IMG/VR virus record: IMGVR_UViG_3300037468_000371
Coordinates: 8,723-72,722 of that record
Source of the DNA: a virus
Strand: one strand, 5' to 3'
DNA: 64,000 nucleotides
Shown: piece after piece, positions 1-64,000 of the stretch
Position numbering within the stretch: position 1 is the stretch's first letter
Layout of the letters: each line of letters starts with the position of its first letter
Translations under genes and position numbers: made by a program
The notes under the pieces: model-generated
Database searches by the model: none
Seen by the model: only the letters and a program-made list of their open reading frames with translations
Told to the model about the DNA's origin: nothing

Positions 1-345
1 GCCTCTTTGCAGGCCAACGTCCTGCACGAGGCCTGGACGGGGATCGACGCGTACGGCGAACCGACCTACGCGGCTGGCATCCAGCGCAAGGCCATCGTGC
101 TCCGGGACGCGATCATGAAGCGCGACCGGGGCGGCGAGTGGGTGCAGACGCAGGCGGAGATCCTGTTCTTGAAGCCGTTCGTCAGCAATGGCGCCCCGGG
201 CCGAAACGGCCCGATAGATATTCGGGATCGCATCACGCTGCCGGACGGCTTCACCTGCCCTATCGTCGAGACCGAGGGGTTGTTCGACCCTTCGACCTCG
301 GCACCCTACTTCGCGGAAGTCTGGCTCGGGTACAGGCACCGCTGA
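1..345 (+). CDS. Head-closure/head-tail joining protein (5'-partial)
   Basis: Frame open from base 1. D-x-YG-x-P-x-Y motif and 'DRITLPDG' resemble phage head-closure proteins; lies upstream of tail genes. Confidence 0.6.
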   Translation, partial: ASLQANVLHEAWTGIDAYGEPTYAAGIQRKAIVLRDAIMKRDRGGEWVQTQAEILFLKPFVSNGAPGRNGPIDIRDRITLPDGFTCPIVETEGLFDPSTSAPYFAEVWLGYRHR

Positions 346-1457
346 TGAAGACGGCAAACGAAAAGATTCGCGTGTCCTCGGCGCAGTTCTACGGGCGCGA
401 GCGCGAGTACGTCCTCGACTGCCTGGACACCCTGGAGCTTTCGGGCGGCGGGATGTCCAAGTACGGACAGCGGCTGGAGGCGGCGTGGGCGGAGTTCTGT
501 GGCGTCTCCTACGCGGTGTCGTGCTCTTCGGGCACCGCGGCCCTGCACCTCGCGCTTGCGGCGCTCGGCCTTCGCCCGGGTCAAGGCGTCCTCGTTCCTG
601 CGATCACGTACGTCGCCACGGCCAATGCCGTCTCTTACCTCGGTGGCGTGCCGATCGTCTGCGAAGTCCGCCCCGACACGTGGACGCTCGATCCGGCCGA
701 TGCGGAGCGGCTGATCCTAGAGGCCAAGCGGGGAGGCCGGGACGTTGCGGGCATGATCCCGGTCCATCTGTACGGTGTGGTCGCGGACATGACCGCGCTC
801 ACAGCGCTCGCGCGCAAGCACGACCTGTGGGTCCTGGAGGACGCAGCCGAGGCGCACGGCGCGATCTACGCGGGCCGGCGCGCCGGGGCTCTAGGGGACA
901 TCGCCGCGTTCAGCTTCTATGGCAACAAGACCCTGACAGCCGGGGAGGGAGGGATTGTCACGACGAACGATCCCAAGCTCGCCGAGTCTGTCCGAAGCCT
1001 TCGCGGTCATGCGATGTCTACGTCCAGGCAGTATTGGCACGACACGGTCGGATACGGCTACCGGATGTCGAACGTCTCCGCAGCTATCGCGCTGGCGCAG
1101 GTCGAAACCTTCTCCGAACATCTCCACCGTCGCATGGGCGTGATGGGCGCGTACCTACACGCGCTCCCTTCCACCTTCGTGCTCCAGTCCGCGCCGGACG
1201 GCACGTCCCCGTGGATGTGTGCAGGGTTGCTTCCACAGGGAGTGTCGCCGACCCGTGTCGCCGAGCAGATGTCGCTGGGCGGAATCGAGACGCGCCCGGT
1301 ATTCTTCCCGCTATCCGATATGCCGATGTACCGCTCCACGGCTCCTCATATCGCGGCTGTGATCGCGGCGCGGGGCCTGTGCCTTCCAACCCATGCGGGC
1401 TTGACCCGTGACGACGTTATGCGGGTCGTCGACTCACTGAAGCGGAGCCTGATGTGA
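345..1457 (+). CDS. DegT/DnrJ/EryC1/StrS family PLP-dependent sugar aminotransferase (perosamine synthase-like)
   Basis: Motifs SSGTAALHLAL, PVHLYG, EDAAEAHG, SFYGNKTLTAGEGG (PLP lysine), GYGYRMSN. ATG overlaps the upstream TGA. Confidence 0.92.
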   Translation: MKTANEKIRVSSAQFYGREREYVLDCLDTLELSGGGMSKYGQRLEAAWAEFCGVSYAVSCSSGTAALHLALAALGLRPGQGVLVPAITYVATANAVSYLGGVPIVCEVRPDTWTLDPADAERLILEAKRGGRDVAGMIPVHLYGVVADMTALTALARKHDLWVLEDAAEAHGAIYAGRRAGALGDIAAFSFYGNKTLTAGEGGIVTTNDPKLAESVRSLRGHAMSTSRQYWHDTVGYGYRMSNVSAAIALAQVETFSEHLHRRMGVMGAYLHALPSTFVLQSAPDGTSPWMCAGLLPQGVSPTRVAEQMSLGGIETRPVFFPLSDMPMYRSTAPHIAAVIAARGLCLPTHAGLTRDDVMRVVDSLKRSLM

Positions 1458-2020
1458 ACATTCCCGAGACTATCGCGTCATTGCCCGCCGGATCCCTGTG
1501 GCAGCATCATGCAGAGTTCATCGCGTTCTGCGAGTGGATCGCCCGCAACGAGATCAAGAGCATCCTCGAGATCGGCACGGGCATCGGCGGCTCTGCGTAC
1601 GTGTTCGGGAAGGCGACCGGCGATGCGCGGATCGTGTCCGTGGACTTCGCCCGGCGCTATGACCCGGACGGTCCGACCGCCCCAACCCGCAACCCCAACT
1701 TCACGCAGATCCTCGGCAACAGCCGCACGGACGAGGCCCAGGCCGCGATCGCGGCGCATGGTCCCTTCGACCTCGTGTACTTCGACACGGCGCACCCGTA
1801 CGAGGAGTGCGTCGACAACTACACCCGCTACGGCCCGATGGCGGCGCGCTACATCGCGCAGCACGACATCAATATGGACGAAGAGAATTGGCCGGACGCG
1901 GGCATTCCTCGGTTCTGGCGCGAGTTGACGACGAAGCATCGCGTGGTCGCTGAGTTCGTCAACCCGTCGCCCGATCCGCGCTTCCCGCGCTGGGGCGGGC
2001 TTGGCGTGGTGAGCGCATGA
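1454..2020 (+). CDS. Class I SAM-dependent methyltransferase (Methyltransf_24-like)
   Basis: ILEIGTGIGGS motif I, FDLVYFD..H.YE, QHD; GTGA overlap with upstream gene. Confidence 0.8.
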   Translation: MNIPETIASLPAGSLWQHHAEFIAFCEWIARNEIKSILEIGTGIGGSAYVFGKATGDARIVSVDFARRYDPDGPTAPTRNPNFTQILGNSRTDEAQAAIAAHGPFDLVYFDTAHPYEECVDNYTRYGPMAARYIAQHDINMDEENWPDAGIPRFWRELTTKHRVVAEFVNPSPDPRFPRWGGLGVVSA

Positions 2021-2115
2021 ACATCTCTCCGCGTCGCGTCTACTCGCAGTGCTCGGCGCACGCTGAGCCGACAGCCGAGCGCGCACGACTGTTCGAGGTG
2101 TATCCGTGCGCGTGA
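2017..2115 (+). CDS. Small 32-aa ORF bridging two genes
   Basis: ATGA overlap at its start and GTGA overlap at its end (MNISPRRVYSQCSAHAEPTAERARLFEVYPCA). Confidence 0.3.
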   Translation: MNISPRRVYSQCSAHAEPTAERARLFEVYPCA

Positions 2116-2861
2116 ACATCCGGGTCACAGAGCCCGATATGGGCTGGATCGTCGGTCGCTACGCGCGCGAGCTGGTCAAGTACCTGCCGCAGTTCGGAAT
2201 CGACGCGGCGATCAACGACCCGCGCCGCACGGACTTGGAGTACCTCGCCAACGTCTACTTCCCGCCGTCTCGCCGTCCAGCGGTGGGGCTGTTCGCGCAC
2301 GATCGCTTCCATCTCGCCCCCGAGTTCGACGGGCACATCGCCCTGAACCCGCACGTCGCCGACACGCTGCGCTCGTCCGGGGCGGCGAACCCGGTGGTCA
2401 TCGAGCAGGCCGTGGACGAGTGCTACGTCACGAAGACAAAGGCGTCGACGGTGTTCGGCGTAGCGGGTAGCGTCAAGCGCGACAATCGTAAGGGGCAGGA
2501 TCTCGTCGAGCGCATGGTCGAGGAAGGCTACAACATCATCGCGTGGGGCTCCGGCTGGCCGTGCCCGATCTTCAGCGACCGGATCGAGCTGCTCCATGAG
2601 TTCTACAGCCAGCTCGACTACTACGTCGTCACGTCGCGGCTGGAGGGCGGCTGCACGCCGATCATCGAGTGCTTCGCCTGCGGCGTGCCGGTCATCAGCC
2701 CAAAGACCGGGTTCGCCATTCGCCGCCCCGTGATGGCCTACGAAGCCGGCGACTGGGACAGCCTGCACTCCGTTTTGCGCTTCGTCACCGAGCATAAGAC
2801 CTACGAGAGCTTCGCGAGCGACCACGCGGCCTACTTTCGCGCCGTGCTGGAGGGGCTGTGA
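2106..2861 (+). CDS. Glycosyltransferase, GT-B/GT4-like
   Basis: SRLEGGCTPIIECFACGVPVIS matches the E-x7-E GT4 motif; RKG motif. Confidence 0.8.
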   Translation: MRVNIRVTEPDMGWIVGRYARELVKYLPQFGIDAAINDPRRTDLEYLANVYFPPSRRPAVGLFAHDRFHLAPEFDGHIALNPHVADTLRSSGAANPVVIEQAVDECYVTKTKASTVFGVAGSVKRDNRKGQDLVERMVEEGYNIIAWGSGWPCPIFSDRIELLHEFYSQLDYYVVTSRLEGGCTPIIECFACGVPVISPKTGFAIRRPVMAYEAGDWDSLHSVLRFVTEHKTYESFASDHAAYFRAVLEGL

Positions 2862-3367
2862 ACGTCACTGCCGTCCTGATCACGCGCGAGCGGGCATATC
2901 CGCAGGACATCAGGGTCGACTTCCCGTTCGACGAGGTACTGGTCGAGACGAGCTGTCCGAACGTCCGCCGGCGCTACGAGCTGGCGCTTCGGGCAAAGAG
3001 CGACGTGATCTACACGCAGGACGATGACGCCGAGATCGACATCCCAGCGCTGTGGGCGCACTACGACGGGAGACTCACGAACGCGATCACGCCCTACCAT
3101 CGCGACGTCTACGCGCCGACCGGCATGACGCTCGTCGGCTGGGGCTGCTTTTTCCCGAAGTTGCTGATCGACTTCTCTCGGTGGGAGGCACGGTACGGCG
3201 AGGTCGACGAGGTCGAAGCCGACCGGATCTTCACCTACCTCGCGCAGCCGCACAACACCGTCGTCATGCCAATCGCAGAGCACAAGCGTCGCGAGCAGCT
3301 CTGCCAGCGGCCCGATCACTACCCGGCGCGCGATCGCATTCTGGCGAAGCTGAGGGCGCTTCGATGA
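2858..3367 (+). CDS. Short glycosyltransferase, GT-A/GT2-like
   Basis: N-terminal beta strand, IYTQDDD DxD-like motif, EADRIF; lies in the GT cluster. Confidence 0.6.
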   Translation: MNVTAVLITRERAYPQDIRVDFPFDEVLVETSCPNVRRRYELALRAKSDVIYTQDDDAEIDIPALWAHYDGRLTNAITPYHRDVYAPTGMTLVGWGCFFPKLLIDFSRWEARYGEVDEVEADRIFTYLAQPHNTVVMPIAEHKRREQLCQRPDHYPARDRILAKLRALR

Positions 3368-4221
3368 AGGTAGCGGTCGCCATCGAGACGAAGGATCGCC
3401 GGATCCCGAACTGGATGTCTACTGGAGGCGAGAACTACCTCGGCCAGACGCTGAACAACCTCGGGCGTAGCGGCTTCTGGTCGTCTCCGTATCTGCACTC
3501 GCTTCAGATTGTAGGCGGTGGCGAGCTTTCCGGATTCTGGGACGAACAGGTCCGCCCGTTTGTCCCGGCGGGCGCGCCGTTCGCGCTCCACGAGTGCCCG
3601 CCCGGGGGGCGCACCCGTCAGCAGAACGGGGCGATGGCGATCCGTGTCGCCGCCGAGACGGATGCCGACATCGTTCTCAAGCTGGAAGACGACCTCGACT
3701 TCTGTCACGACTTCCTAGGCAGCGCCGTGCGCTGGCTGTCAGACGTGCTCAGTGAGCGCGGGGTCTGCTTCTACGCGCTGGCCGCTCCGTTCCAGGCTTT
3801 CAGCGAGGCCCGCTACGCCCGCGAGGATGAGTACGTCGGAGGTCCTGGCAAGTCCTTTCCGTTCATTCGGGGCCTGATGCAGAAAGGCGTGAACTTCGCC
3901 CGCCATCCGGCCGAAGCATTTTGGGCTGCGCAGGCGATCGCGTTCCGCCGGCACCGAGCGCTGGAGCTGGTCAAGTGGCTGGGCGACGACCCGTGCTACC
4001 GTAGCAGGCACCCCGAGTCGCTCCGCAAGACGGGGCACGACCTGCTACTCGGATTGTGGGCAAAGTCCGCCGGAGAAGTGATCGGCGCGGCCGTTCCGTC
4101 GTTTGTGCAGCACATCGGGAGACAGTCAAGCATCTCGTCGCGCGGCCGGTTCTTTCAGTTCCCGTGGCCGGGGCGCGAGTGGTCCTATGCAGGCAGGCAG
4201 ACAGAGGAGGCCACCGCATGA
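3364..4221 (+). CDS. Glycosyltransferase, GT-A fold
   Basis: KLEDD motif and C-terminal PSFVQHIG..SS typical of GT-A enzymes; ATGA overlap. Confidence 0.7.
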   Translation: MKVAVAIETKDRRIPNWMSTGGENYLGQTLNNLGRSGFWSSPYLHSLQIVGGGELSGFWDEQVRPFVPAGAPFALHECPPGGRTRQQNGAMAIRVAAETDADIVLKLEDDLDFCHDFLGSAVRWLSDVLSERGVCFYALAAPFQAFSEARYAREDEYVGGPGKSFPFIRGLMQKGVNFARHPAEAFWAAQAIAFRRHRALELVKWLGDDPCYRSRHPESLRKTGHDLLLGLWAKSAGEVIGAAVPSFVQHIGRQSSISSRGRFFQFPWPGREWSYAGRQTEEATA

Positions 4222-5441
4222 AAGTCCTATGGAACGGAGACGCCGTAGTCTCCAGCGGCTTCGCCCGCTGCACTCACGCCGTGTGCGACGAGCTCGCTCG
4301 GCGCGGTCACGAGGTCACGGTGCTGGGGATCAACTACTACGGTGACCCGCACCCGTACCCGTATCCGATCTACCCGTGTCGGCATCCGTTCGCGAGCGCG
4401 CGCGATCTGTTCGGCGTGGATCGGCTGCCCCGGTTGATCCATGAGCTGGGGCCGGACGTGGTTGTGCTGCTGAACGACCCGTGGAACGTCCCGGCCTATC
4501 TGGACATGCTCGCGGCCGTCCGCGATCTGAACGAGGGATTCCCGCAGCCTCTGATGGCGGCGTGGCTGGCCGTGGACGGCAAGAACCAGAAGGACTCCGA
4601 CCGGCTCGATGAGCTGGACGCCGTAGCGGTGTGGACCGAGTTCGGCGCCCGCGAGCTGAAGGCCGGCGGATACACGGGCGAGCCGGCCGTGATCCAACTC
4701 GGTGTGGACCTGGAGCGGTTCGGCCCCCGGTCGAAGGCCGAGGCGCGCCGGCTGCTGATGCCCGAGAGCCTTCCGGACGATGCGTTCATCGTTGGCGCCG
4801 TGGGCCGAAACCAGCCGCGCAAGCGCCTGGACCTGACCATCGCCTACTTCGCCGAGTGGGTCCGCCGCGGCCAGCACGAGAACGCCTACCTCTACCTGCA
4901 CGTCGGGCCTACGGGTGATACGGGCTGCGACATCCGGTCGCTCGTCAAGTACTATGGCATCAACGGCCGGGTGTTCATCGGCGCGCCGCCGATCGGCTCA
5001 GGGATCCCCGAGCAGAACATGCCGGACGTGTACTCGGCCATGGACGTCTACATCTCTACGAGCCAGGGCGAGGGATGGGGCCTGACGGCGCTGGAGGCGA
5101 TGGCGTGCGGTGTCCCCTGCATCCTTCCCCGCTGGTCGGCCTATGCCGACTGGTCCGGGCGCGGCGAGGCTGTTCTCGTGCCGTGTCATGAAACGGCGCT
5201 GACGGCGCCGATGAACGGCCTGATGCACACGGTTGGCGGCGTGCCCGACCGGCGGACCTTCATCGCGGAGCTGGAGACGATGTACAGCTCCGAGGTCACG
5301 CGGCGGACCTACTCGCGGCGCGGTCTGCGGCTCGCGGCCGAGTATCCGTGGAGCCGCTCGGCAGCCGAGATGGCAGACTTCCTCGAAAAGCAGGTAGAGT
5401 CCAAGCGGCAGCAGAAGCCGGCGGAGGAGGTCATCGTCTGA
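4218..5441 (+). CDS. Glycosyltransferase family 4
   Basis: SGFAR, GVD...F, GRNQPRKRLD, GEGWGLTALEAMACGVP; RBS GAGGAGG. Confidence 0.9.
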   Translation: MKVLWNGDAVVSSGFARCTHAVCDELARRGHEVTVLGINYYGDPHPYPYPIYPCRHPFASARDLFGVDRLPRLIHELGPDVVVLLNDPWNVPAYLDMLAAVRDLNEGFPQPLMAAWLAVDGKNQKDSDRLDELDAVAVWTEFGARELKAGGYTGEPAVIQLGVDLERFGPRSKAEARRLLMPESLPDDAFIVGAVGRNQPRKRLDLTIAYFAEWVRRGQHENAYLYLHVGPTGDTGCDIRSLVKYYGINGRVFIGAPPIGSGIPEQNMPDVYSAMDVYISTSQGEGWGLTALEAMACGVPCILPRWSAYADWSGRGEAVLVPCHETALTAPMNGLMHTVGGVPDRRTFIAELETMYSSEVTRRTYSRRGLRLAAEYPWSRSAAEMADFLEKQVESKRQQKPAEEVIV

Positions 5442-5989
5442 TGGCAGGGTATACGCCCACGGCCCCGATCCTCATCGAGTTCAATCTCGGCGGTTCCCGC
5501 GAGATGAAGGCGGCGCTCGCGGCCCTGGATGGCGAGATTCGCCAGCGGGCCGCGGCGGCGTTGCGCCTAGAGGCCGATCAGATCATTCGGAATGCGAAGG
5601 ATAAGTACGTCCCGGTCGATCTCGGGAACCTGAAGAACTCGGGCCGCGTGGAGGCCCCGGCGTCGAAGGGCAAGGAGATCTCGGTTGCGATGCACTTCGG
5701 CCTCGGGATTCCGCGGCCGTATGCCGAGGCGATCCACGAGTACCCGACCGCTCACCAGCCGCCGTCGTGGGTCGGCAAGGACGTGCATTTCAAGCCCGCC
5801 GGAACCGGGGCGAAGTACCTGGAGCGCCCGATGAAGGAGCAGTTCAAGGGCATGTCCATACGGCTGAAGAAGGCGATCTTCTCTACGGTGCGGTTGCCCG
5901 GGGTCCACCTGCGCCACTCGGGCGGCGGCGCGATCGGCCAAGCCCCGCCGCAGCCCGGCGGCGCCGCCGGAGAAGGCTCCATGCCATGA
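5441..5989 (+). CDS. HK97 gp10-like tail-component/neck protein
   Basis: VPVDLGNLKNS, YA..IHE, AKYLERP motifs. Confidence 0.75.
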   Translation: MAGYTPTAPILIEFNLGGSREMKAALAALDGEIRQRAAAALRLEADQIIRNAKDKYVPVDLGNLKNSGRVEAPASKGKEISVAMHFGLGIPRPYAEAIHEYPTAHQPPSWVGKDVHFKPAGTGAKYLERPMKEQFKGMSIRLKKAIFSTVRLPGVHLRHSGGGAIGQAPPQPGGAAGEGSMP

Positions 5990-6414
5990 TCCGCCGCTAC
6001 GTCGAAGTGCTCGCAGCGCAGCGGCCGTTCCCGGTCGGTCTGGACGAAGAGCGCCGCGCGATATTCTCGTGCAACTACGATGGACTCGTCACGGCGCCCG
6101 CGTGGGTCAGCTCGGGCGCGGTGAATACCAGCTTCGAAGAGGACATCGCTATGTTCATCACGAGCGCCGGGCTCGGTGTCCTCGGGAGCAGCCTGTACAT
6201 CGGCCCGCTGGCCCTCCTGCAACCGGGCGCCGGGCCGTACACGACGTTGATCGATACAGGCGGCGCTCAGCCGGTCGAAACGCATGATGGCGCGCTGTAC
6301 GAGCGCATCTCGTTTCAAGTTCTTGTCCGGGGCGCCTCTTACGCAGCAGCCCGCGGCCGGGCGCTGGCCATCTGGTCGGCGCTGGACGGCTTGCGGAACG
6401 TGACCGTGGCCTAG
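5986..6414 (+). CDS. Tail terminator / minor capsid-3-like protein
   Basis: DTGG..P, FQVLVRG.SY..A; sits directly before the tail tube gene. Confidence 0.65.
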   Translation: MIRRYVEVLAAQRPFPVGLDEERRAIFSCNYDGLVTAPAWVSSGAVNTSFEEDIAMFITSAGLGVLGSSLYIGPLALLQPGAGPYTTLIDTGGAQPVETHDGALYERISFQVLVRGASYAAARGRALAIWSALDGLRNVTVA

Positions 6415-6444
6415 CAATAGGGCCACACAGCAGAGGAGAAAACG

Positions 6445-6912
6445 ATGTCTCAGGCAGTGGCAGGCCACGGCGCGACGATCGCGATCGAGCTGGATCCGAC
6501 CGGCTCCGCCGGCACTTTCACCGTCGTCGCCGAGCTGAACGGCGACATCACCTGGCCGGAGCTGAACCGTCCCGAGACGGAGACGACCCCGCACCAGGAC
6601 ACGATCGACGACTGGGTTCTCGGCCGCCTTGGCCGCGGGCCGTTGACCTTCTCGGTCAACTACATCTTCGACGACTCGACCCACGACGCCTCGACGGGCC
6701 TGTACTCGAAGATCGTGTCGAACGAGCTGTTCGGCATCCGCATGCGCGGCCCGGCGGGCACGACCGACTCGGACGAGTGGATCGCCTCGGGTCACGTGCA
6801 GGCGATCACCCAGGTCGCTCCAGTCCGCGAGGGTGTCCGCTCCAGCGACGTCACCATCCGGCTCCGGAAGGCGATGAAGATCGACGGCGCGCTCATCGGC
6901 ACTTCCATCTGA
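6445..6912 (+). CDS. Major tail (tube) protein
   Basis: 155 aa, strong RBS (GAGGAG), siphovirus tube-like sequence, precedes chaperone and tape measure. Confidence 0.8.
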   Translation: MSQAVAGHGATIAIELDPTGSAGTFTVVAELNGDITWPELNRPETETTPHQDTIDDWVLGRLGRGPLTFSVNYIFDDSTHDASTGLYSKIVSNELFGIRMRGPAGTTDSDEWIASGHVQAITQVAPVREGVRSSDVTIRLRKAMKIDGALIGTSI

Positions 6913-6946
6913 ACCAACGGCAACTAGAGAACTAGGAGACAATGAC

Positions 6947-7378
6947 ATGGCACCCAGCAAGAAGACAGGCACCGTAGCAACGACGGCGGCACTGACGGCC
7001 GAAGACCTCCTCTCGTTCAACGAGAGCTCGCGCAAGATGCTCGAGATCCCCGAGCTGCCCAAGGACGGCCGCCCGGGTGTGGTGTGGCTCCAGCCGCTCA
7101 CGGCGGGTCAGGTCATGGACTTCGCCGCCCGGCAGGCGGACAACATGACCGAGGCTGAGAAGAGCCAGGCGATGCTCGAGATGATCGCCCGGGCCGTGGT
7201 CGATCAGAACGGCCAGCAGCTCTTCTCCGAGGAGCAGGTCGGTCGCCTGCGGGACATGTCGATGGCGGTGTTCTCGCGGCTGACCGCGGCCGTCAACGAG
7301 CTGACCGGCGTGGGTAAGAGGGTCGAGGCGGGAAAAGATTCGAGCGCGACGGCCTCCGGCGATTCGCCTTCCGCCTAG
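6947..7378 (+). CDS. Tail assembly chaperone (gpG-like)
   Basis: Between tube and tape measure genes; contains slippery G GGA AAA near its 3' end. Confidence 0.8.
   Translation: MAPSKKTGTVATTAALTAEDLLSFNESSRKMLEIPELPKDGRPGVVWLQPLTAGQVMDFAARQADNMTEAEKSQAMLEMIARAVVDQNGQQLFSEEQVGRLRDMSMAVFSRLTAAVNELTGVGKRVEAGKDSSATASGDSPSA
7330..7336 (+). other. Programmed -1 ribosomal frameshift slippery site GGGAAAA
   Basis: G-GGA-AAA in frame (Gly-Lys). The -1 frame is open (RFERDGLRRFAFRLAL...) through 7704. Confidence 0.85.
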
Positions 7379-7704
7379 CGCTCACCATCGGGGAGGTTGA
7401 TGTGGACTCAATGCTGGCGCGCCTTTCCTGGGATCAGTTCCTGGAGTGGGCCGCCTTTGCCGAGATCGAACCCTTCGGCGAAGAGCGGGCTGATTGGCGC
7501 GCTGGCATGGTAGCCTCGGTGATCGCTAACGTCAACCGCGACCCGAAGAAGGGCAAGCCGTTCGGCCCGCGGGATTTCATGCCCGACTTCTCGTCGTCGA
7601 AGAAGGCGGCCACCGGGAGTCGTGAGCCGCTCATGAGCGGGAAGGCTTGGGGTGAAGCGAAGTCGATGGCTCGTATCTATGCCGCCGCGGCGGGGGTGAA
7701 CTGA
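7330..7704 (+). CDS. gpT-like frameshift extension of tail chaperone
   Basis: -1 frame continuation containing EW..F..IEPFGEERADWRAG, a common chaperone-T motif. Confidence 0.75.
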   Translation, partial: GKRFERDGLRRFAFRLALTIGEVDVDSMLARLSWDQFLEWAAFAEIEPFGEERADWRAGMVASVIANVNRDPKKGKPFGPRDFMPDFSSSKKAATGSREPLMSGKAWGEAKSMARIYAAAAGVN

Positions 7705-7706
7705 CA

Positions 7707-10700
7707 ATGCAGCTCGGCCCCATCAAAGGCTACCTCCAGCTCGTTGATCAGTTCACGCAACCGCTGGCGAAGATCCGGACGCAGCTCTCGGCCTTCGAAA
7801 AGAGCCTTGGCAAGATAGGGCAGATCGGGATGCTGCATGAGATGTCCACGACTCAGCTCGTGACACTCACTGCGGGCTTCACGGGTCTGTCCGTTGCGGT
7901 GGGTGCAGCGATCCGCACCAGCGCGGACTTCGAGAAGTCGATGGACGCGGTCGGTGCGATCGCCGAAGCCTCGGGCATGCAGCTGGAGATGATGTCGAAT
8001 GCGGCCATGGCCCTTGGCCGCGGCGCGCAGTTCTCTGCGAATGAAGTGGCTCAGGGCATGGAGGACATGGCCCGGGCCGGCTACACCGTGCAGCAGACGA
8101 TCGATGTGATGCCCGTGGCCCTGAACCTTGCCACGGCGGCTCAGGAGAAGCTCGGGCACACTTCGATGATCCTGGCGCGCTCGCTCGCCACTTTCGGAAT
8201 CGAAGCGACGAACGCATCGAGCGCGGCGGACGCGCTGACCTCCGCAGCCAACGCAACGAACACGTCGATCTCGGGCCTGGCGACCGGTCTCCGCTACGTG
8301 GGTCCCGTGGCGGCCTTGGCCGGGATCTCGATCCAGGAAACGACGGCCGCGATGGGTGTGCTGGCCGACTCGGGCATGGACGCTTCCATGTCCGGCACGG
8401 GCCTTCGCCGCATCTTCTCGGAGCTGGTAGATCCGACCAAGGCTGCTAAGAAGGCGTTGGCCGACATGGGCCTGACGCTACAGGACGTCGATCTGCCCAC
8501 CAAGGGGATCATCGGAGTCCTGGAGCAGCTCCGCTACGGGTTCATGGCGCTCCCGAACGATACGGAGCGGGCGGGCGCTGCGTTCAAGATCTTCGGCGAT
8601 CGCGGCGCGCCCGCGATGCTGGCCCTAACGAACAACTTGGATCGTTTGCGGCAAGTCACGGAGGAGGTAGCCAACAGCGCTGGCGTCACAGCGAAGGTCG
8701 CGGGCGCGATGGTCGACAACCTCGCGGGCGACTTCACGAAGCTCAAGAACAACCTCAACGACGTTCTTCTCGGCATGGGCGGCCAGATGAACGACGGCGT
8801 TCGCAAGCTGGTTCAGTCGATGACTGATCTGGTCATTGCGATGAAGCCCTTGCTTGAGTTCACCGGGGAACTCGTTGGCCGATTCGCGGAGTTCTTGTCG
8901 GTCATTGTCGAGTTCATCGAAAAGGGCGCCGTCCCGCTCAAGATGGCCATCGTCGCGTTGGTGGCGAGCGCGATGATGCCACTGATCACGGTGTGGTCGC
9001 AGTTCCTCACGATGGTCATCGTGTTCGGGGCGCAGGCGATCGCCGCGACCGGCGCTCTCGCCGCGCTGACGGCCGGAGTCACGGCGCTCGGGCACGCCAT
9101 CAAGGCTGCGTTCATGAACAACCCGATCGGCATTCTCCTGGTCGCGTTGTCTACCCTGGCGGTGTACCTGTACGAGCGGTGGAAGAAGTCCATCGCCGAG
9201 TCGGATAAGGCCATCGCCGAGATGGCGCGGCTGTCGGACGCGGCCGCCAGTTTCCGTACGACCATGCAGAAGGCGCTGGCGACGCCGGCCGAGATTCACC
9301 TCATCGACGTAGAGGCTGCGCAAAGGGAATTCCAGGCCATCGCGGCAGCGTTCAAGGCGTTCACCGAGAAGATGGCCGCCGAGAAGGCCAGGACCGGAAT
9401 GCTCTCGCCCGAGACTCTGCAGGAGTACAGGCGCCTGTCCGATCTGCTCGAGATGACTGCCCGCTGGATGGGAGTCGTCACGGACGCGTACGACGCGAAC
9501 GCCGGCGCCCTTGAGCGGAAGAGGGTCGAGGAGCTGCAAGCGAAGCAGGCCACGGCAGCCCACGCCGAAGAAGTCGAGAAGATGCTGCCGAAGCTGGAGT
9601 CGCTCATCGGCAAGTACGACAAGGTCTACGCAGCGAGCATTGACCTCAGGGATGCGCAAGAGCTGCTGACGGAAGCGATGGGCCTCGGGATTGTCGACGC
9701 GGCCGAGAAGCAGCAGGAGGTCATCGCGGCCGCCGTCATCGAGATGGCGAAGGCCTACGCCGAGGCCGGGAATCTGAAGAAGGGCCTGGAGTTCCTCGAC
9801 AACGCCTTCGCTCTCGGTATCTTGGAGATGGAGCAGTACAACTACGGGATGTACGAGGTCGTCTCCGCGACTGAAGAGGGCAAGGAGGCAATCAAGCGGG
9901 TAGAGAAGGCGCAGAAGGACCTGAAGAAATCCACCAAGGAGCTAAACGAGGAGCAGCAGAGGCTCGCGGATGAGTCAATCGCGAAGCTCGTCGATGCGTT
10001 CGAGAAACTGAACGAGCTGGAGGTAAAGGCCGCGAACGACATGGCGCTCGTCGAAGCTGCCAAGCAGGGCGCGGCGGCGCTGCGGGAAGTTTCGATCGAG
10101 CTCGCAGTGCAGGAGTTCATGCTCAGCGCTGAGGTCAGAAAGCTCAACCTGAACGCTGAGGCTTGGGAGCAATATGCGGCGCGGGTCAGGGCGGCGATGA
10201 CCCTGTCGTACGACGCCAGGAACCTGTCGGTCTCGGACAAGCTCGCGACGGAGCTGGAGGAGTTCAAGGAACAGGTTGACGAGATCCTGATTCGCGGCAT
10301 ACAGAGTTCGATGCAGGGTCTGTTCACGGACTTGATGAAGGGAAGCGAAGACGCGTTCGAGAACTTCGTCGACAGCATGAAGAACCTGTTCATCGAACTG
10401 ATCGCCGAATACCTCGCCCGCATGATCGCTGCCCAGCTCGCTGCTCATGTTCAGCAGATGGCGTTGATCATGAGGGAGACAGAGGCGCGGGCTGCCGGCG
10501 CGGCCGTCGGCGGTGGCGCGGGCGGCGGCGTCGGGGGCCTCTTGGGCGGCGGCGGCAGCCTTTCCAGCATCAGTGACATCGTGGGGCTCGTCGGGGCGAT
10601 CGTCCCTGTGCTCGCGGTGGCTGTCGTTGCGATCGCGGTTCTGGCGAATCAAGTTCAGAAGGCCAAGGAGAGGAATCGCTACGACACCCAGGCCTTCGTG

Positions 10701-13163
10701 AACTTCGACAACGGCCAGATGACCGCGAGCTGGCAGGGAAAGCTGGACCAGACCGGACCGAAGATCGCGGCGGCGATGGCGGGCCTACTCCAGTCGATCC
10801 AGAACACGACCGGCTCCTTCATCACAGGGGTCGTCGAGGCCTGGATCAACATCAAGAACGACAAGACGATGTTCGATGCGGTCGTCAACGACGTGTGCAT
10901 CGGCACGTTCAGAACGATGGAAGAGGCGATCATCGCGGCGGCGAAGGAGATCTTCCTCAATTCGGATCTCTCCAAGGCGCTCGATCCGATCGTCAAGCAG
11001 GTCATCGAGAACTACGAGGGCGATGACCCCGAGGAGCTCGTAAAGGCCGTCTCGAAGGTCCAGGGAATCATGGACTCGATCTCGGGCCTCACCGATATCG
11101 AACTGGCCCTGAAGAACCTTCCGGCGCAGGCCGCGGCCCTTGCGACCGAGCTGCGCGGGATGGGCGTCTCGATGGAGGACGCCAACGCCGTCGCAATGAA
11201 GTGGCGCGTGATGCAGATGAACAATCTGCGCGACCAGATCACCGGGCATCAGCGTACCGCGGCCGAGGAGATGGCCGAGCGGCAGCGGCAGGCGACGATG
11301 TTCAACGCCGAGCTGGCGTTGATGCGCGCCGAGCTTGAGATGAAGCGCGCCGAGCTGATTGCCAAGGGGGCGGTTGCACAGACGTCCGCTACGATCATGA
11401 AGGCGGACATCGCCGCGCAGCAGTCGAAGCTGCAAGCAGACGGCGAGTTCCTGAAGGCGCGCATCAACCTCGAGAACGCTGACATCAACGTCCGCCGCGC
11501 GGCCCTGGAGGCGCAGTCTGCGATCGTCGGGGCGAGCGTCGATCTCCTCAACGTGCAGCTCGCAGCGATCGACGCGATGATCGCCAGCTTGCCGGCCGCG
11601 ATCGACTTCAAGGAGATCAAGATCAACACGGGCGGCGGCGGCGGCGGCGGGGCCGCCGGCGGCGGCGGGGCCGCCGGCCCGTCGAAGGCCGAGCGGCGCT
11701 CGACCGTTCAGCAAGAGATCGCCGGGCTGGCCGAGCAGCTGCTGCCGGCGCTGGTGGCGCAGTCGCGGCAACTGACGGCGCAGTTCGCGGCGCTGCGTGC
11801 CGAGATGGTCGCGCTCGGGATGTCGACCGCTGAACTCGATGCCTTGGAGGCGCAGCACCGCGCCCTGCTGCAGCAGCAGGCGATGGCCGAGGTTGCGCAG
11901 TACACGCAGAACCCGTACGCAGCACAGCTCGCCGAGATCCTTGCGTGGGGCATCGAGATGACGGCGGTCTACGAGGAGCTGGGCCTTTCGCTGGAGGATG
12001 TCGAGGAGGCCGAGCGGGCGCGCATCGAGCAGCTTGGCAACGAGATCCTCGCGGGCCTCGGTGACCCGCTCGCGACGGCCGCGGAGATGGCGCAGGATCT
12101 GGCCGACAAGTTCGCTTTCCTCCAGGAGCACATGGAGGAGATGGGAATGACGGCGGAGCAGGTTGCCGCCGCGATGCAGAACGCCGCGAACGAGTGGGGC
12201 CTCGACATCCTCGAAAACCTGCTCAAGTACGTCGATGACGAGGAGCTGAAGGCCCAGCTGGCCGAGGCGCGATACCAGATCGAGATTGCGATGCTGAAGG
12301 CGCAGTTCGAGATCCTTCTGGCGATGGGAAAGCTCGCGCCGGAGATCGCCGAGGCGATCCGTAGGGCTCTCGCTGGCCTGCCGCCCAACGCGCCGACCGG
12401 CGAGCCCGGCACCGGCGGCGGCGGCTTCTCCGGCGCAGCCGAGGGCGGGCCGCGCGACGTCGGCAAGGGGGACGACCTCGCCGAGCAGATCAAGAACCTA
12501 GTCAAGGCGCTGCGCGACTGGCTCGACTCGCTGAAGCAGGACACGAACGTCTCGCCCCTGACGCTAGCGCAGCGGTTCGCGCTGGCGCAGCAAGAGTGGC
12601 AGCAAACTCTCTGGCAGGCAACACACGGTACAACGACGCAGCGGCTCGAAGCGGGCGAGCGGCTCCAAGAGGTCGGGCAGCAGTATCTGGAGCTCGCCGC
12701 GCAGATGTTCGGCACGTCGAGCATGGGCTATCAGGAGATCTTCGGGTCGGTCGTCTCGGCGATCGAGGAGCTGATCGGCGCGTTCGAGACGCGCACGGAC
12801 TGGCAGCTCTGGTTCCAGTACGCGGACCGTTGGGACGACTACCTCTACGACATGACCGACTACCTCGCCTACCTCGCCGACGCGGAGTGGGGAACTCCGG
12901 GGGTGCCGGGTGGCGCAGAGGCGCGCATGGCTGACACAACGACCGCCGGGACCCGTGCGCTGGCGAGCGAGGCAGTCGAGCGCGCCGTGCGCGAGGGTTC
13001 GGCAATGGTCGCCGACGAGGTCTGCCGCACCGGGGACGCGAACAACGACGAGCTGCGCGCGATCCGCCGCACGCTGGAGCGCGGCGCGGTGCGCCCATCG
13101 CCCGCCGAGCGGCGGCTCGCGGCTGGAGCGCCCACCGTGACGCTGCGTCGGAGGATCGCGTGA
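7707..13163 (+). CDS. Tape measure protein (TP901-like core), 1818 aa
   Basis: FSANEVAQGMEDMARAG, GTGLRR and DNLAGD motifs; long helical Ala/Glu-rich sequence with a hydrophobic segment. Confidence 0.95.
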   Translation: MQLGPIKGYLQLVDQFTQPLAKIRTQLSAFEKSLGKIGQIGMLHEMSTTQLVTLTAGFTGLSVAVGAAIRTSADFEKSMDAVGAIAEASGMQLEMMSNAAMALGRGAQFSANEVAQGMEDMARAGYTVQQTIDVMPVALNLATAAQEKLGHTSMILARSLATFGIEATNASSAADALTSAANATNTSISGLATGLRYVGPVAALAGISIQETTAAMGVLADSGMDASMSGTGLRRIFSELVDPTKAAKKALADMGLTLQDVDLPTKGIIGVLEQLRYGFMALPNDTERAGAAFKIFGDRGAPAMLALTNNLDRLRQVTEEVANSAGVTAKVAGAMVDNLAGDFTKLKNNLNDVLLGMGGQMNDGVRKLVQSMTDLVIAMKPLLEFTGELVGRFAEFLSVIVEFIEKGAVPLKMAIVALVASAMMPLITVWSQFLTMVIVFGAQAIAATGALAALTAGVTALGHAIKAAFMNNPIGILLVALSTLAVYLYERWKKSIAESDKAIAEMARLSDAAASFRTTMQKALATPAEIHLIDVEAAQREFQAIAAAFKAFTEKMAAEKARTGMLSPETLQEYRRLSDLLEMTARWMGVVTDAYDANAGALERKRVEELQAKQATAAHAEEVEKMLPKLESLIGKYDKVYAASIDLRDAQELLTEAMGLGIVDAAEKQQEVIAAAVIEMAKAYAEAGNLKKGLEFLDNAFALGILEMEQYNYGMYEVVSATEEGKEAIKRVEKAQKDLKKSTKELNEEQQRLADESIAKLVDAFEKLNELEVKAANDMALVEAAKQGAAALREVSIELAVQEFMLSAEVRKLNLNAEAWEQYAARVRAAMTLSYDARNLSVSDKLATELEEFKEQVDEILIRGIQSSMQGLFTDLMKGSEDAFENFVDSMKNLFIELIAEYLARMIAAQLAAHVQQMALIMRETEARAAGAAVGGGAGGGVGGLLGGGGSLSSISDIVGLVGAIVPVLAVAVVAIAVLANQVQKAKERNRYDTQAFVNFDNGQMTASWQGKLDQTGPKIAAAMAGLLQSIQNTTGSFITGVVEAWINIKNDKTMFDAVVNDVCIGTFRTMEEAIIAAAKEIFLNSDLSKALDPIVKQVIENYEGDDPEELVKAVSKVQGIMDSISGLTDIELALKNLPAQAAALATELRGMGVSMEDANAVAMKWRVMQMNNLRDQITGHQRTAAEEMAERQRQATMFNAELALMRAELEMKRAELIAKGAVAQTSATIMKADIAAQQSKLQADGEFLKARINLENADINVRRAALEAQSAIVGASVDLLNVQLAAIDAMIASLPAAIDFKEIKINTGGGGGGGAAGGGGAAGPSKAERRSTVQQEIAGLAEQLLPALVAQSRQLTAQFAALRAEMVALGMSTAELDALEAQHRALLQQQAMAEVAQYTQNPYAAQLAEILAWGIEMTAVYEELGLSLEDVEEAERARIEQLGNEILAGLGDPLATAAEMAQDLADKFAFLQEHMEEMGMTAEQVAAAMQNAANEWGLDILENLLKYVDDEELKAQLAEARYQIEIAMLKAQFEILLAMGKLAPEIAEAIRRALAGLPPNAPTGEPGTGGGGFSGAAEGGPRDVGKGDDLAEQIKNLVKALRDWLDSLKQDTNVSPLTLAQRFALAQQEWQQTLWQATHGTTTQRLEAGERLQEVGQQYLELAAQMFGTSSMGYQEIFGSVVSAIEELIGAFETRTDWQLWFQYADRWDDYLYDMTDYLAYLADAEWGTPGVPGGAEARMADTTTAGTRALASEAVERAVREGSAMVADEVCRTGDANNDELRAIRRTLERGAVRPSPAERRLAAGAPTVTLRRRIA

Positions 13164-15784
13164 GCGGCTACTCGGTCAGCTACAAGGACTTCCTCACGGA
13201 CCCTGAGCGCCGCGACGTCTACCTCGTCGAGCTGTCGCCCTACGACGAGGCGACCCCGGCGGTCGAGACGCTGTACTACTCCAGCGACATCTACGTCTCC
13301 GGCCCGGCGGACACGCCCGCCGGTCAGCCGTACGTGCCGCAGGCGATCGTCGCGCTGAACATCGAGCAGGGCATCGTGCTGCCCGGCACCGTGCGCGACA
13401 CGCCGCCCGTCTCGGGTGGCGAGGTGCGGATCGCGCAGATGTTTGGCTCGACTGACGCGCTCGACGGCTACCTGTGGAATGGGCGCGCGGCCAAGATCAT
13501 CCACGTCGGTTACTCTCCGACCGGGAACGGATGGGTCAGCCGGGCGAACGGGCGCGTGCTCTACGATGGAGAGGTCGAGTCGATCCAGATCGGCCTCGAA
13601 GAAGTCACGATCGCGCTGCGCGATCAAGGCGCGCGGCTGCAAGGGCCGATGCAGTCGGCGGCGCTGATCGGCTCCGGGTGGATGCTGAACTACGACGGCT
13701 CGACGACGGTGGCGACGACGACCGGCCCGGAGCCGAAGCTCACCGCGCTGGTCGATGACATCACGGTCGAGTTCTTCATCTACTGCGAGGACTCGACGCC
13801 AGCCGCCGTGACGAACATCGTTGGGCTCAGCGGAACGACGTGGCCTTGGGAGGTGCAGCTCACGGCGGCGGGCAAGATCCGCTTCCGGTCGAACGCGACA
13901 ACTTACTACACGACCACGGCGGGGCTCTCTGACAAGAAGTGGTTTCACGTCACCGTCGCGTGCGACGCGACCTCGACGATCGTCTACCTTCACGACGTTG
14001 CAGGGGACGCGACCACGGTCGAGACAGACGCAGCCGACAACACGGGTCGCGCTGCGGCTTCCGCCGATGCGAGCTTCAACATCGGCGGGCGGCCTTCCCC
14101 GGCGACGGACCGGATCGACGGCTACGTCACCCAAGTCCGCGTGTGGAACGTCAAGCGGACCGAGGCCGAGATCCGCGAGGCGCGGTTCCGCCGCCTGACC
14201 GAAGGCGAGGAGACGGACGCGACGTTGGTCGGCCTCTGGCGCGGCGAGGACGGGCCGGGCGACGGCACCGCCGCGACGAACGCGCTGATGGAGGACGCCT
14301 CGACGATCGTCACGACGCAGGCGACGCTGACCGCCGACGAGACGGCGGGCGTCTACTCCTACACGCGCGCCTCGGGCTCGTTCGTGACGGACGGTTGGGT
14401 CGCGGGGATGCGCGGGCGAGCGAGCGGCTTCGGCACCGCCGGGAATAACGGGCTGTTCACCGTCTCGACCGCCGTCGCGCTGACGCTGACCGTGACTGGG
14501 ATCACGCTGGTCGACGAGGCGTCCGTGGTCGCCGCGCTGCTGACCTCCGCGCCGCTGTCGATCGCCTACTCGGGCGCTCCGGTCTGGGTCGCCTCGCTCG
14601 AAGGCTCGCCCGACACGGCGGGCACCCTGCGCCCGCTGGCCTTCGGGCGCTGCGAGTCCGTGCCCGGCGTGCTCGTCCACGTGCCGACCGCAACCTACAT
14701 GGTGGCGGGGAACATCTGCGAGGAGGTCGTCGCGGCCTACGCGGGCGGCGTGCTGCACGGGAAAACGGGCGACCCCGACCTCCCGTTCGAGAACGCCTAC
14801 ACGGACCTGCGGACGTTCCTGCTCGCGGAGACGACGGCGGGCCTCTGCGAGACGCTGACCTACGCGGGCGGCACCTTCGTCCGGTTCGGGAGCCAGCCGT
14901 CCTTCCCCGTGACGTTCGACCTGAAGGGCGACAACACCGCGACCGCCGTGCTCGGGGCTCAGTACGAGAACTACCAAGAGACAACCGCCGGGATCGCGTG
15001 GAAGGTCGCCACGCTCTGCGGCACCGAGCCGCTCGTGAACCCCGACGAGCTGGACTACGCCTCGTTCGAGCAGCTCGACATCGACAACAGCGCGCCATGC
15101 GGCGTCTACGCCTTCGGCAGCGAGACGATCGCCGAGATCATCGCCTTCGTGCTCGGCTCGGTCGGCGCGGCGGGCTACTTCGACCGGCAGACGGGCCTGT
15201 TCACCGTGCAGCGGTTCGGCGGTCAGGCCGGTTCTTACGATGCCGCGTTCGACGAGCGCACGGTCATCTCGGTCACGCCCGAGTCGGTCGATCCGCCGAT
15301 GTACGCCGTGGCGCTCGGCTACCGGCGGCAGTACACGACGCTCGGGCTCGAAGACATCGCTGGGGAGATCCTCCAGAACGACGACCCGATCGTCGCCCGG
15401 CTCACGCAGGGGTACCTGACCGCCCGTGTCGAGGACCTCGCGGTGCTCGCCCGGTTCCCGCGCGCCGGGACCTACGTCGCCGACACGGGGCTTGCTCTGG
15501 AAAGTGACGCGATCGCCGAGGCGACCCGGCGGCTCGGGCTGTACGGCGGCGCGGCGAAGGCGTACAAGATCACCATCCCGGACGCCGAGTCGTCCAATGC
15601 GGGCGAGGGCTGGACCGTGCAGTTCACGCTCGCCGAGTTCGATCAGGACGGCCAGCCGTTGCAGCGGCTCGGGCTCATCCCGAGCGATCCGAGTTCTCTG
15701 TTCATCGTGCTGCACGTCGCTCCGCTCAGCGACGAGGAGGGCGTGCCGCAAGTCGAAGTCACGATCTGGAAGGGAGGCGGTTGA
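13160..15784 (+). CDS. Tail tip/hub protein with inserted LamG/concanavalin-like domain
   Basis: Follows the tape measure. ITVEFFI...WFHVTV...FNIGG...DGYVTQVRVWNVKRTEAEI is LamG-like; also PLAFGRC. Confidence 0.7.
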   Translation: MSGYSVSYKDFLTDPERRDVYLVELSPYDEATPAVETLYYSSDIYVSGPADTPAGQPYVPQAIVALNIEQGIVLPGTVRDTPPVSGGEVRIAQMFGSTDALDGYLWNGRAAKIIHVGYSPTGNGWVSRANGRVLYDGEVESIQIGLEEVTIALRDQGARLQGPMQSAALIGSGWMLNYDGSTTVATTTGPEPKLTALVDDITVEFFIYCEDSTPAAVTNIVGLSGTTWPWEVQLTAAGKIRFRSNATTYYTTTAGLSDKKWFHVTVACDATSTIVYLHDVAGDATTVETDAADNTGRAAASADASFNIGGRPSPATDRIDGYVTQVRVWNVKRTEAEIREARFRRLTEGEETDATLVGLWRGEDGPGDGTAATNALMEDASTIVTTQATLTADETAGVYSYTRASGSFVTDGWVAGMRGRASGFGTAGNNGLFTVSTAVALTLTVTGITLVDEASVVAALLTSAPLSIAYSGAPVWVASLEGSPDTAGTLRPLAFGRCESVPGVLVHVPTATYMVAGNICEEVVAAYAGGVLHGKTGDPDLPFENAYTDLRTFLLAETTAGLCETLTYAGGTFVRFGSQPSFPVTFDLKGDNTATAVLGAQYENYQETTAGIAWKVATLCGTEPLVNPDELDYASFEQLDIDNSAPCGVYAFGSETIAEIIAFVLGSVGAAGYFDRQTGLFTVQRFGGQAGSYDAAFDERTVISVTPESVDPPMYAVALGYRRQYTTLGLEDIAGEILQNDDPIVARLTQGYLTARVEDLAVLARFPRAGTYVADTGLALESDAIAEATRRLGLYGGAAKAYKITIPDAESSNAGEGWTVQFTLAEFDQDGQPLQRLGLIPSDPSSLFIVLHVAPLSDEEGVPQVEVTIWKGGG

Positions 15785-15787
15785 GTC

Positions 15788-17209
15788 ATGGCAGCCGGAA
15801 TGATCATCGCGGGAATCCCGAACGTCATGCAGGGCGGCATCTGCTCGGTCGGCGGCGCGGACGGCGGCAACCACGCCGATCAGGAGCCGTCGAGCTACTC
15901 GACCGCTGCGAGCAACCTTCCGTCGGCCTCGACGTTCCTCGTGCAGTCCCGGGCCGTGCTGGAGCAGGTGAACTTCGTGGCGATCGTCAACCACAACCTC
16001 GATAAGCAGAAGGGCAGCTATTGGCGCGTGTGGGCGGACTCGAAGGCTCCGTCGTCGAGTAACGCGATCGTCGGGACACAGGAGCTGTACCCGACCAGCC
16101 GCGATGCTTCGTCGAACCTGACCGGCACCTACTCGGCGATCGATGACAACCCGTTTCTGTCGGCGAGCGAGTCGGACTACATCACGTTCGGCGCGAGCTC
16201 CTACGGCACCTTCGGCTTCGGCACGCCGACCGATGATCCGGCGCAGCAGGCCGGGAACGAGCACGCGATTGTCCTGCGCGGCAACGCGACCGGCCTCAAG
16301 GTCACGGTCATCCCGGGCGGCGTCGGAACGACGACCGTGCTCTGCGATGGCGAGACGATCGGCGACGAGGACCCGCTCGCGCGCCGCGTGCTGATCCTTC
16401 CGTTCGGCACGGGTATCCTTGACCCGGACCTCTCGACGTTCCAAGTCAAGGTCGAGGCGGACAACGGATCGCGCATCTACTCCCTCATGTGGTCGCACGG
16501 CTACTACGCCACCGGCACGATGCCGCAGTTCGACAGCGGGTGGATGCTGATCGCGGGTGAGTCGTCGACGACGCAGCTCGTGGCCCCGTCGCCGTGGCTG
16601 AACAAGTACGAGAAGCAGCAGACCGACATCTGCTACATCGACGCGGACGGAGTGATCCACAAGACGATCGGAGCCACGGGTCAGGGTTTCGCAGAGTACG
16701 GGACGTGGATCGCCGCGCCCGACGTCGTTGGCGACGCGGCCTACGTCTACGTCTCGTTCCTCAACGCGGCGACCGACGACCGGCTGAACCGCCTCGGCGT
16801 TCTCGCCGCCGGGCAGTTCTACCAAGTCCCGGCGGAGCGGAACTTCACGGGCCTGTCCTTCGGCATCGAGGACGCCTCGAAGAAGGTGATGACGTTCGGC
16901 GGGCAGGAGCTTCCATCGAACCGACACCGGCGGCGCAAGGCGACCTTCACGCTGCCGCGCGTGACCCGGCTGGACATGGCCGCGCTCGCCGAGCGGATCG
17001 ACATCGCCAAGGGCGTCACGGGCGCGTTCCTCGTGGCGTTCTACCCGGAGGACGACGCGGCGTTCCTCTCGGACCTGATGACGTTCTGGTGCACGCAGGA
17101 CGAGGCGATGCAGGGAGCGTGGGTCCACTCGCCGATGTCGGTCGTCAACGATGAGGACAGCGCCCCCTTCCGCTTCGACCGGACCTACTCGGTCAAGGAG
17201 AAGATCTGA
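15788..17209 (+). CDS. Tail protein (distal tail/tip-associated)
   Basis: Position after hub; IVNHNL and DSGW motifs seen in phage tail proteins. Confidence 0.55.
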   Translation: MAAGMIIAGIPNVMQGGICSVGGADGGNHADQEPSSYSTAASNLPSASTFLVQSRAVLEQVNFVAIVNHNLDKQKGSYWRVWADSKAPSSSNAIVGTQELYPTSRDASSNLTGTYSAIDDNPFLSASESDYITFGASSYGTFGFGTPTDDPAQQAGNEHAIVLRGNATGLKVTVIPGGVGTTTVLCDGETIGDEDPLARRVLILPFGTGILDPDLSTFQVKVEADNGSRIYSLMWSHGYYATGTMPQFDSGWMLIAGESSTTQLVAPSPWLNKYEKQQTDICYIDADGVIHKTIGATGQGFAEYGTWIAAPDVVGDAAYVYVSFLNAATDDRLNRLGVLAAGQFYQVPAERNFTGLSFGIEDASKKVMTFGGQELPSNRHRRRKATFTLPRVTRLDMAALAERIDIAKGVTGAFLVAFYPEDDAAFLSDLMTFWCTQDEAMQGAWVHSPMSVVNDEDSAPFRFDRTYSVKEKI

Positions 17210-18033
17210 TGCGCCGTTCCGCGCTCGCTCTGCTGCTCGCGCTCTCGGCCTCGCTCGCCTCCGCGCACGAGTCGTCGCGGCGGTTGCCGATGTCGCCCAA
17301 CGAGTGCCGCAACGGCTCGCCGCTGGCCGTGTGGGTCGTCAACGCCCTGACAGCCTCCGACTGCTCGACGGGCGGCGGCACGCTCGAACACTGGTGCGCG
17401 TGCATCGACGGCGCGTGGGCGGCGGTTCCGGCTTCGAGCTTTGTGAACATCGCGGCGGACGGGCACGTCACGTTCAGCGGGACGGCGACCTACTGGGACG
17501 ACATCCAGATCCCGGGCTACAGCCTGCGGCTCGGCGCGTCCGCGCCGACCTTCGCCTCGTGGGCGACGCACTCGCCGATCTACGCCTACTTCTTTGCGGC
17601 CGGGAGCGACGAGGAGGTCCACGGCTCGATCCAGATGCCGCACCGATGGGCGGGCACGTCGATCGAGTTCCACGTCCATTGGTTCCCCGAGGCGACGGCG
17701 GACGGCGCCCCGGCGAATCAGGCCGTGGTCTGGTGCATCGACTACACATGGGCTGACTACGGCGTCGTCTTCCCGGGGACGACGACCGCGCAGTGCGGCT
17801 CGACCCCGGCACCGAACGACGCCAACGTCGTGATCGACAAGCACTACATCACGGCGGTCGCCACCGTCGCGCCGGGCACCGGAGCGGACGGCGGCAGCTC
17901 GGTCTTCTACTTCCGGCTGTACCGCGACGCGAACGCCGGAGGCGACACGTACGAGAGCCGCGCCGGGCTACTCTCGGCGGACGCACACTTCGAGTCGAAC
18001 AAGCTCGGCTCGAACACACAGACGTCGGACTGA
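17209..18033 (+). CDS. Putative virion/fibre-related protein with signal-peptide-like N-terminus
   Basis: MRRSALALLLALSASLASA; Cys motif DCSTGGG..WCAC; QMPH.W...I.FHVHW beta-sandwich. Confidence 0.5.
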   Translation: MRRSALALLLALSASLASAHESSRRLPMSPNECRNGSPLAVWVVNALTASDCSTGGGTLEHWCACIDGAWAAVPASSFVNIAADGHVTFSGTATYWDDIQIPGYSLRLGASAPTFASWATHSPIYAYFFAAGSDEEVHGSIQMPHRWAGTSIEFHVHWFPEATADGAPANQAVVWCIDYTWADYGVVFPGTTTAQCGSTPAPNDANVVIDKHYITAVATVAPGTGADGGSSVFYFRLYRDANAGGDTYESRAGLLSADAHFESNKLGSNTQTSD

Positions 18034-18042
18034 CTGATACAC

Positions 18043-18528
18043 ATGGGAGACGACATGACCTTGGACCGCGAGGAGCTGGAGGAGCTGATCCGGCGGGTGA
18101 TCGCCGAGGAGCGCGCCGAGGCGATGTCGCATCCTCTTCATCGCGAGAAGTTCACGCGCTACACCGACCCGGATGGCAAGACGTGGGTGAGCGCGACGAT
18201 GGAGCGAGCCGAGGTCGCCCAGAAGATGATCGCCTTCGTGCTCGCCCTGATAGCCCTGCTCTCGTCGGTCAACTACGCCGTCCTCACCTATGCCGTCCGC
18301 CCGGCGATCGAGGTCGAGATCAAGCGGGAGATGGCGGCTCACAACGAGGACGCCCGCAGGCGCATGGACGAGATGCTCCCGCACATCGTCAACCGCGAGG
18401 AGTGGGTGGCGTGGACCGCCGAGAAGAAGCAGATGTGGGATCGACAGCAGGAAGTCAACGAGCTGATGGAGAAGCGCCTGACCCGGATCGAAGAAAAACT
18501 CGACCGCCTCATCGAGCGCGGGCGTTAG
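18043..18528 (+). CDS. Membrane protein with C-terminal coiled coil
   Basis: One hydrophobic segment (IAFVLALIALLSSVNYAVL); C-terminal RLTRIEEKLDRLIE. Confidence 0.55.
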   Translation: MGDDMTLDREELEELIRRVIAEERAEAMSHPLHREKFTRYTDPDGKTWVSATMERAEVAQKMIAFVLALIALLSSVNYAVLTYAVRPAIEVEIKREMAAHNEDARRRMDEMLPHIVNREEWVAWTAEKKQMWDRQQEVNELMEKRLTRIEEKLDRLIERGR

Positions 18529-18563
18529 ACTTGCACCTCAACCGACGACCATAGGAGACGACG

Positions 18564-18956
18564 ATGCCTTTCACCGAAGCCTTCCGCAACGCCCTGCTGG
18601 ACCACGCGGTCGGGACGACCGAGTACACCTTCGACACCGACCTGTTCGTCGCCCTGTTCAACGGCGACCCGGCAGGCGCGGGGACGGAGGTCGAGATCAC
18701 CGCCACGGACGGCTACACCCGTCAGGCGCTCTCGTGCGGGGCGGCGGCATCGGGCGCGACGTCGAACAGCGGTACGATCACCTTCGGCCCGAACTCGGGC
18801 GCGGGCTCGTGGACGGTGACGCACTTCGCCATCTACGACACGGTGACTCCGGGCGCGGGCACGCTGAAGATCAGCGGCACGATCACGAACCGGACCGTGG
18901 CGCAGAACGACAGCTACCAGATCGCCGCAGGCGACCTCGACATCACGGCGACCTAA
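18564..18956 (+). CDS. Small phage tail fibre-associated protein
   Basis: LFVALF.GDP...GTEV...GY.RQ...NSGTITF...W.VTHFAIYD...GDLDIT, a widespread virion family; RBS AGGAG. Confidence 0.75.
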   Translation: MPFTEAFRNALLDHAVGTTEYTFDTDLFVALFNGDPAGAGTEVEITATDGYTRQALSCGAAASGATSNSGTITFGPNSGAGSWTVTHFAIYDTVTPGAGTLKISGTITNRTVAQNDSYQIAAGDLDITAT

Positions 18957-18963
18957 GCGCGCG

Positions 18964-19539
18964 ATGCGCTCCGTGCTCAACGTCGGGGGCGGTCCGGGCC
19001 GCGTTCTGCCGCTGGTCTTTCGAGGCTGGCGGCAGGTGCTCCTCGACATCGACGCCGGGGTCCAGCCGGACATCGTGCTCGACGCGCGGCGGCTCTCGAC
19101 GCTGCCGCCCGCAGGGTACGATGCGGTCTACTGCTCGCACACGCTGGAGCACTTCTACGGGCACGAGGTCGCGGGCGTGCTCGCGGGCTTCCGCCACGTC
19201 CTGAAGCCGCACGGCTTCGCCGAGGTCGCGGTGCCGGACCTCGGCGCGCTGGCGCGCGACCTCGCGGCGGCGGGCGGCGACCTCGACGCGCGCTGGTACG
19301 ACTGCCCGACCGGACCGATCACGTTCCACGATGTCCTCTACGGCTGGAGCGAGCAGCTCCAGCGCGGGAACCTCTACTACGCGCACCACTGCGGCTTCGA
19401 CGCGCGGCGGCTCACCTCGGCGCTCCAGCGCGCCGGGTTCTCGAAGGTCTACGTCGAGGCGGCGAACCTTGAGCTGCGCGCCGTCGCGTTCCTGAAGCCC
19501 CCGTCGCGCGAGCGGCTGCGGCAGATTGGAGTCGCCTGA
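18964..19539 (+). CDS. Class I SAM-dependent methyltransferase
   Basis: VLNVGGG, LDID, YDAVYCSHTLEH, VLKPHG....VPD. Confidence 0.85.
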   Translation: MRSVLNVGGGPGRVLPLVFRGWRQVLLDIDAGVQPDIVLDARRLSTLPPAGYDAVYCSHTLEHFYGHEVAGVLAGFRHVLKPHGFAEVAVPDLGALARDLAAAGGDLDARWYDCPTGPITFHDVLYGWSEQLQRGNLYYAHHCGFDARRLTSALQRAGFSKVYVEAANLELRAVAFLKPPSRERLRQIGVA

Positions 19540-20570
19540 TGCCTATTACTGTTCAACATGCTAAGAGTGTCACTGTAGCGGACTGGACCGGAACCGTCAC
19601 GGTCGGGAATAGTAGCGGTGGAACCCAGACCGCTGAGGCGTCTGTGCTTGCGCGCCCGAGTGACTGGAACTCGGTCCACGCCGTCTCGTTCTCGATTGCC
19701 GGGAGCGATCTCCCCAAGGTGTTCACTTGGGAGAACCAGCCGCTCGATGCGGCCGTGACGCACACCGCGATCTACACGGGAGGCTCCTCTGTCTACGTGC
19801 ATCCGGTCGAGTTCGCCTTCGCGCTCGACTCCGGGCAGTTCATGGTCCCGGCGGTCGTCGGCTCGTGGGGCTACGGCCTGACGACCTTCTCGGCCACGAG
19901 CACCGGATCGTTCAGCCGCGTGTGGAACATGGCCTTTGAATTGGGGATCTACTCGCTCGCCACCGTTAGCTCTACCCGTCGAGCCGAGACGGTCTGGACG
20001 ACGCGGCTGAGCTACGCTTCGTCACAAAGTCTCTCGGTCAACGGTACGGTGTCGAACAACATGACGGTCACGAACGCGGCGACGATCAGCGGCCCGAAGT
20101 CGTTCGACTACAGCGGCGGCATGACCTACGGGACGTGGACCGCTTCGGGGACGCGGAGCACGAACGTCTCGACGGCTCCTTCCAGCTTCGCGAACTCACT
20201 CATCGTGGCAGCGACCAACCGCTTCGGCGCGTCGGTGAAGTTCCTCGTGCCGTTCGCCTCGACGCTCCCGGCTGGGACCTTCATCATGGCGCACTACTTC
20301 TCCTCGACGCACGCCTCTACCACGACGCGCTACAACGCCTCGCAGTTCGGCGTCGGTATTCTAGGGAAGGTAGCGCACTCTTTCAACAACTGGGTGGCCG
20401 CAGGGATGTCTACGAACACGTTGCCTTACACCAGCGTGGTTCCGTTTCTCGGGCAGATCGCGTCGGGTGGCGCGTGGTCGTCTCTGGCGACGAGCTTGGA
20501 CATGGAATCTGCAAGCTTTTTGTCCGCTCGCCCCTATATCCAGTTTGGCCGCATGAGTTTCAACGGGTGA
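19539..20570 (+). CDS. Ser/Thr-rich virion protein (fibre/decoration candidate)
   Basis: Very Ser/Thr-rich; N-terminal ARPSDWNSVH; visibly lower GC than neighbours. Confidence 0.55.
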   Translation: MPITVQHAKSVTVADWTGTVTVGNSSGGTQTAEASVLARPSDWNSVHAVSFSIAGSDLPKVFTWENQPLDAAVTHTAIYTGGSSVYVHPVEFAFALDSGQFMVPAVVGSWGYGLTTFSATSTGSFSRVWNMAFELGIYSLATVSSTRRAETVWTTRLSYASSQSLSVNGTVSNNMTVTNAATISGPKSFDYSGGMTYGTWTASGTRSTNVSTAPSSFANSLIVAATNRFGASVKFLVPFASTLPAGTFIMAHYFSSTHASTTTRYNASQFGVGILGKVAHSFNNWVAAGMSTNTLPYTSVVPFLGQIASGGAWSSLATSLDMESASFLSARPYIQFGRMSFNG

Positions 20571-20574
20571 TGCC

Positions 20575-21297
20575 ATGAAGCCGCAGCTACTCATCCAAGA
20601 CCTCTCGACGCTCGGCGCGCACAACGCGGAGCCGAGCCGCACGCGCTCGCGGCTGCTCAAGGCCGGATCGTACAAGCGGCAGCGCGTCGTGGTCATCGTC
20701 CCGGCGCTCGACGCGATCCCGGCGAAGGTCTACCTCTCGCACCTGAACCTGATCTTCCCGCCGAACAACGGCGTGGCGCGCCTGCTCGCGCTCGGCATGG
20801 AGGTCGGCGCGGCGTACTCGACCGCGATCGAGCAGGTGCTCGCGCACCCGGAGCTGTCGACGTGGGAGTACTTGCTCACGCTGGAGCACGACAACCTCCC
20901 CCCGGCGGACGGCGTCGTGCGGCTGGCCGAGAGGATGGAAGCGAATCCGAAGCTATCCTGCATCGGCGGGCTCTACTTCACCAAGGGTGAGGGAGGAGTG
21001 GCGCAGATCTGGGGCGACCCGCGCGACCCGATCCTGAACTTCAGGCCGCAGCCGCCCGACCCGGCGGGCGGTCTGGTCGAGTGCTGCGGAACGGGGATGG
21101 GCTTCAACCTCTGGCGGCTCGGGATGTTCCGCGATGCGCGGCTGCGCCGCCCGTGGTTCGTCACGCAGAGGCACGACGGCGTGATGACGCAGGACCTCTA
21201 CTTCTGGTCCGACGCGCGCAAGTACGGCTACCGCTGCGCGATCGACTGCTCGGTCAAGGTCGGCCACTACGACGCGGCAGCGGACATGATCTGGTAG
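20575..21297 (+). CDS. Glycosyltransferase family 2-like
   Basis: LTLEHD, IGGLYF.K, GTGMGF.L, PWF, QDLYF..DA...GY...DCSVKVGH. Confidence 0.8.
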   Translation: MKPQLLIQDLSTLGAHNAEPSRTRSRLLKAGSYKRQRVVVIVPALDAIPAKVYLSHLNLIFPPNNGVARLLALGMEVGAAYSTAIEQVLAHPELSTWEYLLTLEHDNLPPADGVVRLAERMEANPKLSCIGGLYFTKGEGGVAQIWGDPRDPILNFRPQPPDPAGGLVECCGTGMGFNLWRLGMFRDARLRRPWFVTQRHDGVMTQDLYFWSDARKYGYRCAIDCSVKVGHYDAAADMIW

Positions 21298-21313
21298 CGG
21301 GGAGACAGACACG

Positions 21314-21880
21314 ATGGCGACGAATTCCGTCACGACTTGGATCAGGCCGAGCGCGAAGGCGAAGCGGAAGGCGAAGTTCACCGAGGCGGCGAAGCTCGTG
21401 CTGCTCGACTTCGGCACCGAGAACTCGGCGCGCATCCCGCCCGGGTTCAAGTGGGTTCTCGGTGCCGTCGAGGAGATGGAGCGGATGGCCGACAACAGCG
21501 TCGATGAGGCGCAGTCGATCGGCTACATTCAGCGGCTCGTGATGGCCGAGCGCGTCGCCTTCTTCAACGCGCTGCACCGCATCCTCAAGCCCGGCGCGAA
21601 GTGCCTGATCGCCGTGCCGTATTGGGCGAGCGGCGCGGCCTACGGCGACCCGCGAGCGCAGTGGCCTCCGGTCAGCGAGCACTTCTTCGCCTACCTGAGC
21701 CGTGAGTGGCGCGCGGTGAACGTGCCCGGAATCGACTGGATCACCTGCGACTTCGATCACACGCTCGGCTACAACCTTCACCCCGCCGTGGCGATCCGCG
21801 CGCAGGACTACCAGCAGCACGCCGTCACCTTCTTCAAGGAGGCGGCACAGGACTTGTTCGTGACTCTCGTGAAGCGATAG
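21314..21880 (+). CDS. Methyltransferase-fold protein (degenerate SAM motif)
   Basis: DNSVDE, HRILKPGA....VP, DP motif; motif I reads LDFGTE and the usual LEH is absent. Confidence 0.6.
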   Translation: MATNSVTTWIRPSAKAKRKAKFTEAAKLVLLDFGTENSARIPPGFKWVLGAVEEMERMADNSVDEAQSIGYIQRLVMAERVAFFNALHRILKPGAKCLIAVPYWASGAAYGDPRAQWPPVSEHFFAYLSREWRAVNVPGIDWITCDFDHTLGYNLHPAVAIRAQDYQQHAVTFFKEAAQDLFVTLVKR

Positions 21881-21884
21881 ACCG

Positions 21885-24011
21885 ATGAGCAGCGGTTTCC
21901 AGCCGAACGGCTTCCAGCCCGACGCCCATCAGGGCTCGGGCTCGTCCGGCGCTGGAAACATCTTCTTCGGCGCGGGCGCGGCCTCGCTCGCGCTAGAGAC
22001 GACCGCGACCGGCTCGACGGCGAACGAGACGGTTTGGACGGGCTCGGGCTCCGCCTCGCTCGCTCTCGACGCGACCGCGGCGGGCGGCGTTCTTTGGCGA
22101 AGCAACGCGGGAAGCGCGGAGCTCGCGCTCGACACGACGGCGGCCGGCGAGGACCGTAAGGTCACGCGCTGGTACTTCCACGGCGACGCCGTCCAGAGCA
22201 CGACACCGCCCGTCTCGCCCGCCTACGACGCGGCGTGGGACTACACCAGCGAGACGGTCCGGCGGAAGCCGACGAAGGGGAGGTTCTCCTCCTCGGACTA
22301 CGACGCGCAGCCGAACTGCGGGCCGTTCACCTCGGGCGATCTCGCGCTGGTTCGGCAGTACGTCAGCGATCCGCTTCCGGCGCAGACGTTCGGCGGCACC
22401 GTGCGAGCGGTGTTCCCGCTCCTTGAAGCCCAGCAGGTCGACAACATCGTCCAAGCTCCGGTCGGGATCAAGGTCGTCTCGAACGACGGCGCGACCGTTC
22501 GCGCCGTCCTCCTGCCCGTGGCGATCTACCGCACCTTCGCCGAGGTACCGGCGACGGACAGCGGGAGCGGCTACTACAACAGCCGCAAGATCGTCATTGA
22601 CGAGGCGCTCGCACCTTACACCTGCATCGAGGGGGACCGGCTCGTCTTCGAGTTCGGTTTGTCGGACAACGCCGCTGGAGACGCGCCGACCGGATCCTAT
22701 GCTTGGCTCGGGACAACCGCCGAGCCGGATCACAACTTCGCTGACGGCGAGTCGCACACCGGCGGAAACCCGAGGAACGGCTGGCTGGAGTTCCACGCCG
22801 AGGACTACGTCACCGTCATCAACCTCGCGGTCGGCTCGGCGACCGTCGCGCTGGCGACCACGGCGAAGGGCGGGAGCGTCCATCGTGGAATCCCGACAGC
22901 GGTCGGGCTCGCGCTCGGCGCGACGGCAGTCGGAGCCGCGACCGCCAACGGCTCGGGTTCTGCGGACCTCGCGCTGGATGCGGCAGCTACCGGGAGCATC
23001 GTCGCAGCTGGGTCGGCTAGTGCAGCGCTCGCTCTGGATGCTACCGCCAGCGGTCGCCTCGCGGCGGTGGGCTCGGCGAGCGCCGGGCTCGCCCTCGACG
23101 CCACGGCGAGCGGAAGCGCGGTCCTGCGGGGCTCGGCAGCGGCGGACCTCGCACTCGCCGAGGCGGCGGTCGGTTACCTCGACGCGGTCGGTTCTGGATC
23201 GGTGGCGGTTGCCTTCGATGCGACGGCGGTCGGCGATACCGTCAGCAACGGCACGGTCTGGGCCGGCTCGGGCTCGGCGGCGCTCGCGTTCGAGGAGGGC
23301 GCGGCGGGTTCGCTCCTCGCCCGGGGCGCGGGCGCGGCAACGATCGAAACGGCGGCGACGGGGTCCGGCTCACTCCTCGCTCGTGGCGCGGGCCTCGCAG
23401 CAGTCGGGATCGTCTCGACTGGAGCGGGTCACCTCGTCGCCGCCGGTAGCGCGGCGGCCGGGCTCGCGCTCGGCGCGACGGCCGCCGGAAGCCTCCGCGC
23501 AAGCGGCAGCGGCTCCGCAGCCGTCACGTTCTCCGCGACCGCGGCCGGCGGCTCGGTTTTCGCCGCCGCGGCCGCTGCGGACCTGACAGTAGCCGCCTCG
23601 GCCGTGGGCGGAGCGATATGGCGTGGCCTTGCGGCCGCGGCCGTCGTGCTGGTGGCCGTGGGCGCGGGCTCGATCACGGCGGCCGGGCGCGGCGCGGCGG
23701 CCGTGGCATTCGCGGACGCGGCGGCCGGAAGCCTGACCACCCGCGGCACGGCCACGGCCGCGCTCGTGTTCGCCGAAACGGCCAAGGGCAAGCTGCTCAT
23801 CGCTCCGGACGCCGGGCAGGGTGCAATGGTCCCGGCGGTCGAGCGCGGCGCGGCGCTCGGGTTCACGTCGCTCGGCGCGATCGTTCCGGCGATCGAGCCC
23901 GAAGCCGTCCTCGCCGACACCGAGCGCGGGGCCGTGGTCCCGGCGGTCAGTCGTGGCGCTATCCTTGCCGCCTTCTCGCGCGGCGCAACCGTACCTTCCG
24001 AGGAGGTGTGA
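21885..24011 (+). CDS. Ala/Gly-rich repetitive tail fibre protein
   Basis: N-terminal FQPNGFQPDA; recurring GSASLALDATA.G units around a globular insert. Confidence 0.65.
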   Translation: MSSGFQPNGFQPDAHQGSGSSGAGNIFFGAGAASLALETTATGSTANETVWTGSGSASLALDATAAGGVLWRSNAGSAELALDTTAAGEDRKVTRWYFHGDAVQSTTPPVSPAYDAAWDYTSETVRRKPTKGRFSSSDYDAQPNCGPFTSGDLALVRQYVSDPLPAQTFGGTVRAVFPLLEAQQVDNIVQAPVGIKVVSNDGATVRAVLLPVAIYRTFAEVPATDSGSGYYNSRKIVIDEALAPYTCIEGDRLVFEFGLSDNAAGDAPTGSYAWLGTTAEPDHNFADGESHTGGNPRNGWLEFHAEDYVTVINLAVGSATVALATTAKGGSVHRGIPTAVGLALGATAVGAATANGSGSADLALDAAATGSIVAAGSASAALALDATASGRLAAVGSASAGLALDATASGSAVLRGSAAADLALAEAAVGYLDAVGSGSVAVAFDATAVGDTVSNGTVWAGSGSAALAFEEGAAGSLLARGAGAATIETAATGSGSLLARGAGLAAVGIVSTGAGHLVAAGSAAAGLALGATAAGSLRASGSGSAAVTFSATAAGGSVFAAAAAADLTVAASAVGGAIWRGLAAAAVVLVAVGAGSITAAGRGAAAVAFADAAAGSLTTRGTATAALVFAETAKGKLLIAPDAGQGAMVPAVERGAALGFTSLGAIVPAIEPEAVLADTERGAVVPAVSRGAILAAFSRGATVPSEEV

Positions 24012-24012
24012 T

Positions 24013-24309
24013 GTGGCGTACCTGATTTGGGCGGAGAAGGACCCGGACGATATCGAGGATCGCTTCCTCGACTGGACCGAGCGGCTGTCGGAGGCGGGCG
24101 ACACGGTCGCTACGGCGGTCTGGACCGCGACGCCGAGCGCCGACTCGGACGACCTCGCGCTCGGCACGCAGTCCGAGACGACGACGCACACCTACGTCTG
24201 GCTCTCGAAGGGCCGTCCCGGCATCACCTACCTCGTCACCTGCCACATCGTAACGGCGGGCGGCCGCGAGCTGGACCAGACCGTGAAGATCAAGGTCAAG
24301 GAGCACTGA
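24013..24309 (+). CDS. Phage fibre-tail adaptor protein
   Basis: KDPDD..D...DW, VWLS.G..G..Y.VTC.I.T..GR..DQT; GTG start after GGAGGTG. Confidence 0.75.
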   Translation: MAYLIWAEKDPDDIEDRFLDWTERLSEAGDTVATAVWTATPSADSDDLALGTQSETTTHTYVWLSKGRPGITYLVTCHIVTAGGRELDQTVKIKVKEH

Positions 24310-24692
24310 TGCCCGGCGCTGCGGGCGGACCGAACGTCGAGCTGTGGATCGCCCGCAGCGGCGTCGTGATCGCGCTGTTCATCTGCGTCGCCATCACGAC
24401 GATCGGCGTGCAGGTCGCGCGGCACTACATCAAGCTCTGGAAGACGCAAGGGTTCAACGACGTCTCGTCGAACCTGTGGATCGCGCTGACGTTCACCGTG
24501 GTCCTCGACCTGTTCCTGTTCGCCGTGATGGACATCGGGCAGGCGTTCTCGCTCGTGGTCGACGGGTGGGGCGGGATCGTCGGCATCTCGACGGCGCTGC
24601 TCGGCTTCGCGTTCGGCTATAAGGCGACCACGAAGATCATCGGAAGCAAGGGCGGCGGCGTCGAGGTGATTCCGCCGGGCGGAGGTGGATAA
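24309..24692 (+). CDS. Holin-like membrane protein
   Basis: 127 aa with three hydrophobic segments, upstream of the putative endolysin. Confidence 0.5.
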   Translation: MPGAAGGPNVELWIARSGVVIALFICVAITTIGVQVARHYIKLWKTQGFNDVSSNLWIALTFTVVLDLFLFAVMDIGQAFSLVVDGWGGIVGISTALLGFAFGYKATTKIIGSKGGGVEVIPPGGGG

Positions 24693-25990
24693 TGCAGCGA
24701 CATGAGCTGGCGCAGCTCGCTCTGGATGCGGCGCTCCACGGCCTGCCGGAACCCGAGGTGCCGTGGCGCACGCAACTGCCCGCGAAGCCGTTCTACCTCG
24801 GCCGAGACGGCCGCGGCTACCTATCGACAGGACGCTCGGCCAACATCGAAACGATGGCCGTGGCCGCGTGGCTGATGTTCGTCGCCGCGGGCATCGCCCC
24901 GAGGAAGGAGCGGGCCGCGGCGATCCGCGCGGCCTCGGACCTGCTGCTGGCGAACCGGGCCTGCTTCATGTTGAACGAGTTCGGCTCGACGACCTACTCG
25001 GGCTGGCCGCTGATCGCGTGGGGCGTCGCGGCCCGGGCCGCCGAGCTACTCGGCGAGACGGCGCTGTCCCTTGGGTTCCGCGAGCTACTGACGCAGTGGT
25101 TCGCGCTGGCGCGAGCGTCGATGGCTCCGTGCCCGGCCGATGGCCTGCACGTCGGGGTCGAGTACACGGGGAAGAGCGGCTCGCGCGAGGTGCTCGACGA
25201 GTCCAAGAGCGCGGGGAAGATGGTCGTCACGATCTGTGGCGAGCGTTCCTGGGGGCACGGGCACGGCCTCGGCTACGTGCATCACACGCTCGCCCGCATC
25301 GCATTCAGCATGGAGCAGCCGAAGCCCGTTCGGCAGTTGCCGGATCCGGGCCGGCTCGACTGCTGGCAGGAGCGGGCGCTCGCCCGGCTCGCGCCGCTGT
25401 TCATCACGTGTGCCGCGCCGGCTATGAAGCGTTTCGCCGTGGCGGATTGGCCCGGAATCGTGGCGCTGCTCAAGTACCCGACCGCGCAGCCGTGCGAGCT
25501 GCGCCTGTATGGCGACGGCTCCCGGGTGTTCATCGAAGGCGGCGACGAGCCGGAGCCCGCCGACGAGGACGACAACAGCAACACGCCGCGGATCGCCCTG
25601 ATGGCGGTGTACCGCACGCCGCCGCGCATCCTGTCGCTACCGGCATGGCCCGCGCCGAACACCGGGGACACGCGCATTCGGCAGACAGCGGTCTGGTCCG
25701 ATGTGGATCGGGACGTCCACGGCGGCGGTTGGGTGCTGCTGCATTCGGAGATCGGAGTCGAGCGGAACTCGGATGGCAAGTGGGTCTCGAAGGCCCCGGA
25801 CCCGACCGCGCCGCTGCTGGCCCGGATCACCAGCTTCGGCGGCGGCGGTTGGGTGCTGACGGGGCCGCGTGCCGAGCCGCCGATCACGCCCGCGGGGCCG
25901 GCTGGCGCGGCCGGCGAGGGGGCGCGCGGCCGCCGGCGGCGGCGGCGACCGTTCTGGAGGCGGTTGCTTGGATTGGACAAGGAGGATTGA
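24692..25990 (+). CDS. Hypothetical protein (432 aa)
   Basis: Coupled ORF (TAATG overlap, GGAGG RBS); no recognised motif; Arg-rich C-terminus. Confidence 0.6.
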   Translation: MQRHELAQLALDAALHGLPEPEVPWRTQLPAKPFYLGRDGRGYLSTGRSANIETMAVAAWLMFVAAGIAPRKERAAAIRAASDLLLANRACFMLNEFGSTTYSGWPLIAWGVAARAAELLGETALSLGFRELLTQWFALARASMAPCPADGLHVGVEYTGKSGSREVLDESKSAGKMVVTICGERSWGHGHGLGYVHHTLARIAFSMEQPKPVRQLPDPGRLDCWQERALARLAPLFITCAAPAMKRFAVADWPGIVALLKYPTAQPCELRLYGDGSRVFIEGGDEPEPADEDDNSNTPRIALMAVYRTPPRILSLPAWPAPNTGDTRIRQTAVWSDVDRDVHGGGWVLLHSEIGVERNSDGKWVSKAPDPTAPLLARITSFGGGGWVLTGPRAEPPITPAGPAGAAGEGARGRRRRRRPFWRRLLGLDKED

Positions 25991-26418
25991 TGCCTGACCC
26001 ACCGCTTGTGCTCACGCGGTTCTACTACGGCGCGACCGCCACGATCGGCGCGCTGGAGTTGCCCGACCGGAGGATAGTCTACACAGCCGAGGACGGCTGG
26101 TACGACAACCAGCGCATGGTCTCCTGCATCCCGGATGGCACCTACGCCGTCGTGCCGCGGCGGTTCAACCGCGGCGGCTACGATGCCTGGGAGATCACGG
26201 GGGTTCCCGGCCGCTCGCAGATCCTGATCCATCGCGGTAACACCGCGAACGATGTGACCGGCTGCATCGTCGTCGGCCGGGAGATCGCCTGCATCGGTGG
26301 CGTGCTCGGCGTAGCGAACAGCGCGGCAGCATGGAGCGTGCTGCACGGAGCGATGGGAAACAAGACGTTCCGCCTGGAGATTCGCCCGTTCGGTGGGCTG
26401 AAAGGAACGGCAGCATGA
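25990..26418 (+). CDS. DUF5675 family protein (candidate endolysin)
   Basis: TIG.L, SCIPDGTY, VPGRSQILIH.GNT..D..GCI.VG, NS..A. Confidence 0.8.
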   Translation: MPDPPLVLTRFYYGATATIGALELPDRRIVYTAEDGWYDNQRMVSCIPDGTYAVVPRRFNRGGYDAWEITGVPGRSQILIHRGNTANDVTGCIVVGREIACIGGVLGVANSAAAWSVLHGAMGNKTFRLEIRPFGGLKGTAA

Positions 26419-27278
26419 CCTACGGATGGCTGCGCCTGATGGTGTCGCGCCCTGCCCTGATGATCATGGCGGCGCTCGGCGGGGCCGTAGCGCTCGGCTT
26501 GGCGCAGCGCGCGTGCGCGCCGCCGCCGCCGCCGGCCGTAGGCGGAATCACGCCGGAGTCGCCGCGCACCGAGCCGGCGAAGGATGTGCGCGATGCGCCC
26601 GAGGAGCGGACGCCACCGCCGCCGCAGATCATCGTCATCCGGCCCGGGGAGCGCGACCGCGCCCGGATCGCCGGCGAGATCCAGCGGCCCGACATGGCCC
26701 GCGAGTTCACCGAGGAGTCGATCGACGCGGCGCGCCGCCTCGGCGTGATCACCGAGGAGGAGGCCGCCGCGGCGCTCGCGTCGTACCGCGCAGAGCAGGA
26801 GCGACTGGCCCGAGACAACCGCGATCTGAAGGAGAAGCTGATCCAGTTTGAGCGCGAGCTGGTGGCCCGCCGCACCATTCCCCCCGCGCCGTGGGGCGGC
26901 ACCGCGACGGCGACGACCTCGCGCGTCACGGGTCGAACCGACGTCGATTTCGTGCGCGCCCCGCGGCCTCGCGTCAATTGGCTCTGGGACTTCGGTGTCG
27001 GTGCTCGCTACACATGGTCCGACGCGGAGGTGACAAGCACGACGGGCGAACCGATCGAGGCAGACACTTCGGCGCAGACCGTCGATGCCCATCTGTTCGC
27101 GGAGCCCGTGGAGTTCGGTCGCAGGTTCCCGACCGTTCTGCGGCTGGAGGCGGCCTACGAGAAGTCGATCGAAGGGGACCTGGAGCTGAAGGGCATGAAG
27201 TACTCAGTCACGATGGACACCCATTTCAACCGCGACCGCCGCGTGCGGCGGCGCATGACACAGGAGGAACAGCCATGA
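26415..27278 (+). CDS. Membrane-anchored protein (spanin-like position)
   Basis: N-terminal TM segment, Pro-rich linker, coiled coil, beta-rich C-terminus; follows the endolysin candidate. Confidence 0.45.
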   Translation: MTYGWLRLMVSRPALMIMAALGGAVALGLAQRACAPPPPPAVGGITPESPRTEPAKDVRDAPEERTPPPPQIIVIRPGERDRARIAGEIQRPDMAREFTEESIDAARRLGVITEEEAAAALASYRAEQERLARDNRDLKEKLIQFERELVARRTIPPAPWGGTATATTSRVTGRTDVDFVRAPRPRVNWLWDFGVGARYTWSDAEVTSTTGEPIEADTSAQTVDAHLFAEPVEFGRRFPTVLRLEAAYEKSIEGDLELKGMKYSVTMDTHFNRDRRVRRRMTQEEQP

Positions 27279-27814
27279 GCCTGCCGGGGATCAGGAAGTG
27301 GGACGACGCGAAGGTTCTCGACGAAGCGGCGACGCGGCTCGCCAAGCTCGCGCTCGGCGCGTGCGACGGTCAGAAGCACGGCAACCCGTTCTACGGCGAC
27401 TCGGCCTTCATCGGCTACCCGACCCGCCGCAACACCGAGGCGCTCGTGCGGCTCGCGCTGACGACCGACCCGCTCGCCGTCAGCGACAACTACGACCGTG
27501 GCTTCTCGCTCAAGGAGCTGTTCGCCGCCGCGTGGGAACGTGTCGTCGCGGACGAGGGCGACGACGCGGCGGCCGAGGCGCTGCTGATGAAGAAGTACGA
27601 GGAGATCCTCGCGGGCGAGGTGTGGTCCGGCACGCCCGAGATGATCGACCGCGCGGTCGCGGCGCTCGCCTCCTACGACCCGGAGTCGCTCTGGGTTCAG
27701 TACGTCCAGGCCGCGTGGCCGAACCATCCGCAGACGCCCGGCTCGCCCGGATGGGAAGCGGCCGAGGCCGCCGGCAACCCGCACGAGACGGTGGACAACC
27801 CGTTCCTGCGCTGA
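27275..27814 (+). CDS. Hypothetical protein
   Basis: RBS GGAGG, ATGA overlap; last gene before the terminator. Confidence 0.6.
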   Translation: MSLPGIRKWDDAKVLDEAATRLAKLALGACDGQKHGNPFYGDSAFIGYPTRRNTEALVRLALTTDPLAVSDNYDRGFSLKELFAAAWERVVADEGDDAAAEALLMKKYEEILAGEVWSGTPEMIDRAVAALASYDPESLWVQYVQAAWPNHPQTPGSPGWEAAEAAGNPHETVDNPFLR

Positions 27815-27843
27815 TCTAAGAGGCTTCCGGCGCGTCGCCGGAG

Positions 27844-27908
27844 AAGCCCGTCCCGGACGCCCGCACTCATCCCGCTGCGCGATCCGGGGCGGGCTTTCGT
27901 TTGTTTTC
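27844..27908 (+). terminator. Rho-independent terminator ending the late operon
   Basis: AAGCCCGTCCCGGA...TCCGGGGCGGGCTT stem followed by TCGTTTGTTTTC. Confidence 0.7.
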
Positions 27909-27927
27909 AGTCAGTTAGCGCTCAGGC

Positions 27928-27956
27928 TTTGCGGCTAACCCTGGCGGGTGTAAGGT
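27928..27956 (+). promoter_or_regulatory. Possible sigma70-type promoter for the replication arm
   Basis: TTTGCG-N17-TAAGGT just after the terminator, about 10 nt before an ATG; weak match. Confidence 0.3.
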
Positions 27957-27966
27957 TCACCCCGTC

Positions 27967-28302
27967 ATGAGACCCATGGATATCGAAAGTCCGGAGCTGT
28001 TGGTGCGCGTCGCGCCCGACGACGGCGTGAAGCGCGAGCTGGCCGCCGCGGCCGAAGTCACGATGATCCCGCCGCGTGTCATCGCGGCGGCCGTGCTGAG
28101 GCATTGCCGCGGTCGGTTCCAGGAAATCACGGAGGAGGCGCTGGCCGAAGGGTCCATCGGCCCCGTCCTTGGCTACCGCGTCCACCAGCAGCTAGCACCC
28201 CGGCCGCGCCGCCGCCCGACCGAGAAGCCGGCGGAACGGCGCCGGCCCGCCACCGACAGAGAAGTCGCCGCCGTCGCCGCCCGCCGCCGTCGCGAACGCT
28301 AA
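27967..28302 (+). CDS. Small basic hypothetical protein (possible regulator)
   Basis: First ORF of the replication arm; Arg-rich tail. Confidence 0.5.
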   Translation: MRPMDIESPELLVRVAPDDGVKRELAAAAEVTMIPPRVIAAAVLRHCRGRFQEITEEALAEGSIGPVLGYRVHQQLAPRPRRRPTEKPAERRRPATDREVAAVAARRRRER

Positions 28303-28311
28303 GCACCGGCG

Positions 28312-30090
28312 ATGCAGCCGCAAGAGCCGCAGGTCGAGCTGCTCGACGATCGGACGCTGGCCGTCCGTGGCGCCTTCTTCATCCGTGAGGCAATCAAGGA
28401 GATCCCCGGGCGCCGTTGGGATGCGGCCCGCAGCCTATGGCTGCTGCCGCGGTCGCCGTTCGCGGCCCGCGCGCTGCTCAGCGTCGTGCCCTCGGCCATC
28501 GACGTGCCCGAGGTCGTGGAACTTGCCGGCCATGTGGCCCCGGGGCGCCGGACAGATCCGGAGCTGGACGAGCCGCTGGACAATCACTCGCCCGTAGGCC
28601 CCGCGTGGCTTCACCAGACGCGGGCGGCCCGCTGGCTCCTCGGTAACGATGCGGCCCTGCTGCAATACGGCATGCGCACGGGCAAGACCCGCTCGACCCT
28701 CGATGCGGCCCGCGCCGCGGGCGCTCGGCTCATTCTGGTACTCGCGCCGCTTCGTGCCTGCATGGTCTGGCAGCGCGAGGCCGAAGCCCATCATCCCGGC
28801 TACTTCCGCGTCGTGCGGCTCGATCGCCGCTCCATCCAGCAACGGGCGGCGCAGCTGCGTGAAGAGGTGCGGCTCGCCCTTGCCCCCGGCGGGCAGCCCG
28901 CGGTGATCGCCCTGAACTACGAGGCCGCATGGCGCCCGCTGCTCAGTGAGCCGCTGCTGTCCATTCGGTGGGACGTGCTCGTCCTGGACGAGTGCCATCG
29001 CATCAAGTCGCCCGGCTCACACCAGTCGAAGTTCTGCGGTCGCCTCCAGCGCGCCGCGCGGCGCCGTTGGGCGCTGTCGGGGACACCGCTGGCCCACTCG
29101 CCGATGGACGCCTACGCGATCTTCCGCGCGCTGGACCCCGGCATCTTCGGCACGGCCTTCGGCGCCTTCCGCTCCCGCTACGCGATCCTCGGCGGCTACC
29201 TCGGCCGCGAGGTCGTCGGCTACCGGAACCTTGAGGAGTTCCGCGAGCGCTACTTCTCGATCACGCTCGCGGCCTCCCGTGATGTCCTAGACCTGCCCGA
29301 AGCGATCCACGAGACGGTCGTGATCGAGCTGCCTGCCGAGGCGCGGCGGCTACACGCGCAGGTGAAGGACCATGCGATGGCGATGCTGGCGAGCGGCGAC
29401 GGCGAGATCGTGGCGACGAACGTCCTGACCCAGATGCTGCGGATGTGCCAGATCGCTTCCGGCCATACGCGCGTCGACGACCCCGTGGCCGTGACCGATG
29501 GGCAGATCGGGATCTTCGATCCCGAGGCCGCGCCGGCCGCGCCCGGCGGCCCGCGCACGGTGGAGGTCCATCGCGCGAAGGAGGAGGCCGTCGTCGAGAT
29601 CCTGGGGGACCTCGACCCGCGCGAGCCCGTTGTGGTGTTCTGCCGCTTCCGGCACGACTTGGATCAGGTCGAGCGCGCCACGGCCGCGGCCGGCCGCCTG
29701 TATCGGGAACTGTCGGGCCGCCGCAACGACCTTGAGGACTGGCTCGGCTCGGCCGGCGGCGAGGTGCTCGGCGTGCAGTATCAGGCCGGGGGCGAGGGGA
29801 TCGATCTAGCGCGGGCGAGCTACTGCATCCTGTACAACGATACGTTCGAGCTGGCCAAGTCCGACCAGGCGATTGCCCGCATCCACGGGCCGAAGTCACG
29901 CAACCGTGTGGTCTACTTTCACCTGGTCGCCCGCGGCACCATCGACGAGTATGTGCGGGACACGCTCGTGCGCCGCCGCGATGTGATCGCCCGCGTGCTG
30001 GACGAGCGCGCCCTCGGTAACGGCGGCGGCGGCGCGCCGATCATAGACGAAGACGGGCAGCAGGCCGAAGACGAGGAGGAACCGTTCTGA
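28312..30090 (+). CDS. SNF2-family (SF2) helicase
   Basis: HQ, GMRTGKT, LDECHRIK, LSGTP, VVFCRF, GGEGIDL, QAIARIH. Confidence 0.9.
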   Translation: MQPQEPQVELLDDRTLAVRGAFFIREAIKEIPGRRWDAARSLWLLPRSPFAARALLSVVPSAIDVPEVVELAGHVAPGRRTDPELDEPLDNHSPVGPAWLHQTRAARWLLGNDAALLQYGMRTGKTRSTLDAARAAGARLILVLAPLRACMVWQREAEAHHPGYFRVVRLDRRSIQQRAAQLREEVRLALAPGGQPAVIALNYEAAWRPLLSEPLLSIRWDVLVLDECHRIKSPGSHQSKFCGRLQRAARRRWALSGTPLAHSPMDAYAIFRALDPGIFGTAFGAFRSRYAILGGYLGREVVGYRNLEEFRERYFSITLAASRDVLDLPEAIHETVVIELPAEARRLHAQVKDHAMAMLASGDGEIVATNVLTQMLRMCQIASGHTRVDDPVAVTDGQIGIFDPEAAPAAPGGPRTVEVHRAKEEAVVEILGDLDPREPVVVFCRFRHDLDQVERATAAAGRLYRELSGRRNDLEDWLGSAGGEVLGVQYQAGGEGIDLARASYCILYNDTFELAKSDQAIARIHGPKSRNRVVYFHLVARGTIDEYVRDTLVRRRDVIARVLDERALGNGGGGAPIIDEDGQQAEDEEEPF

Positions 30091-31238
30091 TGAAGACGAT
30101 AGCGGGTCGTACCGTCAACGAAGTCTACCCGCTGGTGATGTGGCTGATCGGTGAGGATGGCATCCGCACCACAAGCCGTAACGGCCCGGTTCTGCAGCTG
30201 CCCGGGCCGCTCACGATCACCACGGCCGCGCCGGGCGCTCGCGTGTTGTTCGACACCGCCCGGGACGCGAACCCGTTCTTCCACGTGGCCGAGGCCATCT
30301 GGATGCTCGCGGGCCGGGACGACGTGGAGTGGCCGGCGCGGTTCGTGCCGCGGATGCTCACGTACTCGGACGATGGCCGCACGTTGCACGGTGCCTACGG
30401 TGCCCGCTGGAGGTGCTGGGACAACGCGGACTACCGCGCCGAGCCGATCGACCAGCTCGTCGAGATCATCCAGATGCTGCGCGATGATCCGTGGACCCGC
30501 CGCGCGGTGCTCGGGTTCTGGAATCCTGCCACCGACCTAGCGATGGCTCGCTCGGGCGGTCGCGACGTGCCGTGCAACCTGACCGCGACATTCCAGGCTG
30601 CGGCGGACTGGAATGGCAACGGCAGCCCGCGCATCGACATGACGGTGTTCCAGCGTTCCGGCGATCTGATCTGGGGCGTCACGGGGGCGAACGCCGTCCA
30701 CCTGTCGATGCTGCACGAGTTCGTCGCCCGCGGCGCCGGGGGATGGCAGGGACGGATGCATCAGGTGGTCGTGAACCCTCACGTGTACTGTGATATCTAC
30801 GAGCGGATCATGGCGCGGTCCCCTCACCTGCGCGACAGCGCCCGAGCGGCGCTCGCCTCGGTGTCGGACCCGTACTTCGCCGATAGCCAGCGCCCGCTGA
30901 CGCAGCTGCTGTGGCCGGACGAGGAGAGCGAGATCCCGAGTGGGCGGAGCGAGATGTGCGGACACGAGATGTTCACCCGGGGCTGTCACGAGTTCCTGAA
31001 GAACGACTGGCCCGACAACCATCCGTTCCTTCCGTGGTTCAAGAAGGTGGCGCTTCCGCTGCGCGAGTCGTACTTCGCGTACCGGCGCGCTCGGGCCAAC
31101 GGCTTGACCCCGGCGGCGGCTGCGCCGATCGGCTTGGGGCTCCTGAGCGGGATGGATCCGATGGGCGACTGGTACCTTGCGGCGCGGAACTGGTTCGCGC
31201 GCCGCGCCGAGGCAACGAAGGAGACAGACAGTGAGTGA
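30090..31238 (+). CDS. Thymidylate synthase-superfamily enzyme, probable dUMP hydroxymethylase
   Basis: SRNG, RDANPFFH.AE..WML.GR.D, GAYG.RW, DQL, TRRAVL, DVPCN, RSGD..WG..GAN (Asn at the dUMP-specifying position). Confidence 0.85.
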   Translation: MKTIAGRTVNEVYPLVMWLIGEDGIRTTSRNGPVLQLPGPLTITTAAPGARVLFDTARDANPFFHVAEAIWMLAGRDDVEWPARFVPRMLTYSDDGRTLHGAYGARWRCWDNADYRAEPIDQLVEIIQMLRDDPWTRRAVLGFWNPATDLAMARSGGRDVPCNLTATFQAAADWNGNGSPRIDMTVFQRSGDLIWGVTGANAVHLSMLHEFVARGAGGWQGRMHQVVVNPHVYCDIYERIMARSPHLRDSARAALASVSDPYFADSQRPLTQLLWPDEESEIPSGRSEMCGHEMFTRGCHEFLKNDWPDNHPFLPWFKKVALPLRESYFAYRRARANGLTPAAAAPIGLGLLSGMDPMGDWYLAARNWFARRAEATKETDSE

Positions 31239-31956
31239 AGACAGAGCAGGCGATGCGAGCATGGACTACCTGAGGCACCTCGTCGCGATCGCCGACAAGG
31301 ACGTCGAGGTCTTGCGCCAGAAGGAGCGCACCTACCGCGGCTCGTGGAAGAAGCGCGGCGGGGCCGGAGCATTCCACATGCTGGCGCGGAAGTGGGACCG
31401 GCTCGAGAACATCGCGAACGGCTCCGGCGGCGACATCTTCCAGGCCATCGACGACGACTGGAAGCTGCACGGCCCGGGCTCGCCGGACGGGACGGCGCTG
31501 GCCGAAGTCCAGGATCTGCGCCGGTACCTGATGCTCGTGGAAGCTGAGATGATCCAGCGCAGCGGCGTGGACATCGACATCGACGCGGACGGCGGCGGCG
31601 TGTCCGTGGACACGACGGCGTTCGGATACCCGGACTGCTTCCGGAACATCAAGTTCGCCGCCGCCGGGCCGCTCGTGCAGCATCCGGACTTCCCGGTGGA
31701 CGAGCGCGAGATGGCCGAGGACGCCGCCGAGCAGGAGCGCTACTACCGGGGCCGGGGCGCGCGGCGCGCCGCGGACCGGGAGCGCTCGCTCGCCGAGGAG
31801 GCGCTCGGCCTGCTGCCGAAGCTTCGCTCGGCGCTCGAAGACGCGCACCGGAAGAAGGAGTACGACCCCGCGGTGCAGCGGGGCATCATGCTGCTGCAGG
31901 AGATCATCCACTCCATCGAACGGGCGTACGTCCCGCCGAGCGCCCGCGGCATCTGA
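31231..31956 (+). CDS. Nucleotide modification associated domain 1 (Nmad1/DUF1599-like) protein
   Basis: K...Y.GSWKKRGG.GAF.MLARKWDRLEN...DLRRYL.LVEAE; adjacent to the TS-like gene. Confidence 0.7.
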   Translation: MSEDRAGDASMDYLRHLVAIADKDVEVLRQKERTYRGSWKKRGGAGAFHMLARKWDRLENIANGSGGDIFQAIDDDWKLHGPGSPDGTALAEVQDLRRYLMLVEAEMIQRSGVDIDIDADGGGVSVDTTAFGYPDCFRNIKFAAAGPLVQHPDFPVDEREMAEDAAEQERYYRGRGARRAADRERSLAEEALGLLPKLRSALEDAHRKKEYDPAVQRGIMLLQEIIHSIERAYVPPSARGI

Positions 31957-31980
31957 ACACGAGAGAGGAGACAGACAGAG

Positions 31981-33321
31981 ATGAAGGCTCCAACGATTCA
32001 CCCGCCGGCCGCGCGCCTCGGCATTCTGTTCGCCGGGCTCGGCGCGGTAGCCACAACGACAATCGCCGGCATCATCATGGGCCGGCTCCACCCCGGGATG
32101 GCGCTGATCGGCTCGCTGACCGAGATGCAGCGCATCCGGCTCGGCACCGGGCCGGACCGCCGGAACCCGCTGATCAAGGAGCTGCTGCCGCTCGCCCCGC
32201 TCGACTCGATGGTGTTCGGAGCGTGGGACCCGATCGGAGACAGCGCCTACGAAGCCGCGCTCCGGGCCGGAGTGCTGAGCGATCTGCATCTGGAATCGGT
32301 GCAGCCTGATCTGGACCAGATCGAACCGATGTCCGCGGTGTTCTCGAGCGACTGGGTGCGCCGCCTCGCCAGCGAGGCCAACAACGTCAAGCCCGCGAGC
32401 GCGGGCCGGGACACCGGGATGGCGATCGTCGATGCGCTCTGCTCCGACATCGAACGGTTCCGCGTCGCTCACGGCAACTGCCCGGTCGTGGTCGTTTGGA
32501 CTGGCTCGACCGAGTCACACAGCCTGTCGTACCCCGAGCGGGACGGGGATCTGGTGGCGCTGCGCCACGAGTTCGAGACCAAGCAGGCCGGCGGCCCGCT
32601 GGCGCACACGCCGCCGTCGATGTTCTACGCCTACGCCGCGGCGCTCTGCGGCGCGCCGTTCATCAACGCCTCGCCGAACCTGTGCATGGATACCGTGGCC
32701 ATGCTCGAAGCCTCGCTGGTGCTGAACGCGCCCGTGGCCGGCAAGGACCTGAAGACGGGCCAGACCCTGATGAAGACCGTTCTGGCCCCCGCGCTGAAGG
32801 CCCGCTCGCTCGGGCTGGCCGGCTGGTTCTCGACAAACATCCTCGGGAACCGCGACGGTCAGGTGCTGGACGATCCAGCGGCGTTCCGCACTAAGGAGGA
32901 GTCGAAGCTGGGCGTGCTGCAGTCCATCCTGGATCCGGACATGTATCCCGAGCTCTATGAGGACGCGTACCACAAGGTACGGATCGAGTACTACCCGCCG
33001 CGCGGGGACGCGAAGGAGGGATGGGACAACATCGACCTGGTCGGTTGGCTCGGCTACCCGATGCAGCTGAAGGTGAACTTCCTGTGCCGCGACTCGATCC
33101 TGGCCGCGCCGCTCGTTCTGGACCTGATCCGACTGATCGATCTGGCGCGCCGGGCCAACCTTGCCGGAGTGCAGGAATGGCTCAGCTTCTACTTCAAGTC
33201 CCCCGTGGTGTACCCGGGTGGAATCGCAGAGCACGACCTGTTCATCCAGCACCGCAAGCTGAAGAACTTCTTGCGCATGCTCGCTGGCCACGCGCCGCTG
33301 ACGCATGCCGAAGAGGGGTGA
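31981..33321 (+). CDS. ino1: myo-inositol-1-phosphate synthase
   Basis: GLGAVATT Rossmann motif, WTGSTE, NASPN, GKDLKTGQTLMKT, STNILGNRDG, KEESK, GDAKEGWD, RDSILAAPLVLDL, LSFYFKSP. Confidence 0.95.
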   Translation: MKAPTIHPPAARLGILFAGLGAVATTTIAGIIMGRLHPGMALIGSLTEMQRIRLGTGPDRRNPLIKELLPLAPLDSMVFGAWDPIGDSAYEAALRAGVLSDLHLESVQPDLDQIEPMSAVFSSDWVRRLASEANNVKPASAGRDTGMAIVDALCSDIERFRVAHGNCPVVVVWTGSTESHSLSYPERDGDLVALRHEFETKQAGGPLAHTPPSMFYAYAAALCGAPFINASPNLCMDTVAMLEASLVLNAPVAGKDLKTGQTLMKTVLAPALKARSLGLAGWFSTNILGNRDGQVLDDPAAFRTKEESKLGVLQSILDPDMYPELYEDAYHKVRIEYYPPRGDAKEGWDNIDLVGWLGYPMQLKVNFLCRDSILAAPLVLDLIRLIDLARRANLAGVQEWLSFYFKSPVVYPGGIAEHDLFIQHRKLKNFLRMLAGHAPLTHAEEG

Positions 33322-33332
33322 GGGCGAACGCC

Positions 33333-34406
33333 ATGCCCCGAGGAGTGTACCCACGCCAACCGCGCGACCCGAACCGGCCGAAGAAGGAGCGGAAGCCGCG
33401 CCAACCGCGCGACCCGAACCGGCCGCGGAAGGAGCGGAAGCCACGCCAACCGCGCGACCCGAACCGGCCGCGGAAGGAGCGGAAGCCGCATGAGGTGAAG
33501 CGCGACGCAGACGGTCGCGTCAAGAAGTACGCACGGGGCGCGGGGTTAGTCCCGGCCATCAGGACGCCGGCCGTGGCGCGCCCGCCATTCATCCTGGAGA
33601 TCCGCGGGGCCGGCGGCTCGGGCAAGACCACAGTAGCCCGCGCCGTGATGTCCCGTTACGCTTCGGGGCGGCCGATGCAGTTGCACGAGCCGTGGGAGCT
33701 GGAGACGCTGGAGAAGGGCCGTCGAGTCTGGTGGGGAAGCGGCGCGCTGCTCAAGCCGGGCGCCACGCTGACACACCGTGGCACAGTAGCGCGGGTGAAC
33801 AACCGGGTGTACGGGCACCTGCTCGAACGGCACGACGAGCATGGGCGTATCGCCGGCCGGCCGCTTCTGGCCGTGGGCAAGTACGCGAAGGACTGCGGCG
33901 GCGTGGACACGGTAGCGAACATGGACGTGGCCTACGAGATTATCCGCCGCTACCACGAGCTGGGGTTCGACGTCCTGGCCGAGGGCAAGGTCCTTTCCCA
34001 CTCGACGAACGAGCGGCCCCTGCGCTTCAAGGATCACCTGGTTGTGATCTTCTTGGAAGTCACCGAGGAGTTCTCGTTCGAGAACCAGGTGAAGCGCCGC
34101 ACCGAGAGCGGCTCAGAGACGGATATGGCGAAGCTGGAATCGATCCGCTCGAACGCGCGGGCCGAAGTCCGCGCCGCCCGATCGTTCGCGCGCCGCCTCG
34201 GCGAAGAGGGCGTGGAGGTCTTCCCGACCGACTCGCACGAGGCCGCCGTGCAGTACGCGCTGGAACGGCTCGGGCTCGAGAATGCGCCGATCCACGAGGA
34301 CTTCTGGGAGCTGTTCGAGATGCCCCCGGAAAGCGACGGCCGCTCGCGGCCGCGCGGCCCCCGCTACGGAGACAGGGACCCGGATCCGCAGGTGACGCTG
34401 TGGTAA
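33333..34406 (+). CDS. P-loop nucleotide kinase of DNA-modification loci with basic N-terminal repeats
   Basis: IRGAGGSGKTT, GKY...CGGVDTV, LAEG. Confidence 0.75.
   Translation: MPRGVYPRQPRDPNRPKKERKPRQPRDPNRPRKERKPRQPRDPNRPRKERKPHEVKRDADGRVKKYARGAGLVPAIRTPAVARPPFILEIRGAGGSGKTTVARAVMSRYASGRPMQLHEPWELETLEKGRRVWWGSGALLKPGATLTHRGTVARVNNRVYGHLLERHDEHGRIAGRPLLAVGKYAKDCGGVDTVANMDVAYEIIRRYHELGFDVLAEGKVLSHSTNERPLRFKDHLVVIFLEVTEEFSFENQVKRRTESGSETDMAKLESIRSNARAEVRAARSFARRLGEEGVEVFPTDSHEAAVQYALERLGLENAPIHEDFWELFEMPPESDGRSRPRGPRYGDRDPDPQVTLW
33351..33485 (+). repeat. 3 x 45-bp tandem repeat encoding PRQPRDPNRP(K/R)KERK
   Basis: Near-identical units at 33351-33395, 33396-33440 and 33441-33485. Confidence 0.95.
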
Positions 34407-35338
34407 ACGCCCTGAACGCCGATGGAACGCCGCGGATGAACCCCGAGCACATCAACGGCTTCTTCTCGACGGCGCGCGAGCGCTACTCTATCCTGCTGCG
34501 GCGCCGCGCGGGCGCGCCGTGGCCGTGGACCGAGGACCCGGTCTTCCTCCGCTGGCGATTCTGCAACGTACACCGCGAGGACGACCGCACGACCCGCTGG
34601 TTCGCCCGCGAAGTTCGCGGCCCGCTGGCCGCGAACCCGCGCGCCGTGTACCGCGCAACGGTGGCTTTCCGCTGGTACAACCGCATCGAGACCGGCTCGC
34701 TGCTCAGGCCGTGGCTGCTCGCGGACGAGTGGCCGTTGCGCAAGGTGCTGAACCGCCTGAAGCGGAACAGCCCGCCGTACGTCACGGGTGCGTACATCGT
34801 CCAGGGCCTTCGTGGCTACAAGAAGGCCGAGGGCGTTGCGCGGGCAATCGACGAGTTCAGGCGCACGGGGCCGCGCATCGACGACATCACGGCCGAGGGG
34901 ACCCTCCAGGCCGCGCACTGGTTGATCGCATCGCGCGTCCGGGCGCAGGGGACCTTCACGGCCTACGAAGTGGTCACCGACCTGCGCCACACCTGCGCCC
35001 TGTGTGAAGCCCCGGACATCTTCGGCTGGTGCTATGTCGGCCCCGGCGCCCGGCGGGGCCTGAGCCGCCTGTTGTTCGGGCATCCCGATGGGCTCGGGAA
35101 CCCGAGCAGCGATCGGTTCACCGTGTCCGCGTACGAGCTGGGGCTCTGCCAAGACCTGCTCGCTCTGGCGCGCATCGAATCCTATTGGCCGGCGGAGTGG
35201 CCTGCGTGGGAGATGCGCGAAGTGGAGCACTGGCTGTGCGAATACGACAAGTACGAGCGCGGCGCTGCGATCCTGGCCGGCCGTCCCGGCTCGATGAAGC
35301 GCCGCTACCTAGAGAAAGAACGCAAGGAGCTGATCTGA
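34400..35338 (+). CDS. 5-hmdU DNA kinase (aGPT-Pplase1 family)
   Basis: WTEDP....RFCNVHREDDRTTRW, FRWYN, GAYI, F.AYEVVTDL, GPGARRGL, EVEHWLCEYDKY. Start is GTG 34400 or ATG 34436. Confidence 0.85.
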   Translation: MVNALNADGTPRMNPEHINGFFSTARERYSILLRRRAGAPWPWTEDPVFLRWRFCNVHREDDRTTRWFAREVRGPLAANPRAVYRATVAFRWYNRIETGSLLRPWLLADEWPLRKVLNRLKRNSPPYVTGAYIVQGLRGYKKAEGVARAIDEFRRTGPRIDDITAEGTLQAAHWLIASRVRAQGTFTAYEVVTDLRHTCALCEAPDIFGWCYVGPGARRGLSRLLFGHPDGLGNPSSDRFTVSAYELGLCQDLLALARIESYWPAEWPAWEMREVEHWLCEYDKYERGAAILAGRPGSMKRRYLEKERKELI

Positions 35339-35823
35339 TGGCACGAGAAGATGGGATCGAGGAGATGCCGGCGCTCGTTCGCGCCGAACTGCCGGATCGC
35401 GTGACGCTCCTGGTCGAGAAGTCACGGGAGCTGGACCGGAAGAAGGCAGAGCTGTCGGAGCTGACCGATGAGATCCGCGCGCTGAAGAACCAGATCCAGG
35501 AGGAGTTCATCGCCGCCGGAATGCGGCAGGTCAAGACCTCCGATGGCGCGACGGTGTTCCTCGAACGGCGCGAGTACCTTTCGGTGCGCCCGCTCGACGG
35601 CGAGACTTCGATGGAGGCTCAGCAGCGCGCCGCCGGGGCGTTGGGCGAAGCCGGGCTGGACTTCCTGGTGCAGACCGCCATCAAGATCGACCTCACGGGC
35701 CTGCGCGCTCACTTCGATGAGCTGCTCGCCACGGGTGACGATACGCAGCAGCAGATCGCCACGGGGCTGAAGTCGATGTTCGACTCGGCCGAGGTCTTCG
35801 ACATCAAGGTTCGTAGGCGCTGA
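35338..35823 (+). CDS. Phage coiled-coil protein typical of replication modules
   Basis: N-terminal coiled coil, C-terminal I.VRR; TGATG coupling. Confidence 0.6.
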   Translation: MAREDGIEEMPALVRAELPDRVTLLVEKSRELDRKKAELSELTDEIRALKNQIQEEFIAAGMRQVKTSDGATVFLERREYLSVRPLDGETSMEAQQRAAGALGEAGLDFLVQTAIKIDLTGLRAHFDELLATGDDTQQQIATGLKSMFDSAEVFDIKVRRR

Positions 35824-35927
35824 TCGATCAGCGCCCGATGCCCGCTCGGCCCGAGTGCGCGGTTGGCGGCCGCGGCCGGAGCATCGAAGAAAAGAAGCCA
35901 ACCGCGCAACATGAACGGAGGCGAAGC

Positions 35928-36221
35928 ATGAGCACCAAGAAGGAAGCGAAGGAACCGGCCGCGCGGCACGAGCAGGGGGGCATCCTCATCAGCCTTCCGG
36001 CCCGTCTCATCCGCGACATCCCGACGGTCGCCGCCGGGGCGAACATGAAGGTGGCCGAGCTGTTCCAGTCGCTGCGGCTGCGGGCCGAGGCCGCCGTGAA
36101 CAAGGAGCTGGGTTCGGTGACAGCGCAGGAGCTGGCGATCGAGATCATCGAGCGGCGGGCGATGCAGGCCGAGGAAGAGACGAAGCGGAAGATCGCCCTG
36201 CTGAAGGGCGAGGGGGTGTGA
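35928..36221 (+). CDS. Hypothetical small protein
   Basis: RBS GGAGG before ATG 35928. Confidence 0.6.
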   Translation: MSTKKEAKEPAARHEQGGILISLPARLIRDIPTVAAGANMKVAELFQSLRLRAEAAVNKELGSVTAQELAIEIIERRAMQAEEETKRKIALLKGEGV

Positions 36222-36222
36222 G

Positions 36223-36978
36223 ATGACTGCGAAGCCGAACGACGAGAAGGCCATCGCCCGAGTCGACGTCAGCACGCTGCTCCCGGCCGCTCTGGCCGAG
36301 GGCTTCGGCTCAGTCGGCGACATCATGCGGGACAACCTCGGCGGCGAGCCGCTGACTCCGTTCGATCTCGAGCGGATCAAGGTCCCGAGCGGCGGCGGGC
36401 AGTACTGGATGGTCGCCACGCCCGAGAAGCCCAACGGGACGCCGGTCGAGGACCTGAGTGGCGTGATCGTCTACCAGCGGCTCGGCCGTCAGTACTGGTC
36501 CGTGTCGATGGAGGAGGGCGGGGGCGGAACGCCGCCCGACTGCTCTTCGGAGGACGGTGTCACGGGCTCGGGCAATCCGGGCGGTTCCTGTCACGACTGT
36601 CCGATGGCGCAGTGGGGCTCGGCCTCCAAGGGCGGCCGCGGTCAGGCTTGCAAGTCGTCGCGGCTGCTGTTCGTCGTGTCGCCCGACTCGTTCCTGCCGC
36701 GCGTCGTCGTGGTTCCGCCCACGTCGCTCTCGGCCGTCAAGAAGTACATGACGCGACTCGCCTCCCTGGGCCGGCCGTTCTGGTCGGTCGTCACTCGGTT
36801 CCGTCTCGAGCGCGCCACGAACGCGCAGAACATCGCGTACTCGCGGATCGTACCCGAGCTGGATCAGGTCATCCCGACCGAGGCCGTGGGCCGAATCAAG
36901 GAGTACGCCGACGAGCTGCGCCCCGTGTTCACGCAGGTTCGCGTGGACCGCGGTGACATCGACGGCGACGCCGACTAG
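36223..36978 (+). CDS. ssDNA-binding/annealing-like phage protein
   Basis: RIKVPSGG, PPDC.S.DG, C..CP..QWGS, ACK..R.L, PPTS; acidic C-terminus. Confidence 0.55.
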   Translation: MTAKPNDEKAIARVDVSTLLPAALAEGFGSVGDIMRDNLGGEPLTPFDLERIKVPSGGGQYWMVATPEKPNGTPVEDLSGVIVYQRLGRQYWSVSMEEGGGGTPPDCSSEDGVTGSGNPGGSCHDCPMAQWGSASKGGRGQACKSSRLLFVVSPDSFLPRVVVVPPTSLSAVKKYMTRLASLGRPFWSVVTRFRLERATNAQNIAYSRIVPELDQVIPTEAVGRIKEYADELRPVFTQVRVDRGDIDGDAD

Positions 36979-36994
36979 TTCGCTGCCACGCGGG

Positions 36995-37021
36995 GCTCCC
37001 CCGGGCCTTGCCCGGGGGAGC
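36995..37021 (+). other. Perfect 12-bp GC hairpin after the SSB-like gene (attenuator/stabiliser)
   Basis: GCTCCCCCGGGC-CTT-GCCCGGGGGAGC; no strong U-tract. Confidence 0.55.
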
Positions 37022-37039
37022 TTCGGGGGCGATAGCGCG

Positions 37040-38734
37040 ATGGCCGAACAAGACGATGAACTCGGCGGGCAGGCGACTGACGACCGCAAGGTCTACCGGG
37101 TCGTGGGGCCGCCCGGCTGTGGCAAGACAACGTGGCTCGCCCGGCAGTGCGCCGCGGGCGTGCGCCACTACGGCTCGGCGGGCGTTCTTGTCAGCTCGCT
37201 GACCCGCGCGGCCGCGGCCGAAGCGGCCGGCCGAAACACGGGATTGGCCAAGGGGCAGGTCGGCACCCTGCACTCACACTGCTACCACTCGCTCGGGCGC
37301 CCGAAGATCATCGGCGGCGCGGAGCTGGCGCAGTGGAACCGGGACTTCCCCGAGTACCCGATGAGCGGCGTGACCGTAGGGGCCGCGGCCCTGGACGGCG
37401 ATTCGCTGTCGATCGGCGGCGCCGGCTCCGTCGAAGGGCAACGACGCGGCGACGAGATCATGATCCGCACGGACATGCTCCGCTCACGCAACGTACCGGT
37501 GATGGCGTGGCCGAACGATCTACAGGCGTTCCACCGCTCGTGGTCGGAGTTCAAGCGCACCTCCGAGGTCATGGACTTCACGGATCTGATAGAGCACGCC
37601 CGCGACAACATGGACCACGCGCCGGGCCGGCCCCGCCGGATCTTCATCGACGAGGCCCAGGACCTTTCGCGCCTGGAGCTGGACGTGATCGAGAAGTGGG
37701 CCGAGCACACGGACTCGACCGTCCTGGTCGGCGACGAGGGTCAGGCCCTTTACTCGTGGCGTGGCGCGTCGCCCGACGTGCTGGCCGGCGATCTGTTCCT
37801 CGTGCTGCGTCAGTCGTACCGTGTGCCTCACGCTGTGCAGCGACTGGCGATGCGCGTGGCGAAGGCTTCGGGCAGTTGGCGCGAAGAGACCGAGTACTTC
37901 CCGCGACGGACCGACGGAAACGAAGGCGAAATCGTCGAGGGAGAAGTCCTCCCGTCGTTCGGGATCACGTGGAGGCGCCCGGACCGCGTGCTGGATCTGA
38001 TCGAAGAGGCGGAGAAGGCCGGCGAGAACCTGATGATCCTCGCGACCTGCGCCTACCTCCTTGGGCCGACGCAGGCGTTGCTCGGCCGGAACGGCATCCG
38101 TTGGCACAACCCATTCTCGCGCCGCTTCAACCCGATCGGCGATAAGGCGCGCGAGTCTGCGGCGGCGATCGCATACCTCGGGCAGCCGGAAGCCGCGGGC
38201 TGGTCCGCGAAGCAGTTCGCTGCCGTTGTGCGGGCAATCCGCACCGTCTCACCCGACGAAGTCGCCTCGGGCGTCGACGGCGTGCTCCGCGGCGGGAAGA
38301 GCGCCGCTCTGCAGCTGCACGACCGTGCGGATGGGATGGAAGTCGCGCGGGCCGCCGTGCGGTGGCTTACGCCCGGGGCGCTGATGGCGTTGGAAGAGGG
38401 GGATATCGATTGGGCGATCGCGAACATTGGCCCAACCGCACCGGCGTCCATGGAGCTGGCTTTGCGGTCGATGCTGCGCCGCGGCCAGAACGCCCTCCAG
38501 GAAGAGCCTTCGGTCATCCTCGGGACGATCCATTCAGTCAAGGGCGGCGAGGCAACGCGCGTCCTGGTCTTCCCGGACATCTCGCCCCAAGCCGCCGTGC
38601 AGATCCGGCGGCCCGGTTGGGACGGCGCCGGGGCCGTGTTCCGCACGTTCTACGTCGGGGTGACCCGCGCCCGTGAGCGACTATACGTGGCCGGCCGCGC
38701 CAGCGCACTATCTGTTCCATTGATGAAGCTCTGA
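37040..38734 (+). CDS. UvrD/Rep-like SF1 helicase
   Basis: GPPGCGKTT, TLHS, IDEAQD, GD..QALY.WRGA, QSYR, TIHSVKGGEA, YVGVTRAR. Confidence 0.92.
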   Translation: MAEQDDELGGQATDDRKVYRVVGPPGCGKTTWLARQCAAGVRHYGSAGVLVSSLTRAAAAEAAGRNTGLAKGQVGTLHSHCYHSLGRPKIIGGAELAQWNRDFPEYPMSGVTVGAAALDGDSLSIGGAGSVEGQRRGDEIMIRTDMLRSRNVPVMAWPNDLQAFHRSWSEFKRTSEVMDFTDLIEHARDNMDHAPGRPRRIFIDEAQDLSRLELDVIEKWAEHTDSTVLVGDEGQALYSWRGASPDVLAGDLFLVLRQSYRVPHAVQRLAMRVAKASGSWREETEYFPRRTDGNEGEIVEGEVLPSFGITWRRPDRVLDLIEEAEKAGENLMILATCAYLLGPTQALLGRNGIRWHNPFSRRFNPIGDKARESAAAIAYLGQPEAAGWSAKQFAAVVRAIRTVSPDEVASGVDGVLRGGKSAALQLHDRADGMEVARAAVRWLTPGALMALEEGDIDWAIANIGPTAPASMELALRSMLRRGQNALQEEPSVILGTIHSVKGGEATRVLVFPDISPQAAVQIRRPGWDGAGAVFRTFYVGVTRARERLYVAGRASALSVPLMKL

Positions 38735-38754
38735 AAGGACGGTTCGAGATCGCC

Positions 38755-39210
38755 ATGCCAGGGACCGGGAAGATTCACAACCCGAGGGAGTCATCGGTCG
38801 GCCGCGACTTCCGCAAGAAGGCCACGGCGCAAGGGCTGAAGGTAATCAAGATCCACGGTGGTCCCTACCAGGAGAAGGGCCTCCCGGACTATCTCATCCG
38901 GCCCCGCCGCACGCTGAACCGCTTCCGCGGCGCCGGGGACCTGCGCATGGGGCGACCGTGCTGGGTCGAGCTGAAGAAGGTCGGGGGCCGGCCGCCGGAG
39001 GGCCTTCAGTTACACACGGCTGCGGAGCTGGCTGAGCGGGGCGACGTTGTCATCTTCGCCAACGATTCCGCCGCCGCGGTCGAGTGCATCATGGCTGAGC
39101 GCATCGGCGAACGAGAGATCGAGTGGCCCGGGCGCGGCGGCGTAATCGACCTGATCGGCATCGCGGACGAGTGGCTCAAGTCGTGCGGGATTTGGGCGGT
39201 GGTCCGATGA
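38755..39210 (+). CDS. VRR-NUC / PD-(D/E)XK nuclease
   Basis: E, KIHG, GLPD, WVELK, LQ motifs. Confidence 0.75.
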   Translation: MPGTGKIHNPRESSVGRDFRKKATAQGLKVIKIHGGPYQEKGLPDYLIRPRRTLNRFRGAGDLRMGRPCWVELKKVGGRPPEGLQLHTAAELAERGDVVIFANDSAAAVECIMAERIGEREIEWPGRGGVIDLIGIADEWLKSCGIWAVVR

Positions 39211-41030
39211 GCAATCCATCGGCAAAGGGGCCGGTCGATTCCAAGCGGGCCATGCAGGAGCGCGCCGACGAAGCCGTTCGCCTTCTCGATGCCCTGTGGC
39301 CCGGCGAAACGCTGGCCGAGTCGGGGGTCAAGCTCGCCATGTGGCGCCCGAGGAAGCGCACCGAGTTCTTCGACGCGAAGCCGGCGCTGGCGGCCCGCTC
39401 GGTCGAGATCGCGGCCGGGGGCGAGGACGTGTACTTCTCCACGTGCGCGTTGCGCGGCGACTATGCGCCGCCCGATGGGCGTCATGGCGCACGGGGCACC
39501 GCGGCCGATGTGCGATACGCCCCGGCGCTGTTCGTCGATCTCGACGTGAAGATCGGAGCGTTCACCTCGGTCGATGCCGCGCTGCGGTTCCTGGAAGGGC
39601 TGCCGATTAGGCCGACCGCTGCCATCAAGTCGGGCACAGGGGTTCACGCTTGGTGGATCTTCAAGGAGCCGTTCGATCTCGGCTCCAGCGAAGGGCTCGC
39701 CGGCTTCGATTCGCTGTCGCGCGGCTGGCTGGAGTTCATGCGGCGCGCCGCCGGCTCTCACGTGACGATCGACTCGACGGTCGATGCCGCCCGGGTGCTG
39801 CGGTTGCCCGGGACGGTGCGCGTCAAGGGCGGCCCGCCGATACTGGTTGAGATGGCCTACCTGAACGACCGGCGCGCTAACCCGACCGACTTCCTCGAAT
39901 ACGCCGTGCCGGTCCAGGCGCGCACGGCCGAGATCGTCACGGCCGAGTCGGGCCTGTACCTCGACCCGGATGCGCAGCCGCCCCTGGAGAAGTTCGTGGC
40001 CCTTTCGGCCAACGAGGAGCGGTTCGCGGCGTCGTTCGCGCGGCGCGACCGGAAGGACATCAAGGATAACTCCCCATCGGGCCATGACATGAGCCTGGCT
40101 TCACTGGCGGTGAGGGCCGGTTGGGCGGACCAGGAGATGATCGACCTGATCGCCGCCGCGCGCCGCCAGCACAAGGACGACCAGAAGCCGCTGGACTGGT
40201 ACATCCGCACGGTGCGGAAGGCGCGGGCCGAGTACGTCAGTTCGCAGTCGGAGGAAGCCGAGCAGGAGCGTCGCGAGGACTTCGTCGCCCGCATCGCAGA
40301 GGCCGAAGCGGCGCCGCCCGGAAGCGAAACCCGCAAGACGGCCGCGGTCGAAGCGGCGCGGCGGTTCACCGGAGTCGAGATCGCATCGCTCGTCCGCTAC
40401 ATCCCAGAGCCCTACCGCTACGCTATCCAAGTGACCCACGGAGCTAGATACCTGATCGGCACGGCTTCAGACCTGCGGTCGTGGGATCGTTGGGTCGACA
40501 CCGCCATCGACCTGAAGTTCCGCATCAACCCGCACCGCCCGAAGGCGGCGGAGTGGTTGCGGTGTGTGCAGTTGCTCAGCGAATTCGCCGAGGACAAGGA
40601 GCAGGTCGAGTTCTCGATGCAGGCGCGCTGCGAGGCGTTGATCTGCTCGTACCTGTCGACGTTCGGCTCCTCGGTGGTGTGCTCCGATGCCGTCGAGCGA
40701 AACGAGCGCGCATTCCGCCGCGCCCCGTTCGCCCACGACGGGTACCTGTACCTGTCGATTCCGGACCTTCTGGCGGATGTCGAACGGCGGGGCGGCGGAG
40801 CGCAGCGGCTGATCACACACGAGGACTTGTACCGGCTCGGATTCACGACCATCACCGTGGCCGCCGCCCGGCCGACCGGGCCGGGCTCCGCGAAATCAAA
40901 GCAAACGACCCGTAAGTACCAGCGCGCACCGTTGAATAGGCTTCCTTTGGTCAGGCAAACCGTTGGCATCGACGATCCGGATCCGGAGCTGATCGCGCAG
41001 CTCGACCTCCACGGAGTGGAGCTGAAGTGA
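39207..41030 (+). CDS. DNA primase (RepB'/AEP-like) with helical C-terminal region
   Basis: VDLD, SGTGVHAWW, D.ARVLRLPGT, S..D..LA...Y..RT. Confidence 0.8.
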   Translation: MSNPSAKGPVDSKRAMQERADEAVRLLDALWPGETLAESGVKLAMWRPRKRTEFFDAKPALAARSVEIAAGGEDVYFSTCALRGDYAPPDGRHGARGTAADVRYAPALFVDLDVKIGAFTSVDAALRFLEGLPIRPTAAIKSGTGVHAWWIFKEPFDLGSSEGLAGFDSLSRGWLEFMRRAAGSHVTIDSTVDAARVLRLPGTVRVKGGPPILVEMAYLNDRRANPTDFLEYAVPVQARTAEIVTAESGLYLDPDAQPPLEKFVALSANEERFAASFARRDRKDIKDNSPSGHDMSLASLAVRAGWADQEMIDLIAAARRQHKDDQKPLDWYIRTVRKARAEYVSSQSEEAEQERREDFVARIAEAEAAPPGSETRKTAAVEAARRFTGVEIASLVRYIPEPYRYAIQVTHGARYLIGTASDLRSWDRWVDTAIDLKFRINPHRPKAAEWLRCVQLLSEFAEDKEQVEFSMQARCEALICSYLSTFGSSVVCSDAVERNERAFRRAPFAHDGYLYLSIPDLLADVERRGGGAQRLITHEDLYRLGFTTITVAAARPTGPGSAKSKQTTRKYQRAPLNRLPLVRQTVGIDDPDPELIAQLDLHGVELK

Positions 41031-41500
41031 TTAGCGGACTTATAAGGAACGATCGTACGCGGAGCTCAGGGGCGCCGAGGGTTCTAGTACTGCGTTCCGC
41101 AGCGGACCGCTGAGAATAATGCAATGGCCTATCTAGATCCAATGTCCACTCGAATTTCGCCGCGCTTAGGGGATCGATCGAGGCCGGGCCGGTCGTCGAA
41201 AAAGGCCGATCCGGCCCTTTTGCACGCCCGCGTGGAGGCGCGAGAGGCTCCGCAAAAACAGAGAAGTGAAAACTCGGTAAATCGAGTACTTTTGGGGAAA
41301 TCGATGAGCAACGGAGGACTTCGCCGTGATCGATGCCGGGTAAAGGCCCCAGAAAGCGCGGGAAATTTTGGAGGGTTTTCTGGCAGGATTTCGAGGGGCT
41401 GCGGCAGGCTTAGGGGCCGCGCGCTTCCGTTGGGGCGATTTTGTGCCAAAAACTGGTGTCCTTGCAAGGAGCATCTTCCAAGGACCGTAAATTCGAGGTT
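41031..41500. other. AT-richer intergenic region, candidate replication origin
   Basis: About 470 bp with many A/T runs, unlike the surrounding DNA; directly after the primase. Confidence 0.4.
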
Positions 41501-41509
41501 CAAATCCGA

Positions 41510-42091
41510 ATGTCAATGCACTCGCTAAACCTATGGCTTGGCTCGGAGATAGACCTCATTGCGCCGGACGTAAATCAGATTTACGCGGACGATATTGCGG
41601 TCGCCCTCAGCCGGATCTGCCGATTCGGTGGCCACACGGTGGACTTCTACTCGGTCGCGCAGCACTCCGTTTTTGTCTCCCGCTACTGCGGCGAACACGG
41701 TGGCCCGGCCGCTGCCCGTTGGGGTCTGCTGCACGACGCTTCGGAAGCCTACCTCGGCGACATCGTCTGGCCGCTCAAGCACGTCCCCGAGATGCGGGCG
41801 GCCTACGCCCCGATCGAAGAGCGCATGATGGAGGCGATCGCTCGCAGGTTCGCGCTCGGGCCGAAGCCCGCCGCGATCGTCCACGACGGGGATCGGGCTG
41901 TGCTGCTGGCCGAGGCGCGTGATCTCCACCGAAGCGGCCGGCTCCTTGGTCGCGTAGCAGCATCGAGGGTCGAAGCCGAGATCGACCAGATCAAGCCCTG
42001 GCCCGCGGAACCGATCTTGGCGCTGGAACCGCACCGAGCCGCGCGGCTATTCCGCACGGAATTCGAGAAGCTCTGGAAGGGAGCATCATGA
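41510..42091 (+). CDS. HD-domain phosphohydrolase (YfbR-like 5'-deoxynucleotidase)
   Basis: DIA.ALSRICRFGGH, YSVAQHS, LLHDASEAYLGD..PLK, D...L..E.RDL. Confidence 0.85.
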   Translation: MSMHSLNLWLGSEIDLIAPDVNQIYADDIAVALSRICRFGGHTVDFYSVAQHSVFVSRYCGEHGGPAAARWGLLHDASEAYLGDIVWPLKHVPEMRAAYAPIEERMMEAIARRFALGPKPAAIVHDGDRAVLLAEARDLHRSGRLLGRVAASRVEAEIDQIKPWPAEPILALEPHRAARLFRTEFEKLWKGAS

Positions 42092-43152
42092 GACACGCCG
42101 AAGCGCAAGAGACGGCAGCGCGGATGATCGACAACATGCGCATGGGCGACCGGCCCGAACGGCTTCACTGGGAACTGTTCCCGCAGTTCGCCGAGGCCGA
42201 ATGCTGGGCCGGAGGGCCCGATCCGCAGATCGCGCTGATTGGCTCAATTGGCGCCGGATTGCCGCCCAATGAGATGGTTTGGTTGATCGGCTGCTACTGC
42301 GCTCAGCACTGCGTCCCGTCCGCGCTGGCGGTGTGGCGCCGCTGGCCGCGGCCCGAATCGATCCTCAAGGCGCATTTCATCGAAGTCGCCGGATGGCTCG
42401 AAGCCAATTGGCCGGCGCTTCCGGTCCGTCCCGAGATGCGTCACCATCGGATGCCCGAGAAGCGGGCCAAGGCCCTGCTCGGCTTCGCCGCCTACGCTCA
42501 GTCCTGGCCCCGGACACCGCGCTACGCCGACGCAGCCGATCCGTACGAGGCCGCATGGACCGATACGATCCGGTCGATCCCCTACTACGGCCGCTACATG
42601 GCGATCAAGTTCCTGGAATTCCTGAGCCGTTCGGTCGCTCCGGAGCTGCGGCTTTCCGATCTGCGGCCCGAGGGCGGATGGTCGCCGCGGCGGGTGCTGT
42701 CGTGGATGTTCCCGCGGCAGGCCGAGATCCTCAACTCGACGGACACGAAGCCCCGTGCCCGAGCGGCCGTGCATGGCGTGGCCAGCGAGATGCTGAAACA
42801 CATCAGGGCAACCCGCGTGCCGAACCTGTCGTGGTTCGATCTGCAGGTGCTGCTCTGCGAGTACCGCGAGCACTGGGATGGCGGGTTCTACGCCGGCTGC
42901 ACTCACGACGAGGAGGTCCTGTACGCCGAGCGGGCGTTGCCGGCGATGGGCGATGGTGTCGCATCAATCTTCTACGATCATCGGTCACGCCTCTTCCCCG
43001 ACCGTGTGCTGGGCGAACGGCGAGGCTGGCACGGAATCAGGAAGCCGTGCGCGCTGACGCTGAAGAAGCAGGGCTTCATCTGGTCGGATCGCACGCACGA
43101 CTACCCGTCGATGGAACTGATCTGGAAGAACGAGCAGGGGGAGAGGGCCTGA
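42088..43152 (+). CDS. Amino acid:DNA transferase-like (aGPT-Pplase2) DNA-modifying enzyme
   Basis: GGPDP, Y.GRY...KFLE.L, LLCEY....G.FY.G, R..LFP...LGE..GW.GIRK; glycosylase-like helical fold typical of thymidine hypermodification loci. Confidence 0.65.
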   Translation: MRHAEAQETAARMIDNMRMGDRPERLHWELFPQFAEAECWAGGPDPQIALIGSIGAGLPPNEMVWLIGCYCAQHCVPSALAVWRRWPRPESILKAHFIEVAGWLEANWPALPVRPEMRHHRMPEKRAKALLGFAAYAQSWPRTPRYADAADPYEAAWTDTIRSIPYYGRYMAIKFLEFLSRSVAPELRLSDLRPEGGWSPRRVLSWMFPRQAEILNSTDTKPRARAAVHGVASEMLKHIRATRVPNLSWFDLQVLLCEYREHWDGGFYAGCTHDEEVLYAERALPAMGDGVASIFYDHRSRLFPDRVLGERRGWHGIRKPCALTLKKQGFIWSDRTHDYPSMELIWKNEQGERA

Positions 43153-44006
43153 TGGCGAAGAAGGCAGCAGAATCCACGGTGATCATCGTTCCGTCGCGGC
43201 GCCGGCCGCCGCTCGTCGTATTCGAGCATCACGAGATGCCCGCCGGGATCCCGGTCGTGGTCCTTGCGGACCCGGACGTCTACGAGGAACACCGCGTGGC
43301 TTACGGGGATCGCTACTCAGTCATCCGGGGGGATCATGGCTGCGCGGCACAGATGCACCGATCCTACCTGGTCGGGTACGCCATGAAGATGGACTGGGTG
43401 TTCCGGGTCGACGACGACATGCACGACCGTTCGTTGGTCGGCCTGCCGGGGTTTGAAAACCTGGTGGACCGCGGAAGTGTTGGAAAGTACCGCACGGTAG
43501 CGGATGCCTTCACCCGCGCGTGTGAGGCAGCCGATGGGTTGCCGGGGGTATCGCTGGTCGGGTTCTCGAACACCACCCGTGTGGACTGGCTCTCGCCCGG
43601 GTTCGGCCGGACGTGGGGCCTGATCACCGGGAATATCCAGCTGTACCGCTCGACGACGGAGCCGGGCCGGTTCATCAATCCGGAGCAGGCGATGTACGAG
43701 GATGTGTGGCGCACCTGTTCACACCGTGAGGACGGGGGCGGGTGGACGGGCCGGGTGAAGTCGATCGGCGTGGACAAGAAGACGGTCTGTAACCCGAAGA
43801 CGACGGCCTACGCGGCCGGGGATCTGGCGCAGCGCGAAGAGGCGATCCGGGCGATCACCACGCGGTTCCCAACCATCGTGTCCTGCGACGGAACGCGGAC
43901 GATCAACGGCGGCAGCCTCACGATCGCCTACTGGAAGTTCCGGCCCCCGCCCGGGGCGCGCAGGGGGAAGGGGCAGGGCGCGCAGGAAGCTCCGCCAGCT
44001 TCCTGA
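43152..44006 (+). CDS. GREB1/TET-associated-like glycosyltransferase (GT-A)
   Basis: IIVPSRRR, FRVDDD, YED; adjacent to the DNA transferase gene. Confidence 0.65.
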   Translation: MAKKAAESTVIIVPSRRRPPLVVFEHHEMPAGIPVVVLADPDVYEEHRVAYGDRYSVIRGDHGCAAQMHRSYLVGYAMKMDWVFRVDDDMHDRSLVGLPGFENLVDRGSVGKYRTVADAFTRACEAADGLPGVSLVGFSNTTRVDWLSPGFGRTWGLITGNIQLYRSTTEPGRFINPEQAMYEDVWRTCSHREDGGGWTGRVKSIGVDKKTVCNPKTTAYAAGDLAQREEAIRAITTRFPTIVSCDGTRTINGGSLTIAYWKFRPPPGARRGKGQGAQEAPPAS

Positions 44007-44081
44007 GCGCTCCGCTGCCTTCCTGAAACACAGAACCCTCAGCCCGGGGCCGCGCCGGGAGAGATCATTCCTCCTGCGTCC

Positions 44082-44270
44082 TTAAGTGCGTTTGGTCAGG
44101 GGGGCGACATACAGCCGCGCCGACCGACCGCGGGCGGCTTCGATCAGCCGGCGGCGCATGCGGTATACGGTCAGCTCGGGTACGCCGAGGGCGACAGCCC
44201 GATGGAGCAGCTGCCGCCCGCGGCGAATCTGGATCAGCTGCGCGAGCCGCCTTTGGCGTTCCGCGTCCAT
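44082..44270 (-). CDS. Small HTH-like protein
   Basis: A.ALGVPELTVYR helix-turn-helix-like pattern; RBS GGAGGAG. Confidence 0.5.
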   Translation of the reverse strand: MDAERQRRLAQLIQIRRGRQLLHRAVALGVPELTVYRMRRRLIEAARGRSARLYVAPLTKRT

Positions 44271-44437
44271 CGTGATAGCTCCTCCCTGGCCCCCTCGACC
44301 TGAGAGCGCAACGCGGCGACCTCGCGCCGCAGCCGCAGGCACTCGGCCGCCAGCCCGCCGCGCATCGTCCCGGGGCCGCCGTAGGCCCGCACGGCGGCCT
44401 CCAGCATCTGGTCAGACAGCTCGTTGATCTTCGTCAC
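44234..44437 (-). CDS. Hypothetical protein
   Basis: GTGA-coupled ORF in the minus-strand array. Confidence 0.5.
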   Translation of the reverse strand: MTKINELSDQMLEAAVRAYGGPGTMRGGLAAECLRLRREVAALRSQVEGAREELSRWTRNAKGGSRS

Positions 44438-44682
44438 TTGACTCCCCCAACGGTCACGGCCCCTGACTGAGCGACCGTGCCGCGCAGTACGATGTCGCCC
44501 GAGCCGTTCTTGGCCGGGCCGTAGTACTCGCCCGCCGGAATCGGTCGCCCCCGCTCGTGGACGTAGCGTTCGACGTTCCACGCGAGGCTGGTGTCCTGAA
44601 ACACGCGGAAGATCGAGCCCGTGTGCCGGCTCAGCGCCCGGGCGCGGCAGAGCGCCGCGCTATACCCGCCGAGGATTCTCAC
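44434..44682 (-). CDS. Hypothetical protein
   Basis: Coupled ORF, RBS AAGGAG. Confidence 0.5.
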   Translation of the reverse strand: MRILGGYSAALCRARALSRHTGSIFRVFQDTSLAWNVERYVHERGRPIPAGEYYGPAKNGSGDIVLRGTVAQSGAVTVGGVK

Positions 44683-45101
44683 TTGCCTGCTCCTTTCTCG
44701 CGGCTTCCGTAGAAGCCGTACAAAGCCCGCAGCGGCTCGACCCAGCAGTAGGGCGCCGCGGCCATGCAGGCCGGGCTGCTGGTCGCGTAGTCGTACGTCA
44801 AGAAATAGCCGCTCCCGCCGAACTCGCCATCGTCGTTCATCACGGTTCCGTGCTCAAGGACTCCGGCGGCGCCGAGGCGATGAACTTCGCGCTTTACCAT
44901 CTTGCAATCAACGCAGCCGTTGATCGCCCAGGAGTTCAGGTCCGCCGCGAGCCGCTCGAAGCCGTGCCAATTGTTGGTTTCTTCGCCGACCCACTCGTCC
45001 CGCAGCACGCCGACGATCGCATCGCGCAGCACGCCGCTCTTCGTCAGTCGCCCGCGGGTGGTCACCTGCTTGATCGCCCGGATCTTGATCTGCTTCGCCA
45101 T
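44679..45101 (-). CDS. Hypothetical protein (winged-helix-like)
   Basis: RBS GGAGGAGG, TGATG coupling. Confidence 0.55.
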   Translation of the reverse strand: MAKQIKIRAIKQVTTRGRLTKSGVLRDAIVGVLRDEWVGEETNNWHGFERLAADLNSWAINGCVDCKMVKREVHRLGAAGVLEHGTVMNDDGEFGGSGYFLTYDYATSSPACMAAAPYCWVEPLRALYGFYGSREKGAGK

Positions 45102-45478
45102 CAGTCGCCCTCCTCCTTGAACAGCTCCTTCGCGTCGTCGATCGTTCGGCGCAGGTTCCGTTCCAGCTCGACCTTGCGTACCGGGCGCGGCCGGTCGAGG
45201 AATAGGTCGTAGGCCCCGAGGATCTTGAGCATCGCATCCTCCAGCTTCACGATGCGCTGCACGAGTAGCTCGCGCGATTCGCCGCCCGCCTTCAGGGCCG
45301 CATCGATCATGATGAAGTGAGCTCCGCCGCAGGCCGGGCAGCGGTGCGCGCCGTCGCTTGATGAGCGGACTTCGATGGCGAACACGCGCCCGCAGTCTGC
45401 CTCGGCGCAGATCGCAGCACTCTCGATCGGGAAGTGGAAGTCGCCGCGCGCAGCGGCAAGTTCTGTGTCGTGAGTCAC
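45101..45478 (-). CDS. Zn-ribbon protein
   Basis: C-x4-C ... CPAC. Confidence 0.55.
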   Translation of the reverse strand: MTHDTELAAARGDFHFPIESAAICAEADCGRVFAIEVRSSSDGAHRCPACGGAHFIMIDAALKAGGESRELLVQRIVKLEDAMLKILGAYDLFLDRPRPVRKVELERNLRRTIDDAKELFKEEGD

Positions 45479-45648
45479 CTATCGCCCCTTTCATCGAATT
45501 CGTGAGTCATGATGTAGCCATAGGTCACGATAATACCGATCGAAATTCCACCGCCGAAGGCGACGCCGAACTCCGCGCCGAACAGGGCTCCGATGCCGAG
45601 CACGGCAACGGCCAGCATGACTGCGATGATCCAGCCGCCGAGCGTCAT
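45475..45648 (-). CDS. Small two-TM membrane peptide (57 aa)
   Basis: MTLGGWIIAVML...; ATGA coupling. Confidence 0.55.
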   Translation of the reverse strand: MTLGGWIIAVMLAVAVLGIGALFGAEFGVAFGGGISIGIIVTYGYIMTHEFDERGDR

Positions 45649-45755
45649 GTCCTCTCCTCTCTCGACTCGTGGATGATGAGCAGCGCGACGCCGACGCCGA
45701 TTCCGAGCCAGATGCCGAGCACAGCAGCGGTGATGATCCAGCCGGTCAGGGTCAC
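45645..45755 (-). CDS. Small single-TM peptide (36 aa)
   Basis: MTLTGWIITAAVLGIWLGIGVGVALLIIHESREERT; coupled at both ends. Confidence 0.5.
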   Translation of the reverse strand: MTLTGWIITAAVLGIWLGIGVGVALLIIHESREERT

Positions 45756-45973
45756 CAGAACCTCCTCTCCGGCACAAGGAACTCATGCCGGTGCTTGACG
45801 GGGAAGAACCGCGCGAGCCCGAGCCGGGTCAGCGCGCGGCGATACCAGCGCGAGCGCACCTCGGCCTCGTACCGCTCGCGCTCGGCTTCGACCATCGTTC
45901 GGTACTCGCAGTACGCCTCCTCGAAGCCGTCGCGGAACAGGCGGCGAAAGTCGTTGACGTCCATCTCGTTCAC
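45752..45973 (-). CDS. Hypothetical protein
   Basis: RBS AGGAGG, GTGA coupling. Confidence 0.55.
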   Translation of the reverse strand: MNEMDVNDFRRLFRDGFEEAYCEYRTMVEAERERYEAEVRSRWYRRALTRLGLARFFPVKHRHEFLVPERRFW

Positions 45974-46233
45974 GCGCCCTCCTTTCCTCGCGCGGCGCGC
46001 ATCACCGCTGCGGTCATCGCGGCGTGTGCCACCGAACTCACGCTGTACAGCATCGCTATCTCGGGCGTCTGCTCGTCGGGCTGAATGCACGCGAGTCGGT
46101 AACTGCCGAAACAGTGGATCAGGACCCAGATCGGCGAATTCGACCACCCCGGTCCAGAGGCCGCTTCGGCGTAGGCGGCCACGATCCTCTCGCCGGTCTC
46201 AAGGCGCAGCGCCTCGGCTACCTTGTTCTTCAT
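45970..46233 (-). CDS. Hypothetical protein
   Basis: RBS AAGGAG, ATGA coupling. Confidence 0.55.
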   Translation of the reverse strand: MKNKVAEALRLETGERIVAAYAEAASGPGWSNSPIWVLIHCFGSYRLACIQPDEQTPEIAMLYSVSSVAHAAMTAAVMRAARGKEGA

Positions 46234-46478
46234 GGCTTCTCCTTCCGCTCCAGCGCCCGGCGGACGGCGGGATGCTTCTCGAACTTGCACGCCTCGCAGT
46301 CGTCGCCGCACGGTTCGACATCGAGGTCAGGGTCCTTGGTGTGGTACGTCTCCTGCCACCACGAATCTGCATGGCGGATCGCCTCCTCCGCCTCCGCCAG
46401 ATCCCGCCGCGCCTCGTCCCGCTCGGCCTCCGCTTCAGCCAACCGTTGCAGCACGTCGTATGCGTCGCCGTCCATCAC
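46230..46478 (-). CDS. Hypothetical protein
   Basis: RBS GGAGG; coiled coil plus Cys cluster. Confidence 0.55.
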   Translation of the reverse strand: MMDGDAYDVLQRLAEAEAERDEARRDLAEAEEAIRHADSWWQETYHTKDPDLDVEPCGDDCEACKFEKHPAVRRALERKEKP

Positions 46479-46810
46479 GCCCTCCTCAGATTGACAGGAA
46501 TGTCCGTCTCGTCTCGCAGCGGAACGCCGACCAGTTCAGCAATGATCGCAGCGCGAGCCCGCACGGCCTTCGCGTTCATCGGCCCGTTGCCGCGCTCGCG
46601 GTCGAGCGGAAACGACGTGACGTGCTTCGACCATCCGCGAAACGTCTCGGTGGGCGGCATCGAATCGAACCGGATCTCGCTGCGGATCTTCCCGCTGCGA
46701 TGCTCGGGGCAGGTGCAGCACGGGCAGCAAATCGTGTCGTAGACAATGGCGATGGCCGTGGCGTAGTGCGGGGCCAGCGGCTTGGGGGGCTTCTTTGCTC
46801 GGCTCACCAT
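46475..46810 (-). CDS. Hypothetical Cys-containing protein
   Basis: RBS GGAGG; CCPCCTC. Confidence 0.5.
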   Translation of the reverse strand: MVSRAKKPPKPLAPHYATAIAIVYDTICCPCCTCPEHRSGKIRSEIRFDSMPPTETFRGWSKHVTSFPLDRERGNGPMNAKAVRARAAIIAELVGVPLRDETDIPVNLRRA

Positions 46811-47481
46811 CGCCCCTCCTTCTGCCCCTTGCGCCACTCCGCCAGTTCCCGCCGCGCCTCGTCGCGCTCGGCCTCCGCATTCTTGGCGCGCTTGCGATGC
46901 TTCTCGACTGCGGCGCAGGCCAGTTCGTATGCCTCCGCAGTTGGGTAGGGCTGTCTGTCGTGGGCGATGGCTAAGTCGCGGTCGCGCTCCGCCGCCTCGG
47001 CCCGCTCCATTAGCGACAGGGCGAAGGCGGCGAGCGGTTGCGTCTGCGCCCAATACTCAAGCTGCTCCTTCGTGAAGGTCGTCACTCGCTCATCTCCGCG
47101 CGGTTGATCCCAGTCCTCGTACCCCCACTCGCCTTCGTTGCTCATGCTGTCATCCTTCTCCGCTCCTCCAGCGGCGGCTTTCGCCAGCAGCTCGATCAGG
47201 ATCTCTCCGCTATCCCCATCGCCGCCGAACTTGAGACCCAAGCTGTCTCCGTCGGCGTAGTCCATGTCGGCTACCCTGCGAGCCAGCTTTTCGGCGTCGA
47301 ATGCGGCGGGCGGCTTCCACGTCCGCGCCCGGAACTCCATGATTGCATCGACCGTCAGGCACTTCCACTCGGACATCGTCATCGCGACCGAGTAGTTCGG
47401 CTTGACGGTTCCGATCGTGTTGATGAACACGGCGGTCGCCACCTCCCAGGCAAGGATCTCGTCCTCTCGTGGCTCGCTCAC
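46804..47481 (-). CDS. Hypothetical protein (mosaic, C-terminal coiled coil)
   Basis: RBS GGAGG; AIAHDRQPYPTA segment. Confidence 0.55.
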   Translation of the reverse strand: MSEPREDEILAWEVATAVFINTIGTVKPNYSVAMTMSEWKCLTVDAIMEFRARTWKPPAAFDAEKLARRVADMDYADGDSLGLKFGGDGDSGEILIELLAKAAAGGAEKDDSMSNEGEWGYEDWDQPRGDERVTTFTKEQLEYWAQTQPLAAFALSLMERAEAAERDRDLAIAHDRQPYPTAEAYELACAAVEKHRKRAKNAEAERDEARRELAEWRKGQKEGRW

Positions 47482-47547
47482 GCGCCCTCCTTCCGCGCCC
47501 TCGCCCGGCGGAGCCGATCCCCGTAGAGCTTCTTCATCGTCGCCAGT

Positions 47548-47811
47548 TCAGGCATCGACCATCCCCTTCCCCGGGATGAATGCGTTGCGGTGGAACAGCA
47601 GGTTCCGGGCACACTCGACGTGAACCACGACAGGTCGCATCGACAAGTCACGCAGCTCGATCGCGCGCCCCATGCGCAGTCGCTTCGCGCAAGCCCAGCA
47701 CGCCGCTCCGGAATGGATGCGCGGCAGTCGCTCGACGATACGGTCGATGCGCCGGATTCGCGCGGCCTCCTCGAGACCAATGTGCGTGGCGTTCAGCTCC
47801 AGGTCCGCCAT
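47548..47811 (-). CDS. Hypothetical Zn-binding protein
   Basis: CWAC...HVEC. Confidence 0.5.
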   Translation of the reverse strand: MADLELNATHIGLEEAARIRRIDRIVERLPRIHSGAACWACAKRLRMGRAIELRDLSMRPVVVHVECARNLLFHRNAFIPGKGMVDA

Positions 47812-47828
47812 CTCTCCGCCTTCGGCGC

Positions 47829-48119
47829 TCACTGTTCGTTCTCCACCCACTTCATCAGCGACTTGGGGGCGGAGATCGAGATGATGCCACCGTTGACGGT
47901 CTCGACCGTGACGACCGAGCCGTTCTTGCGGCAGTCTTGCAGCACGCGGCACTCACGCCAATCGATCGAGTTCGGCTTCATGTCGGCCGCCGGGAACGCC
48001 ACCAGCACTCGGCCCCCGGCCGTGGCTTCCATCAGGGAACGGAGCGAGACCCATCGGCCGTCTTTCGCTTCGATCGTCACGCGCTTGCGGCTGTCCTTCT
48101 TCTTGCCCTTGTCGGTCAC
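47829..48119 (-). CDS. Hypothetical protein
   Basis: Coupled ORF, RBS GAGGA. Confidence 0.5.
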   Translation of the reverse strand: MTDKGKKKDSRKRVTIEAKDGRWVSLRSLMEATAGGRVLVAFPAADMKPNSIDWRECRVLQDCRKNGSVVTVETVNGGIISISAPKSLMKWVENEQ

Positions 48120-48457
48120 TCTTCATCCTCCTCGGCTGCGTCCGGTCCCATCAGGCTCATCTGCCCATCGTTCGTGGGCGGCGGGGGCTCTTCGTCGAAC
48201 TCCGAGAACATCTCTTCGTCTACGACCGTGTTCACCGGATACCCGCGCTCCAGCAGCGCACGGACCGTGTGGACCTGACCGGCCGCGAACAGCAGGGCGC
48301 GCCGCACGGTCATTCGATCACCCGGGTTGCGCTCGGCCACGCCGATGTTGTGCTCGGCGTTCTCGAGCACGTCCAGGATCGTCACGTCAGGGTGCGGCGG
48401 CATCGGGGCCGCGACGGCGGTAACTTCCGCGGCCGCGGCGGCTTCCTCGTCACTCAT
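48116..48457 (-). CDS. Hypothetical acidic protein
   Basis: RBS AAGGAG, ATGA coupling. Confidence 0.55.
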   Translation of the reverse strand: MSDEEAAAAAEVTAVAAPMPPHPDVTILDVLENAEHNIGVAERNPGDRMTVRRALLFAAGQVHTVRALLERGYPVNTVVDEEMFSEFDEEPPPPTNDGQMSLMGPDAAEEDEE

Positions 48458-48813
48458 GGCGTCAGCTCCTTGATCCGCTCGACGTAAGCGACTTCGCGCT
48501 GTTCCAGCTCGGCGGCTCGCTCCTGCTCCTCCTTGAGCTCGGCGTTCAGCCACTCGATATCCGACTCGGCCTCGTCCAGTTTCTTCTCGAGCGCCGCGGC
48601 GGCGTTCTCCATCGAGTCGATCGTCATCTGCGAGACACTCCGCGCCGAGGCGACCTCTCGTGCGATCAGATCGTTGATGTGCTCCTCGATCTCCTCGGGA
48701 TCGTCGTTCTCGTACGCTCGCCGCACCAGATCGGCGAACTCCGGGCTCGTCTCGAAGTACTTCGGCTTGTCATCGGCCACTTTGGCAGACCTCCCATCTC
48801 GCGCCTCGGTCAC
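48454..48813 (-). CDS. Hypothetical coiled-coil protein
   Basis: Coupled ORF, Glu-rich heptads. Confidence 0.55.
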   Translation of the reverse strand: MTEARDGRSAKVADDKPKYFETSPEFADLVRRAYENDDPEEIEEHINDLIAREVASARSVSQMTIDSMENAAAALEKKLDEAESDIEWLNAELKEEQERAAELEQREVAYVERIKELTP

Positions 48814-49079
48814 GGCTTCGCCTCCTCGTAGTGCGGGCAGTCGACGGCCAGCGCGATCAGGGCGCGGAACTGGGCCAACGATTCGATCTCGTCGAAGCGG
48901 ATGCCGTATTCCCCGCGCCGGGCTGCCGGTCCCTTCTTCTTGAACTCATCGAGATTCCACGGAAACAGCGACTTCGCGCACGCCAAGCTCGCGCCGCAGC
49001 CGGGAGTCATCTCCGAGTACCCGGGCTCGCTTGCGTCGAACCCGAAGTGCCGGCAGGTGACACAGAGTCGCGCGCTCAC
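48810..49079 (-). CDS. Hypothetical Cys-rich protein
   Basis: CVTCRHF...C...CPHY; GTGA coupling. Confidence 0.55.
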   Translation of the reverse strand: MSARLCVTCRHFGFDASEPGYSEMTPGCGASLACAKSLFPWNLDEFKKKGPAARRGEYGIRFDEIESLAQFRALIALAVDCPHYEEAKP

Positions 49080-49423
49080 GGCTCCACCAGCCCGGTCGCC
49101 CGCTCGCTCGGCTTCGGCGCGGGCGTCTCGCCCCGCAGGAACTCCACGTCCACGACCGCGCCGGACTCGATCTCGTCGAAGTGGGCGAGCAGGTGCTCGT
49201 GAGCGGCGCACATCGTGCGGCCCCCGCCCGCGTGGCCGAACGGATCGTACGGCGCATCCTCCAGCCGCAGCAGCAGAACGTACTCGCCCTGCTGCCACGG
49301 TGTGGAGCCGTAGCCAGCCCGCGCGAGCAGATACGAGTCCATGGGGCACCCTGGCTCCAGCTTCACGGCCAGCGCCGGGATGAACGTTGCGGCGTCACGG
49401 ATCTCAACGGTCTTGCAGATCAT
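49076..49423 (-). CDS. Conserved-looking phage hypothetical protein
   Basis: EIRDAATFIP...YDPF...RTM..AH...G.VVDVEFL.GE; RBS GAGGAGG. Confidence 0.65.
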   Translation of the reverse strand: MICKTVEIRDAATFIPALAVKLEPGCPMDSYLLARAGYGSTPWQQGEYVLLLRLEDAPYDPFGHAGGGRTMCAAHEHLLAHFDEIESGAVVDVEFLRGETPAPKPSERATGLVEP

Positions 49424-49426
49424 CGG

Positions 49427-49855
49427 TCAGCCCTCCTCTTCGCTGCCAGGGATGGACATCTGCGCTTCGGCTTCCGCGGCGCTCGCTTGCATCTGCTCGA
49501 TCAGCTTGCGGGTCGAAGCGGCTTCGGCCACGAACTGTGAGATCAGCCGCGACTTCACGGCCGCGATCAGCTCACGCCACGCTTGGTCCCGCTGCTGCTT
49601 GCCGGCGTCGGAATCTTCCCGGCGCAGATCGTAGTACCGGCCGGCGCAGTACTCGATCTGGCTCTCCCACGGCACTTCCACGAGCGGGCCGCCACCCTTG
49701 ACATCGGCGCGGCCGCTCATCGCCTTGATCGCGGCGGTCCGGACTTTCTTCCAGGTCTCGTCGGCCTTGCCGATCTCGGCCCGAATCAGCGCCTCGGCCC
49801 TCTTGGAGAACAGCGCCTCGATCGCGGGCGCGTCCAGCATCGGTTCGTTCGCCAT
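49427..49855 (-). CDS. Hypothetical protein
   Basis: RBS GGAGG. Confidence 0.6.
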   Translation of the reverse strand: MANEPMLDAPAIEALFSKRAEALIRAEIGKADETWKKVRTAAIKAMSGRADVKGGGPLVEVPWESQIEYCAGRYYDLRREDSDAGKQQRDQAWRELIAAVKSRLISQFVAEAASTRKLIEQMQASAAEAEAQMSIPGSEEEG

Positions 49856-49882
49856 TTCTCGCTTCCTCCGTTCTCGTTCTTG

Positions 49883-50056
49883 CTACTTGATGAACTTCCA
49901 GTACAGGTACGATCCGACGGTGAATCCGGCCGCCGTCAACGCGATCCATGCGGCCCGGGGCGGCTCGTGATTCCAGCCCCACTTGATCGCCACGACGCAC
50001 CCGAACAGGATCACGTTCGTGGCGATGTACTCGGTTCGCTCAGCCGCGGCGTTCAT
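49883..50056 (-). CDS. Small membrane protein (57 aa)
   Basis: MNAAAERTEYIATNVILFGCVVAIKWG...; TGATG coupling; two hydrophobic segments. Confidence 0.5.
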   Translation of the reverse strand: MNAAAERTEYIATNVILFGCVVAIKWGWNHEPPRAAWIALTAAGFTVGSYLYWKFIK

Positions 50057-50280
50057 CAGTCTTCCTTGCCGGGCGTCACGTCGAGCATCACGAACACGAG
50101 CCCGCCGCCCATCGATACGGCGGCGCAGCTCGCGATGCAGGCGCGCCAGAGTGGCCGCATGTCATCGAACGGGCTCACGAGCAAACTCGCCTGCTCGTAG
50201 GCGTACTTCAGCAGCAGGTAGATGCAGAAGTAGATGACAGCACTGAGAACCGTGCGCCATCCAGCATCGAGCTTCGTCAT
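50056..50280 (-). CDS. Small membrane protein
   Basis: Two hydrophobic segments; RBS GGAGG. Confidence 0.5.
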   Translation of the reverse strand: MTKLDAGWRTVLSAVIYFCIYLLLKYAYEQASLLVSPFDDMRPLWRACIASCAAVSMGGGLVFVMLDVTPGKED

Positions 50281-50609
50281 CAGTGGTCGCCTCCTCCGCC
50301 CTTCAGCATGTTCTTGCGCCAGCGGCGCCGCCGTAGCGCATCTTCGAGTCGGGCCGGGTCCATCGCCAGTATCGTTTCGGCCTCCTCGGCCCGCGCTCGC
50401 GCCAGCCGGCCAAGCGCCGGCCCCAGCTCGATCGTTACCCACGTGGCTGCCTCCCGACACTCTAGGGCGTCTTGCTCCAGGGCGCCCCGCCCGTTGGGGC
50501 GGGCAACGATCTCCATGTACTCTTCGAAACAGGCGCGCCTGAACTCGGACATGTTGCCCGAGTAGGCCGATCTGATCCGAAGCGTTGCGGCGGGTTCGAA
50601 TGGTTCCAT
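50280..50609 (-). CDS. Hypothetical protein
   Basis: ORF in the array after a long hairpin. Confidence 0.5.
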   Translation of the reverse strand: MEPFEPAATLRIRSAYSGNMSEFRRACFEEYMEIVARPNGRGALEQDALECREAATWVTIELGPALGRLARARAEEAETILAMDPARLEDALRRRRWRKNMLKGGGGDH

Positions 50610-50650
50610 AGTCCCTGCTCCATCCTGTGGCATCACTGCCGGTCCGCTGC

Positions 50651-50704
50651 CGTCCGAACCGGAACGGGGGCGGCCACGCGCCGCCCCTCGTTCCGGCCCG
50701 GACG
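50651..50704 (-). other. About 24-bp intergenic hairpin (RNase III-like substrate or terminator)
   Basis: CGUCCGGGCCGGAACGAGGGGCGGC / GCCGCCCCCGUUCCGGUUCGGACG on the minus strand. Confidence 0.6.
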
Positions 50705-50718
50705 CCCTGCGCGTCCTG

Positions 50719-51819
50719 CTAGGCCGCTGCCGCGGCCGAGCCGAGCGAACGCCACGCCGTCGCGGGCAGATCGATCAGCGCGGCGCCGGCCGTCTCCAGC
50801 TCGTACGCCCGATCGTAGTCAGGGGCGTCCTCGGCCGTCCGCGTCACGGCATTGAACAGGCCGTAGCGCGTCAGGTCGCCGCCGCGGATCAGGTGCCGCA
50901 GCACTCCGCCCCTCTCGCCTTCGTTCAGGCCGAGCACGCGGCCGGCCGCTTCGACGACAACGACCGGATCACCGTCGATCGGCTCGGCCGCGGTCTTGCC
51001 GATCTTCTCCGTCAGGGCGTCGAACCGTGCTCGGTCGAACGCGCCCTTCACCACGTCGCGAACCTTGAGCCACACCGCCCGATCGTCGGCGCGCCGGGTC
51101 TCGTCCGTCAGCAGCGCGGCCACGTCCTCGCCCATGTCGAAGCGGCCGCCGACGTGGTACTTGCGCATGGAGCGCTCGCTGAACACCGCGAGATTCGTGC
51201 AGGCGCGGGTCCACACGGCGGTCTCGACCGCGAGAGCGCCGCATCCGACCTCGCTGTTCCTCAGCACGATCGCCGGGCTCACGGTGTCGAAGATCGTGTG
51301 CGAACCGTCCCCCATCCGTCCCGTGGGGATGTCCTTCTGGATGTCCATCGAGACCGCCTTGAAGTACAGCCGCCGCTCCGTCACCTCGGAGGAGATCACC
51401 TCCAGGTTCAGGTCCGCGAGCACGGGCAGGACCGCCTCGGCGAAGTCGAAGTAGTCGAGCGCCCGGTACTTCGACGACAGCCACGCGCGAGCCTTGCCGT
51501 CCAGCGTGCGCAGCATCCGCGTCTCCGGGTTCTTCACGAGCCAGGTGTTCACGTTCTTCACGAGCAGCGTCGGATCCTCGTCGAGCATACGGCGGTAGTA
51601 GGCTCGCGGGATCTCCAGGCTACCGGCCAGCTGCTCGTGCGCCAGCTCGTTCAGCCCCACCGAGCCGTTGCCCTTGATGGCGAGCTTGATCTTGTTACCG
51701 TCGTCGAAGTCCTCGTGCATCTCGATCCCTCGCGCGGTGTCCACGACGTAGTCGCGCTTCGTCTCGCGCTGCCGCTCCAGCTCCTGCGCCAGCTCCATCA
51801 GGCTGCGTCCGGTCTTCAT
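50719..51819 (-). CDS. DUF932/DUF945 family phage protein
   Basis: MK.GRSL.ELA.ELERQ, L.IP..YY, RTLDG.ARA.LS.KY, NSEVG.G, C.N.A, YGL.NAVT. Confidence 0.8.
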   Translation of the reverse strand: MKTGRSLMELAQELERQRETKRDYVVDTARGIEMHEDFDDGNKIKLAIKGNGSVGLNELAHEQLAGSLEIPRAYYRRMLDEDPTLLVKNVNTWLVKNPETRMLRTLDGKARAWLSSKYRALDYFDFAEAVLPVLADLNLEVISSEVTERRLYFKAVSMDIQKDIPTGRMGDGSHTIFDTVSPAIVLRNSEVGCGALAVETAVWTRACTNLAVFSERSMRKYHVGGRFDMGEDVAALLTDETRRADDRAVWLKVRDVVKGAFDRARFDALTEKIGKTAAEPIDGDPVVVVEAAGRVLGLNEGERGGVLRHLIRGGDLTRYGLFNAVTRTAEDAPDYDRAYELETAGAALIDLPATAWRSLGSAAAAA

Positions 51820-51958
51820 GGTTCCCTACCTTTCGTGCCGGCCGGCGGCTCTCGTGTCCGCGCGGCGGCGGTCGACTCGTGCGGCTTCAGTGCCGCAGAG
51901 CACCGAGAGATGCACGGGCGGCTGCCCGTGCATCCTTGCGCTGCCCTGCGACTGCCCC

Positions 51959-52135
51959 CTACTTCCAGGACGCCGGGGTCACTTTGATGTGATCGGCCTT
52001 CGGCGGCCGGGGGTTCCGTTCCTTCAACAGCCGCAAGGCGGCCTGCGCTACCTCGCGGACGTCAGCGTACCTGTACTCCACGGCGATCGCTGCGAGGTCT
52101 TGGATCGTCAGGATCTTTCGGTCGACCTTCATCAT
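51959..52135 (-). CDS. Small hypothetical protein (58 aa)
   Basis: MMKVDRKILTIQDLAA...; ATGA coupling. Confidence 0.5.
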   Translation of the reverse strand: MMKVDRKILTIQDLAAIAVEYRYADVREVAQAALRLLKERNPRPPKADHIKVTPASWK

Positions 52136-52710
52136 CTGCCTTCCCCCTTAGCCTTGATTGCGGCCATCTTCCGTTCGATCTCCCGGCGACGGCGCTCCAG
52201 CTTCTTCAACGCGGTCTGAGCACGCCGCAGCCGCGTGGTCCATGCCTTAGAGCGCGTCTCGATCGACGTGCGCTCCCGCTCCATCCGTTCGACCGGCCCG
52301 GGCTTCACCCGCTGGGGCTCGGGCCGATGTGCGATACGCCAGCGGTCCTCGGCGGCCCACGCGAATCGCTCGTCGTAGCCGGACCACCGATACCGCGGTC
52401 CCATGTCACGGTGCTCGACTCCGCGGAGGTGCGCGAACTCGTGCGCCAGCACGAACGCCACCATCGGCGCGTTCGCCTCCTCGGGCTCGCCGGCCGCTGG
52501 ACGAGGGATGCGGATCACGCACCAGTTGCCCCGCAGGATCGCTCGGCCCGTCACGTACCGTCCGTTTCGGCGGGCTCGCGGCGGCGGGTACCGCACGTTC
52601 ACGGTCACCCGCTCCACCTTCGCCGGATCCAGCTCGCCCCTGCGCGCCACGGCCATCGCCAGGCGCCGCAACGCGCGGGTGTCGAACCGTGTCTCGTTGA
52701 CGATCTTCAC
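52132..52710 (-). CDS. HExxH zinc-metallopeptidase-like protein
   Basis: VLAHEFAHLRG..H; GTGA coupling. Confidence 0.65.
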   Translation of the reverse strand: MKIVNETRFDTRALRRLAMAVARRGELDPAKVERVTVNVRYPPPRARRNGRYVTGRAILRGNWCVIRIPRPAAGEPEEANAPMVAFVLAHEFAHLRGVEHRDMGPRYRWSGYDERFAWAAEDRWRIAHRPEPQRVKPGPVERMERERTSIETRSKAWTTRLRRAQTALKKLERRRREIERKMAAIKAKGEGR

Positions 52711-52949
52711 GGCTTCTGGACCCTCCACAGCTTCCTCTCGACTTCGCGGTGCCGGGCGCCCTTGCGATCCTCTAACGTCAGGTAGCGCACGCCGAACATG
52801 ATCTCCTCCTTGATCACTCGGCAGATCCATGCCGGGTCGGGCCATCCGGCCACTTCCGTGCCGTCGTAGAAGGTCGGCGGCTGCTGAGTCACGTGATCAC
52901 CGACCGCGATCGTCGGCTTCGGCGCTGCCAGCTTCGTCGTCACTGTCAT
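52707..52949 (-). CDS. Hypothetical protein
   Basis: RBS GAGGGAG. Confidence 0.55.
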   Translation of the reverse strand: MTVTTKLAAPKPTIAVGDHVTQQPPTFYDGTEVAGWPDPAWICRVIKEEIMFGVRYLTLEDRKGARHREVERKLWRVQKP

Positions 52950-52962
52950 GTATGCTCCCTCC

Positions 52963-53310
52963 TCAGTCTTCCGGGCTCTCGTCGCCCAGGTCGTGGATGT
53001 CGATCAGGTCCAGGGCCGTCAGGGCTTCCATGCGGCAATGCCGACCGGCGGCGTATCCGCGCACCCAGATCGCGCGCAGCTCGGCACTCGGCGGGTCCGT
53101 GTCGATCTCCGTGATCGGCCGGCCCTGCTCGCCAGCGTGCCAGCCGTGCTCGAAGTAGAACTGCCCTTCGGGCATCGCGTCCGACGCCGGCATCGGATCA
53201 TCGTACGCAGCGCCTCTCTCGCGCCGCAGCCGCTTCGCGCGGATCCGCTCGGCGAGCGGCGCCGCGTCCCATCCACCCTCGATCCAGCGGTCCTGCCTCG
53301 TCATGGTCAT
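52963..53310 (-). CDS. Hypothetical protein
   Basis: ATGA coupling; FEHGW..G...W.RGY pattern. Confidence 0.5.
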   Translation of the reverse strand: MTMTRQDRWIEGGWDAAPLAERIRAKRLRRERGAAYDDPMPASDAMPEGQFYFEHGWHAGEQGRPITEIDTDPPSAELRAIWVRGYAAGRHCRMEALTALDLIDIHDLGDESPED

Positions 53311-53525
53311 GGCCTCGCCTCCATCGCTGCCCTCCAATCATCCACGAGCTGGTCGCAGCTGATCGGTCGGGCAAGGTAGTAGTCGTAGCATCGATCGCCC
53401 ATGCCGCGCCAGCGCATCGCGGCGCGCACGTCCGAGACGGTGATGTCGTTGCGGACAGAGAACTGGTCCAGGCCGATCTTCACGATTCGTCGGCCCGCGC
53501 CCGGCCACTCGTCACGAGGGATCAT
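53307..53525 (-). CDS. Hypothetical protein
   Basis: RBS AGGAG. Confidence 0.55.
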   Translation of the reverse strand: MIPRDEWPGAGRRIVKIGLDQFSVRNDITVSDVRAAMRWRGMGDRCYDYYLARPISCDQLVDDWRAAMEARP

Positions 53526-53559
53526 GGTTGCGTTGTCTCCTGTCTGTCTTCCGGCGTGT

Positions 53560-53874
53560 TCACCACTTCGCCCAGCTGGGCAGTCCGTCGTAGATGCGAT
53601 CGCAGATCAGCTCGTAGATCTCCGCTGCGCTCACGTTACCCTGCTCGCGCTGCCGGCGCGCGACCGCAAGGTTGCACGCGTAGTTGGCGAGATCGCCCGT
53701 GGCCATCACCGTTCCGGCGCCACCCTGCGGGAACAGCGCGCGGGACAGGCGGCCGCCGGAGTGGCGCGACCAGAACGACCACAGCTCGTCGTAGTCGGCC
53801 GCGTCCAGGTTCGGCACTTCGACCTGGGGCGGCGGTTTCATCATGCTTGCGGGCTTCGTCTTCACGTTCGTCAC
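53560..53874 (-). CDS. Hypothetical protein
   Basis: RBS GGAGG; C-terminal YE.ICDRIY..LP.WAKW. Confidence 0.6.
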   Translation of the reverse strand: MTNVKTKPASMMKPPPQVEVPNLDAADYDELWSFWSRHSGGRLSRALFPQGGAGTVMATGDLANYACNLAVARRQREQGNVSAAEIYELICDRIYDGLPSWAKW

Positions 53875-54203
53875 AGTCCCTCCAGTCCAGCCTCACCCGG
53901 CGTGAAGTACTCGCGCAGTGCCACACGCACCATCGCTCGCCGTTCCGTGCTCGTCAGGCCACCCCATGCCAGAACCGCGGCGGGGTTCAGGCCGCCGTGG
54001 TCTACGATGTAGTCGAGGACCGCCTCACAGGCCATCCAGTACGTCAGCCGGTAGCCGGTCGGCACCAGCGCAGATCGCAGATCAGCGTCGACCATCTCGT
54101 AGGTGTGGCCGATGGCATCCAGGAATTCCGAGCGCGTGGCCCGGTATCCATGAACGTCCAGTTCGCTGTTGCGAACGCCGCCCTTCGCTGTCTTGCAGAT
54201 CAC
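53871..54203 (-). CDS. Hypothetical protein
   Basis: RBS GGAGG, GTGA coupling. Confidence 0.5.
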   Translation of the reverse strand: MICKTAKGGVRNSELDVHGYRATRSEFLDAIGHTYEMVDADLRSALVPTGYRLTYWMACEAVLDYIVDHGGLNPAAVLAWGGLTSTERRAMVRVALREYFTPGEAGLEGL

Positions 54204-54397
54204 CGCCCGCGCCTCCGGTTGTACTCGCGCTGGTAGTAGCCACGGGCCGTCTTGATCTTGTCGCGGAGCGCAGTCTTGTCCAGCATCGACAGCCCGAGGT
54301 CGTTGGCCTCGGTCGCGAAGCCGTGTCGCAACAGCAGCCGCTCCAGGAACTCGGCTTCCGTGTCGCTGATCTTCAGGTTGACATTCGGCAGATTCAC
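54200..54397 (-). CDS. Hypothetical protein
   Basis: RBS GGAGGTG. Confidence 0.55.
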   Translation of the reverse strand: MNLPNVNLKISDTEAEFLERLLLRHGFATEANDLGLSMLDKTALRDKIKTARGYYQREYNRRRGR

Positions 54398-54693
54398 TTG
54401 TCACCTCCGCTGGGTCGGAAGAATCGGAACTCCCCGTCCACGACCATCACGAATCCGATACGGGTGCGGTCCGGCCGTGCCGGGATCGTGAAGTAGCTGT
54501 CCGGCACGCCGAGCCGAACGCGTCGCAGTCGGCCGTCAGGGAACCGGACCAGACCGCGACGGTTCGACTCGCTTGCACTGCCGTACGGTGTGTTGTACGC
54601 CAGCTCCTCGGGCTCGATCCACGTCTCGCCAAGCCACGTCACCCGCTCTTCCATGCCGGGGCGTGGCTTCAGGTACTTCCGCGCGATGCTCAT
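54394..54693 (-). CDS. Hypothetical protein
   Basis: ATGA coupling; PDSYFTIPAR. Confidence 0.55.
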   Translation of the reverse strand: MSIARKYLKPRPGMEERVTWLGETWIEPEELAYNTPYGSASESNRRGLVRFPDGRLRRVRLGVPDSYFTIPARPDRTRIGFVMVVDGEFRFFRPSGGDK

Positions 54694-55232
54694 CGCACTT
54701 CCTGCCCGTGCCACTTTCGCGTCTTGCCGACGCTGAGCGTCCAGACCATCAGCAGGTTGCCGTGGTCGGACAGCTCGAACACGATGTCGCCGGGGCCATC
54801 GCTGGCCGCGGCGTCATCGAGCATGTCCGGCGTCACGTTGCCCACCTTTGGGCAAACACACGGGATCTCCTCGCTCGCCCAGACACCGATGTCCGCGCCG
54901 TCACCCGGGTGCGCTCCGACGTAGTGTCCGGGCGGAGCGTACATCGTGAGGATGTCTTCGAGATCGCTCCAGGCTTCCGACAGCGTCTCGATCGCGTGCT
55001 CCTGCTCCTGCTCGTAGGTGTCGGCGTCCCAGACCGAATTCATGGCCGCTGAGACCTCCGCTCCGATCCGACGGACCCGGTTGCGGTCCGCGCGGCTCAT
55101 GCTGACCCAGTGTTCTGCTGCGTGCAGAAGATCCGGCACCACGTCCTCGGCCCGGAGCGTTCCGCTCGAGATCGAGCCGGTCGGCAGCCAGCGCGGTCGC
55201 ACCCGGCGCTTCGCTCGGATGTTGCGAGTCAT
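54690..55232 (-). CDS. Hypothetical protein
   Basis: GSISSGTLR.ED, Y.GAHPGDGAD.G.W, SDHGN. Confidence 0.6.
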   Translation of the reverse strand: MTRNIRAKRRVRPRWLPTGSISSGTLRAEDVVPDLLHAAEHWVSMSRADRNRVRRIGAEVSAAMNSVWDADTYEQEQEHAIETLSEAWSDLEDILTMYAPPGHYVGAHPGDGADIGVWASEEIPCVCPKVGNVTPDMLDDAAASDGPGDIVFELSDHGNLLMVWTLSVGKTRKWHGQEVR

Positions 55233-55255
55233 GTGCATCCCCTTTCTGCTCGGCT

Positions 55256-55594
55256 TCAGCCGTTGTCCTTCGGGTTGGCTTCGTCGTCCGACAGGTGCCC
55301 GAACCGCTCGCGGTTCCAAGCCGCGATCCAGCGGTCCATCGCCTCGACGTAGTGATCACCGCGCCAGCTGTTCGAACCGAACCCGATGTCACCCTCGGCG
55401 AGCTGCCCCACGCCCAGGACGGCGCAGCGGTTCATCTTCCGCTCCGCGATGTCGTCGTAGTCGAACCGGATGATCACCACTCGATCACCCGTGTGCGAGT
55501 CGATCGCCAGGGCGACGTAGAACGGATCGCCCGAGATCCCGTTGCGGTGGAAGGCCAGCTTGATCAGGTTGTGATCCTTGTACGGAGCGCACAT
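55256..55594 (-). CDS. Hypothetical protein
   Basis: HRNGISG.PF...NSWRGD; RBS GAGGAGG. Confidence 0.6.
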   Translation of the reverse strand: MCAPYKDHNLIKLAFHRNGISGDPFYVALAIDSHTGDRVVIIRFDYDDIAERKMNRCAVLGVGQLAEGDIGFGSNSWRGDHYVEAMDRWIAAWNRERFGHLSDDEANPKDNG

Positions 55595-55869
55595 CAGTGA
55601 ATCCTCCTCGGTCCGAGCGGCACCCGGGCCATCTCTTCGTGCTTGAAGACATCCGATCCCGGCACGCCCCACAGCTGCATGCACAGGTAGTCGATCGTCT
55701 CGATCAGTCGGGCTCGCGCCTCGATCTCGCTGGTGCCCGGCTCGCAGATCTTCGACTCTTTGTCGTCGGCGGCGCCTTCCACCAACCCGAGCGCCAGAGC
55801 GACCAGCTCCTCGTTCGAGTACGGCGTCAGCAGCCGTTCCAGCTCGTCCAGCTCTTTCTTCTTCGCCAT
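55594..55869 (-). CDS. Hypothetical protein
   Basis: ORF in the array. Confidence 0.55.
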   Translation of the reverse strand: MAKKKELDELERLLTPYSNEELVALALGLVEGAADDKESKICEPGTSEIEARARLIETIDYLCMQLWGVPGSDVFKHEEMARVPLGPRRIH

Positions 55870-55885
55870 CAGTCGCGTCCCCTTT

Positions 55886-56098
55886 CTAGTTCAGGTGCTT
55901 GAAGCGCACGCTGCTGCGCTTCACGCCGTACAGCCGTTCGAGCAGGTCCAGAGCCTCGCTCGCCTTCGAGCGAGTCCACTCGCCGTCGCCGTAGCAGCGG
56001 ATCCGCTCCGTGCAGATACCGGCCTTCGGGTCAGGGATCCGCAGCGAGAACACCGTGAAGTCCCCGCCGGTCCAGCAGCGCATCACTCGGACGATCAT
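55886..56098 (-). CDS. Hypothetical protein
   Basis: ATGA coupling. Confidence 0.5.
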   Translation of the reverse strand: MIVRVMRCWTGGDFTVFSLRIPDPKAGICTERIRCYGDGEWTRSKASEALDLLERLYGVKRSSVRFKHLN

Positions 56099-56397
56099 GA
56101 CGCGCACCACGCACCGATCAGCCAGCGCACGCGGCCCTCCTGCTGCTCGACGTACCGCACCGCCCGCGCCTCCTCCCACTTCTTGCAGGTGTTCCGCAGG
56201 TAGTCGGTCGCGTTCTGGTAGCTGTCGAACGGCAGGCAGTTGTCGATGATCAGGCCCGTCGTCATCGCGAACCCTCCGGAGTACGAGTGGCCGTGGTCGT
56301 ACTCGTCGCGGCGCTTCTCGGTCTTGTACTCGGCCATCAGGCTATCGCGGTCATTGACCGCGATCTTCGGGATGAACTCGATCCAGTTCGCACCCAT
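56095..56397 (-). CDS. Hypothetical protein
   Basis: RBS GAGGAGG; YDHGHSYSG...KW..A...GAWCAS. Confidence 0.6.
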   Translation of the reverse strand: MGANWIEFIPKIAVNDRDSLMAEYKTEKRRDEYDHGHSYSGGFAMTTGLIIDNCLPFDSYQNATDYLRNTCKKWEEARAVRYVEQQEGRVRWLIGAWCAS

Positions 56398-56413
56398 CGC
56401 CGTTCCTCCTCGA

Positions 56414-57139
56414 TCACCACTTCATCAGCAGCGCCACGGCCGCTTCCTCCTGGCCGGTGCGGTACAGCTTCACCGCGTCGAAGAAGCGGAACATCGCGCA
56501 GTAGAGCATCTTCTCGTCGTCCTCGATCTTCGGCACGTCCGAGGACCAGCTCTTCTCGTCGGCCCACTCGTTGTAGACCACGCGCTTGTTGTCCTCGACC
56601 CAGTTCGACGTCACCGACGTCGACCGTTGCAGCGACTTCGCCTCGTGCCGCGCCGCCTCCACCAGCCAGTCGCGGACCGACTCGGTCAGCAGCCGCTGCG
56701 CGCCCGGATCGGTCGGCGTCGGCATCGGGTCCTTGCCCTCCTCGAACCGCGCGGCCAGCGAGCCGGCCAGCTCGTACCGGATCGCCGCCTGCACCACGCC
56801 GTCCTGCATCCACGAGAGCTCGTAGCTCGGCGCGTCCAGGAACTTCGCGGCCCACTTCTCGATCCCCCCGCGCTCGCTCGCCTCGATCTTGCGGAACGCC
56901 CGCGCGATCAGCGGGTACGGATCGTTCAGCGCGGCGGTCACGGACGCGAGCTTCTTCTCCTCGTACTCCCGCGCGGCCTTCGCCTTCGCCTCCTCGGCGC
57001 GGCGGGCGTGATCCGCCTCGCGCAGCTTGGTCGACTTCTTCTGCCACGGGTCCATCATCGACGTCCCGAGCTTCGTGAGATCGCGGTCGAGTCGCTCGCG
57101 CGCCTCACGCTCCCATCGGTCACTCCGGTACATACCCAT
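56414..57139 (-). CDS. Hypothetical protein (241 aa), downstream of hammerhead D
   Basis: RBS AAAGGAG. Confidence 0.65.
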   Translation of the reverse strand: MGMYRSDRWEREARERLDRDLTKLGTSMMDPWQKKSTKLREADHARRAEEAKAKAAREYEEKKLASVTAALNDPYPLIARAFRKIEASERGGIEKWAAKFLDAPSYELSWMQDGVVQAAIRYELAGSLAARFEEGKDPMPTPTDPGAQRLLTESVRDWLVEAARHEAKSLQRSTSVTSNWVEDNKRVVYNEWADEKSWSSDVPKIEDDEKMLYCAMFRFFDAVKLYRTGQEEAAVALLMKW

Positions 57140-57172
57140 GCCGTTCTCCTTTCTGCGGCCTTCGTTTTCGGT

Positions 57173-57250
57173 TGGCTTAGCATCATCAGTGCGGCGGGAG
57201 CCACCCGCTCGCAGAGGCGCCGGCTCGCGCCGGGCCGGCGCCTTTCGCTA
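57173..57250 (-). ncRNA. Type II hammerhead ribozyme D
   Basis: UAGC-GAAA-GGCGCCGGC..GCCGGCGCC-UC^-UGCG-A-GCGGG-UGGCU-CCCGC-CGCA-CUGAUGA-U-GCUA-AGCCA; all three stems pair; CUC site, cut between 57214 and 57213. Confidence 0.9.
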
Positions 57251-57252
57251 GA

Positions 57253-57570
57253 TCACCAGCGGCGCCCCTCCCGCTCGGCCTGCTCATCCTCCAGCCGGTC
57301 ACGCCACGCCGTGCGGCGCCGTGCGATGTCGCCGCGCAGGTCCGCGAGCGCCGCGTCTCGCTCGCTCGGGTGCAGCGAACCGTCCTGGCTCGCGGCGAGC
57401 AGCTCCGCCTTCAGCTCCAGGATCTCCAGCGCGTACTGCGCCTGCCAGCGATCATGGAACGTCTCGCGGGTGCAGTCCATCGTGTGGTCCACGACGTGGA
57501 ACAGGCTCGCCCCCTCGCCGTGCACCACCGTGATCTCGAACCGCGGCTTCCATCGCTTCGGCTTGCTCAC
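57253..57570 (-). CDS. Hypothetical protein
   Basis: RBS AGGAGG, GTGA coupling. Confidence 0.55.
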   Translation of the reverse strand: MSKPKRWKPRFEITVVHGEGASLFHVVDHTMDCTRETFHDRWQAQYALEILELKAELLAASQDGSLHPSERDAALADLRGDIARRRTAWRDRLEDEQAEREGRRW

Positions 57571-57836
57571 TTGGTCGCCTCCTTTCGGTCACAGATGACG
57601 CCGAAGGCGGCGTCGGTCAGCAGCTCGTAGTAGTCGACCAGCCGCTCGAGGTTCATCGCGGCGAGCTTCTTACCGGCCGTCCGTGCGTGCCATGCACGCT
57701 CCAGCGTCGAGTTGAATCGCTTGTACGCTGCGCGATGCACGGCCTTCAGCTCCGTGATCGTCAGTCGTTCCAGATCGGCCTGCCGATAGGCCCCGTAGGC
57801 CATGTTGGGGCGGAACGCCACGCGCTTGTTCGACAT
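57567..57836 (-). CDS. Hypothetical protein
   Basis: RBS GGAGGTG. Confidence 0.6.
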   Translation of the reverse strand: MSNKRVAFRPNMAYGAYRQADLERLTITELKAVHRAAYKRFNSTLERAWHARTAGKKLAAMNLERLVDYYELLTDAAFGVICDRKEATK

Positions 57837-57839
57837 CGC

Positions 57840-58217
57840 TCAGTCACCTCCCGTGTCGATCGCATCACGGACCTCTTCGAGCAGGTCCAGCACCTCGTAC
57901 AGCACCGTGCGCTTCCGCGTGGATCCGCCCGTCAGCGCGAATTCGCTCGGGCTCAGGCCCATCGCACCCATCGCGTTCTCGGTCAGCGCGTCGGCGCTGT
58001 CCCACGACGTCGTCGCCAGCAGCGCGTCAGCGCACTGCGCCGGCTGGCGGGCGTCGAAGAACTCGGCTCGGAACCACGGCTTCATCCGGTCCGATCGGTC
58101 GGCCGCCACCACGATCCTGATGTGATCGGAGGCGAACTGCCCGTTCATCGCGTCACGCCGCGGTAGCTTGACGATCCGCTCGCGGAACAGGAACCTTCTC
58201 TTCGCCGCTGCGGTCAT
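57840..58217 (-). CDS. Hypothetical protein
   Basis: RBS GGAGGAG, ATGA coupling. Confidence 0.55.
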   Translation of the reverse strand: MTAAAKRRFLFRERIVKLPRRDAMNGQFASDHIRIVVAADRSDRMKPWFRAEFFDARQPAQCADALLATTSWDSADALTENAMGAMGLSPSEFALTGGSTRKRTVLYEVLDLLEEVRDAIDTGGD

Positions 58218-58561
58218 CGCTGCTCCTCCCCCCAAGCCAGCTCGCCCATCATGTCCTCGGCTCCCTGCCGGACCCACTTGATCCCGAGCAGCGCCTCGCC
58301 CACGCGACGGATCCGGTCGTTGCTTTCGGTCGACATCCCGCCGATCATGCCGTAGCAGATCAGCGCCATCGTCACGACCGCCTCCTCCAGCTCGTCGGCC
58401 GACTCCAGGCTCATGATCACGTCGGCTACGGCGTCGATCCTGCGGCAGCGAGCAAACCCGCGCTCGCGCTCTTCGGTCACGGCCCACTCGCGGCGTCGGA
58501 GTTCGGCCTCGGCGGCCAACTGCGCCACGGCGGCCGGGTACTTCTCTCGTGCGGTCATCAT
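58214..58561 (-). CDS. Hypothetical protein
   Basis: RBS AAGGAG. Confidence 0.6.
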   Translation of the reverse strand: MMTAREKYPAAVAQLAAEAELRRREWAVTEERERGFARCRRIDAVADVIMSLESADELEEAVVTMALICYGMIGGMSTESNDRIRRVGEALLGIKWVRQGAEDMMGELAWGEEQR

Positions 58562-58591
58562 GTCTGCGGTCTCCTTGCTGTTCGTGCTGCG

Positions 58592-58819
58592 TCACTTCCC
58601 ACAGGTCGGGCACGGCGGAAGGCTGATCCGCTGCGCCCAGTAGCTCGCCATCTTCGCGCACATCTCCGGAGCCATCGGCCGGCGATGCACTCGCGAGCCG
58701 GGTCCCTTCGGTCCGACCGTCACGGTCTCGGTCCGCGTGTGGCCGCAAGGCCAGATCCACCGGAACCGCGATCCGCCGAGGTACTCGCCTCGGCCCGATA
58801 CCGTCCGTCGCGGCTTCAT
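58592..58819 (-). CDS. Hypothetical Zn-ribbon-like protein
   Basis: CGH...CPTC; RBS AGGAGG. Confidence 0.55.
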   Translation of the reverse strand: MKPRRTVSGRGEYLGGSRFRWIWPCGHTRTETVTVGPKGPGSRVHRRPMAPEMCAKMASYWAQRISLPPCPTCGK

Positions 58820-58942
58820 CTAGAACCTCCTGCCCCGGCGGCATTCGATCGCGTCCACGACCGTCCAGATCAGGCACCCGATCGAGCCGAGTGCGATCAG
58901 GGCGATGATCCCGAGTCCGTAGGCTGCGTACAGGTCGGTCAT
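58820..58942 (-). CDS. Small single-TM peptide (40 aa)
   Basis: MTDLYAAYGLGIIALIALGSIGCLIWTVVDAIECRRGRRF. Confidence 0.45.
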   Translation of the reverse strand: MTDLYAAYGLGIIALIALGSIGCLIWTVVDAIECRRGRRF

Positions 58943-58947
58943 CGCCG

Positions 58948-59337
58948 TCAGTCCATCCGGCTCATCGGGATCGCTCGGATCCCCGCTTCCGTCAGCGTCC
59001 GGGCGTAGGCGTGCGCGTACGACTCCTTGCGCGTAATCGACTGCCCGTACTCGTGGACCCAGATCGTGACGCCTCCGTAGTACCCGTCCGGTCGGGCCAG
59101 TCCGTGCTTCTTCAGCCAGTTCGCGAAAGGTCCGTTGCCTGGCTTGATGTTCACCCACGCGAATCCGCACGGGCCCTCGGGCACGATCCACTGCTTGCGG
59201 ATCGGGCTCGCGTCGTCGAGCATGTCCGTGTGCTCCGACACGATCATCGTCGGCGGCGTCACACCCGTCGCTGCGGCGTGGCCGGCGGCGGCCGCGCGGT
59301 CATGCAGGGCTTGCCAGTCCTGCTTCTGGTAGCTCAC
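58948..59337 (-). CDS. Widespread phage early protein
   Basis: GPCGFAWV...QSITRKE.YA.AYA..L...GI....SRMD. Confidence 0.7.
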   Translation of the reverse strand: MSYQKQDWQALHDRAAAAGHAAATGVTPPTMIVSEHTDMLDDASPIRKQWIVPEGPCGFAWVNIKPGNGPFANWLKKHGLARPDGYYGGVTIWVHEYGQSITRKESYAHAYARTLTEAGIRAIPMSRMD

Positions 59338-59358
59338 TCTCTCGCTCCTTTCTATCGG

Positions 59359-59664
59359 TCACTCGTACTGCGGTCGGCCCGGCCGATGGAACATCGCGCG
59401 GGCCGCGTGGGCCGTCAACTTCGTCGTGTGGATGCGGACTCGGCCCGTGCTCAGGACCGAGCTCAGCGGTAGGCCGTCATCCAGATGCGCGAAGCGGCGT
59501 CGCATCTCGCGCCGAACGCGTCGGTTCCGCTTCTTGCCGCGGGCGCGTCGCAGCGCCAGAACGGCCTTGGCGTCGTACCACCAGCCGCCCTCCTCCGGGC
59601 CGCCGTATCCACGCCAGATCTCGTACGCGAGGATCACTCCACGCTTCTTCGTCTCGTTGGTCAT
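59359..59664 (-). CDS. Hypothetical phage protein
   Basis: YGGPEEGGWWYD...SVLS...RPQYE. Confidence 0.7.
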   Translation of the reverse strand: MTNETKKRGVILAYEIWRGYGGPEEGGWWYDAKAVLALRRARGKKRNRRVRREMRRRFAHLDDGLPLSSVLSTGRVRIHTTKLTAHAARAMFHRPGRPQYE

Positions 59665-59676
59665 GTGGTCACCCCG

Positions 59677-60039
59677 TCACCCGAAGACGATCTCGCCGAA
59701 CACCGCCATCTGCAGGAACGCGTCACCCGTGCCCGCGTCGTCGTTCTCCTCGATCACGTCCTGGATGTGCTTCGGGAACGACTGCGCCAGCAGCCTCAGC
59801 CCCTGCCGGCAGTTCTCCTCGTTGAGCAACAGTGGCGTCGGCGCGTTCTCCGGGTCGTAGGGCACGATCTTCAGCGCCCCGCCCGCCATCGGCACTTCGC
59901 TCATGTAGCGGACGGGCGTGTCTGGCTGGCGGGCGACCTTCAGCCCGTTGATCCAGTAGCCGGATCCACCCTCGAAGGCCGAACACAGCAGATCGCTGAT
60001 CCGCTCGTCCGGGATGTCAAACTCCACCTTGACTTTCAT
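59677..60039 (-). CDS. Hypothetical phage protein, downstream of hammerhead C
   Basis: AFEGG.GYW...DA..GD..LQ.AVFGEIVFG; RBS AAAGGAG. Confidence 0.7.
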   Translation of the reverse strand: MKVKVEFDIPDERISDLLCSAFEGGSGYWINGLKVARQPDTPVRYMSEVPMAGGALKIVPYDPENAPTPLLLNEENCRQGLRLLAQSFPKHIQDVIEENDDAGTGDAFLQMAVFGEIVFG

Positions 60040-60069
60040 GGTTGCGGGCTCCTTTCTCGCTACGGTTGG

Positions 60070-60156
60070 TGGCTTGCCTCATCAGGCCGGCGGGCGCCAC
60101 CCGCTCGGCGACCGATCAGGGCGCGGCGGCTTCGCGCGCCCCGATCGGTTATCGGC
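60070..60156 (-). ncRNA. Type II hammerhead ribozyme C (GAUAA core variant)
   Basis: GCC-GAUAA-14-bp stem III-UC^-GCCG-A-GCGGG-UGGCG-CCCGC-CGGC-CUGAUGA-GGC-AAGCCA; GUC site, cut between 60110 and 60109. Confidence 0.8.
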
Positions 60157-60157
60157 A

Positions 60158-60379
60158 TCAGTACCCGTCGAGTCCCATCTCGGCCCGATCAGCGCATCGG
60201 TTGCACTGGTACCCCAGTGCTACGTCAGCCGGCGTCAGGGCGTTCTTCGCTCCGCACGTCGGGCACGGCCGGTTCCTCGGGTTCGACTTCGTCGCGCGCC
60301 GCAGCGCGCTCGTCCCGCCCGGGTCCGCGAACATGCGGCATCGGTCAGCCCACTCCTCGCGATCGTAGTCTTCGTTCAC
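60158..60379 (-). CDS. Small Zn-finger protein
   Basis: FADPGG.SALR...CPTC...YQC..CAD. Confidence 0.65.
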   Translation of the reverse strand: MNEDYDREEWADRCRMFADPGGTSALRRATKSNPRNRPCPTCGAKNALTPADVALGYQCNRCADRAEMGLDGY

Positions 60380-60849
60380 AGCCGTTCCTCCTTCGGGTCG
60401 TTGGCGTTCCACTCCATGAACCGGGCGACCAGCTCGTCCATCACTCGGTCAAACTCGTCCGAATCCTCGATCCGCTGCTCCGGATCGTCCGCGTCGAGTT
60501 CGTCCATGCTCAGCCTCGACGCCAGCAGCTCCATCGCGCTCTCGGCGGCGTGCTCGATGTTCTCCGCGTCCTTCGAGAGCTCCTGGCTCATGTGGATCGG
60601 CACGTCGCTCCCGCCCGCGCCGCTCAGCATTCCGACTGCCGATCCGAACAGCTCCTCGATCAGGTACTCGGCCTTCCGCTGCCATGACGTCTTCAGGACG
60701 AGGCGGCTTCCGCACCGATCGTAGATCAGCACGCGGATCCATCCTTCCGCGACTCGCGCCTCGACCGTCACCCGCAGCGTCGTGTTCTCGCCCGTCGAGG
60801 GCGCCGTCACTGTCACTTCGGCATGCTCTCGCGTCACCGTGTCGCTCAT
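60376..60849 (-). CDS. Hypothetical acidic protein
   Basis: RBS GGAGGAG upstream; acidic C-terminus. Confidence 0.6.
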   Translation of the reverse strand: MSDTVTREHAEVTVTAPSTGENTTLRVTVEARVAEGWIRVLIYDRCGSRLVLKTSWQRKAEYLIEELFGSAVGMLSGAGGSDVPIHMSQELSKDAENIEHAAESAMELLASRLSMDELDADDPEQRIEDSDEFDRVMDELVARFMEWNANDPKEERL

Positions 60850-60854
60850 CTCGA

Positions 60855-61313
60855 TCACTCCTCCCATGTTCCGGTCGTCCAGCTCCGGCGCTCGGCTTCC
60901 GCATCCGCCTCTTCGTCCGACAGGAACGGCGGCTCGATCGCGATCTCGTCGCAGTAGCCCCTGTCACTCAGCTCGTAGTACAGGAACCCGATCAGGCTCT
61001 CCAGGTTCGCGCCATCCAGCGTCCCGTCCGGGTGCATCGTGCGGATCAGCCCCCTGGCCATCGCGCTCACGTCCTGGAGGAAGTCCTCCTCGACCGTGCG
61101 CCAGCGCGTCGTCGCGATCGGCTCGCGATCGTACGGGTTGATCAGCTGCGCCCGTACCTTCGTGCCGATCGAGTTGACCATCACGGTCGGGATCACCGGC
61201 GAGTAGTCGAATGCCGGCGACGTTTCCTGCGTCTTGTCGGTCAGGTACAGCTTCGGTCCGGTCGCGACCGACCGGCCGGTCGTCTCGTCACCCTTGATCA
61301 TCATCGTCGTCAC
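60855..61313 (-). CDS. Hypothetical protein
   Basis: RBS AGGAG; exact start uncertain. Confidence 0.55.
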   Translation of the reverse strand: MTTMMIKGDETTGRSVATGPKLYLTDKTQETSPAFDYSPVIPTVMVNSIGTKVRAQLINPYDREPIATTRWRTVEEDFLQDVSAMARGLIRTMHPDGTLDGANLESLIGFLYYELSDRGYCDEIAIEPPFLSDEEADAEAERRSWTTGTWEE

Positions 61314-61319
61314 TCCTGT

Positions 61320-61463
61320 TCAGCGGCGGCGGCGCTCGATGCGCGGCCGGCCGATGTAGCTCTTCTTCTCGGGAAGGCACAGTGCGATCAGGACGATCAT
61401 CATCGGTGCCCCGACACAGATCACCATCGTGAGCAGGAACTCCATCTCGGTCACGGGCATCAT
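61320..61463 (-). CDS. Small single-TM peptide
   Basis: RBS AAGGAG; hydrophobic core and basic tail. Confidence 0.5.
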   Translation of the reverse strand: MMPVTEMEFLLTMVICVGAPMMIVLIALCLPEKKSYIGRPRIERRRR

Positions 61464-61681
61464 TCGGCGGTCTCCTTGTTCGTGCGTTCGTTGGTCAGCC
61501 ACTCGATCATCGCCTCCTCCAGCCCGATCTCTCGGGCCGCGGCGATCAGGATCGTGCGGGTCGCTTCAATCACCCGTGTGCGATACTCCAGCCCGCGCGC
61601 TGCTCGTTCAGCGGCGCGGCGGGCTCGGCGGCGCGCGTTCCAGCGCGCTCGGATCTGCTCTGCCTGTTCCGGCGTCGTCAC
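61460..61681 (-). CDS. Hypothetical basic protein
   Basis: GTGA coupling. Confidence 0.5.
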   Translation of the reverse strand: MTTPEQAEQIRARWNARRRARRAAERAARGLEYRTRVIEATRTILIAAAREIGLEEAMIEWLTNERTNKETAE

Positions 61682-62058
61682 GACGGGAGACTCACCCGTG
61701 TGATCACCCGGGCCGTCGCGGCCAACCGGCGCCGCACTCGCATCGCGGCCAGCGCCACCGCGCGTCCGTCACCCGTACCGGCCGCCGCGGTCGCCTCGGT
61801 CAGCTCCTCGATCGCGTCCACGGTCGCGCTCAGCTTCTCGAGCACCTCGTCGTTCAGCCGGATCTTGTCCGGCATCCCGATCACGCTCTTCGCGGTCGCG
61901 TACACGGCTCCGAGCGCCGCCCGGGCCGGCGCCACTCGGGCCGGTCCGTTCCGGTCGATCAGGGCCGCGCGGTTGATTGCGTTCTCGAGGTCGCCGGCGC
62001 GGTCGTACAGTTCGGCGGTGCGCCGTCGAAGCCGGCGCGTCTTCAGCTCATCGGTCAT
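61678..62058 (-). CDS. Hypothetical helical protein, downstream of hammerhead B
   Basis: RBS AGGAG before ATG 62058. Confidence 0.65.
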   Translation of the reverse strand: MTDELKTRRLRRRTAELYDRAGDLENAINRAALIDRNGPARVAPARAALGAVYATAKSVIGMPDKIRLNDEVLEKLSATVDAIEELTEATAAAGTGDGRAVALAAMRVRRRLAATARVITRVSLPS

Positions 62059-62077
62059 GGTTGCGGTCTCCTGTTCT

Positions 62078-62156
62078 TGGCTTGCCTCATCAGGCCGGCG
62101 GGCGCCACCCGCTTCGGCGACCGGGCGCCCGCGGCCGCGGGCCACCCGGTTTCGGC
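62078..62156 (-). ncRNA. Type II hammerhead ribozyme B
   Basis: GCC-GAAA-CCGGG..CCCGG-UC^-GCCG-AA-GCGGG-UGGCG-CCCGC-CGGC-CUGAUGA-GGC-AAGCCA; canonical core, cut between 62119 and 62118. Confidence 0.92.
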
Positions 62157-62159
62157 GTG

Positions 62160-62657
62160 TCAGTCCAGGTCCACGTCCGGGAAGGTCAGGCCGGCCGTTC
62201 GGGCGATCGTGTGCGTCAACTGATCGCACATCCGCATCAGTGTCACGAACTGTTCCTCCTGCGCCCGGCGCCCGGCGAACCAGTCGTCCTGCGCGGCCAT
62301 TGCCATGTTCTCTTCGATCACGTCCAGGGCCGCTTGCATCATCGCGCGGGCGTCCGACAGCCGCTCGGCCGGCGGCAGCTTCGCCGGCGTCGCCACCCCG
62401 GTCACTCGCCAGATGCTGTTCAGCTCGACCGGCCCGGTCGTCATCTTCATGAAGCCCTCGACCAGCGCGCTGCGATTCAGGTTCACCTCGCCCGCTTCGA
62501 TCAGCATCGCGGCGGCGTGCGCCGCGGGCTCCGCGGTCACTTCGTCCTCCTGGGCGGCCCACATCATCGCGGTCCAGATCGCGTTCAGCTCGTCATTCGC
62601 CTGCGCGATCGCATCGCCCACGGTCAACTCGACTTCGACCCGTGTGTGTTCGGTCAT
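62160..62657 (-). CDS. Hypothetical protein
   Basis: RBS AGGAG; stop lies 3 nt before hammerhead B. Confidence 0.65.
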   Translation of the reverse strand: MTEHTRVEVELTVGDAIAQANDELNAIWTAMMWAAQEDEVTAEPAAHAAAMLIEAGEVNLNRSALVEGFMKMTTGPVELNSIWRVTGVATPAKLPPAERLSDARAMMQAALDVIEENMAMAAQDDWFAGRRAQEEQFVTLMRMCDQLTHTIARTAGLTFPDVDLD

Positions 62658-62741
62658 TTCAGCGTTCTCCTAGTCCGTACTGCGTTCGGTCTTCGATCAG
62701 CGGCATGCTCACTCGCGCGCGGGCGCGCGCTCGTTCCGCGG

Positions 62742-62954
62742 TCAGGCCATCCCGTTTCGCACGGCGTACTTCAGCTCGGGGCCGAAGTCACTCGTCAGGT
62801 CGTGCATCCAGTCGGGAATCGGCTGCTTCGAACCGATGCCGATCAGGTCTTCCGTCTCGATCACGATCAACTTCGGGCGTCGCTCGGCCGCGCGGCGGCG
62901 TTCGGCTGCATGGCGGGCGCGCTGCATCTTGGTGGCGGCGTTCGTCACGGGCAT
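62742..62954 (-). CDS. Hypothetical protein (70 aa)
   Basis: MPVTNAATK...; purine-rich leader. Confidence 0.45.
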   Translation of the reverse strand: MPVTNAATKMQRARHAAERRRAAERRPKLIVIETEDLIGIGSKQPIPDWMHDLTSDFGPELKYAVRNGMA

Positions 62955-63064
62955 CTTCGTTCTCGCTTTCTGTCTGTCCTTCGTTCGACTACTGCTTCCC
63001 ACCCCGGCGTCGAGGTCGCGCCGGCGGCGTTCCATCTTGGTCAGGCCCGGCCTTTCGGCCGTGG

Positions 63065-63152
63065 CGTTCGCGCGGCCGCGGCCATCGTTCGCGCGGCCGC
63101 GGCGCGTTCTCTCTCGCGCGGCCGCGGCGTTCGTTCGGCCGCGGCGCGTTCG
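63065..63152. repeat. Cluster of about 4 imperfect direct repeats CGTTCGCGCGGCCGCGGC
   Basis: Exact copies at 63065-63082 and 63086-63103; partial copies follow. Confidence 0.75.
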
Positions 63153-63163
63153 GCGGTGCGCGG

Positions 63164-63478
63164 TTACTTCGCGTTCCGCTTCGCGGCGGCCCGCTTCGCG
63201 TTCAGCGTCTGCCCGCCCCACGGCTCGCAGTCGCCGGTCTCGTAGATCACGGTCATCGCTTCCTTCTGGGTCACGATGTGGGCGTCCGCTCGCGCCCACC
63301 ACTCGTCGAGCCACTCGTTGCAGGCCGTCCACTCGATCTCCTCGCAGTCGTCGCACAGGATCTCGTCGCGGTCGCAGTCGCTCGGGTGCGGCCCGCTTTC
63401 CACGTCCGCCGGCGGCCACGCTGCCGGTCGGCCACAGCGCGTGCACTTCGGGCCTCGGTGCTTCTTCTGCTCGGTCAT
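63164..63478 (-). CDS. Cys-rich hypothetical protein, downstream of hammerhead A
   Basis: CTRC...CDDC; RBS AGGAG. Confidence 0.65.
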   Translation of the reverse strand: MTEQKKHRGPKCTRCGRPAAWPPADVESGPHPSDCDRDEILCDDCEEIEWTACNEWLDEWWARADAHIVTQKEAMTVIYETGDCEPWGGQTLNAKRAAAKRNAK

Positions 63479-63504
63479 GGTCGCGTCTCCTGGTCACGTT
63501 CGGT

Positions 63505-63583
63505 TGGCTTGTCATCGTCAGGCCGGCGGGAGCCACCCGCGCGGCGACGCGTCGCGCTCGGATTCGGCGCGGCGCGTTTCGAC
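63505..63583 (-). ncRNA. Type II hammerhead ribozyme A
   Basis: GUC-GAAA-CGCGCCGCGC..GCGCGACGCG-UC^-GCCG-C-GCGGG-UGGCU-CCCGC-CGGC-CUGACGA-U-GAC-AAGCCA; cut between 63546 and 63545. Confidence 0.88.
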
Positions 63584-64000
63584 TTTCGCAGTCGGGCCTG
63601 AAGCTCGCCGCGGCGTGTTCGCGGTCCGGTCAGGTTCCTTCCTTCGTGCGCTCGGGGCTCGGTGGTCGATCGTCTCGTCGATTCGGAGGTCGTATGCTCA
63701 CTCATCATACTTTTCCGATTTGGGCGCGTCGGCTTCGTCGTCGCGGGGCACCGTTCTCTTATCCAGGTCGCCCCGCCCGGTCACTCAGTCCGCGCGGTTC
63801 TCGATCGCTCTTCCCCTACTCTGTCAGGAATCCGATTCCGATTCCGTCTTGTCAATCACGCGCGGGCCGCGCTCATTCGCGGCCCGGTGAAATCGCCCCA
63901 CCCCGGCGCGCCAAAATGGCGCGGCCGGCCAAAATGGCCGGGGGGGCGTAAAAGCGGCGGGCGGACCCCCCCACCCGGGCCGGCGGCCCGGGTGGCGGGG

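What the first reader, a model, noticed from the sequence alone, without database searches (positions are those of the whole stretch)
57173..63583. Four type II hammerhead ribozymes segment the early minus-strand gene array
Seen in sequence: four intergenic elements (63505-63583, 62078-62156, 60070-60156, 57173-57250) share the order stemII-GAAA-stemIII-NUC-stemI-CUGANGA-stemII on the coding strand. They show compensatory changes: stem II is GUC/GAC, GCC/GGC or UAGC/GCUA; stem I is GCCG/CGGC or UGCG/CGCA; stem III differs in every copy but still pairs. B, C and D begin 1-3 nt after a stop codon. All four cut sites lie 60-74 nt upstream of an ATG with an AGGAG RBS. Established: this is the hammerhead catalytic core, cleavage leaves 5'-OH and 2',3'-cyclic phosphate ends, and hammerheads are known near phage genes. 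Inference: the phage self-processes one long early transcript into segments of about 1427, 2009 and 2896 nt plus a distal piece. This would be a protein-free analogue of RNase III processing of T7 early mRNA, with 5'-OH ends resisting 5'-monophosphate-dependent decay.
Basis: partly seen in the sequence, partly recalled or inferred. Interest (0 to 1): 0.92.

Follow-up and report, generated by a model that had tools for sequence, protein, structure and literature searches.

The report
Four hammerhead ribozymes between phage genes
Four self-cutting hammerhead RNAs really do sit between gene blocks of this uncultured phage and probably cut one long message into pieces, but this arrangement was described for phages in 2011 and is common.

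Summary
Four elements on the minus strand (about 63583-63505, 62156-62078, 60156-60070, 57250-57173) are type II hammerhead ribozymes. Each has the loop I/3'-tail pseudoknot typical of Rfam RF02276.

- **Scores.** They miss Rfam's cut-off (20-28.6 bits against 37), mostly because stem III is unusually long. A model built only from 69 hammerheads of other viral contigs scores them 55-69 bits (E 1e-12 to 2e-16). The next match in the window scores 10.7 bits.
- **One correction.** Copy C reads GAUAA, not GAAA. This is the "U13a" core insertion already named by Perreault et al. 2011.

The interpretation (self-processing of a long phage transcript) is plausible but untested here, and it is not new. 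The same paper proposed it for clustered prophage hammerheads and showed cleavage of three tandem sets. Other viral contigs carry 10-12 copies per 10-15 kb. Earlier notes of this scan report such arrays on other DNA.

Only the long stem III, the sparse spacing and the U13a copy are particular to this phage. It is a new member of a known kind, of low to moderate interest.

The parts
63505..63583 (-). Hammerhead A (type II). GUC-GAA-stem III (31 nt, 15.1 to 16.1)-C17 | stem I (GCCG-C-GCGGG UGGCU CCCGC-CGGC)-CUGACGA-u-GAC-AA-GCCA. The cut falls between 63546 and 63545. It lies in a non-coding leader, with no coding ORF upstream.
   Evidence: 25.8 bits RF02276; 69.3 bits, E 2e-16; the minimum-energy fold is the three-way junction; the ORF overlapping it has flat G+C by codon position: 0.65/0.68/0.67.
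62078..62156 (-). Hammerhead B. GCC-GAA-stem III (31 nt)-C17 | stem I with an AA bulge-CUGAUGA-GGC-AA-GCCA. The cut falls between 62119 and 62118. It starts 3 nt after the stop codon of the 165-aa ORF.
   Evidence: 21.0 bits; 55.4 bits, E 1.1e-12. The hammerhead fold (-45.9 kcal/mol) is isoenergetic with the minimum-energy fold (-46.0), and it is the best fold of the nascent 66-75-nt prefixes.
60070..60156 (-). Hammerhead C, a core variant. (U)GCC-GA-U-A-stem III (39 nt, 15 bp)-C17 | stem I-CUGAUGA-GGC(A)-A-GCCA. The extra U (U13a) is at 60151. The cut falls between 60110 and 60109. It starts 1 nt after a stop codon.
   Evidence: 55.5 bits; the model places the U as an insertion inside GAAA; the minimum-energy fold is the hammerhead junction, z = -4.98; U13a is named in Perreault 2011; 0 of the 150 best family matches carry an insertion there.
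57173..57250 (-). Hammerhead D. UAGC-GAA-stem III (29 nt)-C17 | stem I (UGCG-A-GCGGG UGGCU CCCGC-CGCA)-CUGAUGA-u-GCUA-A-GCCA. The cut falls between 57214 and 57213. It starts 2 nt after a stop codon.
   Evidence: 28.6 bits; 68.0 bits, E 4.4e-16; the minimum-energy fold is the hammerhead junction.
63584..64000 (-). Non-coding leader upstream of hammerhead A, running to the end of the contig. A promoter is presumed here but none was identified. It contains a 17-bp palindrome at the very end of the contig and two small hairpins with ATTTT loops.
   Evidence: no sigma-70-like site; I2, D4; no coding signature.
62160..63478 (-). Block 1, between cuts A and B: three ORFs (104, about 70 and 165 aa), plus a 210-nt spacer with tandem repeats.
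   Evidence: no PHROG family; D1.
60158..62058 (-). Block 2, between cuts B and C: six ORFs (126, 73, about 47-60, 149, 157 and 73 aa).
   Evidence: The last ORF has a homologue (78% over 51 aa) that is also followed by a hammerhead in L006 and L009.
57253..60039 (-). Block 3, between cuts C and D: nine ORFs (120, 101, 129, 40, 75, 115, 125, 89 and 105 aa).
   Evidence: only PHROGs of unknown function.
44234..57139 (-). Distal part of the same co-oriented gene array, starting with a 241-aa ORF. It holds no further hammerhead.
   Evidence: no ribozyme family at E<=1; best R1 match in this stretch 8.8 bits.

Best explanation
The four elements are genuine type II hammerhead ribozymes of the widespread phage/prophage family (Rfam RF02276). 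They sit in 'stop codon - ribozyme - ribosome-binding site - start codon' cassettes.

Proposed mechanism:
1. As the minus-strand array is transcribed, each ribozyme folds. Stem III forms first, then stem I. Loop I (UGGC) then pairs with the 3' tail (GCCA) to dock stems I and II.
2. Each ribozyme cuts after C17.
3. The first cut removes a leader. The next three split the message into blocks of 3, 6 and 9 genes (1427, 2009 and 2896 nt), plus a long distal piece.
4. Each upstream piece ends in the G+C-rich stem III hairpin with a 2',3'-cyclic phosphate.
5. Each downstream piece begins with a 5'-OH buried in the stem I hairpin, followed about 25-38 nt after stem II by AGGAG and ATG.
6. The blocks can therefore be translated and degraded independently.

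What is shown: the motif, the fold, family membership by sequence and structure, and the position on the coding strand.

What is inferred: cleavage in vivo, a single transcript, the end-protection role and early timing. Copy C (U13a) probably cuts, perhaps more slowly.
For: - **Core and topology.** CUGANGA, GAA, A15.1-U16.1 and C17 are present, with three stems in type II order in all four copies.
- **Rfam.** RF02276 aligns 1-66/66 to all four.
- **Independent model.** R1 gives 55-69 bits against 10.7 for the next match.
- **Covariation in the family.** On 69 hammerheads from other contigs, 94.9% of 1431 cells pair. 311 cells change on both sides, against 105.1 +/- 8.7 in shuffles (0 of 500 reach the observed value). 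Slid controls pair at most 43.9%.
- **Pseudoknot.** UGGC/GCCA is present with the same AA spacer in all four copies. The partner of the U is A in 47 and G in 15 of 69 family members.
- **Folding.** The minimum-energy fold is the hammerhead for A, C and D. For B it is isoenergetic and is the best fold of the nascent RNA.
- **Cassette layout is family-wide.** Among 90 non-redundant relatives the stop-to-ribozyme gap has a median of 1 nt (65 of 84 are <=5). The cut-to-start distance has a median of 60 nt, IQR 56-67. The window's copies fit this.
- **Published cleavage.** Passages read report three tandem prophage sets cleaving during in vitro transcription, one of them also in E. coli. They also report type II hammerheads near phage-like genes of D. 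vulgaris cleaving in vivo (PMC8782182).
- **Copy C.** U13a is described as a tolerable insertion.
Against: - All four copies fall below Rfam's curated threshold.
- R1 was built from sequences fished with a pattern taken from the window's own 3' half. The rows were also pre-filtered by a parser that demands pairing. High scores on that half and the high percentage paired are therefore partly built in.
- I have no RNA data. No RNA run holds the stretch.
- No promoter or terminator was identified, so a single transcript is assumed rather than shown.
- Copy C's core insertion was seen in 0 of the 150 best family matches. I could not see its measured activity, because the supplementary figures are closed.
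- Perreault et al. themselves say the function of the clusters is unknown. They also report that 4 of 18 consensus hammerheads they tested did not cleave.
- A 5'-OH end is a decay signal in hosts with RNase J.
- Only the first 6.4 kb of a roughly 19-kb co-oriented array carries ribozymes. Processing is therefore not a general need of this array.
Confidence: 0.7

Rival explanations
1. Graded or regulated cutters. The copies are active but deliberately unequal. They differ in core (U13a in C; a 1-nt insert after A9 in A and D) and in stem III length. Cleavage rate would then set different lifetimes, amounts or timing for the gene blocks, rather than giving simple constitutive processing.
For: Core and near-core differences between the copies can be read. 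Perreault 2011 raises regulated cleavage and slower phage variants as a possibility (discussion passage). The stem III elements (29-39 nt) are far longer than the family median of 18. B has an isoenergetic competing fold.
Against: No rates are known. The 1-nt insert after A9 is common in the family (18 of 69) and need not slow anything. No ligand-binding or switch-like element is evident.
Confidence: 0.12
2. Selfish or modular cassette. The ribozyme + RBS + start unit spreads by duplication or recombination and marks the joints of exchangeable gene modules. Cleavage would be tolerated rather than useful.
For: B and C share a 3' half that is identical apart from the last few bases (91% over 46 nt, D2). 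Similarity between cassettes runs on through the RBS into the first codons (D6). The same ribozyme family follows unrelated genes in many contigs. The short-read contigs of the runs break at the shared repeat (table 8).
Against: Stems I-III keep pairing through compensatory changes across the family, and the core is conserved. This points to selection on the RNA fold rather than on the DNA repeat. The two readings are not mutually exclusive.
Confidence: 0.1
3. Structural RNA only. The elements act as intergenic hairpins (terminators, attenuators or protein-binding sites), and some or all copies no longer cleave.
For: The strong G+C-rich hairpins sit right after stop codons. Copy C has a non-consensus core. 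Perreault 2011 notes that some clustered hammerheads may not be functional.
Against: All catalytic nucleotides are kept in A, B and D, and the pseudoknot in all four. No U-run follows the hairpins, and no minus-strand terminator-like site was found there. Conservation of unpaired core bases is not explained by a hairpin role.
Confidence: 0.05
4. Chance resemblance or a repeat unrelated to ribozymes.
For: The Rfam scores are below threshold. The control genomes also give sub-threshold 'rings' for RF02276.
Against: There are four full-length matches on one strand, all in intergenic gaps, with E 1e-12 to 2e-16 under an independent model. The pattern expectation is 0.02.
Confidence: 0.02

Closest known systems
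Type II hammerhead ribozyme with loop I/3'-tail pseudoknot (Rfam RF02276; Perreault et al. 2011, PMC3088659)
   Same: The catalytic core, the type II permutation (stems I and III closed, stem II open and only 3-4 bp), the UGG(C) loop I pairing with an AGCCA tail, and the setting in a phage or prophage.
   Different: The stem III elements are 29-39 nt, against a median of 18 in 90 relatives. This drops the Rfam score below the gathering cut-off. One copy has the rare U13a insertion.
Clustered hammerheads flanking genes or short gene blocks in prophages (Clostridium scindens, Azorhizobium caulinodans, Agrobacterium tumefaciens; Perreault et al. 2011)
   Same: Several co-oriented ribozymes lie between genes of one presumed polycistronic phage transcript. 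The same processing hypothesis applies. Published in vitro cleavage exists for three sets, and in vivo cleavage for one.
   Different: Here there are four copies spaced 1.4-2.9 kb apart, enclosing 3-9 genes each, and the first lies in the leader. Cleavage is untested for this phage.
Dense hammerhead arrays in other uncultured viral contigs
   Same: The same ribozyme family, the same strand as the genes, and the same stop-ribozyme-RBS cassette layout.
   Different: Those arrays have roughly one ribozyme per gene. The window's array is sparse and covers only the first third of the gene array.
RNase III processing of the phage T7 early transcript
   Same: A long early phage transcript is cut at intergenic hairpins into discrete mRNAs with structured ends.
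   Different: T7 relies on a host protein enzyme and leaves 5'-phosphate and 3'-OH ends. Here the RNA would cut itself, leaving 5'-OH and 2',3'-cyclic phosphate ends. This is an analogy of outcome only.

Membership tests
Hammerhead ribozyme, type II (RF02276) | Core strand C3-U4-G5-A6-N7-G8-A9 | tested here: met
   CUGACGA in A; CUGAUGA in B, C and D.
Hammerhead ribozyme, type II (RF02276) | Core strand G12-A13-A14 directly followed by A15.1 | tested here: inconclusive
   Met in 3 of 4 copies (A, B, D: GAAA). C reads GAUAA, and the model places the U as an insertion. Perreault 2011 names U13a as a natural variant that could point out of the core. I could not see its measured rate.
Hammerhead ribozyme, type II (RF02276) | A15.1-U16.1 pair and H17 (not G) at the cleavage site | tested here: met
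   A...U then C in all four copies.
Hammerhead ribozyme, type II (RF02276) | Three helices around the core in type II order (5' and 3' ends in stem II), with paired positions adjacent to the core | tested here: met
   All four copies. 10.1-11.1 is G-C in all four. A and D have a 1-nt insert after A9, as do 18 of 69 relatives. Helices are supported by covariation in the family.
Hammerhead ribozyme, type II (RF02276) | Pseudoknot of four or more pairs between loop I and the nucleotides just 3' of stem II | tested here: met
   UGGC with GCCA after an AA (D: A) spacer in all four copies. The same columns pair in 96% of family cells. No double-sided covariation could be seen, because loop I was fixed by my search pattern.
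Hammerhead ribozyme, type II (RF02276) | Score at or above Rfam's gathering threshold (37 bits) | tested here: not met
   28.6, 25.8, 21.0 and 20.0 bits. The shortfall comes largely from the long stem III insertions. This is a curation cut-off, not a biological feature.
Hammerhead ribozyme, type II (RF02276) | Site-specific self-cleavage giving 2',3'-cyclic phosphate and 5'-OH ends | not testable with these tools
   No RNA run holds the stretch. This needs a bench assay.
Clustered phage hammerheads that process a polycistronic transcript (Perreault 2011) | Several co-oriented ribozymes in intergenic gaps of one gene array, on the coding strand | tested here: met
   Four copies, all on the minus strand, between minus-strand ORFs with GC3 of 0.80-0.95.
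Clustered phage hammerheads that process a polycistronic transcript (Perreault 2011) | One precursor transcript spans the ribozymes | not testable with these tools
   No promoter or terminator was found by the simple scan, and there are no RNA data.

The most novel reading that the evidence does not exclude
In this phage the hammerheads may have been re-tuned into end-protection and dosage devices. The stem III hairpins, about twice the usual length, would serve as 3'-terminal stabilisers of each upstream block. The different cores (U13a in C, an insert after A9 in A and D) would give each junction its own cleavage rate. Together these would program the relative amounts and timing of four gene blocks from a single promoter without any protein factor.
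Probability: 0.12. Interest if true: 0.5.

Novelty: new member of a known kind. Interest (0 to 1): 0.25.

Why it matters
It adds a clean example in a high-G+C (67.5%) phage to a known but functionally unexplained phenomenon: self-cleaving ribozymes used as intergenic punctuation in phages.

Two points are practical:
- Rfam's gathering threshold misses all four copies, because long stem III insertions depress the score. Standard annotation therefore under-counts such ribozymes in G+C-rich phages.
- The window holds a natural set of four variants side by side: two cores with an insert after A9 (A, D), one fully consensus core (B) and one U13a core (C). This would make a compact test bed for how core variation affects co-transcriptional cleavage.

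It does not open a new question.

Tried and rejected
- **Rfam at gathering threshold** on the whole window: 0 hits.
- **Rfam in E-value mode** on window 1-57000: no ribozyme family, only a weak AS-traI match at E 0.75.
- **RF02276 on the whole 72.7-kb record:** two extra weak matches (16.8 and 11 bits). On reading them they have no hammerhead architecture.
- **cmscan's alternative register for copy C** (GCGC-GAAG, with G15.1): rejected.
- **Close phage relatives:** none in INPHARED by megablast. No relatives of the 241-aa or 120-aa ORFs in viral contigs. The four ribozyme positions therefore could not be compared between orthologous loci. The one exception is the ORF before C, whose homologue in L006/L009 is also followed by a hammerhead.
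- **Expression:** no RNA holder is listed for the stretch. The three DNA runs are kept as contigs only and showed no base differences in the ribozymes. They could not show RNA ends.
- **Promoter/terminator scan of 55000-64000:** 0 promoter-like sites, and 3 terminator-like sites, all on the plus strand, fewer than in shuffles.
- **PHROG/Pfam scans of the array genes:** almost nothing, and nothing with a known function.
- **My strict parser** passed 119 of 259 pattern matches. Of the viral-contig matches, 27 did not pass. I did not classify them all.
- **Rows dropped before alignment A1**: genome-contig loci, duplicates, copies whose stem III element exceeds 30 nt, copies without A15.1-U16.1, and equal-length copies more than 85% identical. 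This went from 84 unique to 69.
- **Literature searches**: I found no paper that goes beyond Perreault 2011 on the function of phage hammerhead clusters. This is not proof that none exists. For Perreault 2011 I read passages and section 8. For PMC8782182 and PMC3328962 I read passages only. Supplementary figures and datasets (Figures S1-S7 and Dataset S1 of Perreault 2011) are closed. They may hold the measured rate of the U13a variant and more cluster examples.

Full report
**What the window is.** The window is the right-hand 64 kb of a 72,722-base IMG/VR virus record. The record is classed as linear, is estimated 78% complete, and has 67.5% G+C. Plus-strand genes include a tape-measure protein, glycosyltransferases, a thymidylate-synthase-like enzyme, an inositol-1-phosphate synthase and a 5-hmdU DNA kinase, so this is a tailed phage. 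From about 63478 down to about 44234 the genes run on the minus strand. The finding concerns the first 6.4 kb of that array, next to the end of the contig.

**Checking the observation.** I read the minus strand. All four elements have the order stem II 5' strand, GAA, A15.1-stem III-U16.1, C17, stem I hairpin, CUGANGA, stem II 3' strand, AA, GCCA. This is the type II hammerhead permutation.
- The first nucleotides after the cut are 63545, 62118, 60109 and 57213.
- The following ATGs are 67, 60, 70 and 74 nt away, each preceded by AGGAG.
- The pieces between cuts are 1427, 2009 and 2896 nt.
- B, C and D start 3, 1 and 2 nt after a stop codon.

The one error concerns copy C, which reads GAUAA rather than GAAA. 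A and D also have one extra U between A9 and G10.1.

**Is it more than chance?**
- The shared 3' half occurs 4 times against 0.02 expected.
- Rfam at its gathering threshold finds nothing. In E-value mode RF02276 (Hammerhead_II) aligns end to end with all four, at 28.6, 25.8, 21.0 and 20.0 bits against a cut-off of 37. In the alignments the long stem III insertions are what cost score.
- For an independent yardstick I collected relatives from other viral contigs with a loose pattern. I parsed them for a complete hammerhead (119 of 259 matches passed). I then aligned 69 non-redundant ones, none from the window, and built model R1.
- With filters off, R1 scores the four copies 69.3, 68.0, 55.5 and 55.4 bits (E 2e-16 to 1.1e-12). 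The next of the 19 listed matches scores 10.7 bits. There are therefore exactly four copies, all on the minus strand.
- One caveat applies. The fishing pattern came from the window's own loop I and core, so the score on that half is partly built in. The 5' half (stem II, GAAA, stem III, UC, outer stem I) is not.

**The fold.** On the 69 relatives, 94.9% of 1431 cells pair.
- 12 of 21 pairs change on both sides, in 311 cells, against 105.1 +/- 8.7 in shuffles (0 of 500 reach the observed value).
- Sliding the partners by 1-3 columns drops pairing to 37-44%.
- The rows had been pre-filtered for pairing of the outer stems, so the percentage is inflated. The variety of pair types is not.
- The pseudoknot columns pair in 96% of cells, but loop I was fixed by my pattern. 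The only variation seen is U-A (47) to U-G (15), with 7 of 69 unpaired.
- In the window, the minimum-energy folds of A, C and D are the three-way junction.
- For B the hammerhead fold (-45.9 kcal/mol) ties with a competitor (-46.0), and it is the best fold of the growing transcript at 66-75 nt.

**Copy C.** cmscan chose a different register with G15.1. Perreault et al. [quoted passage not shown] I could not see its measured rate, because the supplements are closed. It is rare: 0 of the 150 best family matches have an insertion there. The homologue of the ORF before C in L006/L009 (78% over 51 aa) is also followed by a hammerhead, which has a normal GAAA. The U in C therefore looks derived.

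**What is known already.** Perreault et al. 2011 (PMC3088659; abstract, section 8 and passages read) described the following:
- the first natural type II hammerheads;
- the loop I/3'-tail pseudoknot;
- stems II of only two pairs;
- the association with prophages.

[quoted passage not shown] Three tandem sets cleaved during in vitro transcription, and one cleaved in E. coli. A later paper (PMC8782182, passages) detected in vivo cleavage of three type II hammerheads near phage-like genes in D. vulgaris.

**How common arrays are.** R1 over 100 viral loci (926,366 bases) gave 206 matches at E<=0.001. By my hand count of that table, the same-strand copies per locus were:

| Locus | Copies |
|---|---|
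| L052 | 12 |
| L015 | 11 |
| L100 | 10 |
| L038 | 10 |
| L024 | 8 |
| L031 | 7 |
| L050 | 6 |
| L099 | 5 |
| L068 | 5 |
| L091 | 5 |

Each locus is at most about 15 kb. Earlier notes of this scan also report such arrays on other DNA: 271 notes in at least 203 genomes hold the search words, and follow-ups cite up to about 30 copies. I checked only what one search shows. Four copies is a modest case.

**The cassette.** Among 90 non-redundant relatives:
- The gap from the upstream stop codon to the ribozyme has a median of 1 nt. It was found for 84 of them, and 65 are <=5 nt.
- The distance from the cut to the next RBS-preceded start has a median of 60 nt, IQR 56-67. It was found for 79.

The window's values fit this. 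'Stop - ribozyme - RBS - start' is therefore the standard layout of the family, not a peculiarity of this phage. In the window the similarity between cassettes even runs into the first codons (D6).

**What is particular here.**
- The stem III elements are 31, 31, 39 and 29 nt, against a family median of 18. Only 3 of 90 relatives reach 31.
- The array is sparse, with 3, 6 and 9 genes per block. It stops after 6.4 kb of a roughly 19-kb array. No further copy or other ribozyme family appears downstream.
- The first copy sits in a non-coding leader. The ORF that overlaps it has flat G+C by codon position.
- One copy has U13a.

**Mechanism and its limits.** From the anatomy, each cut would leave an upstream RNA ending in a 10-15-bp G+C-rich hairpin, one unpaired C and a cyclic phosphate. 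It would leave a downstream RNA whose 5'-OH nucleotide is paired in stem I. From general knowledge of bacterial mRNA decay (recalled, not tested), such ends are poor entry points for 3' exonucleases and for 5'-end-dependent RNases. In B. subtilis the 5'-OH product of the glmS ribozyme is degraded by RNase J1 (review passage, PMC3328962). The host here is unknown. No RNA data exist for the stretch. The simple scan found no promoter. 'Early' rests only on position and on the small genes without family matches.

**Verdict.** The ribozymes are real (about 0.97). Cleavage by at least A, B and D in vivo is likely (about 0.85), and by C less so (about 0.6). Processing of a multi-gene transcript is the best-supported function (about 0.7). 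It is a new member of a known kind, and interest is 0.25.

Noticed in passing
window 63056-63145 (spacer between the first two ORFs of the array, 62955-63163): There are three or more tandem copies of a 21-27-nt unit built around the palindrome GCGGCCGCGGC, with spacings of 21 and 42 nt (D1 and D11). They lie in a 210-nt non-coding gap. This may be an operator or protein-binding array, or an RNA structure.
   Followed up: partly
window 63904-63939 and 63966-64000: Two adjacent small hairpins have identical ATTTT/AAAAT loops (18-nt units, D4). A 17-bp, 94% complementary palindrome lies at the very end of the contig and on the minus strand is followed by a short T run. This may be a terminator of whatever lies beyond the contig end, just upstream of the array's leader.
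   Followed up: no
window 60076-60107 and 62084-62107: The short-read contigs of run X1 break at the 3' halves of hammerheads C and B, which are nearly identical to each other (table 8). The ribozyme repeats fragment assemblies of this phage. Low-depth contigs of X1 and X2 have loose ends at 62124 and 60119, which hints at variant junctions at the ribozymes.
   Followed up: no
L052, L015, L100, L038 (other IMG/VR contigs): These contigs hold very dense same-strand arrays of the same hammerhead family, with 10-12 copies per 10-15 kb. Some family members (L007 with two copies, L123) have U15.1-A16.1 instead of A-U. Perreault 2011 reports that variant as a slower cutter.
   Followed up: partly
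window 60022-60046, 62041-62065, 63461-63485: The similarity between the ribozyme cassettes continues past the RBS into the start codon and the first codons of the downstream genes (for example ...ACCATGACCGA after A and B; D6). The ribozyme, RBS and start may therefore have been duplicated as one unit.
   Followed up: no
window 30090-35338: The plus-strand cluster holds a thymidylate-synthase-like enzyme, a myo-inositol-1-phosphate synthase and a 5-hmdU DNA kinase. Earlier notes of this scan already treat this as a DNA hypermodification module.
   Followed up: no
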